Notes under the pieces: generated by a model
The model's database searches: none
Seen by the model: the letters and a program-made list of their open reading frames with translations, nothing else
Told to the model about the DNA's origin: nothing
Made by a program: the position numbers and the translations under genes
Assembly (NCBI GenBank): GCA_032718475.1
Contig: JAUCBJ010008204.1
Location: forward strand, 1-64,000
Direction: 5' to 3'
From: Nemertoderma westbladi
Lineage: Eukaryota > Animalia > Xenacoelomorpha
Length of the DNA stretch: 64,000 bases
Part shown: piece after piece, positions 1 to 64,000 of the stretch
Numbering within the stretch: the first letter of the stretch is position 1
Layout of the letters: the number at the start of each line of letters is the position of its first letter

Positions 1-552
1 ATGCTTACTAAGTTGCTGATAGAGTTGCTCAAAATGTTGCCACGTACTGTAGAATAACAGGTCTTTAATTATTCGTCATGACGTACTGTAAGTGAACTTT
101 ACTTTAACGTAGCTGTAACCCTGTAGCTAGACTTTGTTCTTACTGTAGAGTACCACCCATGGCTATATTTTGTACTTAGAGTTCCGCTTTCTTGAATCTA
201 AATTTTGTTCTTATAGTTCTGCATTTGGCTACATTTTGTTCAATTTGTATTGATACATGATTCTAACTACAGTCCCGTACTTATTTTAGAAGCAATTAAT
301 ACCAAAATATCAAAAACTTATGGAGCCCTTTAGAATTTTGAATTCAAAAATTTCCAACATGTGCGCAAGTGTGTTAGCTATATTGTATGTGATTATTTGT
401 TATTATTGCGTTTACAGGTAATACTAACACCTGATCATGTGCTAGTTAACATGTTAGATAGCACGTATTAGCTAATAACAAATGCGCACATGTATTACGT
501 TCGCACTACGCACTAAATAATTAAGGACGCACGATACGCCTTGGCTATTATT

Positions 553-742
553 TGATATATTTTGCGTGTTTTTTGTAAAAATTCGGACTTATGGTGTTTT
601 GCCAAATTGAGGATACCTTGTTTTCTAGGCAATACCCCGCAACTATCGTATAGTTACGGGATAATACCAGAAAATGGTGTTCCCCTTTGTTTTGGCAAAA
701 CACCATAAGTCAGAATTTTTACAAAAAAACCGCAATATATTT
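553..742. repeat. ~190-bp imperfect palindrome (MITE-like/foldback remnant)
   Basis: tttttgtaaaaattcggacttatggtgttttgccaaa (~570-607) is mirrored by tttggcaaaacaccataagtcagaatttttacaaaaaa (~691-729); the inner arms ttttctaggcaataccccgcaactat / atagttacgggataataccagaaaa also pair. Confidence 0.6.
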
Positions 743-3192
743 CAAAGGTAATTCTAAATCAAATTGAAAGTTTAGTTATATGAATTCTATATATATTTAG
801 TTATCAAAAAACACAATAACAAGTAAACTGAGGCATCTCTCTAAAAAATAAACAGTTTTTATCGATTATCTCAGAACTACAAAAATCGACTTAGGGGGTT
901 CTGCCTTGAAGGTGACGATATACAAGTGACAAAAGTGCTTTTTCCCAAACACCCCTTCTGGCAGTTAGGCCGAACCGACATACCTTTTGGCTGTGGGATA
1001 GTGTTAGCCAATGAGGTGAGCTTATTAGAGGAACAGCCAATTAGAAGCCCAGCAATACTTCCATAGGCTGAAACGACACCCCAATTGGAAATATGCAGTG
1101 CTACGGGAACTACATATTAAATGTGCTAAACCTGGTCTTTTGGGATGAGTCTTCTGGGTTCAGTAGTCTACTCACTCCTCCCATTTAGAAGCCTGGCTGC
1201 GCTCGTATAACAGGTCGCAAAATTATATCCCCAAATAAATATCCCCGTACCGCTACTGATATAAATAATATATCTTATAAACCTGATCGTTTAGGACTGT
1301 GTTACTACTGTATATTCATAATGTAACTGTATAACTACTTGGTCTCCTTTACAAGCCTCACCGTGCACGTGTTCGTCATCTCAAGCATGTACAATATAAT
1401 TGTCCGCTAACATCAGGGGTGGATCCAGAGGGTAACGGAAAACGGTGAGAAAACGGTCACTACTGAATAACTGGATGCAAAATATCGATTTTTTAAATTT
1501 TGAACTTTTATCACCCATAAAACTCCAAATAATAACAAACACAAAACAACTAATAAGAAAATAAAAAACAAATATTACCAACCCCCCCCCCCCCCCCCCC
1601 CCCCCCAAACAGTCGTTATGATTAAAACGGAAAACGGAAATTTGACCACGTATAGTGTCTACATTCAGACATTTATTGCGCGTTAGGTCCCAAAGAGCGT
1701 TAGGTCCTATATTGCCATTTAAATTAGGAGCCGGTTAGTAAAGGAGCAGGTCACAAAGGCGTGTTGCGGCTTGCGGGAACCAAAACAATAAACGAAAGTT
1801 GACACATGTTAGTCATGTTACAAGATTATGTAGGTCTTTATAATTGGCTTTGTTTTGTACTCACTACTCACTCACGCAGTCACCCATGCAGCACTATCTG
1901 TTCTGGTTGCTGGTACTGCAGTACAGCAGTAGCTTAGCTTATCAGCTGATCAGGGTAGTAATCAGGGTTAGGCTTAGGCCTACAGTAGCCTAATACATCA
2001 ATACCGGTACATGTAATACAGTAATAGAGGCCTAATTTATTTTCATGAACGTGGACGGAGGCTGGGTGGACTAGCACTAGACCACAAGCCTGCAAGCTGC
2101 ATGGCGTTAGAATGTGAAGAGCAAGAGAATGTCAAATGGCATCGCATCACTCATCACATTCAGACATTGTGTATGTGCATGCAGTAGGCCTACTGCACAG
2201 TATTTATGTGCTACTTCCAAAGTCCAGGCTGCATAGTTTTCTCTACTCTAGGCCTACTGCTCTAGGAGCCTACTGGCTTTTGCTGTTTTATGGGCAGATG
2301 GGCTTTGGCATCGGTCAGTCGGTTGACCGGTCCACTGCACTGACTACAGGACTACGCTACCGGCTGGCCGCGGACCGGTACCGTTACCGGTACACGTCAT
2401 AGCTCTGTCCTCTGTAGCGGCTTGGATTCTGGCTTACTGCAGTCAGCAGTACTGGCTTACCTAACGCTAACCTAACAGTCTAAAACCTAACGTCTAAAAA
2501 CCAGATTGCCAGAAGTCAGGAAGTTGTGTGGGTAGATTTGCAAACTCCAGCCATCCAGCGGCATATCACAGCCTAAACAGCTCTAAAGGCCTGCAGACAA
2601 CAGGCTGACAGGCATACATCTGTACTTTGGTCTGTTGGTCTCACGGCCTACTCTCCACTCTCAGACTCTCTGACTCTGCCAGTGCCCAGGCCAGGCTGCC
2701 AGGCAGCCAGGACTGCAGGAAGCTCTGACTGTCTGAAGCTGGGGGAGGATGGAGGAGGTGAGGTGACAGAGTGACTGCAGACTGGTTCTGTGTCTGTCAG
2801 TCTGTGCGATCAGTCAGTCAGTCTGTCAGTGTACGGCTGTACGGTGTACTGGTACCGGTACCTGTGTACGGCACCGACACGTGGCCCGGTCTGACGGTCA
2901 ACGGTAGGCTGGTAGGTCAGTAGGTCCTGCCAGCCTGCCCTGCATGCCCTGCTGCCTGCCGCCAGATATCCAAATTCCAAACACAAGAATGTGGCGAATC
3001 TACAACCTACAGCTAACCAGCAGACCAGCCAACAGCGCCGCGCCAGTCAAAGTCAACACCAATTGCCTGGCGGTCCCTGGTCTGATCCTACCCCAGTACC
3101 CTACTGCCCTACCTAACAGCCTAACCCAGCAGCCCAGTCTGCCAGTACTGCAGTAACCTGCTGACCTGCTCAGCTCACCTGCTCACAGCCTT

Positions 3193-3734
3193 TGTGACGG
3201 GATCCAAGAGGGATCCCGGTTTATCCGGTTTTAGTTCACGCGTCCCCGCCGTGTATGAAGAGTGAATAAGTTCGTGCTGTTTGTCGTATATAATATGATA
3301 TGCAGGTATAGGTATAGATATAGATATAGATATATTGTCGTATACGGAAGGCGGATACGGTAACTAAAGTCCCGGTCCTTCCCTATCTAAAACTATGTAA
3401 CCTAATCTAGCACCGGTATTGCACTGAGATAACTGAATTGGTATTATTACTGCCAAGTGGCTATATTGCACGGTTGGCCTTGTTGCTCTACCTAATCGAT
3501 GCCTTTCCCCCCTCTGATTGGTTGATACCCTTGTTGGCGCCCTTTCGAGTGTTCCCGTTCACTCCACCTATTCTCTCTGGGTTAGGGGTTTGGCCCCTGA
3601 CCCTCATTGTGTGCTTCTCCTTCCCATTCTCATTGGGATGGCACGAGTTGGTTAATTACCCAATCTCGTGGCTCCCAATATTGCTTATCGGCTTATAACT
3701 TTATGGGGTGTTAGCGGGATTGAATAAGCTAACA
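3193..3734 (-). repeat. 3' LTR of outer element
   Basis: Matches 23315-23851 except about two substitutions, one 6-bp indel and one 1-bp indel (by eye). Confidence 0.97.
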
Positions 3735-3743
3735 CTCCCCCCC
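3735..3743 (-). promoter_or_regulatory. Polypurine tract of outer element (GGGGGGGAG)
   Basis: Directly abuts the 3' LTR on the minus strand; identical tract in the inner element at 16521-16529. Confidence 0.9.
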
Positions 3744-4453
3744 ATGCTATCTTCCCGGTAAGAAGATAGCATCAACCAAAAAGTGCGCTACAATCCCGCT
3801 GGATCCCGATCTAGTATCGGGTGTGGGGTGGAATTCTTTTCTCTCGGAGCCGGCTTTCCAGGCCGCCCCCTATGGGTATGATAACGCTACCCTGTGTGCC
3901 TGGCGTCTCATGTCGGGCCGATCGCGCTCACCTCTCACGCAACTTTTGTTTCCCCAACACTTCCGCCCTATCTCTTCTTCACTCTCATCCTAACTCTCTC
4001 ATACATTCGGACCTCCTCGTCCCTTACTCAGTCTCTTATTCTCCCCCCCCCCACACTAGAATTGCGTCCGCACTCTCTCTGTACTTCGCACTATTACTCT
4101 GTCCCTCAACCCTACTTCGACTGCCTCATCCCTTCAGACGAATCTCCCCCCCCCCCCCCCCCCCTCTTGTGCCGTCGCACTCAAGAAGTGTGAAATTGTC
4201 TGGTGTCTCGTCCATAGTGCCATAGTCAGTTATCCCCCAGTCCCAGTAGCTAATTGAGAAAGGTTGTATGACTATAGTACTTACTCCCATCGTATATTCG
4301 TAGATTACTAATTACTACGTACGTACATACAAATTGCACTTATATGATTATTTGCATTAATTAAATTTGTACTTAATAGTTCGTACGTCCCACGCGGCGC
4401 CTTCCAGGCGCACCACGTCCCAGTCTCAGTCTCTATCCCTCGACTCTGGGAAC

Positions 4454-7012
4454 CTATCTGTTCCTCTGGGGATAGTTCCCCCTGGCGTCCTCTTCCCTGG
4501 GCCGTTTCTTGGTTATCACCGTTCCTCTGGCATCATCCGCTTTCTGCTTTCGGACCTTCGCCGCCACCTCCCTGCTGATCCCGGTCGTTGGCTCCTTGGG
4601 CGCTGGTGTTATTAGTGCCCGATACCGCTTCGCCGGTGGCCCCTCAGAGTGGCCCGGTTGTCTCCCTCTGGTGGCGTCCCATAGGATCATTTTCATTGCC
4701 TTTGGTACGTGCTCCGCCAAGAAATCCCTAAACTCCCTTCGGTTCTCTGGCGTCCACCTGTCCAAATACCTTTGCGTGTTCATCACTCCAGCGTACGACG
4801 CCGCCGTTGCTACCTCTTGGTAGGTAAACGGTAGCCTCCGCTTTATGATTTCCATGTGAGTCTCCTGATTGATAAGGAAGAAACCCCACTTGAACTCCTG
4901 GGCCTTCATGCGCTGGCGCGTCATGGCCCCGACGTCGGCCCACTCCTCGAATCTTGTGAACTTCTCCTCGTCGTTCATCCAGTCGCACTCGCGTCCGTAG
5001 TGTCCCCGAAAGTGGCACTTTGGACATCGGTTATGCAACCGTGGACACGCCCCCATCCTGTGGCTTGGTTCTCTGCAATAGAGACAAAAGGTTCCCTTTT
5101 GGAACCGGTATAGGCAGCTGCTTTCCCGATGGGTCTGTCTCCCACAGTAGTCGCAGCCGAGTACCAATGTCTCCCGTCCCACCTCGTCTTTCGTCCCAAG
5201 CGATCTCCGCGGTCTGTGGAGTCGCTGGTAGGCGAACTTCTCTACGTTGGTCTCTCTATCTACGTCGATCTCTCCGCCCCTCTCGGGCATCGTCTCCCCG
5301 AATACTATCCGTGGTGCCGTCCCCGGTTGCTCGCCCAACCTGATGGTGCTCCCCGCGAAATCCATCGCCGGCTCCTCGTGCACCCAGGTCCGCTTGCCGG
5401 ATCTGTTCCAGAAGGCCCTCGCCCCACTGGCCGTCACCACCCTTCCGCCAACCCAGTCCGTGTCCGAGTGGCCTATCCTCTCGATGGGCGGCATCTCTCC
5501 GAACTCGTCGTCGTCGTCCTCCTCTTCTGGCAGTGTCTCCAACCCCGGTATCCCGATGGATCCACTATATCCCTTTCCGCCTTGGCTCTCCCCCGTAGCT
5601 CTCCATCCCTCTAGCTCCCTTAACTTCCTTGGCGGTTGGTCGCCCTCGGCGCCCGCTGGTATGGGCATCGTTTGCAGCCCCGACGTCGACTGTTTCGGCG
5701 ATCCCACCGTCCATCCCAATTCTCGCCCTAGAGACTCCCCCGAACTTCCTGATGAAGTCCAATGAAGTTCGTCTAGGCCTGCCTGTTCCTCGAAGCCGTA
5801 ACTCTGTGTCCTGGCCTCCTCTTCCCTCTCCTCTGCTTCTATCCTCTCCCGTCTAGCGACTTCTTCCAGTCGCTTTGCTTCTCGTCTATCCGTCTCTAGC
5901 TGCTCCCATCTCTGATACGGTGTATCTGTCTCCCTGTCTACCAGATGTCGGCTGTTGTAGTACACCGACTCGCCCTTCAGCCCCGGGTGGTCTACCAGAC
6001 CGTCAAAGGCCGTCTTAAAAGGCTCTCCTGTAGCTTAGGGGTGATCCCGATAACAGAAATGCCCCTGGTTCCCTCTCGATAACCACAGTCATGAATAAGT
6101 TGAGCAAACTTATCATCATCCAGTCCTCCAGCAAGATATATCGCTTCTGATATACCTTTATCGCTCCCCTGCGGAACTGATATACCTCCTGCTTTCCTGG
6201 TCTCGCTCCCCACTTTAGCGAGTTCGCTAGTTCTGCTCCGTATTCTTCCCTAAACTTCCCCCAATCCATCGGTTTGTGGCATACGAGCCCCAATAATTGG
6301 CCCATTGCCACCGCCCCGCATTGGCCTGTGTTTTCGACGCGTGTTTTACCCCCAACCCATCCGGTGCCGTCATAGCCATAAAGACTTTCTGCATATCCAG
6401 GAGGTTGGTGGCGTCCGGACCGATGATCCTCTCCGCGTCCTCGCGAATCGCCGATCCCACTTTCGTCGTCGACTTCTCTCTCACTAAGACCTGTACCGCT
6501 TTCGGTATCCGGTCTAGTTTCGGCCCGTCCTTCTTCCCATACGTCCCTAGGTCGAATAAGAAGATGTCCCCATTTGGCGCGGCCAAATGTAGGAGTATGG
6601 TCCTGGCCGACCCCAGAGTTCCTCGTCTCGAACCCGCCTCGTCTTCCACGGTTCCCTCATCATCTAGGATCATATATCCTCCTCTGTTGACGGACTCTAT
6701 GAATCTCTTCCAGTCCTTCCTCGGTGATTCCCTCGGGTACTTCGGAATCCTGAACTTCGCCTCATCCCCTTTCACCACGTAGTGGAAGTGTTGGAAGATC
6801 GCGTTGTCCAGCGACGGCGTCCCGTAGGTCCCGACCAGCCGCTGTTCGTGCATCTCCCTGAAGTGATCCTGCAGCGCTCGCGCCGCGTGACCCCTTTCCA
6901 ACCTCTCGTAGTATCCTCTCGTCTTCTCTTCCGGATGCCTCTCGGTGAAATCCACCAGTATCTCCTTTCCTCCTGACTCCGCCTTTCTCTTTCTGATCAA
7001 CTTACTCGCCAT
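4454..7012 (-). pseudogene. Accessory ORF of outer element: DEDDy-type 3'-5' exonuclease domain plus three CCHC zinc knuckles (~850 codons, two frameshifts near 6315 and 6030)
   Basis: ORF pieces 7012-6227, 6311-6015 and 5965-4454 join by frameshifts. Motifs ILDDEG (ExoI), LLHLAAPNGDIFLFDL, KVGSAIREDAERI (ExoII), NLLDM, AMGQLLG, W..RP...Q.RYILLED (ExoIII-like) resemble WRN/EXD/Mut-7. Knuckles are CDYCGRQTHRESSC, CLYCREPSHRMGAC and CPKCHFRGHYGREC. Confidence 0.8.
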
Positions 7013-7504
7013 TCCGAACGTTCACTCGCTCACCTGCAAGGTGGTGCCTTACCAAGGCGCAATACAGATGAGTGATGTATCTAAGATGTTCTGTACGGTT
7101 CGATAATGGCCTATTTCCTACTTAACTGCGCCTTTTAACCTAAATTATTCCTAATTAATTTTGAAGCTAGTAAATGAGCGTAATTTACAATTTCTGTCCG
7201 TTACTTTTATTATATTCTAGAATAACTTTCCTTGTGTTGCCATTATTTTACAACTTTCAGCCCTATTCTGTTTATTTATCTATTTAATTTGATTCTACTG
7301 TCCTACTACTTACTACTGCCTATGGATTATTCTATTCTCTAATCCACATTCTGGCCTACTCTGTGGGTCTATGCAGTACAGCAGCATGCGTCGTGTGGCC
7401 ACACGACTTACCCAGCTGTACTCATATGCCCCCCTCTCGCTACTAACGCTACTAACTGCTAACTAATATCTATATCTATATCCCCTTTTACCTCTTACTC
7501 TCTC

Positions 7505-8045
7505 TCTTCTAACTAACGGTACTACGTACCCTCTAACTCTAACTCTTCTAACTAACGGTACTTACGTACCCTCTAACTCTCTAACTAACTAGCGGTACTT
7601 ACGTACCCTCTAACTCTCTAACTAACTAGCGGTACTTACGTACCCTCTAACTCTCTAACTAACTATCGGTACTACGTACCCTCTAACTCTCTGACTAACG
7701 GTACTTACGTACCCTCTAACTAACTATCGGTACTACGTACCCTCTAACTCTAACTAACTAGCGGTACTACGTACCCTCTAACTCTCTGACTAACTAACGG
7801 TACTTACGTACCCTCTAACTAACTCTCTAACTGGCGGTACTACGTACCTCCTAACTAACTGACTAACTAACGGTACTTACGTACCCTCTAACTAACTCTC
7901 TAACTGGCGGTACTACGTACCTCCTAACTAACTAACTAACTAACGGTACTTACGTACCCTCTAACTAACTCTCTAACTGGCGGTACTACGTACCTCCTAA
8001 CTAACTAACTAACTAGGTACTACGTACCTTCTAACTAACTCTCTG
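7505..8045 (-). repeat. Tandem array of short GGTAC-loop-GTACC hairpins with GTTAG-rich spacers, downstream of pol
   Basis: Repeated ctaactaacggtac(t)tacgtaccctctaac units of ~30-40 bp. Confidence 0.9.
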
Positions 8046-8188
8046 CCTACTAACTGCGTACCTACCATGTACTATTTTTTTTATTTTATTTTATTTTTTC
8101 TATTTTGTTTGTGGGAAGGGCGTCTCGCCCTCAATCCCACCCCCCTCAGTCCAAAACTTGGACGACTAAACTCGACTCTAACTCCAAG

Positions 8189-10493
8189 TTAAGGTGCCCC
8201 TTCTAGCAGACAGCATTTGCCTACTGCTCTCCTGTAGGTTTTCCTGTCCTTCGCACCTATCTTTCCACCTATCCGCACTTCTACCGATCGGACTCTTCCG
8301 TCCTCGTCGGAGTAGGTGCCTACAACTCTCGCCAACCGCCATTGGTTGTTGATGATAGTATCATCCGTAACGATTACGAGATCTCCTACTCTTAACTCCC
8401 TGTTCGGCTTCCTCCACTTGCTTCGCTTATGGAGCGTGGGTAGGTATTCCTCGACCCACCTCCTCCAATACTCTGCGCTTATTGCCTTTGCGACTTTCCA
8501 ACTTTGGCGGGAGTGTATGTCATCTGGGTCTACACCCCGCATATCGATGGTCGCTGGCCTTTCCATCAGGAAATGGCTAGGCGTCAGCACGTCTAGTGAC
8601 TCAGGGTCATCATTCTCCGGATATAGCGGTCTGCTATTAATGATCCCCTCGCACTTCGCAAGTACTGTCCGTAAGACGTCCTCAGTGACCATGTGGGTGT
8701 TCATTAGCTTCGTCATTAGACGCTTTGAACTGCCCACCAGTCTCTCGACGCATCCTAGTGTATGTGGTGCATACGGCGTCCTTCTCTCCCACTTTACTTG
8801 TCGTTGTCTCATGGCTGCCCTGACTTCTTCTCCCTCCAAGGCCTCTGCCATCTCACTCTCTGCGCCCACAAAGTTGGTGCCGTTGTCGCTGTATATCACT
8901 GCGATCGTCCCACCTTTGCGGTCCCTAAACCTTTCTAAGGCGTTAATGAACGCTGATGCGGTTGCATCTTGGGCGAGTTCTATCCCTACCGCCCGCGTAT
9001 TGTTGCATACGAAGATAATGCCGTAGCGTTTCTCCGTGTGTCGCATCACTTTGATCTTGATCGGCCCGAACATGTCCACACCGCAATGCGTAAATGGCGG
9101 GTCGTGCTGTCTTACCCTACTCGCCGGTAGTGGCGCCATCTCCTGTACGGCTCGCTCCTTCTTCGCTCGTTGGCAGGTCTGGCACTGCCCCACTACCGCT
9201 TTTACCTTCTTCCTCAGTTGTTTGACCCAATAGGTCCTCCTTATCTCTGTGAGGGTTCGGTTGGTGCCCCCATGTAATATCGATTTGTGGGAGTCCCATA
9301 TAATCTGGTGGACTATTGGCGATCCTGTTGGAATGATGATGGGTTTCGGTGGTACGACTATGCTGTTGTTGTATCCCACCCTAGAATTCATTACTAGAAT
9401 CCCGTTGTCATTGAGTTGTGGCGACAGCGTAATCAGCTCGCTGTCCCGTCGTAGGTGCTGTTGGTTACCGACGCATTCCACCTCGTCGCCGTAGTTCTTC
9501 CGTTGTTCATAGCGGATCACTGCCTTGGCCGCTCCTTCCAGATCTATGGTTGTCCTGATCTTCTTGTCCTTGCCAACTCCCGCAAGGAAATTCCCGAAGG
9601 CTCTCCAGTACGCCACTAGTTTCTTGGTCTTATACCAACTAGAACTGTAGCTGAGGAGTTTATCCGTCGGGTTATCGCACAGTTCCCGTCCTGGTTGCAC
9701 GTCCCTAATCTCCCTCACCATCTGGGAGTATATCTCTTCTCCCTCTGAATCTCCCTCTTCTCCTTCTGATACTACTTCCGAGCCCGGGTCCACCTTCCTC
9801 ATCGGCGGCCAGGCCTCCTTATCGCTCAGAAATTGTGGCCCATGTTGCCACAATACTTCCTTCTTCAAGAAAGTGTGGCGTACCACGCCCCTTGACAACA
9901 AGTCCGCTGGGTTATCGTCTGTTGGGCAGTAGTGCCACCTTTCCAATTCTGTACTCGCCCTTATTTCGTCCACTCTATTCGCGACGAATATCGGGTATCT
10001 CGTCCTTTCGTTGTGTAGCCAACCAAGCACTACCATGGAGTCCGTCCAGTAGTGTGTCTCCACTATGTTGGGAATAGTATCCACTAGGTAGGCTGTGGCT
10101 CTTACTCCTAGTCTCGCGGCTGTCAATTCTAACTTAGGAACTGATGCTGAATCTGGTGGCGTTGACTTTGCTTTACTAAAGGCTAGTCTTGGCTTATGAG
10201 CCCCCTCTCGTTGTACTAAGTAGAGTGCCGCTCCGTACGCTTCCAACGATGCGTCGGAGAACATGTGTAGGTCCAGATTCGTCATGTTCCCATCCGGGAA
10301 ATACACCCGTGGCATGTTGTATGTTCCCATCTTCTCCAAGTCTCCTGTCCACTTGCTCCACTGCTTCTTGATTTCCTCTGGTACCTCTACGTCCCACTCA
10401 TCTTTCAATTTGTATACTCTCTTGAGTATCTGTTTCCCCGTGACTAATAATGGGGATGCTAGGCCTAGGGGATCGTATATCCTTGCTATATAC
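8189..10493 (-). CDS. Outer pol, 3' part: RT thumb/RNase H, integrase (HHCC + DDE) and C-terminal domain
   Basis: YDPLG, FSDASLEAYGA, VPKLEL, WTDS, NPADLLSRG; H..ILH...C..C; GVDMFGP, SDNGTNFVGA, ERLVG; WVEEYLPTLHKRSKW. Removing the insert plus one TATAC restores the in-frame reading KRGYVSYIARIYDPLG. Confidence 0.95.
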
Positions 10494-11023
10494 TGTTAGC
10501 TTATCCAATTCCGCTAACACAAACCCATAGAGTGAGCCATAAAGCAATATTGGGAGCCTATTGTCAGCCCAGTAAACGGGGACAATAGGCCCCAAAGGAG
10601 ACACACACAATAAGGGTCAGGGGTTACTCCCCTGACAAGAGAGAGAACAGCAAGGGCGAAGGGAAGCACTTCAGAGGGGGGCAAAGGGTGCCAACAGGGG
10701 TATCAACCAATCAGAGGGGGGAAAGGCATCGATTGAGTAGCAATAAGGCCACCGTGCAATATAACCAGTTACCAGTAATCATACCGGTCAGTTATTCAGT
10801 TTACTCAGTCAGATCAGTAGGGTGGAACGGGGACTTCTGTCACCGTCCGCTACCGCCATCATATTATTCATACTTATATTACCTGTTGTGTTATACTATA
10901 TATCAGACTATTATACCTTATACATATAACCGGACACCAGAACTATTTTACCTTTCACACACGGCGGGGACGCGTGGATAGAAAACCCAAACGGATAAAC
11001 CGGGATCCGTAGATCCCGTCACA
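10494..11023 (+). repeat. 5' LTR of inner element
   Basis: tgttagc...cgtcaca; only one substitution seen versus 16530-17059. Confidence 0.97.
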
Positions 11024-11032
11024 GTGACAGAA
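11024..11032 (+). promoter_or_regulatory. Putative self-complementary primer-binding site of inner element (GTGACAGAA)
   Basis: No TGG/tRNA complement; exact reverse complement of TTCTGTCAC at 10835-10843 in its own LTR. Confidence 0.7.
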
Positions 11033-11111
11033 CTAGATCCGCCCAGCTGCCCTGACAGAGATAGAATAGAGCTACCGTCCTAGCTAGCGACGACCAGCTA
11101 CCAAAGGCGAG

Positions 11112-14100
11112 ATGAGCCGAGAGAAAGGAACGACACCGCCGCGGACCCCGGACGACGATCTAACGATCCGCGAGGCCACGGCGAGACGATACGAACCCAC
11201 GACGCCGGTCGATGCTACGCCGACCACGTCGACGCACGTTGACGCCACGTCGATAACGAGCAACACGGCGAACCAAGGTGTGGGGGGTCGTCTACCAGGA
11301 GAGAGCGAGTCGAGTAGAGGAGACGAGTCGGGAGGAGAAGAAAAAGACGAGTCGACGCGGAGCGAGGGTCGACATACCGATGTCACCGGTCCGCCACAGG
11401 CCGAGGACGACAAACGGTCCACCGGAACGGCGACGGTGGGGCCGTCGGTACGACGTCGGACCCGGAGAGACAGAGGAGAGGTCGGCGACGAGGACGTCGG
11501 GGTTTCTGATCGACTTCGACGGGCCTACAACGCGACCCGGGAACTACTAAAGGAGGCCAAGGAGGGGGCGAGGATAGACGAGGTCAGGATGACAAAGGGA
11601 CTAGGTGAGTCGGACAGATACTTTGATCACCTAGTGTGTTCTGGGCAGAGAGAACTAGCAGAGTTGAGGGCGTGGGGAGTTGCCTTCGAACTGTTTAAAC
11701 TATGGGAATGTGGGGGTATGGAACCTAGTGTAGTGTACATAGGGCCATACTTAGTCGATGCCAGGGAAGTTAAGTTAGTGGGTTGGGCGGGACCGCACGA
11801 GGGCGAATCCGAGGTTAGCTCCGAGGATTCGGTCTCGTCGGTCAGCGAGAACCCCGGAAAGCGGGGGAAAGTTAGTAGGACGGAGGGGCGACGGGAGTCC
11901 GTCGCAACCGGTAAGTCTGCTACATCCTCCGCAAAAGAAAGAAGGGTGCGGGAGATAAATCTGGCGTATGGAATAGAAGTGGCGGCGGCAGAGCAGAAAG
12001 AGTTAGAGAGGCGACTGAGTGAGGAAACCGCGTGGTTGGAGAGAGAAAGAGAGTGGGCAAAGGAAGATAGAGAGAGAGTCGAGGAGTGTAGAGAGCGGGA
12101 GATGGGAGTAGAGAGCGAGTCGGCAAAGCGGTCTGAGGTGCTTGCGAGAGAGAGGGCCGAGCGAAGTTTACGAAAGTGCATAAAGAGAGAGATAGAGATA
12201 GAGCGTGAGCGGGATGATTTGTGTGCCCAGATAGGGAGGCTTGCGCAATATCAAGCCAAACTTAAACGGCGCCGACTAGAACTGGCGCGGTTGGAGATAT
12301 CAGAGAGTGAGCCCCCACTTACAGGCACCGGGCGAGAAAACCAGAACTGGTGTAGCCATACGGGCGGGGGGGGTAGTAGTAGTACGTTAGAAGCAGTTAA
12401 TATTAATAGTACCGTAGTAAATAACCCTAATCCCTTTATTACAGGAAATAATATTTTACCGGGTAGTAGTAATTTAAATTTAAATACAAATACTCTAAAT
12501 AATAACTTCAATTCAAACCCGCAAAATAATTCGAATAATAATTTAAGTTTAGAGAATAGTAGCCACCTAAGTAATTTAAATAATTTAAATAATAATTCCG
12601 TTTCGAATTCTAATAATTTAATTGATTTAACAAATAATAATGGGAATGGTGCTATTAATATGAGCGTGTCGGACGTACATAACCCGGCAGACGGTGGCCT
12701 GGTAGGCCACGTAGTTAGTAAGCAGGAGGTGGCAGGGTTGAGCCAACCAGACGGCGGCCTGGTAGGCCACGTAGTTAGTAGGCAGGAAGTGGCGCGGTTG
12801 AGCCAACCCGAGGTGGGCCTGGTAGGCCACGCAGTAGTAGAGAGAGAGGCGGGGGTGAATAGACCCAGCCGTAGTGGAGACAGTGCGTCGACTAGAGAGG
12901 GGTGTAGAGACGAAGTAAGAGATAGTGAAGTTAGATGTGGCGAGTGGGGGGGGGGCTACGGGCGCCCCACCACGTAAGACTAGTGGCGAGAGAGGGGGGG
13001 CAGAGAATGCCCCACAAGAGGGGTGTAGAAGTGTAGTAAGAGGTAGTGAAGTTAGAAGTGGCGGGTGGGGGGGGGGCTATGGACACCCCACCGCGAGAAG
13101 TTAGTAGAGAGAGAGGGGGGGCAGAGAGTGTCCCACAGCCGTCAGCGGATAATGCGAGGGCCGAAATAGGTAAACCGCAACAACCGGCGACGGAGAGTAA
13201 TAGGGGGATTGCGAGTATCCCCAGCGGCGTGCGATCGAGCAGAGAGAGGCAGGTTGACGTCGCGAGAGGGCAGGCGAAGCGTCGAGCCCGACCAGAAGAG
13301 AGAAGAAGAACAGTGGAGTTTAACCGGGAGGTCGACGAGAGATCTCATGAGCCGGAATACTGCACTGAAAAGAGAAGAAGAGGAGATAGTAGAAAAGGTG
13401 TCGCCACGAACGATAGCAGTGCGAGGACGGATAACGGACCGTCGATAGTAGAGATGGAGTCAGGGAGCCAGTGGGGTCGAACTTCGGGAGATTGCCGTCG
13501 CCCCGGAGAAACGCACCGCACGCCAGGAGGGGGGTACAGGACGTACCAGTACGAAGAAGAGAACAGGAGAGGGGATCGAGGGGAAACTTCCCGACGGGAT
13601 ATAGCTGCCGATCGAGAGTACGGTAGTCGCGGGGAGATTCGAGATTCGCGAAGAATAAACTTCGGTTCGGAAGGGCACATGCAGACTGCAGGACATACTG
13701 TAGGCCTTACTGCACATACTATTATAGGCCATGCTGGGAGAGATAGAGTAGGCGATGGGGTAGCGCGAACGACGGGATTAAACCCGGAAGTCGCGGAGTA
13801 CATACCGGTAGGTAGGCGAGAGGTAGGTAGGCCTATATCGGTACAGCAGCATGACTATAATACACAGGGACATAACATATATCCAGGGGAGGGGGGAGTT
13901 ATTGGAGATAGACGTATGGGCCCCAATGTATTAACATCAACCCCAGCACCAAACATACCGGCTGGGGGGGGGACAGGGTGACATTCCCCCATCACAATAT
14001 CGACAATATACCCCGATAGGAGCAAGAATATCGAACTCCCTGGACGAGAGCAGGTCGTGCGGACAGTCACCACCACACGCGGCCATACAGGGGACTACCA

Positions 14101-14834
14101 GTCCACAGTTAGCTGGTAGTAGGGCCACACCGTGGCAGGGACAGAAAGAAAATAACACTATATATAATAAACACAATCCCAATATACCCAGTAGGCCGAG
14201 TCTAGACAACCAAAACATTAAATCGGTACATATAAACCTAAGCGCGATACGTGAAGGACTATACAGGAAACGCTATAATCCAGGATTCCAATGTCAATTA
14301 CATCGGGACGGAACCCATAAGACCAGGAGTTGCAAGTACTGGCAAGCGTTGCCCAAACGAGATCGTGTAGCCTACACAGACGCAAACGGACTATGTCATC
14401 GATGTGTGGTAAAAGGACACAGATCCGGAGAGTGTTGGAAAGGGAGAGGATATGAAAGGATTAAACAAGGGGCAGAGAAGCCTATTAGCAAACATAAGGG
14501 AGTCGGGAAAGTAGGAGGAGGCGTGTTGCATACACACGCAGGACGGACACAGTGCGAGGGGGCATTGCACGGACAGACACCGCGTATACCGAGGGACGAG
14601 CGGGGGTCGTCGAGGGCCTTAATGCCAGCGCACATACGAAGGGGGAGGCCAGCAAAGGTAGCACCGAAGAGAGTGTGGCGAAGAGTTAGAGGACGTATAG
14701 GAGGGCAGCAGGAGAGTGCCCACTGGAAGAAGGGGCACGTGAGAGTTTTTAGTCGTCCAAAGTTTTGGACTGAGGGGGGTGGGAATGAGGGCGAGACGCC
14801 CTTCCCACGCACAAAATATAAAATAATTATTTAA
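11112..14834 (+). CDS. Capsid-less Gag-like protein (acidic N-terminus, coiled coil, Asn-rich linker, 20-aa repeats, two Cys/His knuckles); frame breaks only at G-runs
   Basis: Homologous to outer 23245-18800. Frame shifts at G-runs near 12950, 13070 and 13970; then open to 14834 through CQLHRDGTHKTRSC and CHRCVVKGHRSGEC. Confidence 0.75.
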
Positions 14835-14869
14835 TTAAAAATAAGAAAATAATTAAATAATAGAGTAGG

Positions 14870-16110
14870 TAGAAGTTAGGTAGTAAGAGTTAATTAGTTA
14901 GTTAGTTAGTTAAAGGAGGGTACGTGTAGTACCGTTAGTAGAAGAGTTAGTAGAACGGTACGTGTAGTACCGTTAGTAGAAGAGTTAGTAGGAGGGTACG
15001 TGTAGTACCGTTAGTAGAAGAGTTAGTAGGAGGGTACGTGTAGTACCGTTAGTAGAAGAGTTAGTAGGAGGGTACGTGTAGTACCGTTAGTAGAAGAGAG
15101 TTAGAGGGTACGTAAGTACCGCTAGTTAGTTAGAGTTAGAGGGTACGTAAGTACCGATTAGAAAGTAAGAGTTAGAGGGTACGTGGTACCGTTAGTTAGA
15201 GGTGTTAGTAGTAGCAGCAGAGGGTTGTGGGCACCGTAAGCGCCACGTAGTTAGAGTTAGTAGGGAATGCGCTGAACTTAGTGGGGCACGGGCGTGATGA
15301 CGTGTTTGATGTAAGAGCAGGGTATGTTAATTAGGGTGGGTGCCGGGCACAAGAGGTGCCGGGCACAAAAAGAGTTAGTAGTAGAGTTAGTTGAGTTAGT
15401 AGAGAGTTAGTAGAGTTAGTAGAGTTAGAAGGTGCCGGGCACAAGAGGTGCCGGGCACAAAAAGAGTTAGTAGAGTTAGAAGGTGCCGGGCACAAGAGGT
15501 GCCGGGCACAAAAGGGGTTAGTAGAGTTAGAAGAGAGTTAGTAGAGTCAGTAGTAGTTCACATAATTAACGTACCCACTCTGCCGGCACTCAGAGCGTCA
15601 CGTGTAGGCGATGAGACGTAAAGGGGGAGTAGAGGAGTAGAGAGGGCACATTGGGTGCCAGGTAGTAGAAGAGTAGAGACGGGCACATAGGGTGCCAGGT
15701 AGTAAGTTAGAGAGGTAGTAGTGTAGTAGAGAGGGCACATAGGGTGCCAGGTAGTAGAGTAGAGCAGAGGGGGCACATAGGGTGCCAGGTAGTAGAGCTA
15801 GAGAGGTAGTTGAGTAGTAGAAGGGCACATAGGGTGCCAGATAGTAGAGTGGTTGTGGGCACCGTAAGCGCCACGTAGTTAGAAGAGTGGAGTAGAGTTA
15901 GCAGAGCTAGTGGAGTAGAGTTAGTAGAGCTAGTTAGCAGAGTTGGTAGACTCAGAGGAGTCAAGTAGAGTTAGTAGAAGTAGAAAGTTAGTAGGAGTTA
16001 GTTAGACTTAGTAGAGAGTTAGAGTCAGTAGAAAGTTAGAGGCTCTCAGTTAGAGCTAGAAGTAGTAAGAGTTAGTAGTTAGCAGAGTTAGTTAGATAGT
16101 TAGAGTTAGT
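14870..16110 (+). repeat. C-poor GTTAG/GTAG-rich region with tandem hairpin units
   Basis: Repeats of ggtacgtgtagtacc, ggtacgtaagtacc, gtgccgggcac and ggcacatagggtgcc separated by agagttagtag spacers. Confidence 0.85.
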
Positions 16111-16529
16111 AAGCAGTAGGTAGATAGTATGATAGCACAGGGGTAGCATTAGAGATTAAAGCCTTAGGGAGTGACAAGAGAGGGATGGGGTAACTAGTGC
16201 GGAGTGCGAAGAGAGCGTGGGCGCAATTCAAGTGTGGGGGAGGAGAAGTGAGAGGAAGAGTGTGGGACGAGGAGGTCCGGGAGTATGCGAGAGTTGGAGT
16301 AGAGTGGTGAGAGTGTTGGGGAAACAAAAATTGTGTGAGAGAAGCGCACGATCGGCCCGACACGAGACGCCAGAGGGTAGTGACATCATACCCATAGGGA
16401 GCGGCCTGGAAAGCCGACTCCGAAAAAATAGACCCACCCCACACCCGATAATAGATCGGGATCCAGCGGAATTGTAGCGCACTTGAGTTGGATGCTATCT
16501 TCTCACCGGGAAGATAGCATGGGGGGGAG

Positions 16530-17059
16530 TGTTAGCTTATCCAATTCCGCTAACACAAACCCATAGAGTGAGCCATAAAGCAATATTGGGAGCCTATTGT
16601 CAGCCCAGTAAACGGGGACAATAGGCCCCAAAGGAGACACACACAATAAGGGTCAGGGGTTACTCCCCTGACAAGAGAGAGAACAGCAAGGGCGAAGGGA
16701 AGCACTTCAGAGGGGGGCAAAGGGTGCCAACAGGGGTATCAACCAATCAGAGGGGGGAAAGGCATCGATTGAGTAGCAATAAGGCCACCGTGCAATATAA
16801 CCAGTTACCAGTAATCATACCGGTCAGTTATTCAGTTTACTCAGTCAGATCAGTAGGGTGGAACGGGGACTTCTGTCACCGTCCGCTACCGCCATCATAT
16901 TATTCATACTTATATTACCTGTTGTGTTATACTATATATCAGACTATTATACATTATACATATAACCGGACACCAGAACTATTTTACCTTTCACACACGG
17001 CGGGGACGCGTGGATAGAAAACCCAAACGGATAAACCGGGATCCGTAGATCCCGTCACA
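16530..17059 (+). repeat. 3' LTR of inner element
   Basis: Preceded by PPT gggggggag; near-identical to 10494-11023. Confidence 0.97.
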
Positions 17060-20000
17060 TATACGATACATAACCCCTCTTCGTGTGGATGTCTGCGCCC
17101 TCCTGGCTCAGCTGATACTTCAGTTCGTCTGTCTCTCTATCCCACACGATTCCCAATGCCTTCTGCTGGGATTCCGTTCTCTTAATCGCCATGTCCTGCC
17201 CTTTGGCTGTTGTGGGATTATCCATGGTCGATTCTGGTTTCCTGTCCTCTATGGCTTTGATAAATTCTTCCGAACTGGATTGGAATTTGGTCAGGTTGAA
17301 GCCGGATCCTTTTAGGATATCGCGAACCTCGCGCCCTGTATCCAGTATCTCCTTAACCGTATTTCCAGACTCCATTCCGTCGTCTACGTAGAAGCCGCGT
17401 CGAATCATATCGACGGCCCTACTGCTGTATCTATCTTCCTTCCCCTTTACTGTGTCTCTCACTGCCATAGTCGTCGTAAATGAAGACGACTTGGCCCCCA
17501 TGTTCTGTACTACCATCTTATATGCCGGTATTATCGACGGTTCTTCCTCGCCGTTATACCATAAGAAGCGCTGACTGTCGCTATCTTCCTCCATTACACG
17601 GACTTGGTTGAACATGCCTTCTATGTCACACGTGAAGGCGTGTTTCCCATTTCTAAATCTAAGTAACACCTCTATGCCCGAATTGTATATGTTTGGGCCT
17701 TCTAACAGGTAGTCGTTTAAGCACTTTCCGTCGGTCTTTGCCGATGCGTCGACTACCATCCTTAGTTTACCTTTCTTTGGGTCTAAAGCCACGTGCAGTG
17801 GCAGGTAATATGTCCTATCCGTGTTCGGCTCGTCGACCAGTAACTCCACGGCCCATCCTTTCTCGACGTACTTCTTAATTGTTCTGTGGATGTACTCATT
17901 CTTCTCGGGGCTCCGTTTTAGTGTTTGTTTCAGTTTGCGGAGTCTCGTGAGTACCATCCCCCTATTGTCGGGCAGCGGTATCTTCGGTAGTTTCCATACC
18001 ATTCCTATAGTATACCGTCCCTCATCGCATGTCATTGATTCCTCCACGCTTTGTAGAGCCTGCTTGTCTTCTACTGAGGTCCCGACTCCGGTTTCTTTCA
18101 GTCCCTCGAAATCCTGTCTGAGCAGTCTTTTAAGCTGCTCCTCTGCTCCCTCGTCACCCATTTCCTGCATTGTTCCCGCGAACATGCATCCTGATGTCTC
18201 CGACATCCTAAATGGTATCTTGCTCTTAATTGGACCACTCAGCGTCCACCCGAATGGTGTTAATATGGCCACCGGGTCACTCTGCTTGTCTTCGCCGAAG
18301 ACCGTTTGCATTCTTTCGTGGGCCGTTGGGCAGTCCATACCTACTATGATGGATACCTTGCTAACGTCCACGTCTGGGATTGAGAAGTCAATGTCGTCCA
18401 GGAATTTATATTGCTCGACCTCGATGTTGGTTGGTCGCCTGGCATTGATATTAATTGACTCTATCACTTGGATGGGGTCGATGGTTGCCCCATAGTCGCA
18501 TCCTGGTGCCACTGCTGCAATTGCGCACCGTCCTGTTCTCATCTCCAGGATCTCATCTTTGCTAGAGATGGTTGTTACCGCCATCCTGCTTGGCCTCGTT
18601 CTCAATCCTATCTCCTCGGCAACCCATTCCTCGACTAATGTGAAGGCAGCTCCACTATCAACCAGCATTAGCGTTGTTACTGATCGATTGCCTTCCCCAA
18701 TCACTCGCACGGGTACTACTCCAAGTAGCACCGTTCCTCTCTTCTTCGCTCCTACTGTGCTCGTCGCCATCGTTTGGCCTCTCCTTTGACCAAATTTTAT
18801 CGGCCTCTCCTTGCACTCCCTTGCTCTATGTCCACTCATTACACATCGCGAGCAGATTTTATTGCTGAACGCATAATCTATCTGATCCTGCCTAGGTAGC
18901 GCCTGCCAGTACCTGCAGTTCATGGTTTGATGAAGCGCATTTGCGTGTAGCTGGCATTTGCTCTTTGGGTCGTAGCCCTCTTTATACAGTGCATTGCGTA
19001 TCGCAGTTGCGTTTGTACCAAAGTCCCTACTATTCTTATTGTTTGGATTTAGCCTACTGGGCGTACTGGGGTTATGTTTATTCGTGTTGTTATTGTTTCC
19101 CTGTCCGTTCCATGGTGTTGTCTTATCCTCGGCTAGCTGTGGACTTGCAGTCCCCTGCGTCGCTGCATATGGCAATGATTGCCTGAGTCTCGGTAATGCG
19201 TTTGATGTGTTGTGCTCTGGTTTCGGTCTATGGTAGTCTGTCTTCGGTCCCTTTCCCAGGCTGTCTTCGCTATAGACTGGGTCAGTTATTAGCTCAGCCT
19301 CGTAGTTTAAGAAGTTTGACATTTCTTCTAAACCCGGTTCCGCACCCTTCTTATCTCGAGTGGAGAAGGCGATTTTCCTCCACTTGTTGCGCAGCCAGCT
19401 CGGTAGTGCCTGCGCTATCGTGGTGATGTTGTTGGACGCGTTGAGCTCGTATGGCGCGTCTAGCGTCTTCAGCACGATTAGCGCCTTTTCAACTTTGTTA
19501 GCAAATGTCTTAATGCTAACGGGATTATCCTGTAGGCCACCCGATGTTATGCCTCTCAACGTCTGTCTGATGATCTTGGCCGGGTGCCCGTATTCCCTAT
19601 CCAGTGCCCGCCATGCTGTCGTGAAGCCGCCCTCTATTCCTTGATATTGCCTCACGATGTCGTATGCTGGGCCTCCCGTGTACACTTGTAGATACTTTAG
19701 GCACTCCGCCTGCGTCAAGTTTTTTGTTAGTATTTCGTTACTATACATGCGCCGAAACTGTAGATATTCTTCCGGCCTACTCCCATCGAATTTGAATGGT
19801 TCCACGGGTGGTAGCTCGATCCTCGTTTTCAACGCATCGATCAACGTGGCCATCCCCATCGCCTGTGCTTCCAATGGATTCGATGGGTGCTGTATAGTTT
19901 CTCCTGTCTGGTGCGTTCCGTCTGTCCTATTTCTTGACTTTCTCTGACTTGGGTATGTCATCGGGGGTAGCGGCCCCCTCCATATTTCTGTGTCACACGA

Positions 20001-23000
20001 CCTATTCTCATCCAAGGGTCTCGTTGTTCTTGCTCCTATCGGGGTATATTGTTGATATTGTGATGGGGGAATGTCACCCTGTCCCCCCCCCCCCCACCGG
20101 TATGTTTGGTACTGGGGTTGATGTTAATATGTTGGGGCCCATGCACCTATCCGCAATAATTCCCCCCTCCCCTGGGTATATGTTATGTCCCTGCATGCTG
20201 TAGTCATACTGCTGTGCTGGTACCGGTATAGGCCTATCAGCTTCTGGCCTACCCGCCGGTATGTATTCCGCGACTTCCGGGTTTAATCCCGTTGTCCACG
20301 CTATCCTATCGCCTACATTGCCTCTCTCAGTATGGCCTACGGTATGTGCAGTAAGGCCTACAGTATGTCCTACAGTCTGCATGTGTTGTTCGGGATCGAA
20401 GTTTATTCTTCTCGAATAATCCTCCCCGCGGCTACCGTATTCTCGATCGATAGGTGTATTCCGTCGGAAAGTTTCTCTTCGACCCCCCTCTCTACTGTTC
20501 TCGTCTTCGTACCGGTACATCGCGTACCCCTCTCTCGGCGCGTAGTGCGCCTCGCCGGGTCGCATCTCTCCGGGGCGACGGCAATCTCCCGGAGTCCGAC
20601 CCCACTGACTCTCTGTTCTCATCTCGACTACCGACGGCTCGCTATCCGTCCTCGCTCTTCTATCGTTCGCGGCGATACTTCTACTACTGTCTTCTCTTCT
20701 TCTCCTTTCAGTGGAGTATTCCCGCTCGTGAGATCTCTCGTCGACCTCCCGGTTAAACCCCACTGTTCTTCTTCCCTCTTCTGATCGGGCTCGACGCTTC
20801 GTCCGCCCTCTCACGACGTCAACCTGTCTCTCTCTACTCGGTCGCACGCCGCTGGGGATACTCGCAATCCCCCTATTACTTTCCGTCGCCGGTTGTTGCG
20901 GTTTACCTATTTTGGCCCTCGCATTATCCGCTGACGGCTGTGGGGCACTCTCTGCCCCCCCCTTTTCGCCGCTAACTCGCTGTTGTGGGGTCCCTGTAGC
21001 CCCCCCCCCCCCCCCCCCACTCGCCACATCTAACTTCGCTATCCCTCACTACCGCTACTATATCCCTCTCTAGTCGACACATCAACCCTATCGCGGTCGG
21101 GTCTATTCACCCCCGCCTCTCTCTCTGCTATTGCGTGGCCTACCAGGCCCTCTGCTCCCTGCCTACCGACTATGCGGCCTACCAGGCCCTCGCTGGGTCC
21201 ATCCAACCCAGCCACTCCCTGCCTACCAACTACGTGGCCTACCAGGCCCTCGCTGGGTCCATCCAACCCAGCCACTCCCTGCCTACCAACTACGTGGCCT
21301 ACCAGGCCCTCGCCGGGTCTACCTAACCCAGCCACTCCCTGCCTACCAACTACGTGGCCTACCTGGGCCCCATCTGTCTGGCCATACACGCCCGACGTGT
21401 TTACATTAATAGCACCCGTATTGGGAACGGAATTAACTTGTTCGTTCGAAATAAAATCATTTGAATTATCTTGTAAATTCGGGCTTGGCTCATTAATTAA
21501 ATTATTTGAATTATTATTATTTTGGTTATTTGGATTATTTTGCGTAGCTACATTAATATTAGGATTATTTTCTACATTAATATTAGGATTGTTCTGATTT
21601 AAATTTAAATTACTACCACTAGGCAAAGTATTTCCTGCAATAAAGGTTTGATTAGAATTATCCCATACGGTACTATTAATATTAACCACGTCTACTGTAC
21701 CATTATCATTATTACCCCCCCCCCCCCCCCGCCCGTACGGTCACACCAGTTTTGGGTCTGTCGTGCGGTCCCTGTAAGTGGGGTATTAATAAATGTATCC
21801 ACGGCCCCTGGCTCCTCTAAAATACTCGAGCCTGTCTCGCTCTCAGACGCCCCCGCCCGCACCAGTTGCAGCTCGTGCGCGCGTCTAACCCTATGTTCCC
21901 CAAGCTCACTTTGGCGTCTCTTTAATTCCTCCTGGTCTCGCTCGGCTCCTGTCATTCTCCTCTCACACTCCCGCGTGTCCCGCTCAGCCAACTCTACTAC
22001 TTTCCTAGCACTCTCCCTTCGCCTCGCTTCACGCTCCTTACGTTCACTTTCCTTTCTCGCCTCATACTCCTTGCGTTCCGCCTCACGCTCTTTGCGTTCC
22101 CTTTCTTCCCTTGCCTCACGTTCCCTACACTCCTTTTCCTCCTTTTCCTCACACTCCCTAAGGCCCCTCAAAGCCCTTTCGGCCCTCTCTCCGGTTTCTC
22201 TAATCAATGCCGCTTCCCTCTCTAGCCGCATTCTCCCCTCCTCTAGCCGTTTATCCATTTCCCTCTGACCTTGCTCTATCAGCTCGAGACGGTACGCGGC
22301 ACCTGCCTCTCTCACCCGTCTTTCTTTCGCGGAGGATGTAGCAGACTTATCGGTTACGACGGACTCCCTCCGCCTTCCCGATCTACTAGCTTTCCCCCTC
22401 CTCCCGGAACTCCCTCCGACCGACGAGGCCGAATCCTCGGGGTTAACCTCGGATTCGCCCCCTTCAGGTCTGTTCCAACCCATTAATTTTATACCCCGGG
22501 CATCGATTAAATATGGCCCTATGTACACTACACTAGGTTGTATACCCCCATGCCGCCATGAGTCATACAGTTCCTCGGCAACCTTTCTCGCTCTCTCCTC
22601 GGCCAATTCTCTCTGCCCGAAACGCATTAGATAGTATAAATGTCTGTCCGACTTACCTAGTCCTGACTTCAGTTTTACCTCGTCTATCGTTTTCCCCTTT
22701 CTGGCCTCCTCTAGTAGTCTCCGGGTCGCGTTGTAGGCCCGTCGAAGTCGCTCAGAAACCCCGACGTCCTCGTCGCCGACCCCTCGTCCGTCTCTCCGGG
22801 TTCGACGTCGTACCGGCGGCCCCACCGTCGCCGTTTCGGCGGGCCGTCCGTCGCCCTCGGCCTGTGGCTGGCCGGCGACATCGGTATCGACACCTCCGTC
22901 GTCTCTCCGGGTCCTTCCTCGTACCGTCGGCCCTTCCGTCGTCGTCTCGGTGGGCCGTTCGTCGCTCTCGGCCTGTGGCTGGCCGGCGACGCCGGTGCGT

Positions 23001-23245
23001 CGACCCTCGTCCCGTGTCGACTCGTCTCCTTCTCCCTCGAGCCCGCTCTCTCTATCTTCCGACTCGACTCCCCCTCCTCTCGACTCGGCTTCTGACTCCA
23101 GACGGTCTCCCTCGCCTTGAACTTCCGGGTCGCCCGTTATCGATGGCTCCGGCGTCGTGGGCCTATACCGCCTGGTCGCGGCCTCGCGGATCGTTTGTTC
23201 TTCGTCCGGGGTCCGCGTCGGTGTTATTTCTCCCGACTGACTCAT
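17060..23245 (-). CDS. Outer gag-pol, 5' part: long N-terminal extension, capsid (DUF1759-like), Zn knuckles, aspartic protease and RT; frameshifted in the N-terminal extension
   Basis: PPVEPFKFDG...YLQ...AW..LDREYG capsid; CSRCVMSGHRAREC; LVDSGA; YYLPLH, LRMVVDAS, DIEGMFNQV, FYVDD, ALGIVW. ORF pieces 23245-21692, 21689-21039, 21027-20074 and 20015-17055 break mainly at poly-G runs. Confidence 0.93.
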
Positions 23246-23305
23246 CTTTCTTTATCTCTAAATTGGTCGCTGATGGTTACAGAGTTTATCTAGGGCGGCA
23301 GCTGA

Positions 23306-23314
23306 TTTAGTTAC
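23306..23314 (-). promoter_or_regulatory. Putative self-complementary primer-binding site of outer element (GTAACTAAA on the minus strand)
   Basis: Exact reverse complement of the LTR 9-mer at 23477-23485 (TTTAGTTAC on the minus strand). Confidence 0.7.
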
Positions 23315-23851
23315 TGTGACGGGATCCAAGAGGGATCCCGGTTTATCCGGTTTTAGTTCACGCGTCCCCGCCGTGTATAAAGAGTGAATAAGTTCGTGCT
23401 GTTTGTCGTATATAATATGATATGCAGGTATAGATATAGATATAGATATATTGTCGTATACGGAAGGCGGGATACGGTAACTAAAGTCCCGGTCCTTCCC
23501 TATCTAAAACTATGTAACCTAATCTAGCACCGGTATTGCACTGAGATAACTGAATTGGTATTATTACTGCCAAGTGGCTATATTGCACGGTTGGCCTTGT
23601 TGCTCTACCTAATCGATGCCTTTCCCCCCTCTGATTGGTTGATACCCTTGTTGGCGCCCTTTGGAGTGTTCCCGTTCACTCCACCTATTCTCTCTGGGTT
23701 AGGGGTTTGGCCCCTGACCCTCATTGTGTGCTTCTCCTTCCCATTCTCATTGGGATGGCACGAGTTGGTTAATTACCCAATCTCGTGGCTCCCAATATTG
23801 CTTATCGGCTTATAACTTTATGGGGTGTTAGCGGGATTGAATAAGCTAACA
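23315..23851 (-). repeat. 5' LTR of outer element
   Basis: Direct repeat of 3193-3734, followed by TSD GCCTT. Confidence 0.97.
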
Positions 23852-24301
23852 GCCTTTTAACCTAAATGGCACATGCCTTCGCCCTACACCCACCCTAGCC
23901 GCTTATGCTATGTCTGTATAATGTATGGTTTGGTCTGTTGGTAGGATAAGCAGATAGGACTGGACTGACACTGAGGATGTACAGATGTAAGTAAGAGTAA
24001 CGAACGGAGTAGGCCTACCGATGGTATTGACAGACTGGAGTAAGCCGGTAGTACCCAGTCTGCCAGTCCTGCAGTCCGGTCTGCCGGTAGTCCAGTCCCT
24101 GTCAGCCTGTTACTAGTTACTGTACGACTTAGTTAAGACTTGTACGTCTGTACGTGACGTCTCGTAGGTCAGTCAGTAGGCTGGTAGGTAACGGAATAGG
24201 CCCCTACTGGAATACGGGCTGACGTGATACTGCTGTACTGTGATAGGGATAATACAGTAATATAGTATAAGCCTATTACTTTAGACTGTTAGATATTAAA
24301 T

Positions 24302-25036
24302 ATGACTGATGTAAAGAAACTCCCGACTATTCCGGAAACTTTACTTCGACGTCGCAAACACGCGACCGAACGTAAAGTCCGCTCCGACAAACACCAGCAA
24401 AAGCAGAAGAAAGCCAACCGGGACAAACGAAAGATCGTATTCAAACGTGCGGAGGCCTACGTGAAGGAATACCGAACGGCGGAGAGAGACCTGATCCGTA
24501 TGAAACGAGACGCGAGGAAGCACGATAACTACTACGTACCGGACGAACCCAAGTTGGCGTTCGTTGTTCGAATCCGTGGTATCAACGGAGTCCATCCAAG
24601 AGTTCGGAAGATTCTACAGATTCTTCGACTCCGTCAGATAAACAACGGGGTCTTTATAAAGCTCAACAAGACGAGCATTCGATTGCTACGCATCGTAGAG
24701 CCTTATATAACCTACGGGTATCCGAACCTCAAGTCTATCAGGGAGTTGATCTACAAGCGAGGCTACGGTAAGATTCAGCAGAGAAGAGTAGCTCTTAGTG
24801 ATAACAGTTTGATTGAAAACTCTTTGGGCAAATTCAATATCATCTGCGTGGAGGATCTAATACACGAGATATTCACGGTCGGGCCGCACTTCAAGGAGGC
24901 GAATAACTTCCTGTGGCCCTTCAAACTGGCGGCCCCGCGTGGTGGCCACAGGAAGATCGGAATACATTACATCGAGGGGGGAGACAACGGTAATAGGGAG
25001 AATAAAATCAACCGGTTGGTCAGGAAGATGAACTGA
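24302..25036 (+). CDS. RPL7: 60S ribosomal protein L7 (uL30), intronless CDS
   Basis: [71 protein letters not shown]. Confidence 0.97.
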
Positions 25037-26046
25037 GTGAGGTCCTGTAACGCACGGTTGCTCCTACTGTGTAACTGGGATGCTTCTGTAACGCAATATA
25101 ACGGTTTATGGGTGTTTATTTCTGTGTAAATTGATCTCTGTACTCCCGACTTGTGTTACTGTGGTATCTCATATATTAATGGAATGTCTCGAATTATATA
25201 CACTTTGATAAGCTTTTACAGTAAAGCTGAACAACAAATTTTAGTATTTCCATATATGGATAAATTATTATGTATAAATATAATCGCCAACACAATTTAA
25301 GCTGGGGGGGGGTCGTCATGGTTTTAATGGGGCTTGATAGAAAAATTATTAAGAAAAATTATAAAAACTACAAGAAGTTATCATTTATGAAACGCGCAGC
25401 ACGTGACATAAACTTATAGTAAGTGTCAACTCTGAAGAATTATAAGCAAAATGTAAGCAGGTGTGCAGAACTATCGATTTCTGAAAAAGGAAATAATATT
25501 TCAGTATAACAATAAATGCAATAGATTTCGATATTGGATAGAATTTCACCAACCTGACGAGTAAATATGTGGGAGCCACGGGATGAGGTATACTTTATAA
25601 TTTTTACAAATCTAACGTTTAAATTTAGAAAGATGTATCAGAAAAGTTTGTGAAACAGAAGCTGCAAGACAGGGAGAGATGGGGTAGAAATGGAATGATG
25701 GGGGACAGGGAGGATGGTGGTAGAAAGAAAGTGTAGTAGTAGTGAGCAGGACTATTCTGCAATGCACAGTGTCACTAACGCTACAAGGGCCCGGTGAAGA
25801 TGATTGAAATGGTAATAAATGAAATATACCGGAGAACAACCGTTACCAGATAAATATGAAATTTATTTTACCGATAAAATTTGCTAACAACTATCATTAA
25901 ATTGCATAGCCAGAGACGTAGAGAAATTATTGATAAGGGAATATAATATATACTGATATACGATTACTTAATACAGTAATAGGGAAATGGTGACCCTATT
26001 GGGCGCGGGTGCGGGGTAGAGCAACTGTACATCATCGAGATTCTCG

Positions 26047-26178
26047 CTCATGTGAAGAATACCAGGATTTCACTTTTCGGTCGACTTTTTATTGGAATTT
26101 TATATATGCCCCAAGATTTTTTATTTTTTTAAATCTATCTTTATTAAGTGTTTTATAGCGCTTATTTCTGTCTTATAA
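26047..26178 (+). mobile_element. Truncated MITE copy (same family as 57410-57689)
   Basis: catgtgaagaataccaggatttcacttttcggtcgacttttt...ttttatagcgctta matches 57434-57542; that family ends in ggtattcttcacatg. Confidence 0.7.
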
Positions 26179-28239
26179 CAACAAGTGGAACCACTTCATA
26201 TATAACAACCCACTTCATATATAACAACAAGTGGAACCACATCATATATAACAACAAGTGGAACCACTTCATATATAACAACAAGTGGAACTACTTCATA
26301 TATAACAACAAGTGGAACTACATCATATATAACAACAAGTGGAACCACTTCATATATAACAACAAGTGGAACCACTTCATATATAACAACAAGTGGAACT
26401 ACATCATATATAACAACAAGTGGAACCACTTCATATATAACAACAAGTGGAACCACTTCATATATAACAACAAGTGGAACTACATCATATATAACAACAA
26501 GTGGAACCACTTCATATATAACAACAAGTGGAACCACTTCATATATAACAACAAGTGGAACCACTTCATATATAACAACAAGTGGAACTACATCATATAT
26601 AACAACAAGTGGAACCACTTCATATATAACAACAAGTGGAACCACTTCATATATAACAACAAGTGGAACCACTTCATATATAACAACAAGTGGAACCACT
26701 TCATATATAACAACAAGTGGAACTACATCATATATAACAACAAGTGGAACCACTTCATATATAACAACAAGTGGAACCACTTCATATATAACAACAAGTG
26801 GAACCACTTCATATATAACAACAAGTGGAACCACTTCATATATAACAACAAGTGGAACCACTTCATATATAACAACAAGGGGAACTACATCATATATAAC
26901 AACAAGTGGAACCACATCATATATAACAACAAGTGGAACCACTTCATATATAACAACAAGTGGAACCACTTCATATATAACAACAAGGGGAACTACATCA
27001 TATATAACAACAAGTGGAACCACTTCATATATAACAACAAGTGGAACCACTTCATATATAACAACAAGTGGAACCACTTCATATATAACAACAAGTGGAA
27101 CCACTTCATATATAACAACAAGTGGAACTACATCATATATAACAACAAGTGGAACCACTTCATATATAACAACAAGTGGAACCACTTCATATATAACAAC
27201 AAGTGGAACTACATCATATATAACAACAAGTGGAACCACTTCATATATAACAACAAGTGGAACCACTTCATATATAACAACAAGGGGAACTACATCATAT
27301 ATAACAACAAGTGGAACCACATCATATATAACAACAAGTGGAACCACTTCATATATAACAACAAGTGGAACTACATCATATATAACAACAAGTGGAACCA
27401 CTTCATATATAACAACAAGTGGAACCACTTCATATATAACAACAAGTGGAACTACATCATATATAACAACAAGTGGAACCACTTCATATATAACAACAAG
27501 TGGGACCACATCATATATAACAACAAGTGGAACCACTTCATATATAACAACAAGTGGGACCACTTCATATATAACAACAAGTGGGACCACGTCATATATA
27601 ACAACAAGTGGAACCACTTCATATATAACAACAAGTGGGACCACGTCATATATAACAAGAAGTGGAACCACATCATATATAACAACAAGTGGGACCACTT
27701 CATATATACCAACAAGTGGGACCACATCATATATAACAACCCACGTCATATATAACAACAAGGGGAACTACATCATATATACCAACAAGTGGAACCACAT
27801 CATATATAACAACAAGTGGGACCACATCATATATAACAACAAGTGGAACTACTTCATATATATCAACAAGTGGAACCACTTCATATATACCAACAAGTGG
27901 GACCACATCATATATAACAACCCACGTCATATATAACAACAAGGGGAACTACATCATATATACCAACAAGTGGAACCACATCATATATTACAACAAGTGG
28001 GACCACATCATATATAACAACAAGTGGAACCACTTCATATATAACAACCCACTTCATATATAACAACAAGGGGAACTACATCATATATAACAACAAGTTG
28101 GACCACATCATATATAACAACAAGTGGAACCACTTCATATATAACAACCCACTTCATATATAACAACCCACTTCATATATAACAACAAGTGGAACTACAT
28201 CATATATAACAACAAGTGGAAGGAACCACTTCATATATG
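26175..28239 (+). repeat. 27-bp minisatellite (agtggaaccacttcatatataacaaca), left block
   Basis: Roughly 75 tandem units with a few recurrent variants and occasional 19-bp units. Confidence 0.97.
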
Positions 28240-30265
28240 ATAGATAGATAGATATATATATTTATACATTATGTAAAAACAATAACAAATACACCAAACA
28301 ATGTACCGGTATAAAAGTATTGTCCAACAACATATAGGATTACCCCTAAAGCTTTGCAGCTTATTTCCTAGGGGGTCCTTTATGTTACTTGGTTACAAAT
28401 ACAATATTACACTACGCTAACCTAAAACCAATATAAAACGTAATTACACTATGTACATATACAACTTTACCGAGAGCGTGACAATGCCCGACTCAACGAT
28501 AAAGATGTAATGTACAGAACAATTTATTATAAAACGTAATTACAGTATAAATAGTAAATAATTAATAAACTAATAACTTACTGTAGGACTATTGTACCTA
28601 TTTTTACATTGCACACGGAGGTGAGATTTAACTGCAGATTTAAAAGAATGTTGATTATTTAGGTTTTTAATTTCATTAGGCAGAGCGTTCCAATTTTTAA
28701 TGCCGTTAAAAAAGAAAGTATCAGATTCGAAGGATTTACAATTCGGGAGGTAGAAGTTTGAAGCACTAGCTCTGGTACTGTAAGAGTGTGTATCGCGTAT
28801 TCTGTTTTATTTTTGTTTTAGGTAATTGGGACATTTACCATTATACACTTTATGCACATGGTTAAAGGCGTAGCTGCTTAACTCTACTATCTAAGTTAAG
28901 TAGTCCAGATTCAGAAAAGTCATCTGGTGTTAGGTGGTGCCTAGGTTTGTAGTCTTTAATAAATCGTAGTACTTTATTCTGAGCTACTTGTGGGGCGAGC
29001 CACGAAGTTGGCGGAGCCTTAGCGAATTGACACTGTTAGGGGGTGGGTCAATTTATGCAAATAGTTGTCGTCGTCGTCGTTGTCGTCGTCGTCGTCGTCG
29101 TTACGATTTTGACATGCTAATAACTTTGTCGGATTTAAAGCTGCCAAGTTGAAAATTTGTAGGTATCAATATGAGCAAAAGTTGAGATTTTTGAGAGACT
29201 TTCAGACACCATCAGTGCAATGGTCTCCCGCTAGAGGGCCACATGTCTAAACATTAAATGCCCTCCCATTTCTTTGCTTTTAATCCGTTTAAGCTGAAAC
29301 TTGGCAGATATGTATTAGACCATTAGCTGTGACTTTCAAAGGAGGCGAATCCATCTGCAGTTCTCCAGTCTGCCGCTAGAGGGCCAAATGTCTGAAAGTG
29401 AAATCGTTGTCGTCGTTATGATATTGACATGCTTATAACTTTGTCGAATTTAAAGCTGCCAAGTTGAAAATTTGTTTTGTTGAAAATCAGTTCAACAGTC
29501 ACCCGCTATAGGACTACTTTATGCCTGAAAGTGAATAGATTCTCCCGTCTTATTGATTTTAATCAGTTTAAGCTGAATCTTGCCATATATTCTGGACCAC
29601 ATGCTGCGTCTTTGTGGGGGGGGGGGGGGGGGGGGGGGAGATTTAATCGGTCTGCCGCTATACGACGAAATTTCTGAAAGTGAGATCCGTCTCTCATTTC
29701 GTTATCCGTTATTCAAGATGAAACTTGGCCGATGTACGTATGTACTATTCATCCATAGGCTGTGTCTTTGTGGGGCTGGAGACCCTAATCCATCTTCAGT
29801 TCTCACTATACCGCTAGAGTCAGAAATGTCTGAATAGAAATGAAAGAGGTAAAAAGTGATTAGGCGAAATCTGCTTAAAATTTGCTAATACAGTAATACT
29901 TTCGAATTAGTACTTAAATTAAATTTAAGTCACGTGCTGCGCGAAGGCCCCACTTCGTGTAATTTACATTTAAGCTGTTTGGTTAAGCCTTCATACCAAG
30001 AAGAGCATGCATAGTCCATGTGACACTGTATTAAAGAAGAGCAAAGTAACTTGCGGGAGTCGGTGTTTAAACTATTTTTATTTCTGTATAGAAACCTAAG
30101 CCTACTGTTAACTTTCGAGAAAATATTTTTCACTATGCTTTCTCCTGATAAGCAGTTATCCAATGTGGCGCCTAAATATTTAACTTCCTTTTTATTTTCA
30201 ATCTTATGTTCATTACTAGTTACTTCAAACTTAGTTACATTCTTTAACTTTCTTTTGGAAAGTTT
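28240..30265 (-). mobile_element. 5'-truncated LINE (CR1/L2-group) 3' fragment inserted in the minisatellite
   Basis: KYLG.TLDNCLSGE...KVNSRLRFLYR...LIQCHMDYACSSWY...KL joins QVAQNKVLRFI across a nested insert; downstream WNALP motif; (TATC)n tail at 28240. Confidence 0.85.
28992..29957. mobile_element. Non-coding insert in the LINE (possibly Helentron/HINE-like) with ~140-160-bp internal repeats
   Basis: Removing it restores LKCKLQVAQ; flanked by TGT on both sides; the end tgtggggcgagccacga recurs inverted at ~43850-43867; (GTC)n microsatellite; repeated ccgctagagggc units. Family assignment is a guess. Confidence 0.7.
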
Positions 30266-30620
30266 TCATATATAACAACAAGTGGAACCACATCATATAT
30301 AACAACAAGTGGAACCACTTCATATATAACAACAAGTGGAACCACTTCATATATAACAACAAGTGGGACCACTTCATATATAACAACAAGTGGAACCACT
30401 TCATATATAACAACAAGTGGGACCACTTCATATATAACAACAAGTGGAACCACTTCACATATAACAACCCACTTCATATATAAGAACAAGTGGAACTACA
30501 TCATATATAACAACAAGTGGAACCACATCATATATAACTACAAGTGGGACCACTTCCTTATATAACAACAAGTGGAACCACTTTCACTTCATATATAATG
30601 AAAAAGGAAGTGGAACCACT
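30265..30620 (+). repeat. 27-bp minisatellite, right block
   Basis: Same unit as 26175-28239, decaying into unique sequence. Confidence 0.95.
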
Positions 30621-32972
30621 TTATCTACTATTACAAGTGAAACCATTCCAAATTCAATGGTAAGAAGAACAATATCCGACCACTACGTCATCTACGACAT
30701 TTTCCAGTAGGCCATTTAGTAGTAGTAATTGCTAATTAGTGCACATGGAACATGTGTACGTACGTTTACACCCCATATTCAACATTTATTGTATTACGCC
30801 AGTACTAACTATGCAGCTATGTTGCTGCCATATGTTCTCCTATTTAAGTATTTAATGTCTCATGGTTGATATTTTACCTACAACATTCATATGTTTCAAT
30901 AGTTTTTTAATAGGATTGAGGCCTCTGACCAACATACCCAAACCAAACTACTAAACTGAGGCTTTTATATTATTGATTATTTGTGTGCCCATTAGTGATA
31001 CGGGTCCAATACCATTAGTAGATAAGGTGTAAGGACATGATTGACATGGATTCTCCGGTCTCAATTTTTCTGGATTCATGATGTCCGGCCACGAGTTACC
31101 CGGACATTGTCTAGACATGAATTTCACGGAATCGAATTGTCCTGTTACCAAACAACCGTCACTACTAGATAATTTTTTATATATTAATTATGTATTGATA
31201 TTTGAATGTGTATATATTATATTTATTGAATTTGTGACCTACAATTTTGGTTTAAACCATATAATGCCATATTTTGGTGAATATAAAATACAGGTTCAAT
31301 TGTCCGGTTACGAATTGCTGTGCAATTGCTTTCTTCGTGCAGTATTTTGGTGAGAAACAAGTTTGGGTAAAGACAATAAAGGCAATGTGAGGGCCATCGC
31401 ATACGCATACTTATTATTCATTATGATTTTCATATTAATTTAATTACGCGAAATTAAAGTCATTCCAATATCAACCCATATATCGGCGCGGCGGCTATAA
31501 GTGTAAGCTATGGGGAAGTATTCCATCCATACTTGTAAGCTATGGGGAAGTATTCCATCCATACTTGCTATTTGCCCTTATTTCCTCAACTTATTCGACT
31601 ATTGTTTCCTTTTCTTATAATATTAAATATTGGTATTCAATTACTGTAGATTACTTTAGTTGTACGCCACAAGTTGGTAACACGAAAGTAATTTAGAAGA
31701 TTTATTTTAATGAGAGTAAATATGATTTTCATCTCCCGACAGGATTAATTAAAAATTAATAATATTTAATTAATTTAAAAATTCCTGAAATTTTTATCGA
31801 TGTGGTGTACTTCCTTAGTGCGCATTATTACATATTGACAGAACCCAATATAGTCAGACAGTTTTGCACAGGAAGGTTTAAACTTTAAAGTTAATTACAG
31901 TATTTCGGAATAACATTTTTTAATTTTAAATTACTACTCCCCTGCCATTTTTTAACGGAATTGTCCAATTTTTGTTGGAAACCTCGTTACAGTACTGTAC
32001 ATAGTCGGCGGTATGAATTTGTCAGAATTTTTAATTTAGTCATAACCATTAACATTTAATCGGATGATTTTTTGCAAAAAAAAATAAAACTTTTCACATT
32101 TTGTGCTAAATTTTGGTGCAAAGTCGAAAAATAAACTTATTTCAAAATTATGCCGCCATGGCCTGGTGCCACATACATTCGACATACAGTACCGGTATAT
32201 GTTGTTTCTGAGCCAAACACACTAACGTTTATTAAATTTGGAACAAAACTCAGAGAAAGGTAGCATTTTTAAAATTAAATACTTTCTATGATGGCCGCTA
32301 GGGGGCGTCAAAAAATTATTTTGAAGAATTATTTAGTCATATGTTCATTGCCTGGATAGTATGATTAACAAACGTTTAAAAAATCTGTATTTTGGGAGCA
32401 CCCCACCAATTTCAAGGATATGGACAATGAACCGACCAATCAGGCTCATGTTGCTTCATATTATGCATACTGTATATATGCATGAGAATGTACTGTATGT
32501 TAGTATGTAGGCCTACTGTCTGTATTGTATATATCATATTGATATATAAGACGCCTCAGTTTGTTATACATAATGCCTAGTGCCTAGGCATTCTACTTTG
32601 CCAATCATAACTGATTTCAGAATGCGAGAAAGGGTTTTTATATCACGTGGCTGCAGTTGTAGTACATTGTTGTTAGAATTATCATAGGCAAATAGAAACT
32701 ACGATATGGCAATAAGATACGGACGAACTTTGTTCAAACCCAAACTGGCTCAAACCCCTGTAGCAATGGAGGCAATTAGCCAAACAAATATTATTTGTCT
32801 GTCAGTTACTGTAGGCCTACTGTACCGTACTGTACTGTACTGTACTGTAGGCCTACTGTTGTTTTATTTTATTATTATTCACAATTTACTACATTTCTAC
32901 CCACAATGTAGAATGTAGACGGTGGTTGGGCGGGTTGGCCCATTACACCAGCTAGCATTCATATATTGTAGC

Positions 32973-33804
32973 CAGGGCTGTATTTAGGGGGGTGGCGAAG
33001 GGGCCGAGCGAGGCCCCAGGCCCCCCACCACGATCCCACAACTAGTGATCGACCGAACTACAGAGGAGCCGAACCGGAACCGAACTGAAACCGAACATGG
33101 CAATTTTGAATTTACCACTTTTTTTCAAAAAATAAATGCAAAACAAAAGGTTCGTGTGAAAAACAGTAAATATTTTTATATCTCATGAAATTACTGTATA
33201 TTTTTTTTCACTTTCGATTCTTGCATTTTTTGATCCGATGTTTTTATACTGATATACACAGGAACATGCTTCAAATTTCTAATTTCCACGGGTAATATAT
33301 AGGGATGTGAGTTTTCCTGAAATATGTTTTTCAAGGAAATTTCCGGTAAAGTATATTTCACCCGTAGTTACGACCACAAGTGTCAAGACAACGAACTACC
33401 TAAACACATCTAAGCAGGAATCCCTTGTTTCTAGTGTTTACTCTACTTGTGTTTTACTATATGTTTTCAGAATGTGCTAAATAAATTTAATAAAATAGGA
33501 AATTTCCGGAAAATGTATAGGAAATTTCCGGAAAATGTATAGGAAATTTCCGGAAATTTCCAAACATTTTCTGACTCACATCCCTACTAATATATTTACA
33601 TTCAGGTTTCTTTGAAAGGTATTTGCAATAAATAGATTGAAAAGTTAGGGTAATTAAAACGAGAGAAAATGTGTCTTTCAGTATAGTATAGTCTGTGAAA
33701 AGTGCTCGGCGCCGTGTGTGTGCAAAGCCCATACAGTAGAGCCCAGGCCCCCCACCACTGACCCGGCCCCAGGCCACCCACCACTCACTCTAAATCCGGC
33801 CCTG
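32973..33804. mobile_element. hAT-type MITE
   Basis: Imperfect TIRs cagggctgtatttag / ctaaatccggccctg; exact 8-bp TSD ATTGTAGC (32965-32972, 33805-33812). Confidence 0.9.
33300..33586. mobile_element. Nested hAT-type MITE
   Basis: TIR tagggatgtgagt / actcacatcccta; near-TSD gtaatata / ctaatata; internal ggaaatttcc repeats. Confidence 0.8.
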
Positions 33805-34182
33805 ATTGTAGCTACACTATAATTATTATAATCCGCATTACATAACAAAAACTTACTGTACGACCAAATATATCATATAGTTAAGCGTAAAGTAATTGCC
33901 ACTAGGGCCTATAAATAGACACAGGTGACCGACCTACTGTACTGTAAGTATGTTTATATTGTAATAATTGTCAGATTGTTAAGTAATAAAATGCACTTTT
34001 CCATATAGGTTGTAGTACGGTACCGGTAATACTGTAATACAGTAATAAACTGCATGAGTGTCGGTGCACCTTTTCGTTGTTGAAATTAATTTGTAATTTT
34101 CTATCATTGTGTAACTTATAAGTAACATTTTTTGTTGTAAAGAAAACAATCATCAGAAAATCAACTCAATAATCTGATAATA

Positions 34183-36427
34183 ATGGGTCCGGAACATAAT
34201 TTAGGTGACAACACAGATCATGACATGGTTTTTCTATTTACCTCTGAGAGTGTTGGGGAAGGGCACCCGGATAAACTGTGCGACCAAGTTAGCGACGCGG
34301 TATTGGACGCGCATCTGGCGCAGGACCCAAACGCGAAAGTCGCGTGCGAGACAATGGCGAAAACCGGTCTGGTGATGGTTTCCGGAGAGATCACTAGTAG
34401 GGCCTCGGTGGACTACCAGAAGGTGGTCCGCGAGACCATTAAACATATCGGTTACGACGACAGCGAAACGGGATTCGATTATAAGACTTGTAACGTTTTA
34501 GTCGCAATCGAGGAGCAAAGCCCCGAGATCGCGCAGTCGGTGCACGTTGGGAAGGCGGACGAGGAGGTTGGGGCCGGCGACCAGGGTTTAATGTTCGGGT
34601 ACGCTACCGATGAGACCGCCGAGAGTATGCCGCTCACCGTGGTGCTGGCCCACGCGTTGAACCGTAAGTTAGCGGAGTACCGACGCGATGGGACTATACC
34701 GTGGCTGCGCCCGGATTCTAAGACCCAGGTCACTGCCGAGTACAGGTTCGACGGGGGGGCCGCCGTACCCCTACGGGTTCATACCGTGGTTATATCGACC
34801 CAGCACAACGAGACGGTTACTAATGAAGAGATTAGGTAAGTAACTTGATCCCACACGACACGGGCGTTTGTATTTCTGTAAATACTTATGTACGCAGTTC
34901 GCTGGCAGTAAGTTTATCTGTTCGGCATTTTTATTATTTTATTTGAAAATCGATATTAAAATTAACGGGAAAAATTTGAACCCCGTAATATAAAATTCAT
35001 AATACAGTGTAGAACTGTAATATATATGAACATATTAAGACAGAACAAAGAAGTGCACAAAATTCATTGATAAGATAAGATTTTAAGAATTTCCTACACA
35101 GATAGAGCAAATTTATGTACTAAATACTAAATCAAATTTGTATCTAATTAATATAAACGTGGACATATTGCACCCTACTTGTAGCTGGTACCTGGACGCG
35201 GACGGGTAGTCCCAATATTACAGGCACCAGTAACACAACGGTTAATTATTATTAATTAAGTTTTGTAATATTGGAAATAACTAAATATGGAGATAAGTGT
35301 AATGTAATGTATTGTATTAAGTTTAAAACAATTTCGCAAGTTGAAATCAAAGTACTATAACATAAGATGGCCAAGTACTGTAGTGTGTAGGGTTGACCAC
35401 AGTGACAGCATATATGCTGGTATTGACAGTTGGGAGGCCGTGAGGAGGTAAATTGCGGACATACAAGGTATCAGATAGTATTTACAGGTCTATCCTTTAC
35501 GTGAGCCGCTAGCTGAATGGTTAGAGCGTCAGACTTCCAACCTGAAGGTCACCAGTTCGATCCCACCTGGACGTCATTGCCGACTTTGCAAAGATGTGCC
35601 CAACAAAAAGTTATAATAAGTCCCGTATATCATTAAACATAACTGATATAAGATGGGCACATAGCCTTATCACCTAACCAAAACTAATGCAATCTACCTG
35701 CACACTGACTGACATACATACATAAACAAGACGGGGAACTAATTATTTAAAATTAAACATCACTCAAAAGATACATCTGTTAATCGGGTTATAATATGAA
35801 CAGAACAAGTGGGATTATGTTTTTAGTATTTTTTGTTTAATAATAAATCAATACAATTTATTTGTTTATATTATTTTTAGGAAGACGTTACGAACACGTA
35901 TTATAGACGAAGTGATTCCTTCTAAGTACATGGACGACAAGACCATCTTCCATCTCAACCCCTCGGGCGCCTTCACTATAGGAGGTCCCATGGGTGACGC
36001 TGGGCTCACTGGACGCAAGATAATAGTGGACACGTACGGGGGCTGGGGGGCCCACGGGGGCGGGGCATTCAGCGGCAAGGACTACACCAAGGTGGACCGC
36101 AGTGCGGCGTACGCAGCCCGTCAGGTGGCCATGAGTCTGGTGCGCGCGGGGATCTGTCGGAGGGTGTTGGTGCAGGTCGCCTACTCTATAGGGATAGCGG
36201 AACCCCTGTCGCTGTCGGTCATCGACTTTAACACCTCCAAGTATTCGGCTCGTCAACTCATATCGATCGTGAACGCGAACTTCGACCTGCGCCCCGGCGC
36301 CATCCTAAAGGCCTTGGATCTGAAGCGACCCATCTACCAGCAGACAGCCTCTTACGGTCACTTTGGGCGGAAAGAGTTCCCGTGGGAGCAACCCAAACAC
36401 ATCGTAATACCCAAGTTCGACTCGTAA
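34183..36427 (+). CDS. MAT: S-adenosylmethionine synthetase, 2 exons (34183-34835, 35881-36427)
   Basis: [52 protein letters not shown]; GTAAG...TTTTAG intron 34836-35880 joins in frame (EEIR|KTLR). Confidence 0.97.
35503..35570 (+). mobile_element. tRNA-derived SINE head (in MAT intron)
   Basis: A-box tagctgaatgg, B-box gttcgatcc, no acceptor stem; second copy on the minus strand at 38987-39049. Confidence 0.7.
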
Positions 36428-38986
36428 TTAAAGCTAATTAATTCCCATTAATTGTAGCTACTAATTCTCTTTGTTTTTTTCCGCCTTGCTATTCGCCGTT
36501 GCTCAATGAATATAATTAATTAATTAATATTGTTTCACTACCAAACATTTAATTTGGCCTACATATTTACCAACTACATTCCTTTCGCACCAACGAGCTG
36601 CGTTTTATGCCTTATTTTTTACTGTTGTAAATTTCATTTTCGCTTTCGTTAAATTTTATTTTCAATTATTTCTATAGTAAATATTTTCAATTGACATTTA
36701 AATGTTACATTAGTTTTTGTTGTCGCTAAAATATTGAGACGGAAACAAATACCTGTATAATTCTAGCTCAGGCCTACATGGCAATGGAAATACAATGATG
36801 GATTATGTATAATCTTCTCTATATTCTGTATACTATTATTTATATGCTAAATTATTTTAATAATTTTCAAATTTAATTAAAAAAACAAACGTCAAACTTA
36901 CATACTTTGGAACGGAAGACAAACTAACTACAAGCGGTTATAGTTGTTTGTGGTTGTGGTTATTTTTGTATATATAGTTTATAACTTGTTTTTTGTGCTC
37001 CAAATCAGGTCCATGGTATATTTTTAATCGTAATCTTTAAATTGTAACTACAACATTGGCATTCCCCTGAACTACAGGGTTAATTTAATTAATTATTTTC
37101 ACACATTTGCTCTATTTTTTCCTAATCTAACACAACACGGTTTGGTTGTAACCCTGGCCGACCTGTTTACTATGAAGTAGCTTTATTCTGAATCATCCTG
37201 TTTTACAATGTGTTACCGTACTGCTGTCGTTTACCGTTTTTTATGCAATTTAATGATTATTTATAATATTGTAACTTGCTAGGTCCTATCACGGTGCAAA
37301 AGTTGAAATGAAAAATAATTTATGAACAGCGACTGACTATAATGATATAAATTATATTGCGTGTGTGGAGGGATAAAATCTATTTTTTTTAAACCGCGGA
37401 GTGGAAGAATCGTAGTTGATTTCGGTATATCGTTGCTTTATTGGCTCCAAGAATGTTTATGTCGCAGGTAGAATTTCATCGAATTTTATAATTCCAGGGG
37501 ATTTTAGATTCGAAGCTAATTTACTTACTAGGTGTGGATTCGTAAGAATGTTCAATCAACTTTAAGTTATTTAGTGGCACTTGCAATTTGCCCGCAAGTG
37601 AAAATGTGATCTCAAGCACACATTGACCGCAAATGAAATAAAGTTGTGTTTATTGTCCTGCTCCTTTTCCAAGGGTTTAGATTAAATTAATTTTTAAACT
37701 CCAGTAAACAAGTTTACAGTTGTGGGTTCTAATGTAAACCCTTATTGGTAGACGGGGTTTGCGTGTGTTCTTGTTTTTGTTGGCCGTGTTGGTGGATGTC
37801 TCTCTCTCTCCCTCCGACCTGCCGTCGCTAAACAAACAGTTATGGGTGGGAGAGTATTGACTTTCGTTGTGTTTACAGCATCAATTGGCTATGGGAGAGC
37901 CTCTTCTCACACATCTCCCCCCTGTGTGGGACCCATTTATTCTATGTAACATAAAAGTATGTTATAGTTATTTACATACTTGTGTGTAAAGTAGCGTAAA
38001 AAGCGGCGTAAAGTAGCGTGTAAAGTAGTGTGATGATCCGAGTGGCTTTGTTACACGAACGAACGTTAGTGAGTGAGTGAAAATAAAGCCACGAGGATCA
38101 GAACACTGTGCTGTATAAATAAATGTAAAAATGACATAAATTATGTTATAAAAAAGTTAGCTTATATTTATGGTGGCGTTTAGAGACATGTTAACAGTTT
38201 ATAGCGTCTGGTTATTAATAGCTACCGGTAGGTAATGCAGTAGGTGTAGGCCTATCTGGAAGTCAGGCAATTAATTATAAATGCCACCTATTGTTTACGT
38301 GGTAACCAATGACGCCGTAACTTTACAGTCGCCGTCATTGGTTACCACACAAACAAGGGCATTACAACACCCAATACAATACTAAATGCACAGGCCAATA
38401 CAATGCAGCAATGTCCTCTAAAGTTGTAAAGTGCTAAATAACAACTCGCTGTTAATACTAACGGCGTTGAGTAATGTTACAATTTTGGAATAAAGTAGTA
38501 TAATAATTCAAAATATAGCATTGAAGCACCTTCCCTTCAGTTCTCAGCCATTCTACCAATGATTCTATTTTCTATTGCTGTTTTGAGGATGCAGTGAGTT
38601 TCTATCTATAATAGATACTCACTATTTATCTATTGTTAGTAAGTAGGTGCAGTGAGTAGGTGCATTGGCGAACATTACAGACGCAAATTTCTAATTCAAA
38701 TTTCAAAATTTTGTACAAAGTTTCCTTTACTTTGCTTTGGAATGAGCCAATAACTAACTATGTTCAACGTTATGTCTGAGTAAATTTGTTTGGGTTTGGA
38801 GCTCGCTAGCGCATCTCCATTCATTGCGCTGTGCGTAAACGCGACGAGACACCTGCGCTAACTGGTAAAGGGGGTTCAATTCCAAATTGTAACAATTTGG
38901 AATTAGCCCCTGTCATACTTCAAAACTCGAGGTGATGTAGAGCTGATTCAAGCCCTTCAATGAAACTGATTGTATCCATCTGTATT

Positions 38987-39049
38987 GGATCGAACTGGTG
39001 ACCTCCAGGTTCTAAGTCTGACGCTCTAACTAACCATTCCGCCTGCGGC
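38987..39049 (-). mobile_element. tRNA-derived SINE head, second copy
   Basis: Minus strand reads gaatggttag...agagcgtcagactt..aacctg.aggtcaccagttcgatcc, matching 35503-35570. Confidence 0.7.
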
Positions 39050-39431
39050 AAAGGTGAAACATAGACCTGGAAACGTAGACATGTCCGCAATTTACGCCAT
39101 GGTCTCACATCAGAGCTGTCAATACCATGATCTGAAAAAACTATTGTGCTCAATATCCTCCTGAACTTGTCCGTCTTTATCAACTCACTACAATGAAATG
39201 TTATTGTACTAACTATCACGGTCTTTTTCTAATGAAAATTATGAATGAAAAATTTATGAAAATAATTATCAGACCTGGAGCAACTGTCTGAATGTCAGTA
39301 GTGAACCTATCTCTCAGTGGAACGGTAGGTATGTGATAACATCCGGTTATTAGAGTTTAATACCATCTGACAAGATCTGAGCCCTGAGCCAACTTGAGTC
39401 AGCAAAGGGCATTGTAAAATAAGCGAACATC

Positions 39432-40400
39432 ATGGTTGATGTAGAGGTAAAGGCCGATAATCATTCATCGGGCGATGAGGAGACCTCATCGAAGGGTAAA
39501 CAACAGGTTGAAGAGAAAAAAATCGTGGCCACTCAAGTTAGCGGCGTTGTAAAGTGGTTTAACGTTAAGGCCGGGTATGGGTTTATAAATCGTGATGATA
39601 CGAAGGAGGATATATTTGTTCATCAAACCGCCATCATTAAGAACAACCCATCTAAGTTCTTACGAAGCGTAGGCGAAGGCGAGGCCTTAGAATTCGATGT
39701 CATCGAAGGTTTGAAAGGCCACGAAGCAGCGAATGTTACTGGTCCGGATGGCGGACCAGTACAAGGCAGCAAATTCGCGTCAGAGAGGCCGAGGTACCGA
39801 GGCTATCGTAGGCAGTACTACCGAGATCGTCGCCAATCTCCTTCGGGAGACGGGGATCGTCGAAGGGATTACGACGAAGACGACGAGGATGCCGAAGGGG
39901 AGCGACAACCGGCGCAACGGTACCGAGGACGGGGTCGGCGTTCGGGACGAGGTGGGTACAGTAGACGACGAGCTGGCGGGGGGAAGGAGCAGGGGGATGC
40001 ATACGAGGGGAGTGGAGGGGAGGAGAATGAGGTGGACGTGGATGATGATAGAAGGGGAGGTCGGGGTCGGTGGGTTGGAGGAGGGGGGCGGGGTAGACGG
40101 GGGAGGGGGCGCGGTCGTGGCGGTTACTATGGGGGTTACGGGGGCGGTTGGTATGGCGGCTACGACTACGGGTACAGACCGCCGCCGCCACCACGGAGGT
40201 ACGGCTACTACCGGGGGGACAGTTACTACGAGGAGGACGGGTATCGGGGCGGGCCGCCGCCGAGGGGCGGCTACCGGGGTTACCAGGGGGACGCGTCGTA
40301 CCGGAGGCGGCGTCGTGGCCCCCCCGGGGGGCGGCGGGGGGAACCGCGGAACAACGAGGGCGAAGAGCCCCAGGGCGAGGAGGTGAATGCCGAGAATTAA
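39432..40400 (+). CDS. YBX: Y-box binding protein (cold-shock domain + RGG/acidic tail), intronless
   Basis: [53 protein letters not shown]. Confidence 0.96.
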
Positions 40401-41141
40401 GAAGAATAAATGGTTTTTGGATCTTATAATATCTTTAGAAGAACTCATTGTAGGTGGTTGATAATAATTTTATTCTACCAACTTGGCATTATTATTATAT
40501 AAAAATATATAATTAATCCCTCAAATTTACCAAGAACTATTACTAACTAGGTTTATTTTATTATTATATTGTGTTATTCTCTTAGAAAGTTTGTTACCAT
40601 TACCAGTTTGATGCTAAGCTTACATTATAGGTGTTTGTTTATGTGTTTTAATTGTGCTACAGTAGAATACCCATCCAATTATTATTACCGTATGTGGCCC
40701 GAATAATATTTTCCCGGTAGTCCTACATAAGATTCCGAATGTACAACCAGATATCTTGTGGTGTAGGAACATGTGATGTGTTACGAGATTTTAAATGTTA
40801 TATTTAATCGGTTTATAAAAATTATTATAAAAGCCTTTGAATAACATCGTTTGAACAACATAATATTTGTTTAGTTTATTTGAGGGGGAGGAGAGTTTGA
40901 AAAAGTTGTGGTTTTAAAGGCTGAATTTTTTCATTGGCAATAATTTAATGACCCTGCACAAACACTAAAGAGCTATCCCACGAAAAAAGAGGACTTAGAA
41001 CTCAAAAGTAAAACTTCTTGCTAATATTAATTTCTATATCATTTTTTTGTCAATTTTATCCTATATTTCAAATCTACTTTTAAAAAATCGAGTGCGGAAT
41101 AAATTATCACTTTGAAAAATGATGATTTTGTTCATTAGCAA

Positions 41142-41265
41142 GTCGTGCCCTGATCTCCTTCAGGAACTCGGATGTTTCAGGGCCGGGGCGGCCCAAGGTC
41201 TCGTAGGCTACCGGATTGAAGAGGTAGCCCCGGTCCATGAGTTCCTGGTACTTGCGGATCTTTAC
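41142..41265 (-). mobile_element. Small fragment of a restriction-like-endonuclease non-LTR retrotransposon
   Basis: Minus strand translates KIRKYQELMDRGYLFNPVAYETLGRPGPETSEFLKEI, fitting the K..KY...F.P.A.ET.G pattern of RLE-type LINEs; GC-rich island in AT-rich DNA. Confidence 0.65.
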
Positions 41266-44169
41266 AGTTTCCGCTTCCAAAAATTACCACTACCAAAAAT
41301 TAACGCCACACTTTAAAAAAAAATCGTAAAAAGGTGAGCGTCTAACTTCACTAATACCAGCTACATTTTTTGCTACCGCGGTAAACAATTATTAATTAGG
41401 ACTAACGACATTAATAACGATATATAAATATTGGGTGTAATAGAGATTAATTGTAGATTATTATAGAAAAATAGAACCATTAATAGCACATGGAAGCACG
41501 TAAAAAACAATTATATTCGTAAAAATTAGTATTGTGCTTCATAACCTCATTATAATTAACACAAAACGGTAAATTATTGTTTATATACAGTATGTACATG
41601 TACAATACACAGTACATAATGTATATAGGCCTACCTATATTGAGTTTTATGGTATATATATTATCAAAGCAAAAATATATACTATATATACTATATAATA
41701 CATTTATATATAATATTTATTATTCATTATTGCGGAAGATATATTTCTTGAATATATAAGAAACCGCCGTGGGATAAGGGATCCGGTTTAGTGTATATAT
41801 ATGTTTGTAAGCATAATATAATAAATAAATTAAATATTATTTTAAATAAACCTAGATCGACCTTAGAAAAGAATTCATATATCACTTTATCACTAGCCTT
41901 CGATATCATATGTATATCTTTTTCGTTGAAAACCAACTCTTTATAAATTAAATAAATTTAAAACCTAATTTAAAATTTAATTTAAAATATAAAATAAATT
42001 AAATATTTTATTAGTATATACAGTAGTATATATATTTAGTTACACCCATCCGAGAAAAAAATTATATCATCTCAATGAAAAAGGATCAATTAAGGGAAAT
42101 CAACTGATTACAGTGGCAATTTATTCTAACCAATACAATAAACTAAAGTCATTAGAACAGGTTACAGTTAAAAAATAATCAGAAAAAGTAATCAGTTGTT
42201 ATTCGCATCGATTTGTCCCTGGAGATGGAAACTAATTTTGTCGAAAGCCGCGGTGCAGATTCACATATGATGAGAATTATTAATGTTTTAGGTTAATTTA
42301 ACCGCATGAACAGTATAATTTAACACTATACTAATAAACCGTATTTTATTTTATCTGCCAATGAATCCAAGTAGGTACAGCTACAGCAGTCTTGTACTAT
42401 CTAACTAAATATTTATACAGTATATGTATAGTATATTTTACAATAATAATGACACAAATTGTATCAGCGACGGGAAAAAGAAACAAATTTTCGTCGGTGG
42501 GGATGATAGAGATTAAAATATAATTTTAGCTCTTGGCTCAAAGTCAGACATGATTACAATATAATTTGTTTGAAACAATTTGATAATAAAATTGCTTGAC
42601 ACAATAATTAACACTAAAAATATTATTAGTTGGCCACCCTGGAGTGACTTCAATGCATGGATGATACTGATACATCAGCTGGCAAAGGCGAGCTCATCCA
42701 GGCTTTGGATTTATTAGGACCATTAAAAAAAGGCTTATTGCATCCTGATTGATTTACAATCAATTAGGCCCTAAACAATAGGTATTAAACAACATTGATT
42801 AATCAATTAACTGTCTGTAGCTGATACCTGATACAATAGTTATTGTCAAACCTCCCTCTACTGAAGAAAGGAATTTAACACATTGTACTCCTGTATCTCC
42901 CCTCCCCCCCCCCCCCCCCCCTTCACTACAAAACCAATTCATTATTACTTTGCTCGTACGATCACCGCGAAATATAACTACTGTAGAACAATGACATCAT
43001 AAATTCACGAAATAATTACTTTATACTTGATTACAATGTTGATTTTTAAAACTGAAAACAATTACTGTATCTCTTCGAATAAGAACTTTGGCGTTTAAGT
43101 TTATAAATTGCCAATTTGGGAGGCGTTTTTTCGGAGAAGGCGTGTAAGTTGCTGATTGGAGGTTCAGGGGTGCATTTATTCGAGGGGGGGGGGGGGGGGG
43201 GGGGGTTGTTATTATTCGAAGAAATACGGTAATTTAATTTGATACGATTTACGACTTTAAGTAATATAGTAATGTAATGTAGGTCTGTAGTCATGATCTT
43301 ATGTTGGGACTGCCTGGGGCGCAAAATCCAATCGGTCCCTGAATATAATGACATAATATAATAAATAAACATAATAAAATGTCCATATTTATCTGATTCG
43401 AAAACGCTATTGCGCAGCGTTAGTAGAGGACAGACCGCAGAATTACACTCTCAACGACCATGTGTGTGTGGAAAGCAAACATTGAATGGGGTTAATTACG
43501 TTTAGATCAATTTAACACTGATTAGGAGAGAAGGGCGGGGCATCTTAACTCAATCACTCACTTGACCTAATAAAAACTACAGTATAATAGGACGGGGTAT
43601 GGGGATTCTAGCTGTATAATTTTTAGGTACCGGTATACCAATTAATTTACTCTTAGTGGAAAATATTTAATTTCCATGAAAGGACACGTATTTTAGGTCA
43701 ATTTAATTAACATAATGAACTATTAACTGTCATTAACTGATATTATCTTAGCTTCTCGAAGCCCACACGTAAATTCTACTTGGAAAATTTATAAACTTTT
43801 GCCAAACAAACATGTGTACCGAGTTTAGTTAGATTTTATCGAGGTTATTGTCGTGGCTCGCCCCACAGTTGCGGGCCTGCAGCAGTTTAGGTGCTCCATT
43901 GCAGCATTGGCAATTGACAGATTAAGCCTAGCCTTTAGTATTCCGCATTACAGCTCTGATTAGCAGCAACTAGCAGACAGACTGCAGGACTGAATGAATA
44001 CTGCCAGACTGCACTACCGGTAGCGTAGCATATTGCATTGCTGTATTGTGGTATTGTTGGCGTTTGTCGTGTGTTGTTTTGCCGTACCGGTACACAGGTG
44101 ACAGGGGCTGAAAACTAACTGACTAGCCCTAGCTGCTTAGCATACACCATAACGTCTGAACGTGTAGCT

Positions 44170-44808
44170 ATGCCTCCTAAGGACAAAGATCCAAAGGCGA
44201 AAGCCGCCAAACCTGCCGCCGCTGCGAAAGGGAAGAAAACCGATAAAGCGGAGAAGCCAGCGGCTGCCGCGGCCGAGCCGAAGAAACCGGTGACAAAGGG
44301 AAAGGCCGCGCCCGTGGAGAAAAAATCAGCGCCCTCGCGGAAAGGCGAAGGAAAAGACGCGAAAAATATCTCGAAACAAAAATCCAAAATCGATGCTGCA
44401 GTGAAATCGAAGAAGGCCGTGCAAAAGGGAGTTTTCCAGAAGAGCAAGCGGAAAGTGCGTACGTCAGTCCACTTCCGTCGTCCCAAAACGTTGAAACAGA
44501 AACGGAACCCCAAGTACCCTCGTAGGAGTGTACCGTGGCGGAACCGGATGGACCAGTTCTCAATCATCCAAAGGCCTCTCAGTACCGAGAGCGCCATGAA
44601 GAAGATTGAGGACAACAACACCATCGTATTTATCGTCGACATAAAGGCGAATAAACAGCAGATTAAAATGGCGGTTAAGAAACTTTACGAGATTCAGGCG
44701 AGTAAAGTGAACACGTTGATAAAACCGGATGGAACGAAGAAGGCCTATGTTCGGTTGGCTTCGGATTACGACGCACTTGATGTAGCCAATAAGATTGGGA
44801 TCATATAA
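44170..44808 (+). CDS. RPL23A: 60S ribosomal protein L23a (uL23) with Lys/Ala-rich N-terminal extension, intronless
   Basis: [12 protein letters not shown]...[52 protein letters not shown]. Confidence 0.97.
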
Positions 44809-45549
44809 ACTGGTCGTGTCTTATGTACCGATCATATAAACTGGTCCTTTAAGTTTTCGGCTGTTAACTTCGTCATTTAGCCTACTGGTTGAGTTGTGTG
44901 TAGGTTTGGAAATTTATTTGATTATTAAATGGCCTTTCAGTTCCCGGATTAAGGAATACTTTTTGATTTTCACAGTAATTTTTTCATTCCATGTCAACAA
45001 TGATCTGCACGGGATATTTTTATATATAAATAGAATGGCGTTGAGTTGAGGAAATATTCGATGGGTTTGTCCAACCAACCCAGCCAACCATTATTTTCTT
45101 TTTAAACATCAAACCAGCAGATGCTGCAGTTTTCGATTTCCCATAAATTTGTTCATTTCAATCATTTTATTTAGTTTACTTCACGTAGTATTTAACGCAG
45201 TATTTAACGCAGGCTTGAGATAAAACATTGTATTTTGTATTATTAGAAAAAATAAAGTACACTCTTTCTTTATTTTATAAGAACAGAGTTTATAGGAGGA
45301 ACACGAGGCTCAAAAACACACACCATTATAACGAAAAGCAAAAAGGTTATATTACAGTTAGATGTATATAATTAGAATTAGTAATTTATAGTTCAATTCC
45401 AATAATAAAAAATTGCAATTAATAGTTGAGTGTAATATTATTACGCCTAGTAGAAATTAATTTTTAGTGTAAGATTAGTTCTAATAGTTCTTTAGTTTCC
45501 AGCTTAGAGGGTTTTATGGACTAATTTAATTTTAGAAGAGTAAGTTTTA

Positions 45550-47143
45550 CAGGGTGTCCCAATAAATTTGTTCGGATTTTAAAGTTTAATAACTCGTCAC
45601 AATGAATATCAATCGAAGACTTCATGGTATCATATGAAAGCCCATTAATAGGTGAACTTAGAGTTTGGGAATTGTTTCTGATGTGGTAGTTGCTCTTGCT
45701 ACTAATCAGATAAGTTTACATTAAAACTGTATCTTGAGTGTTAAGATGTGAAATTTGTTCGCGGAAATCCATAAATAATAACTTGTTTCCCTGTGAATAA
45801 ACGACTATTCAAGAATGCCATCTGTAGTTACTAGAGTAGACAAAATTTATGCAATGTTTACAGACGAACAAAAAGTTTTCATTGTTAAAACCTACTACCG
45901 AAAGCACTCTTCCAAGCTTACACAGTTAGAATTTTCTTACCAGTTCGTAGGTGTTCGGCGTCCTACGAGATCAGACATATCGCGTCTTGTAAGAAAATTT
46001 GAGAGTGAAAAAACTTTGTTACGCAAATCAGGCTCTCAAAGGCCTTCGATTAGCCAAGAGAAAGTTTCTGCTATAAAACTCACTTCATAACATATCCAGA
46101 AACCTCTTTGCGCCGTGTGTCCTTAGCTGTAGGGGTAAGCAGAAGCTCCACTCAAAGGATTGGCAAAAACCTGAAATTTCGACCATATAAAGTTCAGATG
46201 TTGCACGGGCTCAAACCCAGCGACCATTCCAGCAGAGTGAACGCTTCTGACGCTATTCTGCATTATTTAGAAATAAAGATCCGGCCCACATTTACTTTAG
46301 CGATGAGGCAACATTTCACCTGAGTGGCGCTGTCAATCGGTGGAACTGCAGAATTTGGGGTACTGAAAACCCCCATAAAGTGGCAGAGCACCTCCGTGAC
46401 TCACCAAAGTTAACGGTACGGTGTGCCATGTCTTATAAACAGGTTATTATTGGACTATACATTTTCTACGGTTCGTCTGTCAACGCTAAGAAATATCTGG
46501 CAATGCTGCAAGAGTTTCTAATTCCAAGACTGAATCCTAACACCGACAAATGGTGTTTCAGCAGGACGGTGCACCGCCACATTTGGCCCTTAACGTTCGT
46601 TCCTATTTGGACAATACCTTTCCTGGCAGGTGGTTGGCAGAGACGGTCCTATACGATGGCCAGCTCCCGATTTGACTCCCTGTGATGACTATTTATGGGG
46701 CCATGTCAAGAATCTTGTGTACAATGAAACGGTGACGACACTAGAAGAACTGAGGACGCGCATTAATTCCGCACTGGAATCAATTCCGCATCATCATTTA
46801 CAAAACTGTTTCCAAGAAACGCTCAAGTGGCTTATAAGGGGAAAAAAAGAGGTGGAGGCCACATTGAAATTTACAAACCATAAAGTATACTAACAGTCCG
46901 ATTAATTTAACTTCATCACTAAGCTAAGTATAAACTATTTAAACATTCTAATTGAATAAAAAAAATTGGGACTTAATTATAAGGATAATTATTATTTACC
47001 ATAGCAACAAAATCACCGAGAATGTATTCCAAACTCTAAGTTCACCTATTGGCTTTCATATGATACCAAGAAGTCTGCGATTGATGCTCATTGTAACGAG
47101 TTATTAAACTTTAAAACCGGATCAAATTTATTGGCACACCGTG
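45550..47143 (+). mobile_element. Tc1/mariner-superfamily DNA transposon with decayed transposase (~45853-46893)
   Basis: TA flanks; imperfect TIRs of >100 bp starting cagggtgtcccaataaatttg; FSDEATF...NCRIWG, FQQDGAPPH and PDLTPCD..LWG.VK split by stops and frameshifts. Confidence 0.92.
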
Positions 47144-47574
47144 TATTTTAAGCAAATTTACAGATATTTTAACATGAGGCTCGTTAAATGATGACTAGCC
47201 ACACCGAATCGAGTTCTTACCAATCCTGGCTGTCGCGACCTTGTTATACCCATTAGCATCTTATTTCGTGATTTTAATGACTATTGAAGACAGGTCTGCA
47301 AAGGGCCAAATATATAGAAGTATCCCTTTTACATGACACAAATAAAAAAAACTGACACCAACTTAGAAGGACGGGTTGTCCTAACAACTTCTTAAAACAG
47401 TTGTTGAGTTAGTTCTGCTAAGTATTGGTTCATCGGATTTCGTTCAAAGCTATTCTTTTGATATAAGACGACTCAAATAAGAAAATAAAATGAAATAACT
47501 AAAATGTTAGTTAAATAAATTGGAGTTGAGCTGTTAGCAATTCAAATTAGCTCTTACTAAATATTATTATTACG

Positions 47575-48597
47575 TTATAAACCATAAAACAAAGAAAATA
47601 CATCAATATCGTCAAGCTTTATTGTACAGAGTTGGGATGGTTTAATGGAAGGCAGTTTACTTTCATTATCTTTAAACAATTTACTATTCATAACAGCTTT
47701 CTCATTGTCAGTAACAATGCTGAATCTTTCGCAAAATCTTCGAAGTTCTTCGTTAGTGTCAATAACTAACCATCGTTTTAGGCAGCTAAAATCCAATTTA
47801 GTCAAAGAAAAGGCTTTACATATTGTTCGAATAGATTTATCGCGATGTGGGTTGAGTGACGTCAGCAAGGCACAACTTGGGACAACATCTAGGTGATTGG
47901 TCCAAAAATCGGCGAATCGAATCCAATTACCCAATCGGTAGCATTGCGCGACACGAACAGCTAATCGGACCTCAGTGGAGTAACGAATGGATTTGGGTAG
48001 CTGATAATACCGCGTCTCCCAATGCGAACCCACCAGCAATAATAAGATATAAAGACTTTCAAAAGTAGGTCGGTTGGGAGATACAAAACCGCTGCTGTAC
48101 ATTCGGAAAAGTATAGAAAACGTTTCAGTTAGAGATGTTAATAACAATTGGGGGTCGGCGTGTTTAATAGGTTCTTCGTAGTTATAAAACAGCGATAGTA
48201 AATAGAATGTTATCGACTTTTCTAGAATGCTGACACAGTTTCGGCTTTCCAGTTGCTGTAAGTGAATATCCTGTCGGATGGATTTGAGTCTGTCGTCGAC
48301 GAAATCAAAGACGACGTGCCAAGGTTGGTCGGAACGTCCTAATGCTAAGTCGAACAGTAGATAGTTAGTGGTCGACTGCAATGCCTCCTCTGTTCGGAGT
48401 TCCTCGGCCAGGGACAGCTGTCTACCAGCGGCGCTCCTGCGGTATTCCTTGACAACACGCACCGGGTCGGCTGTGGGTCGCCGATGTCCCAACGTGGCGG
48501 GTGTGACCTCCAACGGGTGGAGTCTCAACTTACTTTCTCTCGCGTGTAGTTCGTTGGTAGGACACATGAGTCGGCAGGTTCCCCGTATGTTAGCCAT
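47575..48597 (-). CDS. SAC3D1: SAC3 domain-containing protein (SAC3D1-like), intronless
   Basis: GTC..MCP..E...RE....LH.LE, VKEYRRSAAG, F..DRLKSIRQD..Q. Confidence 0.85.
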   Translation of the reverse strand: MANIRGTCRLMCPTNELHARESKLRLHPLEVTPATLGHRRPTADPVRVVKEYRRSAAGRQLSLAEELRTEEALQSTTNYLLFDLALGRSDQPWHVVFDFVDDRLKSIRQDIHLQQLESRNCVSILEKSITFYLLSLFYNYEEPIKHADPQLLLTSLTETFSILFRMYSSGFVSPNRPTFESLYILLLLVGSHWETRYYQLPKSIRYSTEVRLAVRVAQCYRLGNWIRFADFWTNHLDVVPSCALLTSLNPHRDKSIRTICKAFSLTKLDFSCLKRWLVIDTNEELRRFCERFSIVTDNEKAVMNSKLFKDNESKLPSIKPSQLCTIKLDDIDVFSLFYGL

Positions 48598-49944
48598 TTT
48601 AAGTGAAACAAAGTTAGGCGTTATAATAAAACATGTAATTACAGTTAGAAAACTAATTCAATTGGTATATTTGAACTAAGTCGCGTAATTATTTGAGGGC
48701 TGATTCAGGGTGAATTTAATTTTGAGTTTCTGGACACATTGCTGGGGAATCTTACTAGTAAAAAATATAGAGATTACATACCAATTGAAGTAAATCGAAT
48801 TATTTATTTTTCGATGTTTCATGTAATATGTTGTGTGACGTGCAATTACTGCTGTCCAAATTCTACACATTTCGTTTTGACAAGCATGCCTGTTACAGTA
48901 TTACATTATGATTTAAATTCAAGCATGTGTAATGTGTATCATTGTTTTTTAGATGTCTACATGTATTTCTGTGGTCTGTAGATGAGTAAATGGTAGTACA
49001 ATAGGTCGAAATATTAATAATGTATGAAAAAATATTGTGTGACAAACAACATGCATTGCTTGACCTATCTTTCTACAACATTGAGCTGTGAAATCAATAA
49101 AATTCGTTTTAGTTTAATTTAGCGCAAAATATTTGATGTAGAGGTCACGCATGGTACTGTAAGGAGCGATTGCCTCCTGCCAATGTGTACACGTTCTCTG
49201 AACTGAACCCAGAGTTATACGGCCATATTTAGGCGAATACGGCAGGGGTTACGTATTAATTATTTTATAATATTGGCGGATATTAGTAACTATTAGTAAT
49301 AATCACATCAATTGAATATCTTAAGTAACTTAATGGATCTCCAACTATCTACAGTATTTATTCGCTATACATTTTATACGTATTGTCGTCGTGAAATAAA
49401 ATAAACTTAAACTTAAACAACACACGACATATTTATTGATGATTCATATTTTATTTTTTATATCATTGGATTTACAGCAACTACAACTACGCGACTCAGT
49501 TCAAATATACCAATTTAATTTCTACGCTATGGTAATACAGTAAAAGTGTATTACATGTTTCATATTTAAAAGTAATATGTATGTCCATTCCAGCTGCCAC
49601 ATACTAATAATAATAATAAATACCGGTAAGTTAATAAATAACTAATAAATAAGTTGGTTATAAATTGGTCAGAAAATAAATATATTTTAAAATTGGAATT
49701 CAATAAAATAGATAATATTCCAGAAGAATCAGCATAAAATAACCCGAAGTCAATAAAGTCCGGAAGAAAATAACCTGAAGTCAATAATAAAGTCCGGAAG
49801 AAAATAACCTGGCCAAATACGAGTTGCGGCATAATTTTAAAAATTAAGTTACGTTGCTATTTTAACAATCAATATATTTTAGCACAAATATTATTGAACA
49901 AATCTAGCTATTTGTATCTATTTCGAAATTGAATTCCATTTCCA

Positions 49945-52900
49945 TTAATTGAAAAAGACCCGAATTGGTGGACAGTTTATGTCGTCACCAGCTCCGTCAT
50001 CAGTATCCATGGTAACCTGTAAATCAGCGTAATTCTGATTGGATGCCAGTTTTATGAGACTCTTTAACTGTTTCTTCTTCCGCGCCGCGTGCGCCGGCAT
50101 AAAATCCATGAAGACCATCTTAACGCCGTGGATAACGGAGGTCACCTCGAGGTTGGGTCGGCCAACCCGGGCCACAATCAGCTTCATAAACTCCTGCAGG
50201 GTGAGACTGGGCGACACCCCGAAGTCCCACCGGTCCCACATGGTGTACTCTATACCGGGCACGCACTCCTGTCGGGGCACTGCGCCCGGCTCAGACGAGA
50301 TCACGATGGGCAACGCGAGGTTTATAAAGGTATTCCGGTACCTTCCGATATCATCCTCGGATAAACTTCTCTTAGCTAATTTAATTAGTTCTATGGTGAC
50401 CAACCCCGCGACGCAGGCTGTTGTAGTAGCGATAGCGGGGACGATTCGACCGGCTATTCGTTTGGTCTGTAAGCGATCAGCCGGTTCAATCCCGTACATC
50501 GACGCGCGGAGATTCGATGCTGCCGTTATAAAATCGATGTGGCCGTTGGAGTCGTCGTCTTTCTCGAAGTCGACGGGAAAAAGCGGTTTAACTGAAGGAG
50601 ATTCTATTCCTTCTAGGTTTAATCGGACGTCGAATAAATCTTCCTCTTCCTCAACCGGGGCCGTTGCCGCTTCGTCGGTAACTACCGACTTACCGGAGGG
50701 TTCAAACTCCGGGACGGGGAATCCCTCGAGCGCGGCGAGGATAGCGGGTTTATCGAACGGAGCACCGCGGAGCCCGTAAACGTCGGCCCAGAGCCGAGCG
50801 AGACTCGCGACGAAGGCGAGATGGTCCGGGAGCTCGGGGTCGAAGCGGATCGGAGTGGGCGGCCGACGGGGGAGCGTCCAGAACGGAGTCCCGTCCGCCA
50901 CCGCGCAGTCCAACGGGAAGCAGTGCAGCAGGTTCAAAGCCTTGTGGGTGAAGTACTTCTCGAATTTAATTCGGGCGAGTTTCACGCAGCCAACGAGGTC
51001 CGCGGGACGACGCGAGAGAAGTTTAATCGAATCGGAAAGCCCGTCCGGAGTCGGTTGATTCGAGCTGAGAGCGGAAAGTAAGCCGGAAGTCGACCAGTTG
51101 TAACTCGTCCAGAGTTTATTAAACGACGTAGGTTTCAGGACAAACGCGGATTCGAATTTATCGCGAGCCCATTCTATAGTGTGGGTTACCGTGGAGGGGA
51201 AGGACTTGAGTGTGCAGTAGGGGATGGCGAGATCGGTGGAGGGGTCGTGTTGGCTCCCGTAGGACTCGGTAAGGAAGGGGACCACCGTCTGGACGTGGCC
51301 TTTAGTCCCGATCGTACCCGAGTCGAGGAGCGCCCGCTGGTTGGTGACGCAACGCGAGTCCACGTACCGCCTCGCCTCCACGTTATCCAACGCGTTCACG
51401 ACCACGTCGAGGTCGGCGTAGAAGGCGTCCGGATAAACAACGACCTCCGTTTCCGGGCCCACGCGGTGCTGATGGGCCGACACGTTGAGCTCCGGGTTGA
51501 TCTGTTTGGCGACCGTCGCGGCAGTGCTGCTCTTGGGATGTCGGATGTGCTGCGAACGGAAGAGAAACTGTCGGTTTAAGTTACTTTTCTCGATGATATC
51601 GTTGTCGGTTATTGTTAAACGTCCGACGGTAGACAAACCGATATGCGCAAAGTTTTTAAGCAGTTCGCATCCGATGGCTCCGCAACCTACCATGAAGCTG
51701 TTAACGGAATGGAGTTGGTCCAGCGTCTGTTGTCCGACGCAACGACGCAAATCGCTGTACCTGTCCGGAGAGGCCGGAAGCGAGACTTCCGGAGGGGCGA
51801 GACAGAGAAACTCGCTGTAGAACAGCTGTCTCAAAGGGCTGAACTTCCCGGTCAATGATTTCAGGACCTCCTGAGCGACGAACCCCCCTAGACACGCCCC
51901 TAGCGGTTGGAGGAATCCGCTACTGGTAACGGCGAGACTGCGAAGTAGTCCGGAGTCCAACTGGGTCGGACGAGTTAGCGACGAGTTCGCGGACTCGCAC
52001 AGAGCCAGGAACTCGTCCAACTCGCCAGACGAACTCGGCAACTCCCCGTGGAGCTCTGTGTAGCGGTCCAACGCAAGGAAACCAACGTGCACGTTGATTG
52101 GTGCATCCGGGTTTAATAAATCTCCAATCAAAATCTCAGGATTAATTAATTGGTTATCTAAACTTGTGAAACTAATTTTGATTGGTTGTTTAACTTTAAT
52201 AAATACGCCTCCAGCGGTGTACTCAGGCATTGGTAAAGGAGCATCTACCTTAAAGGTGGACGGCGTTAATACATTGACAGTAAACTGCTTACCGTTCAAT
52301 GACGTCACAACCTCGCGGAAGGTGATGACGTCACCGGTATCTAGACCGTGCAACCCGTCTGCGTGGGTGGTAACCACCCCCTGGTTGTCTATAGAGGAAA
52401 TAAACTTGGGTTCGATCTCTTCCCCATCGGCGTCGGAGACAAGGAATTCATCGCCCAAATCGACGAATATGGAACCGGCAAGGCCGTAAACCGAGGCGCA
52501 TACGAGATGGATCGAGTTCTTACGACAGAACGAATCAACAGCGCGTTGCAGCGATAGAGACGAGTTGCAAACCACCACGCAGGTGTAACCAGAAAGGATA
52601 AACAAGTTGTTTATCGTGAGGTTGCTATGGGAACAGCGTACGTCCACGTAGGGATTCAACTCGGCGAGTCTCGGAAGACAAGCCGAGTCCCTCGGTTTCC
52701 CGATGTCTTCCGGACGCACGTAGAACTGACTCCCTAGATCGGTTACGGAACACGGAGTCGCGTCGTCTATAGTGACCGATTTGACCCCGGCTAGGATTAG
52801 GTTCTTGGCGATCTCGACTCCGAGCCCGTTTACGGTGTGGAGGAACACGGAGGATCGAGCCATCCGATGCATCGCGGAATCACCGAGGACGTAGCGTTGT

Positions 52901-52959
52901 CGGCTGTACAAACCGTCGTCTATACCCGAGACATCATCCCTGCTGTTTCCCGAGGCCAT
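49945..52959 (-). CDS. UBA6: Ubiquitin-like modifier-activating enzyme 6 (E1), intronless
   Basis: IDDGLYSRQRYVLGD.AM..MA, VGCGAIGCE, IEKSNLNRQFLFR..HI, NALDNVEARRYVD, catalytic PYCTLKSFP and KRIAGRIVPAIATTTA fit UBA6 better than UBA1. Confidence 0.9.
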   Translation of the reverse strand: MASGNSRDDVSGIDDGLYSRQRYVLGDSAMHRMARSSVFLHTVNGLGVEIAKNLILAGVKSVTIDDATPCSVTDLGSQFYVRPEDIGKPRDSACLPRLAELNPYVDVRCSHSNLTINNLFILSGYTCVVVCNSSLSLQRAVDSFCRKNSIHLVCASVYGLAGSIFVDLGDEFLVSDADGEEIEPKFISSIDNQGVVTTHADGLHGLDTGDVITFREVVTSLNGKQFTVNVLTPSTFKVDAPLPMPEYTAGGVFIKVKQPIKISFTSLDNQLINPEILIGDLLNPDAPINVHVGFLALDRYTELHGELPSSSGELDEFLALCESANSSLTRPTQLDSGLLRSLAVTSSGFLQPLGACLGGFVAQEVLKSLTGKFSPLRQLFYSEFLCLAPPEVSLPASPDRYSDLRRCVGQQTLDQLHSVNSFMVGCGAIGCELLKNFAHIGLSTVGRLTITDNDIIEKSNLNRQFLFRSQHIRHPKSSTAATVAKQINPELNVSAHQHRVGPETEVVVYPDAFYADLDVVVNALDNVEARRYVDSRCVTNQRALLDSGTIGTKGHVQTVVPFLTESYGSQHDPSTDLAIPYCTLKSFPSTVTHTIEWARDKFESAFVLKPTSFNKLWTSYNWSTSGLLSALSSNQPTPDGLSDSIKLLSRRPADLVGCVKLARIKFEKYFTHKALNLLHCFPLDCAVADGTPFWTLPRRPPTPIRFDPELPDHLAFVASLARLWADVYGLRGAPFDKPAILAALEGFPVPEFEPSGKSVVTDEAATAPVEEEEDLFDVRLNLEGIESPSVKPLFPVDFEKDDDSNGHIDFITAASNLRASMYGIEPADRLQTKRIAGRIVPAIATTTACVAGLVTIELIKLAKRSLSEDDIGRYRNTFINLALPIVISSEPGAVPRQECVPGIEYTMWDRWDFGVSPSLTLQEFMKLIVARVGRPNLEVTSVIHGVKMVFMDFMPAHAARKKKQLKSLIKLASNQNYADLQVTMDTDDGAGDDINCPPIRVFFN

Positions 52960-53099
52960 GATCGGCTAGATTATTCGTTGTGTTCTGTCGTTATTAGCTT
53001 TAACTTCGATGAAAAGTGGAGGCGCAAGAACTACGTTCATGAAAACAACATAAAAACTTTGGGCTTCCGGTAGACTTGTAGTTATGATTTGCTTTTGCA

Positions 53100-53355
53100 G
53101 TTATAGTTCATATGCCAGTATGCGTACCTCTGGTATTTTCGTATTGCAAAAATAAGACTATAAGTATGAAATACCCTATGCTGCTATGTTATTGAGATAT
53201 TGTTTATTGTTTTGGTTAGAAAAGCCCACCACTGTAACCTGCTCCTTTCCGTTAATTAAGTAATGGCTGAATGGAGATTAGTTTATTGTTTTGGTTAGAA
53301 AACACCACCACTGTAACCTGCTTCTTTGCCAGAGGTACGCATATGAACGATAACC
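53100..53355. mobile_element. MITE upstream of UBA6
   Basis: Inverted ends gttatagttcatatgc...gtacctctgg / ccagaggtacgcatatgaacgataac; internal direct repeat. Confidence 0.65.
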
Positions 53356-54699
53356 GCTTTTGCTAATTTACAAGGTTTTTAAAATAAAAATATGAATTAA
53401 TTATTCGTATAAGGAATATCATTAGTATAGGCCTAGGCTAGTAGTATTACAAGTATTACTGTATTAGTAGTAAGCAAACGCTACGCCGATACTGCTGTAC
53501 TGGATACCGTCCACCGTCAGACCGTCTACACCCGAATGTGGGCATTCCCCAAAGTGGGCACCAACTTTTTAAAACTGCTGTAATTTTTGAACTATAATAC
53601 ATTAAACAATAGTGAAAAATTAATTAAATTGGTTTTTTACTAAATCTGCTGACAAATTAATAGGCCTATTTATTATCAGTTGATATTATTAAATTTCAGT
53701 ATAATATGGTGAATCTTTCAGACTGTCAGAGGTAGGTACCACAAAATTGTCGCCTGAAAGTTCGAGCGTCGATTTACTAACATTTTCTTACAGGCATTAT
53801 TTATTAATCAAACACAAACCAATTACACCATTACAATGCTAATGGTTTCAATATTGAAAGTTCTGAAGTTACGTTCCGTTTATCCGTAAAATCCGTTTAT
53901 CTGTTTATTATACGAATATAATGAAACTATAAACTTGAAGTTTAATAGTTTAGAGCACAGACACCTAAAATATGTACTATTTATCTAGAAATGTTCTCTT
54001 CAAGTGTAGTACAGTAGTACTGTAGTACAGTACCGGTAGTACGGTAGAGTAGATGTACCGGTAGGCTACTACACTACAACATTCAACTACAATGCAATTT
54101 GTGAAAAGATAATTAACATTTATAAATCGTAGAATAGACAATAAACGAAAATCCAGAATTCTGATTTATTTTTAAATTTAATTTCCGAAAATAAACAAAA
54201 TGCTGGGCATACATAAATCTGTAGGCCCCCTAAATAGTAAATTATTATTATTATTAACGCTCAAATATAATAAAATATAATAATTTGAGGAGGAAAACAA
54301 CCAGGATACAAAAAGAACACTGCTAACACTGCATAAAACTGATAGATAACGGCTGCATCAGATACTGTACAAGTCACAAAAAAGTACAGTGTGAATTAAA
54401 ATATACGGATATGAGCACTGAGAAAAAATAAAACATATCGGCAATAGGAGCATAGGGAAACAGATGCAATAAAAATATCCTAAAAAACAAACCTAAAACA
54501 TATTAATCTAAAAAGCGAAAATATTTGGGCATAACAATTATATGAAACTAAAAACTAATAAAATTAACGAGGAAAATTATGACGATCGTGATTATACAGT
54601 AGGTGTATATTAAAATTACAAAAAGGAAGTAACAAGTAAATCGAGATCTTTAACTTTCCGAGTGAAAACTAATTTTGTTTTTAGCGCAATCTACGTCAG

Positions 54700-55530
54700 C
54701 TGGAAGCCAGTTCCACATGGGGCCCGACCACCCAGTCTGCGAAAGAGTTCCAGCACCTTTGCAACCGATATTGCTGGTTGAAGAGCTTAATGGTGGCCTC
54801 GAAGACCCGCCATTGGAGCTGAGGCTAAAAAATCAGCACTATTTAAATCTATACGTCATCTATAGATCGCGAAAATAATACGGCGTACTGTAGTTCAAGT
54901 TTCAAGGCAGCAGTAGTAACTACTAGCAGTTCTATCTAAATAACATTTTGGTTCTAAATTACAAGCGTACAGTATGTAAATACGACGTGTAAAATACCTC
55001 TGCACGCGTTCAATTAAGTCAATACTAACTACGTGAAAAGGAGAACACACAGAGGTGTACAGTACTTACGGAATAATTGGTCGCACGTAAGATATAATGA
55101 TAAGTAAAGCAGAAAGTACATTACATTAGTGAGCAGCTTTTTGTAATTGTCGTCTATTAGCCCAATTTTCCAAACCCGTTAGAGAACCAGACAGGTACAG
55201 TAATTACTATGAGAACTTCTAACTCATGTAGCTTTACCGTCCGCAAACAATTTACAGGATACAAATTGCACACTACAGTATCAGGCAAATCGTTGATATA
55301 AAGGAGAAACATAATGGGTCGCAAAAACACTCCCTTATGGGGTACCGGAGACGACTTTGCAGTCAACAGAAATAGAATTTCCAACCACCACGTTTTGAGT
55401 CCGATTTGTCATAAAGGAAGTGAACCAAAGGCAAAGCAATAAGTCTTCAGAAACCATAATGTTTCAATTTACAGTGAACCACCGAGTCGAAGGCCTTCGC
55501 AAAATCGATATAAACCACATCAATCAGGCC
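54700..55530 (-). mobile_element. Decayed CR1-like LINE reverse transcriptase remnant
   Basis: DVVYIDFAKAFDSVVH, VP..GV.L.PIMFLLYINDLPD, and downstream fragments with many stops. Confidence 0.75.
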
Positions 55531-57409
55531 TGGGCATGGGGCCTGATCAATTAGGCTGTGTGCGCTGCAGCCCACGGCCAAGCGACTGAACCGGCCCCTC
55601 AAAAATTCGAAAATAACCGACGAGTGGCTGAGTAATACAAACTGAAGGTAATCCTTGAAAGAAAGGCCCAACTAGGTACCTAGTTAGACGATTTTATACA
55701 GTATCACAAAGTTATAAACAGGTTTATAAAAGATTTCCGCTCGCTTCGCTCGCATTTTCAATATAAAACGAGCTACTGTATAATGTCTAGATAAACCTTT
55801 TGTGTTGCGGTATACTGTAATTTAGTATATCAGAGGTTAAGAAATTCTACTCACTGACAGACAACTATATTTCATCTGTCAGCCGCTAGGAGGAGTGACT
55901 AGTTCCACTAATTTAACTGCTGTGTAAAGCCTCGTAAACACACACGGAGGGAAGCCATAAATTTGTGTTCACGTTATCGTTTATTGTTAGGAGTATTTAA
56001 TAAAAATTAAATCTCCTTTCAAACAAAGGTATATTACAATTTTCTATCGTTTTCAAAAGTTTTCTGAAAATACTTGAGCAAGAATAGTCGGTAAATTAAT
56101 ATATTTAATTTATACCGCTGTAGTACAGTAATCCCGTTAAGGTACCGCCGTAACATGTCATCTGGATTTGGCACTTCAGCAGTCTGAAAACGGACAGAGC
56201 AAAGTCAGGGACGGTATTAGGGGGGGGGGGGGGGGGGGGGGGGGGTCAAAAGGGGCAGCTGCCGGGGGCCCGTAAGTTTGGAAGCGACCCGCAAGTTGGG
56301 AGAAATTTACCGAACATTATCTCACTGATAAAACAACCTCAATTATTTATTAATTTCTGGCTCTTCAATAAATATTTATATCTCACATATAGACCATCCA
56401 TAGACAGATAGACCATGCCTGATTAGAGAATGCCATTGAAACAAAATAGAAGGGCCCTTAATGTCGTAAATATTCATTCCAGAACATGTAATTATTTAAC
56501 CTGAGGTGAACTAGTAGTGGGATAAAGCAATGAGTTACATTTACTATAGGCCTATTACCTCGACTCGGCTACCCAGGCAGCCAGACTATCGACTAGGCTA
56601 CTATGTAGCTAGCCAGGGTCAGGGTGAAACTATCAAGCCCCCCCCCCCCCCCCCCCCCCCCCCGTTAATATTAATTTTTCTAATCATTACAGCCTAAAAT
56701 AACACTTTCACTTTTCTGATCAATCTACTGTACATACACTGATTCAAAAGACTATCGGTTTGTCATCGTGAGACACTGTAACGTAATGTGTAAAGGAAAA
56801 CATTAGCAAAAAGGTGGATTTAAAATAAGACAACGTCTCAATTCCATGTAATAAATAGTCACACAAAGTCACAAAAAAAGGTACGCATTTACACTGCAAA
56901 TTTGCAATGCTTTTGCCTTGATTTGTTTCTGTTCTGTACAGTAGTAGCTGAGTAGGATCTCAACTCAATCTATCAATTGATAGTTAATATCAACAATTAA
57001 TGCAACAGAACGCCGTTGTCGGCGTCTGTTGCTTGCTTAGCGTTTAAATTTATAGCCTACCGATTATTGACAGCTGTAATTGATAAAGTCTCTTGTCAGT
57101 TATCCTAGGAAAAACAATACGCCTACACAGCAGTGGGTTAAACTAAACTCCGTATTCGTATGCATGCGATAGCTATCGTATTTGCCTATCGTATTTGGAT
57201 CAATCGTATATGAATCAATCGTATATGCACTGCTCCTGCTCACAAGCTAAGCACGTATCCTAAATAAGGTTTTGTGTTAAGTGCCCTACCGCATGATTTC
57301 GACTGTATATATTGTAAGCTAAACTTCCTAGACAAAGACGATTATGATTTGCCTATTATTTTTAGTTTTTTATTTATTATTTTATTTTGTATTAAAATGT
57401 TATTTTTAC

Positions 57410-57689
57410 GCCCATGTAAAGGAATACAATGCAGGATTTCACTTTTCGGTCGACTTTTTATTGTAATTTTATATTTGAAGATTTTTTATTTTTTAAATAT
57501 ATCTTTAATAAGTGTTTTATAGCGCTTAATTCTGTCTTATAACCTGTACATATACTAATTCGTTTATTGTTTTGGTTAGATTCAGCCCTTCTGTAACCTG
57601 TGTTTTTGGTGAAAACCTGGTATTCTTCACATGAGGCTAACTGCAAAGTGAAATATAACGGCAGAAAGTCTGGTATTCTTCACATGGGC
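57410..57689. mobile_element. MITE
   Basis: Ends gcccatgtaaaggaatac / gtattcttcacatgggc; body shared with 26047-26178. Confidence 0.65.
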
Positions 57690-58062
57690 CTTTTTTTATC
57701 TAAGTTTAATGCTTAGGCCTACGGACTGCGCTTGGTTGTTTTATTTGGTGTTAAGATTAATCATGTATTGTTCGCTGATGATTTGTGTCTCTTTCGAATT
57801 CTTATTACAGTATTAATATATAATATACACACACATAGCTGTTCTTTTTGCAAATTTATAAATGTATAAATATCCCATGAGGATGAGGATAAATAACGGT
57901 CATCAAAATATACAAGTTTATTAAACGCAATGATATTGAAGTGGGAAGTGGGCCTATTGATACGGTGATAACATTGTATCTCATACTGTCATAAGCCATA
58001 CCGGTCAGCCGGTAATGGTATCGAAGTATGAAATAAGTAATAAACAACCAAATAGCAAAACA

Positions 58063-58542
58063 TCACCGTCTCATAGAAGGGAAGTCTACTATAGGCCGAC
58101 CTGTAGAGTCCAGTGCAACCCGTTGTCCTGGTAATGGGGGGCCCGATAGTTTCCTAGGTAACTGAGTCGGTTGGTTTAGGTCCTCGAGCATTGTGAGCCA
58201 TCGCTGCACCGTCGTCTGATGACGCTGAATCTGTAGGTTCTTCCGCTCCAATTCGATTCGAAGCTCCCCGTTACCTTCTGTGGCGACGTGTTCCGGTAAC
58301 TCTACTGCGAGGACCAGCCGTTTCTGCAGAAAGAAGGTCTCCAACTGGTGTCCGACGTCGAGGAATCGCGTCAGACATTGGTCCACGGTGTTTTGTATCT
58401 CGGTTTTGTCTATGAGGTTCACATGATCCTGATTCACCAGCGAAGAATAACACGCCTGGAACGCCGCTTCAAAGTCGTCCACTAGGTTGTTACCGGCAGG
58501 GATGGTTTGTTCAGCATTCTGACTTGTCGACTGACAATCCAT
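58063..58542 (-). CDS. MED28: Mediator subunit 28, intronless
   Basis: LVDDFEAAFQAC..SL..QD, VDQC..RFLDV..Q.E.FFLQKRL, ELR.ELERK. Confidence 0.9.
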   Translation of the reverse strand: MDCQSTSQNAEQTIPAGNNLVDDFEAAFQACYSSLVNQDHVNLIDKTEIQNTVDQCLTRFLDVGHQLETFFLQKRLVLAVELPEHVATEGNGELRIELERKNLQIQRHQTTVQRWLTMLEDLNQPTQLPRKLSGPPLPGQRVALDSTGRPIVDFPSMRR

Positions 58543-60107
58543 TAGGCCTACAGCATTATATTATTGCGACATATCCTGATATCTCGATGACACGCTAACT
58601 GGCTAACTCGTCGGTGAGAAAACGATTACGGTACACGCAAGCGGGAAGGCTGCATGGGAGGCCTACCTAGTACCTACTGGCCTATGCTATGCCTGTATGC
58701 AGATATGTTTTCATCAGCACAGCACGAGCACCAGAGTACAGTTTTTAGTCAATTAGTACTGTAGTAGCAATCCTGAATCCTACAGAACTGCACAGCTAGC
58801 GCTGGATACTGCAGTGCAGTACTGCCAGACTGGAATTGCTCCGAATTCTGGAATTTACCAGTTTACCGTACGCGGAAGATACGCCGCGTATTTTTGCAAT
58901 TACAGAATTACGCGGAAGGCAGGAAGCTGGGAAGGCATGTATGAAAATACGCTCGATCGGCGTATTTTCCAGAATGTACGCGGAAGATACCCCTGTACCC
59001 TGATACCAGAAGATTTTAATTTTGTTTATTTTTATTTCACTTTACTACACCTGTACACTGGGTGCACTGTACTGCTGTATGTACTACAGTACTACTGACA
59101 GCAGACTGAGGGAGCTATTGCAGTATCAGAGTATTGATAATGGGATTTGGCTGTCTGGTGTGTTAAGACCGTTTTGAGGGTTTGGGATTGGGAGTAATAT
59201 GCAGTAGTACTTTGCAAACCCCATACGACGTCGGTATTATATATTTATATCGCATTAATTTTAATTTTCACTAAAACAATCGCCTTTTCCACTAAATTAA
59301 ATGTTTTTTTGCTATACATTTTGGTCACTAAAATAAATGTATTCCTCCACTAAAATAATATTAATTATCACTACAACTATAAATGTATTTTTCTAATCAT
59401 ATAACTGAAACCTGTTTAATTTTGAATTTTGTTTATTGTTTTTGTTATAATAACGTGCCACTCTCTATGTCAGCATTCTATGTAGTGATAATTAATAGAT
59501 TTTAGTGATAAATAATATATTTAAGTGATAATTAATTTATTTACTGGAAACTGAATGATTTTATAGTGATTTAATGTTTAACATTAAGGTAAAGGAAGCA
59601 TAAGCTTATTGTACCTGTTCAGATATTAAACTGAGGCTATGTATTTACCTACTACTGTACTGTACTACCCTACAAATGTTGATATGAAGTATGTAAAATG
59701 AGAGGGTGGCGTAAGGTCAAACTTAACCTAACTGGCTAAAAATCATTTACAATACAGTAATTAAAATGTAAGTACAGGAAGTGCATCTAAAAACCGAGCT
59801 TGACACGAGTAATAAAATAGACGTTATAACAAATTTGGCTCACATTTTAATACATCTTAAAAACAATATGCAGTAAAACAGTATAGGCCCTACTGTAGCT
59901 GTGTATAAAAACTATTAAATTGTTTAAAAACGTCAAGTAAATAGGTTCAATCCAATTAAAAATACAGATAGTATATTTAGTTATTATAATATAATATAAA
60001 ATATTAATTTTATAAAGTAGTTGTTAAAACGTAAAGTTTGTGTATGAGAACAAAAGCGTGTATTGGAATGATAATTGAATTGAAATTAATATATCATATC
60101 TCTCCAA

Positions 60108-60150
60108 ACCACGTACGCGTTTCGACCTTACTGGGTCTCATCAGCGTGGT
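60108..60150 (-). ncRNA. Minimal type I hammerhead ribozyme (copy 1)
   Basis: Minus strand: ACCACG-CUGAUGA-GACC cagtaa GGUC-GAAAC-GC-GUA-CGUGGU; intact core and fully paired stems I and II. Confidence 0.88.
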
Positions 60151-60469
60151 GTCGGATTTGAACCTGGGACCAATATGAGATATTAATTTCAATAAAAATT
60201 ACGCGATTCCTAAATTTGTACACTACCCGGTTAAAAAGTACGCATGTGATGGGATTAGTCCTACAATTGCGCCAATAAAAGATAAGTTATTTTCGGTAAA
60301 TTAAACTTATCATTCGAGGCTAAGACCCCAAGATCCCTTCCTATAATAAATGTATAATAACAAACACCTCAAAAACACAGCTTGCCAACACATTGTTACT
60401 ATCCATAATAAAAATCAGGGGCTAATAAAATGGCAGCTGACTTTGAAATTAATACTCCATATCTCAAGA

Positions 60470-60528
60470 ACCTGTGGCCTAGTGGTTGTAGTCGGCTTCC
60501 ACCTCGTGGTCCCAGGTTCAAATCCGAC
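60470..60528 (+). promoter_or_regulatory. tRNA-like Pol III promoter head
   Basis: A-box tggcctagtgg and B-box ggttcaaatcc, fused directly to the hammerhead. Confidence 0.75.
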
Positions 60529-60571
60529 ACCACGCTGATGAGACCCAGTAAGGTTGAAACGCGTATGTGGT
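60529..60571 (+). ncRNA. Minimal type I hammerhead ribozyme (copy 2)
   Basis: ACCACG-CUGAUGA-GACC cagtaa GGUU-GAAAC-GC-GUA-UGUGGU; both differences from copy 1 give G-U wobble pairs. Confidence 0.85.
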
Positions 60572-60714
60572 TTGGAGAGATATGAGATATTAATTTCAAT
60601 AAAAATTACGCGATTCCTAAATTTGTACACTACCCGGTTAAAAAGTACGCATAAGTTATTATCGGTAAAATAAACTTATCATTCGAGATTAAGACCCCTA
60701 GATCCCCTCGTGCT

Positions 60715-61760
60715 ATATTTGGGTGAGCCAAGTCCCAATGAGCTACAGGACGTTGACCCCCACTTTTCAATCTCAGTCTGTATTCGGCTTCGCGTTCGAA
60801 TTTGGACATGTCTCTATCAAAGTAGTATCGTATGCTGCCAGCCTCGAATTATTTGCCCGATAGTATTTGGTTAGCCATGGCGCAAGTGTCGAAAGAGAGG
60901 AGCAGTGGTCGGTTTGATGAGTCTTCTCGCGGTTTCCCCAATCGGGAGATTGTCTTATATGGTAGTTTCTCGTTGAGATAATCAAAGAGCAAATTACTGT
61001 CTACTTCTCGCTGTTTGTTGGAAGAATTGTTTCCATTGTCACCAGGAAAGTTTCGAATAACAATGTTATATTTGCGTTGGTCGTTTAAGTCGGATTATCT
61101 TCTCGATACTCACTGAGTCAATTGGTTTAGCAGCACATTTCTGCTCAATATAGTGTCATGGATATACTTGAGTTTTCTGGCGTTTTTCTTTACAATTTCG
61201 ACCCAACATCCACCATCCTCCTCATTTACCAATTGAGGGGGTGGAGTCGTTTCTATGGTTACAATTTTAGATCGGACTTCACCCTGCGCCACCTCTACAT
61301 CGCTTAGTCGTACTTCAATCTCATGGCGAAGTGAGGCTAAGTCGTTGCCAAGGATGATTTTATTATCGTCGCCATCTGACTCAGTTAGAGCACGGAGTTT
61401 GTCTAGTTGTAGAATTTCTTCCTCGAGTGCAGTGATCCGTACTGCCGAACAGAAACCACATATACATTTTTTGGATAAGAAATTGTTTTGTCCAGAAGGT
61501 ATGGTACTTTCCGTCAACACTGTTGTGCATGCAGAACATTCAACACTTGTGCGCACAAATTTATTGGAGGATGCGACTGGTGTGAGTTTGGATTTGCCGT
61601 TTTTGGGTGTGACGGTGACGGGGTTGCGTTTCTCACCTACAGATAGCCGTATAATAAATTGTTGTATCGCCTGGTTTACTCGTCCCAGTTGTGATTGGTT
61701 GAGAGTTTGCTCATCATGCAATCGTTTATGTTATACAGGGAGTAAGTAGATATAGAGCCC
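60715..61760 (-). mobile_element. Decayed LINE ORF1-like sequence
   Basis: Cys pairs (CSAC...CGFC), coiled coil, then NIVIRNFP...SRLGK...RPLLLSF in other frames. Confidence 0.5.
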
Positions 61761-61879
61761 TGCTATACAATATTACTGTTGTAAGATTTCCAGTTTGATC
61801 AGCTGTATATTGTCCAGTTGTCTTAGGTAAACTCTTCCTCTTGTGCCCCTACAGCACAGCCCTATAAAAAAATGGTAAA

Positions 61880-62575
61880 ACGAACTTAGATCCTGCAAGG
61901 CCTGACTTTGATGAACTTAGATCTTTCCGAACTTAGGTCTATCTATCTGGGCGAACTTAGATCATAACTAGGTGAACTTAGATCCTAACTAGGTGAACTT
62001 AGATCCCAATTTATGCTATTAAAAGCCTTTTGGTAATCATCTCCTAGTCGCGAAGCGAACTTAAATCCCACGTTGAAAGCAAAGCGAACTTAGATATTAG
62101 GTGGACTTATAGATCCAAATTTATGCAAATTCCTTGGCACACGCTAGAGGAGAAGCGAACTTAGATCCCACTGTCATACTACTGTCATACACATCAAAGT
62201 AGTTGCGATCAGTGAATCACCAACAAACTATAATTTGCTAATTAATAGCTAATTCATTGCAATCTATTGGGGGTGGGATCTAAGTTCGCTTCCCTTCAAG
62301 CGTGATAATATTTACATTACAGTAAGGTCTGCTGGCCTACAGTATGGGAATGACATTTCACATTAACACAGCTACGGTACAGCAATGTATGCAATATATG
62401 CGAGATCTAAGTTTCGTACATGTTGAGGATCTAAGTTCGTATGGGAAGGATCTAAGTTCGTATGGGAAGGATCTAAGTTCGTATGGTAAGGATCTATGTT
62501 CGTCTGGTAAGGATCTATGTTCACCCAAGATCTAAGTTCGTTCAGGATCTAAGGTGCTCTAGGATCTAAAGCCGA
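61880..62575. repeat. Foldback/MITE-like element with GAACTTAGATC subrepeats in opposite orientation in its two arms
   Basis: Many gaacttagatc copies at 61880-62170 and gatctaagttc copies at 62275-62550. Confidence 0.75.
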
Positions 62576-62999
62576 GGAACCTAAAAAAATGTATACTTTG
62601 CCTATACAGCTATGTATATCTGTACCCTGCAGCACCGTCTGTACAACTGTATGTACACAGCTGTATACTGATGTAAATGTGCAATGTAATGTATACACCT
62701 GTCAGCCTGTATACTTACCTGCTTCAGGGCAGCAGTGGTTACTGCTGTCAGGCTGTAGGCCTACTCTACTGGTAAAACAGTATAAGATAAGACAGTAAGA
62801 TAACCTCTTACAGTCTTACCTTACAGTCTTATGCCCTATCTCTGTACTGTATCTATCTGCCTATGACAGTCTGCAGTCTGACCGGTGGTAGGGCTTACTA
62901 CGGACGGCCTACTCTAAATCATAAAACGTCAACCATCAACGGCTGAATATTTTGAAAGAATAACCCTGTAACCATCATTTTATTTTGATATTTCCGATA

Positions 63000-63955
63000 A
63001 TGAACGCTGTAGATTCGGACTGGGAGGAGCTAGAGAAGCACAACCGAACTATCGAAGACAATCTCAGGAAGTATTGGGAGCTCGTGGAGGATGTACAAAA
63101 GAACCAGAATCAACTTCGTGTTGAGATAAATGGACAACGAAAGAGACTGCAGAAGTACACGGATTTGATTAAGGTTAGTACTTCAGTACTGTACGTTACG
63201 GTAAGTTCATTTCAGAAGTTGATTGGTAGGCCTAGCTGAGTTACCGAGAAAGATGTAGAAACATCAGACAGAGATACGTCAGTAGGTAGTGTAGTCGTAG
63301 CTCGTAGCGTAGTGTAGGTCTATAACTGCTATCTGCTGACCTGTATACTAGCGAAGCGAACTATGTCGATTAAGTTCTGAAGTTAGCCTATATATCTTCT
63401 CAAAACTTTGACGTATGTTTTTCATAATTAAATAACTTAATAATTAGGTGTAGTTCTGCTCTGCGCACTTGTGTCAAATAGGGCAGTAGGGGACCCTCCC
63501 AATCCATAATCTGCTAATCCTGAAATCACCTAAACTGAAGTAACTTGGGACTTGGGGACTCACTAGTGCCGGTTAGTAAAGCAGTAAAGGAGCAGGTTAC
63601 AGAGGCGAGTTGAAAGGAACCAAAACAATAAACGAAAGTTAGGAATATAGTTATCACACCTGCTAAATTTAAGGATTAGCATGTGATTTAGGATTAGAGA
63701 TTACAGGATTAGGGCGGTCCCCTATTTGACACAAGTGCCGTAGTTAATCTGTTTAAAAATCTAAACTATAAATTAAAGTATCTTTATCTCTGTATCCACT
63801 CATGCTATTTAAGCCTCGCCAATATATTTGTTTGTTTTACAGAACGAGGCTAAACAAGGGAAATCGGTGGAAAATAGTGTGAAGCAGTTAAAAATCCGCG
63901 CGAAACAGAAGAGCTTGGAAGAAGTCGAGATATGGCTTCCTAAGGACAACGGGAG
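63000..63955 (+). CDS. TMEM120: TMEM120 family protein, first two exons (63000-63173, 63843-63955); continues beyond the window
   Basis: DWEEL......I......Y...VE......Q coiled coil; exon 2 ends E.WLPKDNG (cf. EAYLPKKNG); GT-AG intron 63174-63842 in frame. Confidence 0.8.
63465..63738. mobile_element. MITE in TMEM120 intron
   Basis: TIR gcacttgtgtcaaatagg / cctatttgacacaagtgc; internal segment recurs at ~1730-1800. Confidence 0.75.
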
Positions 63956-64000
63956 GTAAACCTTATTACGTCAACTCAAACTAATGCATTAATGGTGCCC

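Follow-up and report, generated by a model that had tools for sequence, protein, structure and literature searches.

What does a gene in the env position of a retrotransposon encode if it is not an env gene, and what might it do for the element that carries it? The question is raised by a 64,000-nucleotide stretch of DNA from Nemertoderma westbladi (contig JAUCBJ010008204.1; hereafter the window), in which an additional open reading frame, ORF3, is located between the integrase and the polypurine tract of a Bel/Pao element. An initial annotation, made from the sequence alone, had read ORF3 as a captured DEDDy 3′–5′ exonuclease followed by three CCHC zinc knuckles. Papers are cited below by PMC number.

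The host element and its third open reading frame

The outer Bel/Pao element extends from 23851 down to 3193 on the reverse strand, which is also the strand of all features given below unless otherwise indicated. It is delimited by two LTRs (5′ LTR, 23315–23851; 3′ LTR, 3193–3734), between which there are 2 gaps and 2 substitutions over 536 aligned bases; they have TG…CA ends and are flanked by a 5-bp target-site duplication (unstranded; left copy 3188–3192, right copy 23852–23856). A polypurine tract lies at 3735–3745 and is identical in the nested relative described below. Pfam places gag (DUF1759), protease and part of the reverse transcriptase (RT) at 17060–23251, and the Pao RNase H region (PF05380), integrase (PF17921) and DUF5641 in the 3′ part of pol at 8189–10493: the domain order, gag DUF1759 – aspartyl protease – RT – PF05380 – integrase – DUF5641, is that of Bel/Pao. 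The RVT_1 match falls under the Pfam cut-off (E 0.0043), as does the integrase core (PF00665), which is seen together with the zinc finger. LTRs, duplication and domain order agree, and by these sequence features the element is a Bel/Pao retrotransposon (Belpaoviridae), as first annotated. Bel/Pao elements are described as restricted to metazoans (PMC3601003). The ribosomal protein L7 of the host likewise has an animal look, giving higher scores with the top-ranked PDB chains, those of vertebrate ribosomes, than with plant and fungal chains. A search of viral contigs with the pol of the outer element found no relative.

Inside the outer pol, at 10494–17059 on the forward strand, sits a related element recognized by LTR alignment and tblastn; it is bounded by LTRs of its own, which show 1 substitution in 530, and by a separate 5-bp duplication. 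Gag-like sequence is present in this nested element, and neither pol nor ORF3 was found in it by tblastn. The two elements have in common a tandem-repeat spacer, which in the outer element lies in the interval between pol and ORF3 (7490–8054, unstranded).

ORF3 (4454–7012) begins with an ATG at 7012, 1176 nt past the pol stop, and ends with a stop codon at 4454–4456, 719 nt ahead of the 3′ LTR. It has the orientation of gag-pol and occupies the env position, so that its placement is as originally proposed. Its approximately 850 codons fall into three frame pieces, separated in this copy by breaks near 6340 and near 6017: these are the two frameshifts that had been noted. The N-terminal 80 residues (6773–7012) have a basic start, are without known match and show no signal-peptide-like hydrophobic core. 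They are followed by the putative exonuclease, of which the N-terminal two thirds lie at 6350–6772 and the C-terminal third at 6018–6338, and by a segment (5774–5893) that on composition only (53% E/R/K) is likely to be a charged helix or coiled coil. Beyond it is a low-complexity linker, again defined by composition only, with an acidic run near 5527–5504. Of the coiled-coil/acidic linker first described, the charged segment and the acidic run are thus present, and the coiled coil is a judgment from composition. Three C-x2-C-x4-H-x4-C zinc knuckles (4985–5155) are all in place with canonical spacing (5155–5114, 5086–5045 and 5026–4985); the ESM Atlas neighbors of this region are multi-knuckle proteins, with scores under 0.9. 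The C-terminal region (4454–4984) is without known family and ends in a basic tail containing two K-[KR]-x-[KR] motifs.

The absence of a signal peptide and of a membrane anchor rules out the reading of ORF3 as env, that is, as a fusion glycoprotein, in line with the initial annotation. The N-terminus is basic, the highest hydropathy in the C-terminal piece is 0.36, and the middle piece contains a single 19-residue window with a hydropathy of 1.68, a borderline membrane helix that is aligned with the ExoIII helix of exonucleases.

A splice-site-like string (7028–7040) is found 21 nt upstream of the ATG. It had been put forward as a candidate acceptor, a proposal that stands as to place and distance; as to kind, the candidate acceptor, which ends at 7034, fits a donor equally well (CAG/GTGAG) and its pyrimidine tract is weak. 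Other copies show single-base length differences at 7019–7022, between the string and the ATG, so the stretch before the ATG fits a non-coding leader. Among the matches listed, run X6, which is RNA only by guess and carries no weight either way, shows neither a joint nor a loose end at 7033. The ORF3s of LTR elements are typically made from spliced messages (PMC5408684), and by analogy the ORF3 described here may be translated from its own subgenomic RNA.

Presence across the family and selection

The Bel/Pao family carrying ORF3 is young and multi-copy. Public runs X1 and X3 yielded 2450 and 1542 contigs, respectively, on positions 5990–7130 (1141 bases), with all 30 bins covered. Over the length of the element, contigs reach each bin of both ORF3 and pol, although no single contig spans pol and ORF3 together. 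Contig depth is not copy number, and its use as such was rejected. Most of the depth is without the frame breaks of the present copy, with few contigs bridging either break: the break near 6340 is missing from 2268 of a depth of 2284 in X1 (3 contigs) and from 5914 of 6192 in X3 (5 contigs), while the break near 6017 is missing from 60% of the X1 depth and 75% of the X3 depth in the main row, and from more when neighboring rows are included. The latter break is also missing in X5 and X6 (one contig each). Moreover, relatives at about 87–90% identity, found in run X5, still carry ORF3. The frameshifts had been taken as a sign that this copy is dead, and this is correct for the copy itself, in which ORF3 is broken twice and the nested element interrupts pol, but it does not apply to the family.

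Differences among copies bear the mark of selection on the encoded protein. Among the 45 best-supported differences listed for ORF3 (106 and 1171 further differences exist), 33 are synonymous, compared to an expected fraction of 0.30 when transitions are weighted eightfold (p 3e-9); none introduces a stop codon. The differences are not independent because many come from a few diverged X5 contigs. For pol the count is 16 synonymous of 21 listed. Calculated by hand from the differences listed, dN/dS is about 0.16 in ORF3 and 0.13 in pol. The signal is specific to the proposed reading frames: in the first piece 12 of the 16 listed differences are synonymous in the proposed frame, as against 4 and 1 in the others, and in the middle (ExoIII) piece 17 of 22, as against 4 and 5. 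In the C-terminal piece 4 of 7 listed differences are synonymous (p 0.12), a number too small to bear on the knuckles. ORF3 is under purifying selection of a strength like that on pol.

It had been recognized from the outset that ORF3 might be absent from other copies, being then a one-off transduction. Variant contigs cover ORF3 widely, and this family-wide presence, together with selection, rules out such an event: ORF3 is almost certainly true cargo of the family.

Likeness to DEDDy exonucleases

The likeness of ORF3 to exonucleases was assessed against a profile of 77 WRN-type proteins (120 loci gave 78 proteins, one of which was dropped because of its low score). The profile is bacterial only because the homologue search, performed with the Mollyvirus DnaQ-like protein, returned no eukaryotic comparators. 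Searched against the PDB, it brings up WRN, trypanosome RNase D, Nibbler/Mut-7, EXD2 and Rrp6, in a run that used a 63-row alignment with the first piece of ORF3 as one of the rows.

With HMMER the profile gives the first piece 9.4 bits, the highest score among 91 long frames in the window (the next reaches 3.0). The first two pieces joined with an X score 8.7, and 1 of 3000 shuffles of them exceeds the 9.4 of the first piece. With hhalign the first piece aligns over 111 columns with a score of 32.5, above all 150 shuffles (best 23.8); reading through the break with an X matches profile positions 9–181 of 186 and barely raises the score (32.9). In pairwise comparisons none of 2000 shuffles exceeds the best match to a WRN-type comparator (best of 77, uncorrected for that choice), whereas 261 and 1179 of 2000 do so for E. 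coli RNase D and the Mollyvirus DnaQ-like protein, respectively.

The motifs quoted in the initial annotation are located in ORF3 at 6670–6653, 6595–6581, 6565–6548 (ExoI-like), 6463–6437 and 6149–6123. The first of these contains the D-x-E of ExoI and the fourth the D of ExoII; the two are collinear on an RNase H-like core, as in DEDDy exonucleases, and all 63 rows of the multiple alignment agree at D37, E39, K104, G106 and D112. The last (6149–6123) is ExoIII-like. Here ORF3 departs from the Y-x3-D of the family: it has Y-x3-E, in a piece that does not attain significance on its own (its hhalign score is reached by 73 of 150 shuffles). In the best register of this piece the Tyr and Trp of ExoIII are aligned and an E stands at the position that is D in all 77 comparators, which accords with the atypical ExoIII first reported. 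WRN, EXD2 and Nibbler/Mut-7 (PF01612) share with ORF3 the register of ExoI and ExoII, including K-V-G-x5-D; they differ in having Y-x3-D, and ORF3, at about 20% identity, lies under the Pfam threshold.

Other searches were less informative. Pfam, including PF01612, gave no match for either exonuclease piece, the domain being split by the break in this copy. No homologue was found in the protein collections searched, either with the first piece (against longer proteins) or with the knuckle and C-terminal region; two phmmer matches among all representatives were set aside, one (P0002) being a short-repeat protein and the other consisting of 14 short stretches. A phmmer search of the PDB with the first piece gave chance-level matches only, and tblastn searches of phages and plasmids with the same piece returned nothing of use. 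In the ESM Atlas the top three clusters for the first piece bear PF01612 and score 0.92, and 28 of 30 matches share the family set. We take the Atlas result as a lead only, because PF01612 is on just 10–22% of cluster members and 4–10 of 100 shuffled proteins also reach scores of at least 0.9. As a further lead, the top cluster is mostly from Rotifera. AlphaFold produced a low-confidence model from the single sequence (pLDDT 33.6). When given the alignment of WRN-type proteins the pLDDT rose to 72.3 and the best structural match was EXD2 (Z 8.8, rmsd 3.5, 112 aligned), with Rrp6, EXD1, WRN, Trypanosoma brucei RNase D (TbRND) and Egalitarian among the further matches; since that alignment was analyst-chosen, the aided model is largely circular and shows compatibility only.

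Could the likeness be superficial, or ORF3 a passenger fragment of host origin? The blank Pfam result, the lack of relatives in the databases searched, the poor unaided fold and the high Atlas scores of shuffled proteins all lean that way. Against this, three differently based tests lead to the same family in a collinear register, the excess of synonymous differences is as large as in pol, and the X5 relatives have kept ORF3 despite their divergence. We regard this explanation as very improbable. Contrary to the outcome that would have undone the initial reading, namely the lack of any DnaQ-fold match, the profile tests align ORF3 with WRN-type exonucleases, and the N-terminal domain very probably has a DnaQ fold of the WRN/EXD/Mut-7 kind.

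Whether the domain still cuts is less certain. It may be a pseudo-nuclease of little or no activity, comparable to EXD1, Egalitarian and Maelstrom, and serve as an RNA-binding adaptor or decoy for the machinery of silencing or RNA transport. The E that replaces the D of ExoIII would be consistent with such a protein, as would its very high divergence (sequence searches having found no relative), the presence of EXD1 and Egalitarian among the fold matches of the circular model and the fact that dead DEDD derivatives work in piRNA biogenesis (PMC5408684). Nonetheless, ORF3 retains four acidic positions and the Tyr, its ExoI and ExoII are canonical, and rotifer ORF3s with a D-to-E variant motif of their own are read as possibly active (PMC5408684). 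A pseudo-nuclease thus seems quite unlikely, and from its motifs ORF3 is probably an active nuclease despite the E at ExoIII.

Known systems and possible roles

DEDDy ORF3s are known from the LTR elements Juno and Vesta of bdelloid rotifers and from the Athena/Terminon Penelope-like elements (PMC5408684), which substantiates the precedent named in the initial annotation. Like the gene described here, these are stand-alone DEDDy-type genes in the ORF3/env position, and they include a D-to-E motif variant. Their carriers are Gypsy-like or Penelope-like, whereas the carrier in N. westbladi is a high-copy Bel/Pao family; further, the rotifer DEDDy ORFs are described as being without coiled-coil or membrane domains and CCHC is mentioned 0 times (PMC5408684), whereas the present ORF3, of about 850 codons, has both a charged linker and three CCHC knuckles. 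In open-access text, a coverage that leaves out Repbase and subscription journals, we found no report of an exonuclease ORF in Bel/Pao, nor of any mobile element in which one is joined to an array of knuckles. The cargo described here would extend env-position exonucleases from the Gypsy-like and Penelope-like elements of rotifers to a third group of retroelements, and would do so with a new layout, an exonuclease plus three knuckles, that resembles a well-studied cellular trimmer of small RNAs.

Single-stranded RNA is the usual ligand of tandem CCHC knuckles. The cellular trimmer, TbRND, depends on the CCHC array behind its DEDD domain both to bind RNA and to cleave it efficiently: without the array a guide-RNA mimic is hardly cleaved, and when the enzyme is overexpressed guide RNAs, a whole class of small RNAs, are depleted (PMC7797062). 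TbRND (PDB 7c42, 7c45) has the same order of domains as ORF3 and is among the top matches of the circular model, but it is a mitochondrial protein of the cell with four fingers and a 28-residue linker (PMC7797062), whereas ORF3 belongs to a mobile element and has three knuckles about 300 residues away. The likeness is one of architecture only, and the shared layout is probably convergent. Given the difference in linker length, the two modules of ORF3 may work apart.

By analogy with TbRND, the knuckles of ORF3 may bind single-stranded RNA and feed 3′ ends to the active site, the enzyme being active despite the E at the ExoIII position. ORF3 would then be a knuckle-guided exoribonuclease that trims or destroys the small-RNA guides of the host, or their precursors, and the loss of small RNAs would ease silencing of the element. 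If ORF3 acts in trans, non-coding relatives such as the nested element could afford to lose it. The wider distribution of such genes is in keeping with this view: DEDDy genes have been captured repeatedly by elements that replicate differently, which argues for a host-facing job, and a host-facing role fits the variety of carriers better than one replication step would. Repeated independent capture suggests a common pressure on retroelements.

Several observations run counter to small-RNA counter-defence. The selection signal is purifying, whereas an arms race predicts diversifying selection, and mature animal piRNAs are 2′-O-methylated and resist such enzymes. In rotifers, DEDDy ORF3s are reported to be without clear link to copy number (PMC5408684). 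Counter-defence as the main role of ORF3 is a tentative reading, favored with some hesitation over processing of the element's own RNA, a decoy, a role at DNA ends or a spurious likeness. In its full form (an active knuckle-guided D-E-D-E exoribonuclease, assembled by a self-priming Bel/Pao lineage independently of trypanosomes and of the rotifer elements, which destroys piRNA or siRNA precursors in trans and explains the high copy number) the proposal is rather unlikely. If it were true, a transposon would encode an enzyme that attacks the small-RNA defense directly. Whether transposons carry enzymes against small-RNA silencing is a question that has stood since the rotifer report of 2017, and a high-copy family with an ORF3 selected as strongly as pol provides a good test case.

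The substrate could instead be DNA, with ORF3 resembling WRN or Dada and functioning in cDNA-end cleaning, proofreading or the removal of aborted cDNA. WRN and EXD2 belong to the comparator type closest to ORF3, the basic motifs at both ends of ORF3 could be nuclear signals, and the authors who described Dada propose 3′-end processing during transposition (PMC3706591). ORF3, however, is separate from pol and unfused to RT or integrase, and tandem CCHC knuckles favor single-stranded RNA, as in TbRND (PMC7797062). A DNA exonuclease is distinctly improbable. Dada (DEDDy) and KolobokD (DEDDh) are like ORF3 in being DnaQ-fold exonucleases borne by transposons, but both are DNA transposons, with the Dada domain inside the transposase, whereas ORF3 is a separate gene of a retroelement (PMC3706591, PMC9587614).

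A further alternative to counter-defence is that ORF3 is a replication accessory acting on the element's own RNA, its knuckles chaperoning the 5′ fold while the exonuclease trims the self-primer or other 3′ ends. The self-primer alluded to in the initial annotation finds support in the sequence, with nothing that ties ORF3 to it. The primer-binding-site position (23306–23314) lacks the TGG start of a tRNA-type site; its nine bases, which directly follow the 5′ LTR, are complementary to 23477–23485 of the element's own LTR, which lies 162 nt in from the end of the LTR. In the nested relative the complementarity is kept at the homologous place by way of three matched changes, and cross-pairing between the outer and nested sequences is limited to at most 5–6 bases. 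Under a Markov null, complementarity arose in 37 and 9 of 20000 trials. The primer-paired fold, which resembles the arrangement in Tf1, does not have the lowest energy: it lies 1.9–2.4 kcal/mol above a competing fold (3.2–3.8 if the RNA starts 6 nt earlier), with pair probabilities of 0.01–0.18, so a chaperone would help. That gag has one canonical and one degenerate knuckle may be added in favor of an accessory. Set against this, the Tf1 primer is cut by the RNase H of RT (PMC4600332), and in the present element the predicted primer end is at a helix junction, without an overhang to trim. An accessory role in replication is unlikely.

A search of open-access text found no literature on self-priming Bel/Pao elements. 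Tf1-type priming uses a primer site that pairs with the LTR of the same element, and here such complementarity is maintained by matched changes. The feature is shared with Tf1/sushi, Tcn1 and TAR (PMC4600332, PMC6317226), which are Ty3/gypsy or Ty1/copia elements, whereas the present case, known from sequence, involves 9 paired bases in a Bel/Pao element.

A nested relative and the self-priming signature

The pol of the outer Bel/Pao element is interrupted by a related element (10494-17059, + strand), the LTRs of which differ by 1/530. This very young, non-autonomous relative retains gag-like sequence, repeats, a polypurine tract and LTRs, and is without both pol and ORF3 (the exonuclease-like extra gene of the outer element).

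Both elements carry a self-priming signature. The primer site of the outer element (23306-23314) shows 9 nt of complementarity to its own LTR (23477-23485), as does that of the nested relative (11024-11032) to its LTR (10835-10843); the pairings of the two elements differ by three matched changes. Because, in both elements, the same LTR stretch has an alternative partner further down the LTR, a two-state fold is suggested.

The gag-region frame change and the spacer repeats

In the gag region an upstream reading frame ends in an identical context, ACA GGG TGA C, in the outer element (20074-20085, − strand) and in the nested relative (13970-13981, + strand), after which reading continues in the +1 frame. 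The G-run preceding this site differs between the two elements by whole codons. The stop codon here may be one at which a +1 frameshift is programmed. Other breaks in the gag region coincide with long G-runs, and assembly slips may account for them.

Between pol and ORF3 of the outer element (7490-8054) lie tandem repeats rich in purines, with units of 37-73 nt; they are conserved in the nested relative (14890-16150). These are possibly a packaging or splicing signal.

Contigs from run X6 and flanking sequence

Low-depth contigs from run X6, a sequencing run labelled as a different organism (organism B), match LTR, ORF3 and pol pieces within window positions 3150-10500, mostly at 90-99% similarity. 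Contamination, diet or a close relative could be their source.

Host genes at 24293-58560 look nearly intron-free. Pfam identifies ribosomal protein L7, SAC3/GANP, ubiquitin E1 and Med28 there, each in a single frame. ORFs resembling L23a, a Y-box protein and, in two pieces, SAM synthetase were recognized by visual inspection alone. A tandem array of about 80 copies of a 27-bp unit (26100-28000) has three frames open, one being a Thr/Ser-rich 9-residue repeat. A MITE-like inverted repeat with 56-nt arms lies at 551-746.

Follow-up and report, generated by a model that had tools for sequence, protein, structure and literature searches.

The Tf1 retrotransposon starts minus-strand DNA synthesis from its own transcript: the first 11 nt of the RNA pair with its primer-binding site (PBS) and are cut free by RNase H (PMC7175516, excerpt). 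Tf1 requires a central primer-PBS duplex together with two flanking duplexes, a structure common to the Tf1/sushi group (PMC10085805 and PMC4600332, excerpts), and its PBS is copied into the cDNA's 3' end (PMC11042837, excerpt). Self-priming has also been predicted for Tcn1 (Ty3/gypsy) and for the copia TAR elements in work that called self-primers at LTR-PBS complementarity of at least 10 bp, so more than one origin of self-priming has already been proposed (PMC6317226, excerpt). Members of the Belpaoviridae are taken to be primed by host tRNA through an 18-nt PBS for tRNA-Arg or tRNA-Gly and have genomes of 4-10 kb; their replication is called poorly understood (PMC8742986). The accessible parts of PMC3601003, PMC6934838, PMC3286476 and PMC5408684 contain no case of Bel/Pao self-priming, and the terms primer, PBS, tRNA and self are absent from the accessible text of PMC3118150. 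A sequence-only reading of the DNA analyzed here knew of no described Bel/Pao case, and we found none by title or the start of the abstract; subscription papers, Repbase or GyDB entries and supplements could hold one.

Here, we describe two related LTR elements in a 64,000-nt stretch of Nemertoderma westbladi DNA (the window; contig JAUCBJ010008204.1). Their sequences carry the PBS signature of Tf1, so that they likely prime themselves, in a superfamily for which we found no such report and with a covarying candidate decoy added.

Results

Two nested elements of one Bel/Pao family

The window holds two LTR elements in opposite orientations, one nested in the other (Table 1). The inner LTRs are identical at 529 of 530 positions and the outer pair at 534 (2 mismatches, 7 gap positions), and both elements are young insertions. 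Inner and outer LTRs share 81% identity over aligned bases. The target of the inner insertion was the pol gene of another element of the same family, which lies in the opposite orientation (10488-10495 / 17055-17064), and the outer element measures about 14 kb once the nested copy is subtracted.

The outer element encodes Bel/Pao-type Gag/Pol domains in PR-RT-RH-IN order: DUF1759 (E-value 4e-11), an aspartyl protease (2e-5), Peptidase_A17 (4e-38), Integrase_H2C2 (1e-13) and DUF5641 (2e-24), with RVT_1 below its cut-off (0.004). All 37 matches to the outer RT region carry PF05380 or PF03564 at 25-35% identity, a grouping made from these domains. No Ty3 or retroviral RT appeared among 5 weak PDB matches; no chromodomain was found in the outer integrase at E 0.01, its C-terminal part being DUF5641. 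The TG...CA LTR ends, target duplications and polypurine tract are compatible with Bel/Pao structure. The first gag-like frame of the inner element is 51% identical to its outer counterpart across 368 aa. By these features both elements belong to one Bel/Pao family, the outer assigned by its Gag/Pol domains and the inner lacking pol, and the Bel/Pao identity proposed earlier is borne out by the domain set and by the relatives of the RT region.

Every LTR in the window (10494-10519, 23851-23826 and both 3' LTRs) opens with an inverted repeat whose two 7-bp arms match perfectly across a 12-nt loop. The 5' end of U3 thereby contains TAACA, an end motif like that of Bel/Pao, and the true LTR 3' end is TCACA. 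Past the coding part of both elements lie tandem arrays of GTTAG/GTAG-rich units with periods of about 38 and 73 (14890-15200, 15340-16100 and 7490-8240).

Elsewhere in the window, several host genes are single open frames: RPL7 (24293-25036, +), a cold-shock-domain protein (39423-40400, +), a SAC3/GANP protein (47575-48657, -) and a ubiquitin-activating enzyme (49945-52965, -). This intron poverty is unusual for an animal. About 440 nt separate RPL7 from the outer 5' LTR, and among the 120 matches listed for it, mostly from animals, none exceeds 73% identity. The window also contains a 27-nt satellite of about 80 copies (26075-28240), a second short array (30265-30653), and inverted repeats of about 95-120 bp at 45548-47145 and 60079-60709, with arms 1.4 kb and 0.33 kb apart, which are possibly DNA transposons or MITEs.

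Table 1. Positions of element features in the window (minus-strand features other than the coding regions are numbered in their own 5' to 3' direction).
Feature	Position	Strand	Details
Inner element	10494-17059	+	530-nt LTRs; 5-bp target duplication
Inner 5' LTR	10494-11023	+	Ends TG...CA
Promoter-like set, inner 5' LTR	10707-10793	+	CCAAT 10707-10711; TATA-like 10758-10764; Inr-like TCAGTT 10788-10793
Candidate self-primer 9-mer, inner 5' LTR	10835-10843	+	TTCTGTCAC
R arm	10844-10857	+	Predicted partner of 10963-10972
U5 arm	10963-10972	+	Identical in both elements; predicted to pair with R arm or post-PBS CCGCC
U5 near-copy of PBS, inner	10974-10983	+	One bulged base; candidate decoy
Terminal U5 hairpin	11001-11018 and 23340-23320	+ and -	5 nt before PBS
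PBS position, inner element	11024-11032	+	GTGACAGAA
Post-PBS CCGCC	11039-11043	+	Also in outer leader, 23298-23294; possible U5-leader helix
Broken gag-like frames, inner element	11088-14834	+	No pol
Polypurine tract abutting inner 3' LTR	16510-16529	+	Identical 20 nt in outer element
Inner 3' LTR	16530-17059	+	Carries 9-mer copy at 16871-16879
Outer element	23851-3193	-	LTRs of 537 and 542 nt; own 5-bp target duplication
Outer 5' LTR	23851-23315	-	
Candidate self-primer 9-mer, outer 5' LTR	23485-23477	-	TTTAGTTAC
U5 near-copy of PBS, outer	23361-23352	-	9/9 Watson-Crick pairs; one bulge
PBS position, outer element	23314-23306	-	GTAACTAAA
Outer gag-protease-RT frame	17055-20123	-	DUF1759, aspartyl protease, weak RVT_1, YVDD; split by inner element
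Outer RNase H-integrase frame	8189-10495	-	Peptidase_A17, Integrase_H2C2, rve, DUF5641
Extra coding region after pol, outer element	4454-7021	-	Split among several frames; as a lead only, three CCHC-like knuckles and a possible piece of a DEDD-type 3'-5' exonuclease
Outer 3' LTR	3734-3193	-	Carries 9-mer copy at 3368-3360

The PBS position is complementary to the LTR of the same element

The point at which minus-strand DNA starts determines the right end of an LTR, and the 3' end of the primer must therefore pair at or within a few bases of position 11024 in the inner element. No TGG occurs from 5 nt before to 15 nt after either LTR end, so neither a tRNA PBS starting with TGG nor an 18-nt PBS complementary to the 3' terminus of tRNA-Arg or tRNA-Gly is present there. 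We read the first bases after the LTR as the PBS because the LTR end marks the minus-strand start and no TGG lies nearby.

In both elements the PBS is the exact complement of a 9-mer in the same element's LTR: GTGACAGAA pairs with TTCTGTCAC in the inner element and GTAACTAAA with TTTAGTTAC in the outer. The complement begins at the first base past the terminal CA of the LTR and stops at nucleotide 9. It was found once per LTR, and no complement longer than 9 nt was found anywhere in either element. From 20,000 simulated LTRs each, with the same dinucleotide make-up, the chance of a perfect 9-nt complement at offset 0 is 0.00055 for the inner element and 0.0023 for the outer, rising to 0.0028 and 0.0086 if any offset from 0 to 5 is allowed.

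The sister 9-mers differ at 3 of 9 positions, and the PBS compensates all three changes, so that 18 of 18 pairs across the two elements are Watson-Crick. Three substitutions in each 9-mer would fall in matching columns by chance 1 time in 84; requiring the letters to match as well lowers this to 4.4e-4 under a uniform model, a value that transition bias raises. Pairing with the element's own partner is worth -11.9 (inner) and -7.3 (outer) kcal/mol, against only +0.4 and -4.1 kcal/mol when the partners are swapped. The two elements are relatives and thus provide one contrast rather than two independent cases, and the three compensated changes need not be three events. Because three of nine PBS bases have changed between sisters whose LTRs are 81% identical, a single host tRNA cannot read both sites. 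The complementarities, their coordinates, the missing TGG, the compensation and the GGGAC...CGT context around both 9-mers had all been put forward in the sequence-only reading, and each of them holds.

A primer made by splicing was considered and rejected, since no junction beats the unspliced 9 nt in either LTR: none of 732 LTR-intron GT/GC-AG junctions in the inner element reaches 8 nt of complement, and 3 of 638 in the outer element reach 8 nt and none 9. The end of the inner LTR and the start of its PBS also form a small palindrome (11019-11028, with 5 bp flanking a single base) able to mask the PBS; the outer version has one mismatch.

A covarying near-copy of the PBS in U5 is predicted to hold the 9-mer

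Each LTR contains a near-copy of the PBS in U5, and PBS and U5 copy are direct near-repeats 50 nt apart. The U5 near-copies compensate the same three 9-mer changes (3/3). Their pairs with the 9-mer are Watson-Crick in 17 of 18 cases, the exception being one G-U pair in the inner element, which has 8 Watson-Crick pairs besides. Together with a helix between the R and U5 arms, the 9-mer/U5-copy pairing is predicted to give a stem roughly 19 bp long (-24.8 and -23.6 kcal/mol). The R-U5 region exceeds shuffled sequences in stability only modestly (z -2.1 and -1.5, with 7 and 16 of 200 shuffles reaching the native value). The GGGATC...GATCCC hairpin that ends both LTRs is as described earlier, and a U5-leader helix of -11.0 and -11.3 kcal/mol can be drawn in the two elements. 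The covarying U5 copy is absent from the sequence-only reading, and it opens two further explanations, self-priming by a 3' copy of the 9-mer and a structural switch.

In folds of the RNA, the 9-mer is paired with the U5 copy (P at least 0.5) in 11 of 16 cases and with the PBS (P at least 0.45) in 3, none of which has the upstream start. Forcing the PBS pairing costs 0-6.4 kcal/mol when the RNA begins at the 9-mer (8 folds) and 2.7-9.7 kcal/mol when it begins upstream. All three duplexes of the Tf1-type arrangement can be drawn here, and the PBS state is favoured in only 3/16 folds. In 11 of the 16 folds, the U5 near-copy is thus predicted to keep the 9-mer locked within a stem of R and U5. 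In both elements, purine-rich sequence lying upstream of the 9-mer (10818-10828) can pair with the post-PBS leader (11038-11045); this would lengthen the primer duplex if the RNA starts upstream, and the leader motif can alternatively pair with U5.

Promoter-like motifs point upstream of the 9-mer

Both LTRs contain a CCAAT box, a TATA-like motif and TCAGTT, which we take to match the general consensus for CCAAT, TATA and initiator (Inr) elements. Their order and a TATA-Inr spacing of 32-33 nt are kept in both LTRs, and no other promoter-like set is. The distance from Inr to 9-mer is 45 nt in the inner element and 66 nt in the outer. The motif set predicts a start at about 10790 in the inner element and near 23551 in the outer, upstream of the 9-mer in both. 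The conserved motifs, a motif reading and not a mapping, therefore argue against the earlier expectation that transcription begins at or just before the 9-mer. Neither AATAAA nor ATTAAA is present in either LTR.

Public DNA contigs contain a large and varied family

Contigs from public DNA runs revealed a large, varied family. Among the 32 pieces listed (708 further pieces exist), 20 reach the LTR end; they stop at the LTR end itself (5), at 11024 (1), 11025 (10), 11027 (1) or 11032 (3), some merely because the record ends. After joints at 11025, 11026 and 11032 the match resumes close to the beginning of gag, and these are therefore 5' LTR-leader junctions. Three listed pieces, from two runs and two studies, match the inner PBS exactly through nucleotide 9 and then diverge for 30-85 letters. 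These stop points indicate that the first two PBS bases are common, that the remainder varies among subfamilies and that differing leaders share the inner 9 nt exactly. No listed piece spans both the 9-mer and the PBS. Variant 9-mers are likewise absent from the listed contigs, and such variants may fall outside the 80% likeness threshold.

Within the U5-copy motif, the commonest contig variant is at 10976, at or beside the bulge, where pairing is kept by a shift. The variant 10978 A>G would yield a G-U pair, variants at 10977, 10979 and 10980 are the letters of the outer element, and gaps of ambiguous assignment are present at 10977, 10979 and 10981. In four runs, no variant reached 1% in 10963-10975. 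Coverage of 10831-10854 is far deeper than that of its flanks, which is not a copy count and is compatible with a conserved island; one run (X6) covers part of U3 only. Scans of collections for the LTR-end pattern gave 2 viral-contig and 18 metagenome-contig matches, and all 20 were rejected as chance matches without LTR similarity. Protein-based scans of viral contigs gave 8 and 496 pattern matches, none of which was confirmed.

A candidate exonuclease frame after pol

A region of several frames follows pol in the outer element. One piece resembles a 3'-5' exonuclease in the ESM Atlas (feature score 0.90; 11-31% of the cluster's members carry PF01612; 145 shared features against 170 typical of true family matches), and the CCHC-like knuckles are an Atlas lead only (0.82-0.86). 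The exonuclease-like piece has no Pfam or PDB match, its single-sequence fold is uninformative (pLDDT 33), and among 1.84 billion proteins it has 2 uninformative matches. This broken frame is a possible exonuclease candidate.

Models for priming

A whole tRNA is excluded as primer and the element's own 9-mer is the sole full match found; we therefore take self-priming as likely, and minus-strand synthesis in both elements is probably primed by their own RNA in one version or another. We give about even chances to the Tf1-like version, with the 5' copy of the 9-mer as primer on the PBS. Here, the LTR 9-mer near the transcript 5' end would pair with the nine bases after the LTR, be freed at its 3' end and then be extended by reverse transcriptase; by analogy with Tf1, the element's RNase H would cut after the 9-mer. 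The RNA would adopt a locked state, with the 9-mer and R arm paired with U5 over about 19 bp, and a priming state, with the 9-mer on the PBS, the U5 hairpin and the U5-leader helix. The U5 copy would keep the RNA in the safe state until packaging, and the switch to priming would occur inside the particle, perhaps through Gag. The letter-for-letter match between PBS and 9-mer may be renewed in every cycle, when plus-strand synthesis copies the primer, and the U5 copy, in which a G-U pair and a bulge are tolerated, may be kept by selection on RNA structure. Such copying would explain why the PBS is strictly Watson-Crick and the U5 copy is not. The inner element, lacking pol, would take its enzymes in trans.

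The Bel/Pao identity, the missing full-tRNA site, the compensated complementarity and the helices comparable to those of Tf1 are supported from the self-priming reading first proposed, and the start at the 9-mer is not. Several points argue against the Tf1-like version. The motif-predicted start lies 45-66 nt upstream of the 9-mer, and with a primer longer than the 9-mer, plus-strand copying would have to be halted in some way. At 9 nt the duplex is short, under the 10-bp limit at which self-primers were called in the accessible text of PMC6317226, and that of the outer element is also weak (-7.3 kcal/mol). The modelled 9-mer sits mostly on the U5 copy (11/16 folds against 3/16 on the PBS). 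The modest stability of the R-U5 region, the reliance on a single contrast and the partial fit of a tRNA-Asp 5' half to the inner site (below) also count against it.

An upstream promoter and a covarying U5 copy are jointly accounted for, better than by priming from the 5' copy, if the primer is the 3' copy of the 9-mer. A start at the Inr would put the 9-mer in R, at both RNA ends, and the U5 decoy would lock the 5' copy. Polyadenylation before the U5 copy would free the 3' copy of its decoy, and it would pair with the PBS of the same RNA or of a dimer partner, its 3' hydroxyl being made by trimming or cutting back. In two-strand folds, 9 of 12 cases pair the PBS with the 3' copy of the same element (P at least 0.69), and the 3' copy of the sister reaches P of at most 0.01 in all 12, but these folds charge nothing for joining ends 6-14 kb apart, and 3 of 12 fail; including the decoy lowers the pairing in the inner element (0.22), not in the outer (0.72). 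Neither LTR has the AATAAA or ATTAAA that polyadenylation would lead one to look for, and we know of no precedent for priming by a 3' copy, which we consider unlikely. The possible 3'-5' exonuclease frame would suit it, yet that frame is a single Atlas lead that failed four other checks. The fuller proposal, in which the R copy at the 3' end primes, the U5 decoy locks the 5' copy and the RNA tail is shortened as far as the duplex by a 3'-5' exonuclease that the element encodes, seems to us very doubtful.

A host RNA fragment could instead prime, such as the tRNA halves predicted to do so in several copia lineages (PMC6317226, excerpt), with the 9-mer serving as an antisense gate by which the site is covered or opened. 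The proposal keeps some weight because a 5' portion of E. coli tRNA-Asp, cut shortly past the anticodon loop, matches 7 of the 9 nt in the inner PBS (offset 0); on the outer PBS the same tRNA, our one stand-in, gives at most 5 nt, at offset 2. The element's 9-mer reaches 9/9 in both, ARAGORN and Rfam detect no tRNA-like sequence in the elements, and every PBS variant would require its own fragment, with the 9-mer and U5 copy following, so we regard a host fragment as improbable. The C. elegans element Cer7 encodes a tRNA-like primer. A primer of that kind was sought with ARAGORN and Rfam and rejected: neither detected one, and a single snoRNA match (E 0.91) was due to chance. The dominance of the locked R-U5 stem in the folds would also be expected if the complementarity had a structural role only, in end-to-end circularisation for strand transfer, in packaging or in blocking early polyadenylation, or if it were a by-product of a copying event that homogenised U5 copy and PBS, near-repeats as they are, with priming achieved otherwise. 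However, the complement starts at the exact first base past the LTR, the position that the end of a primer has to occupy; the analysis turned up no other candidate for the primer, and chance alone is unlikely. We consider this last explanation very unlikely.

Discussion

Among described systems, the elements most resemble Tf1, Tf2, Tj1 and the Tf1/sushi group of Ty3/gypsy chromoviruses, with which they share a PBS complementary to their own LTR, the absence of a tRNA site, and drawable central and flanking duplexes. They differ in having Bel/Pao enzymes and no chromodomain match, 9 nt rather than 11, a predicted start upstream of the primer, and priming that is predicted from sequence. The covarying second PBS copy in U5 goes unmentioned for Tf1/sushi in the accessible text of PMC10085805, PMC7175516 and PMC4600332, on which these comparisons draw. 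The outer element is Bel/Pao by its domains without the tRNA-PBS feature expected of that group, and it carries a Tf1-like PBS signature yet is not a Tf1/sushi element. LTRs of about 0.5 kb, the gag-PR-RT-RH-IN order, a polypurine tract and an animal host are shared with the Belpaoviridae; the absent tRNA site and the length of the outer element (about 14 kb against 4-10 kb) are not (PMC8742986).

Self-priming of the TAR elements (Houba, Osr-1; Ty1/copia) and Tcn1 (Ty3/gypsy) of plants was also predicted from LTR-PBS complementarity. Those elements belong to other superfamilies and were called at 10 bp or more, and the accessible text holds no Bel/Pao case (PMC6317226). The rotifer elements Vesta and Juno likewise carry an extra frame after pol, a DEDDy exonuclease (ORF3) that may trim RNA 3' ends; they represent other lineages, and no link to priming is proposed in the accessible part of PMC5408684. 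The frame here is broken and a candidate only. If priming by the 3' copy with an exonuclease were true, LTR reverse transcription would have a third mode of initiation, without a tRNA or a cut at the 5' end.

The three-way covariation of 9-mer, PBS and U5 copy gives sharp predictions about the start and end of the RNA, what is attached to strong-stop DNA, and which of the two folds forms. Such elements would escape any annotation pipeline that insists on a tRNA PBS.

Bel/Pao is one of the three big groups of LTR retrotransposons. If self-priming is true of the family described here, a third superfamily would join Ty3/gypsy, where it is shown for Tf1, and Ty1/copia, where it is predicted, and loss of tRNA dependence would be a recurrent outcome. 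Elements that prime themselves may then also escape control by tRNA fragments.
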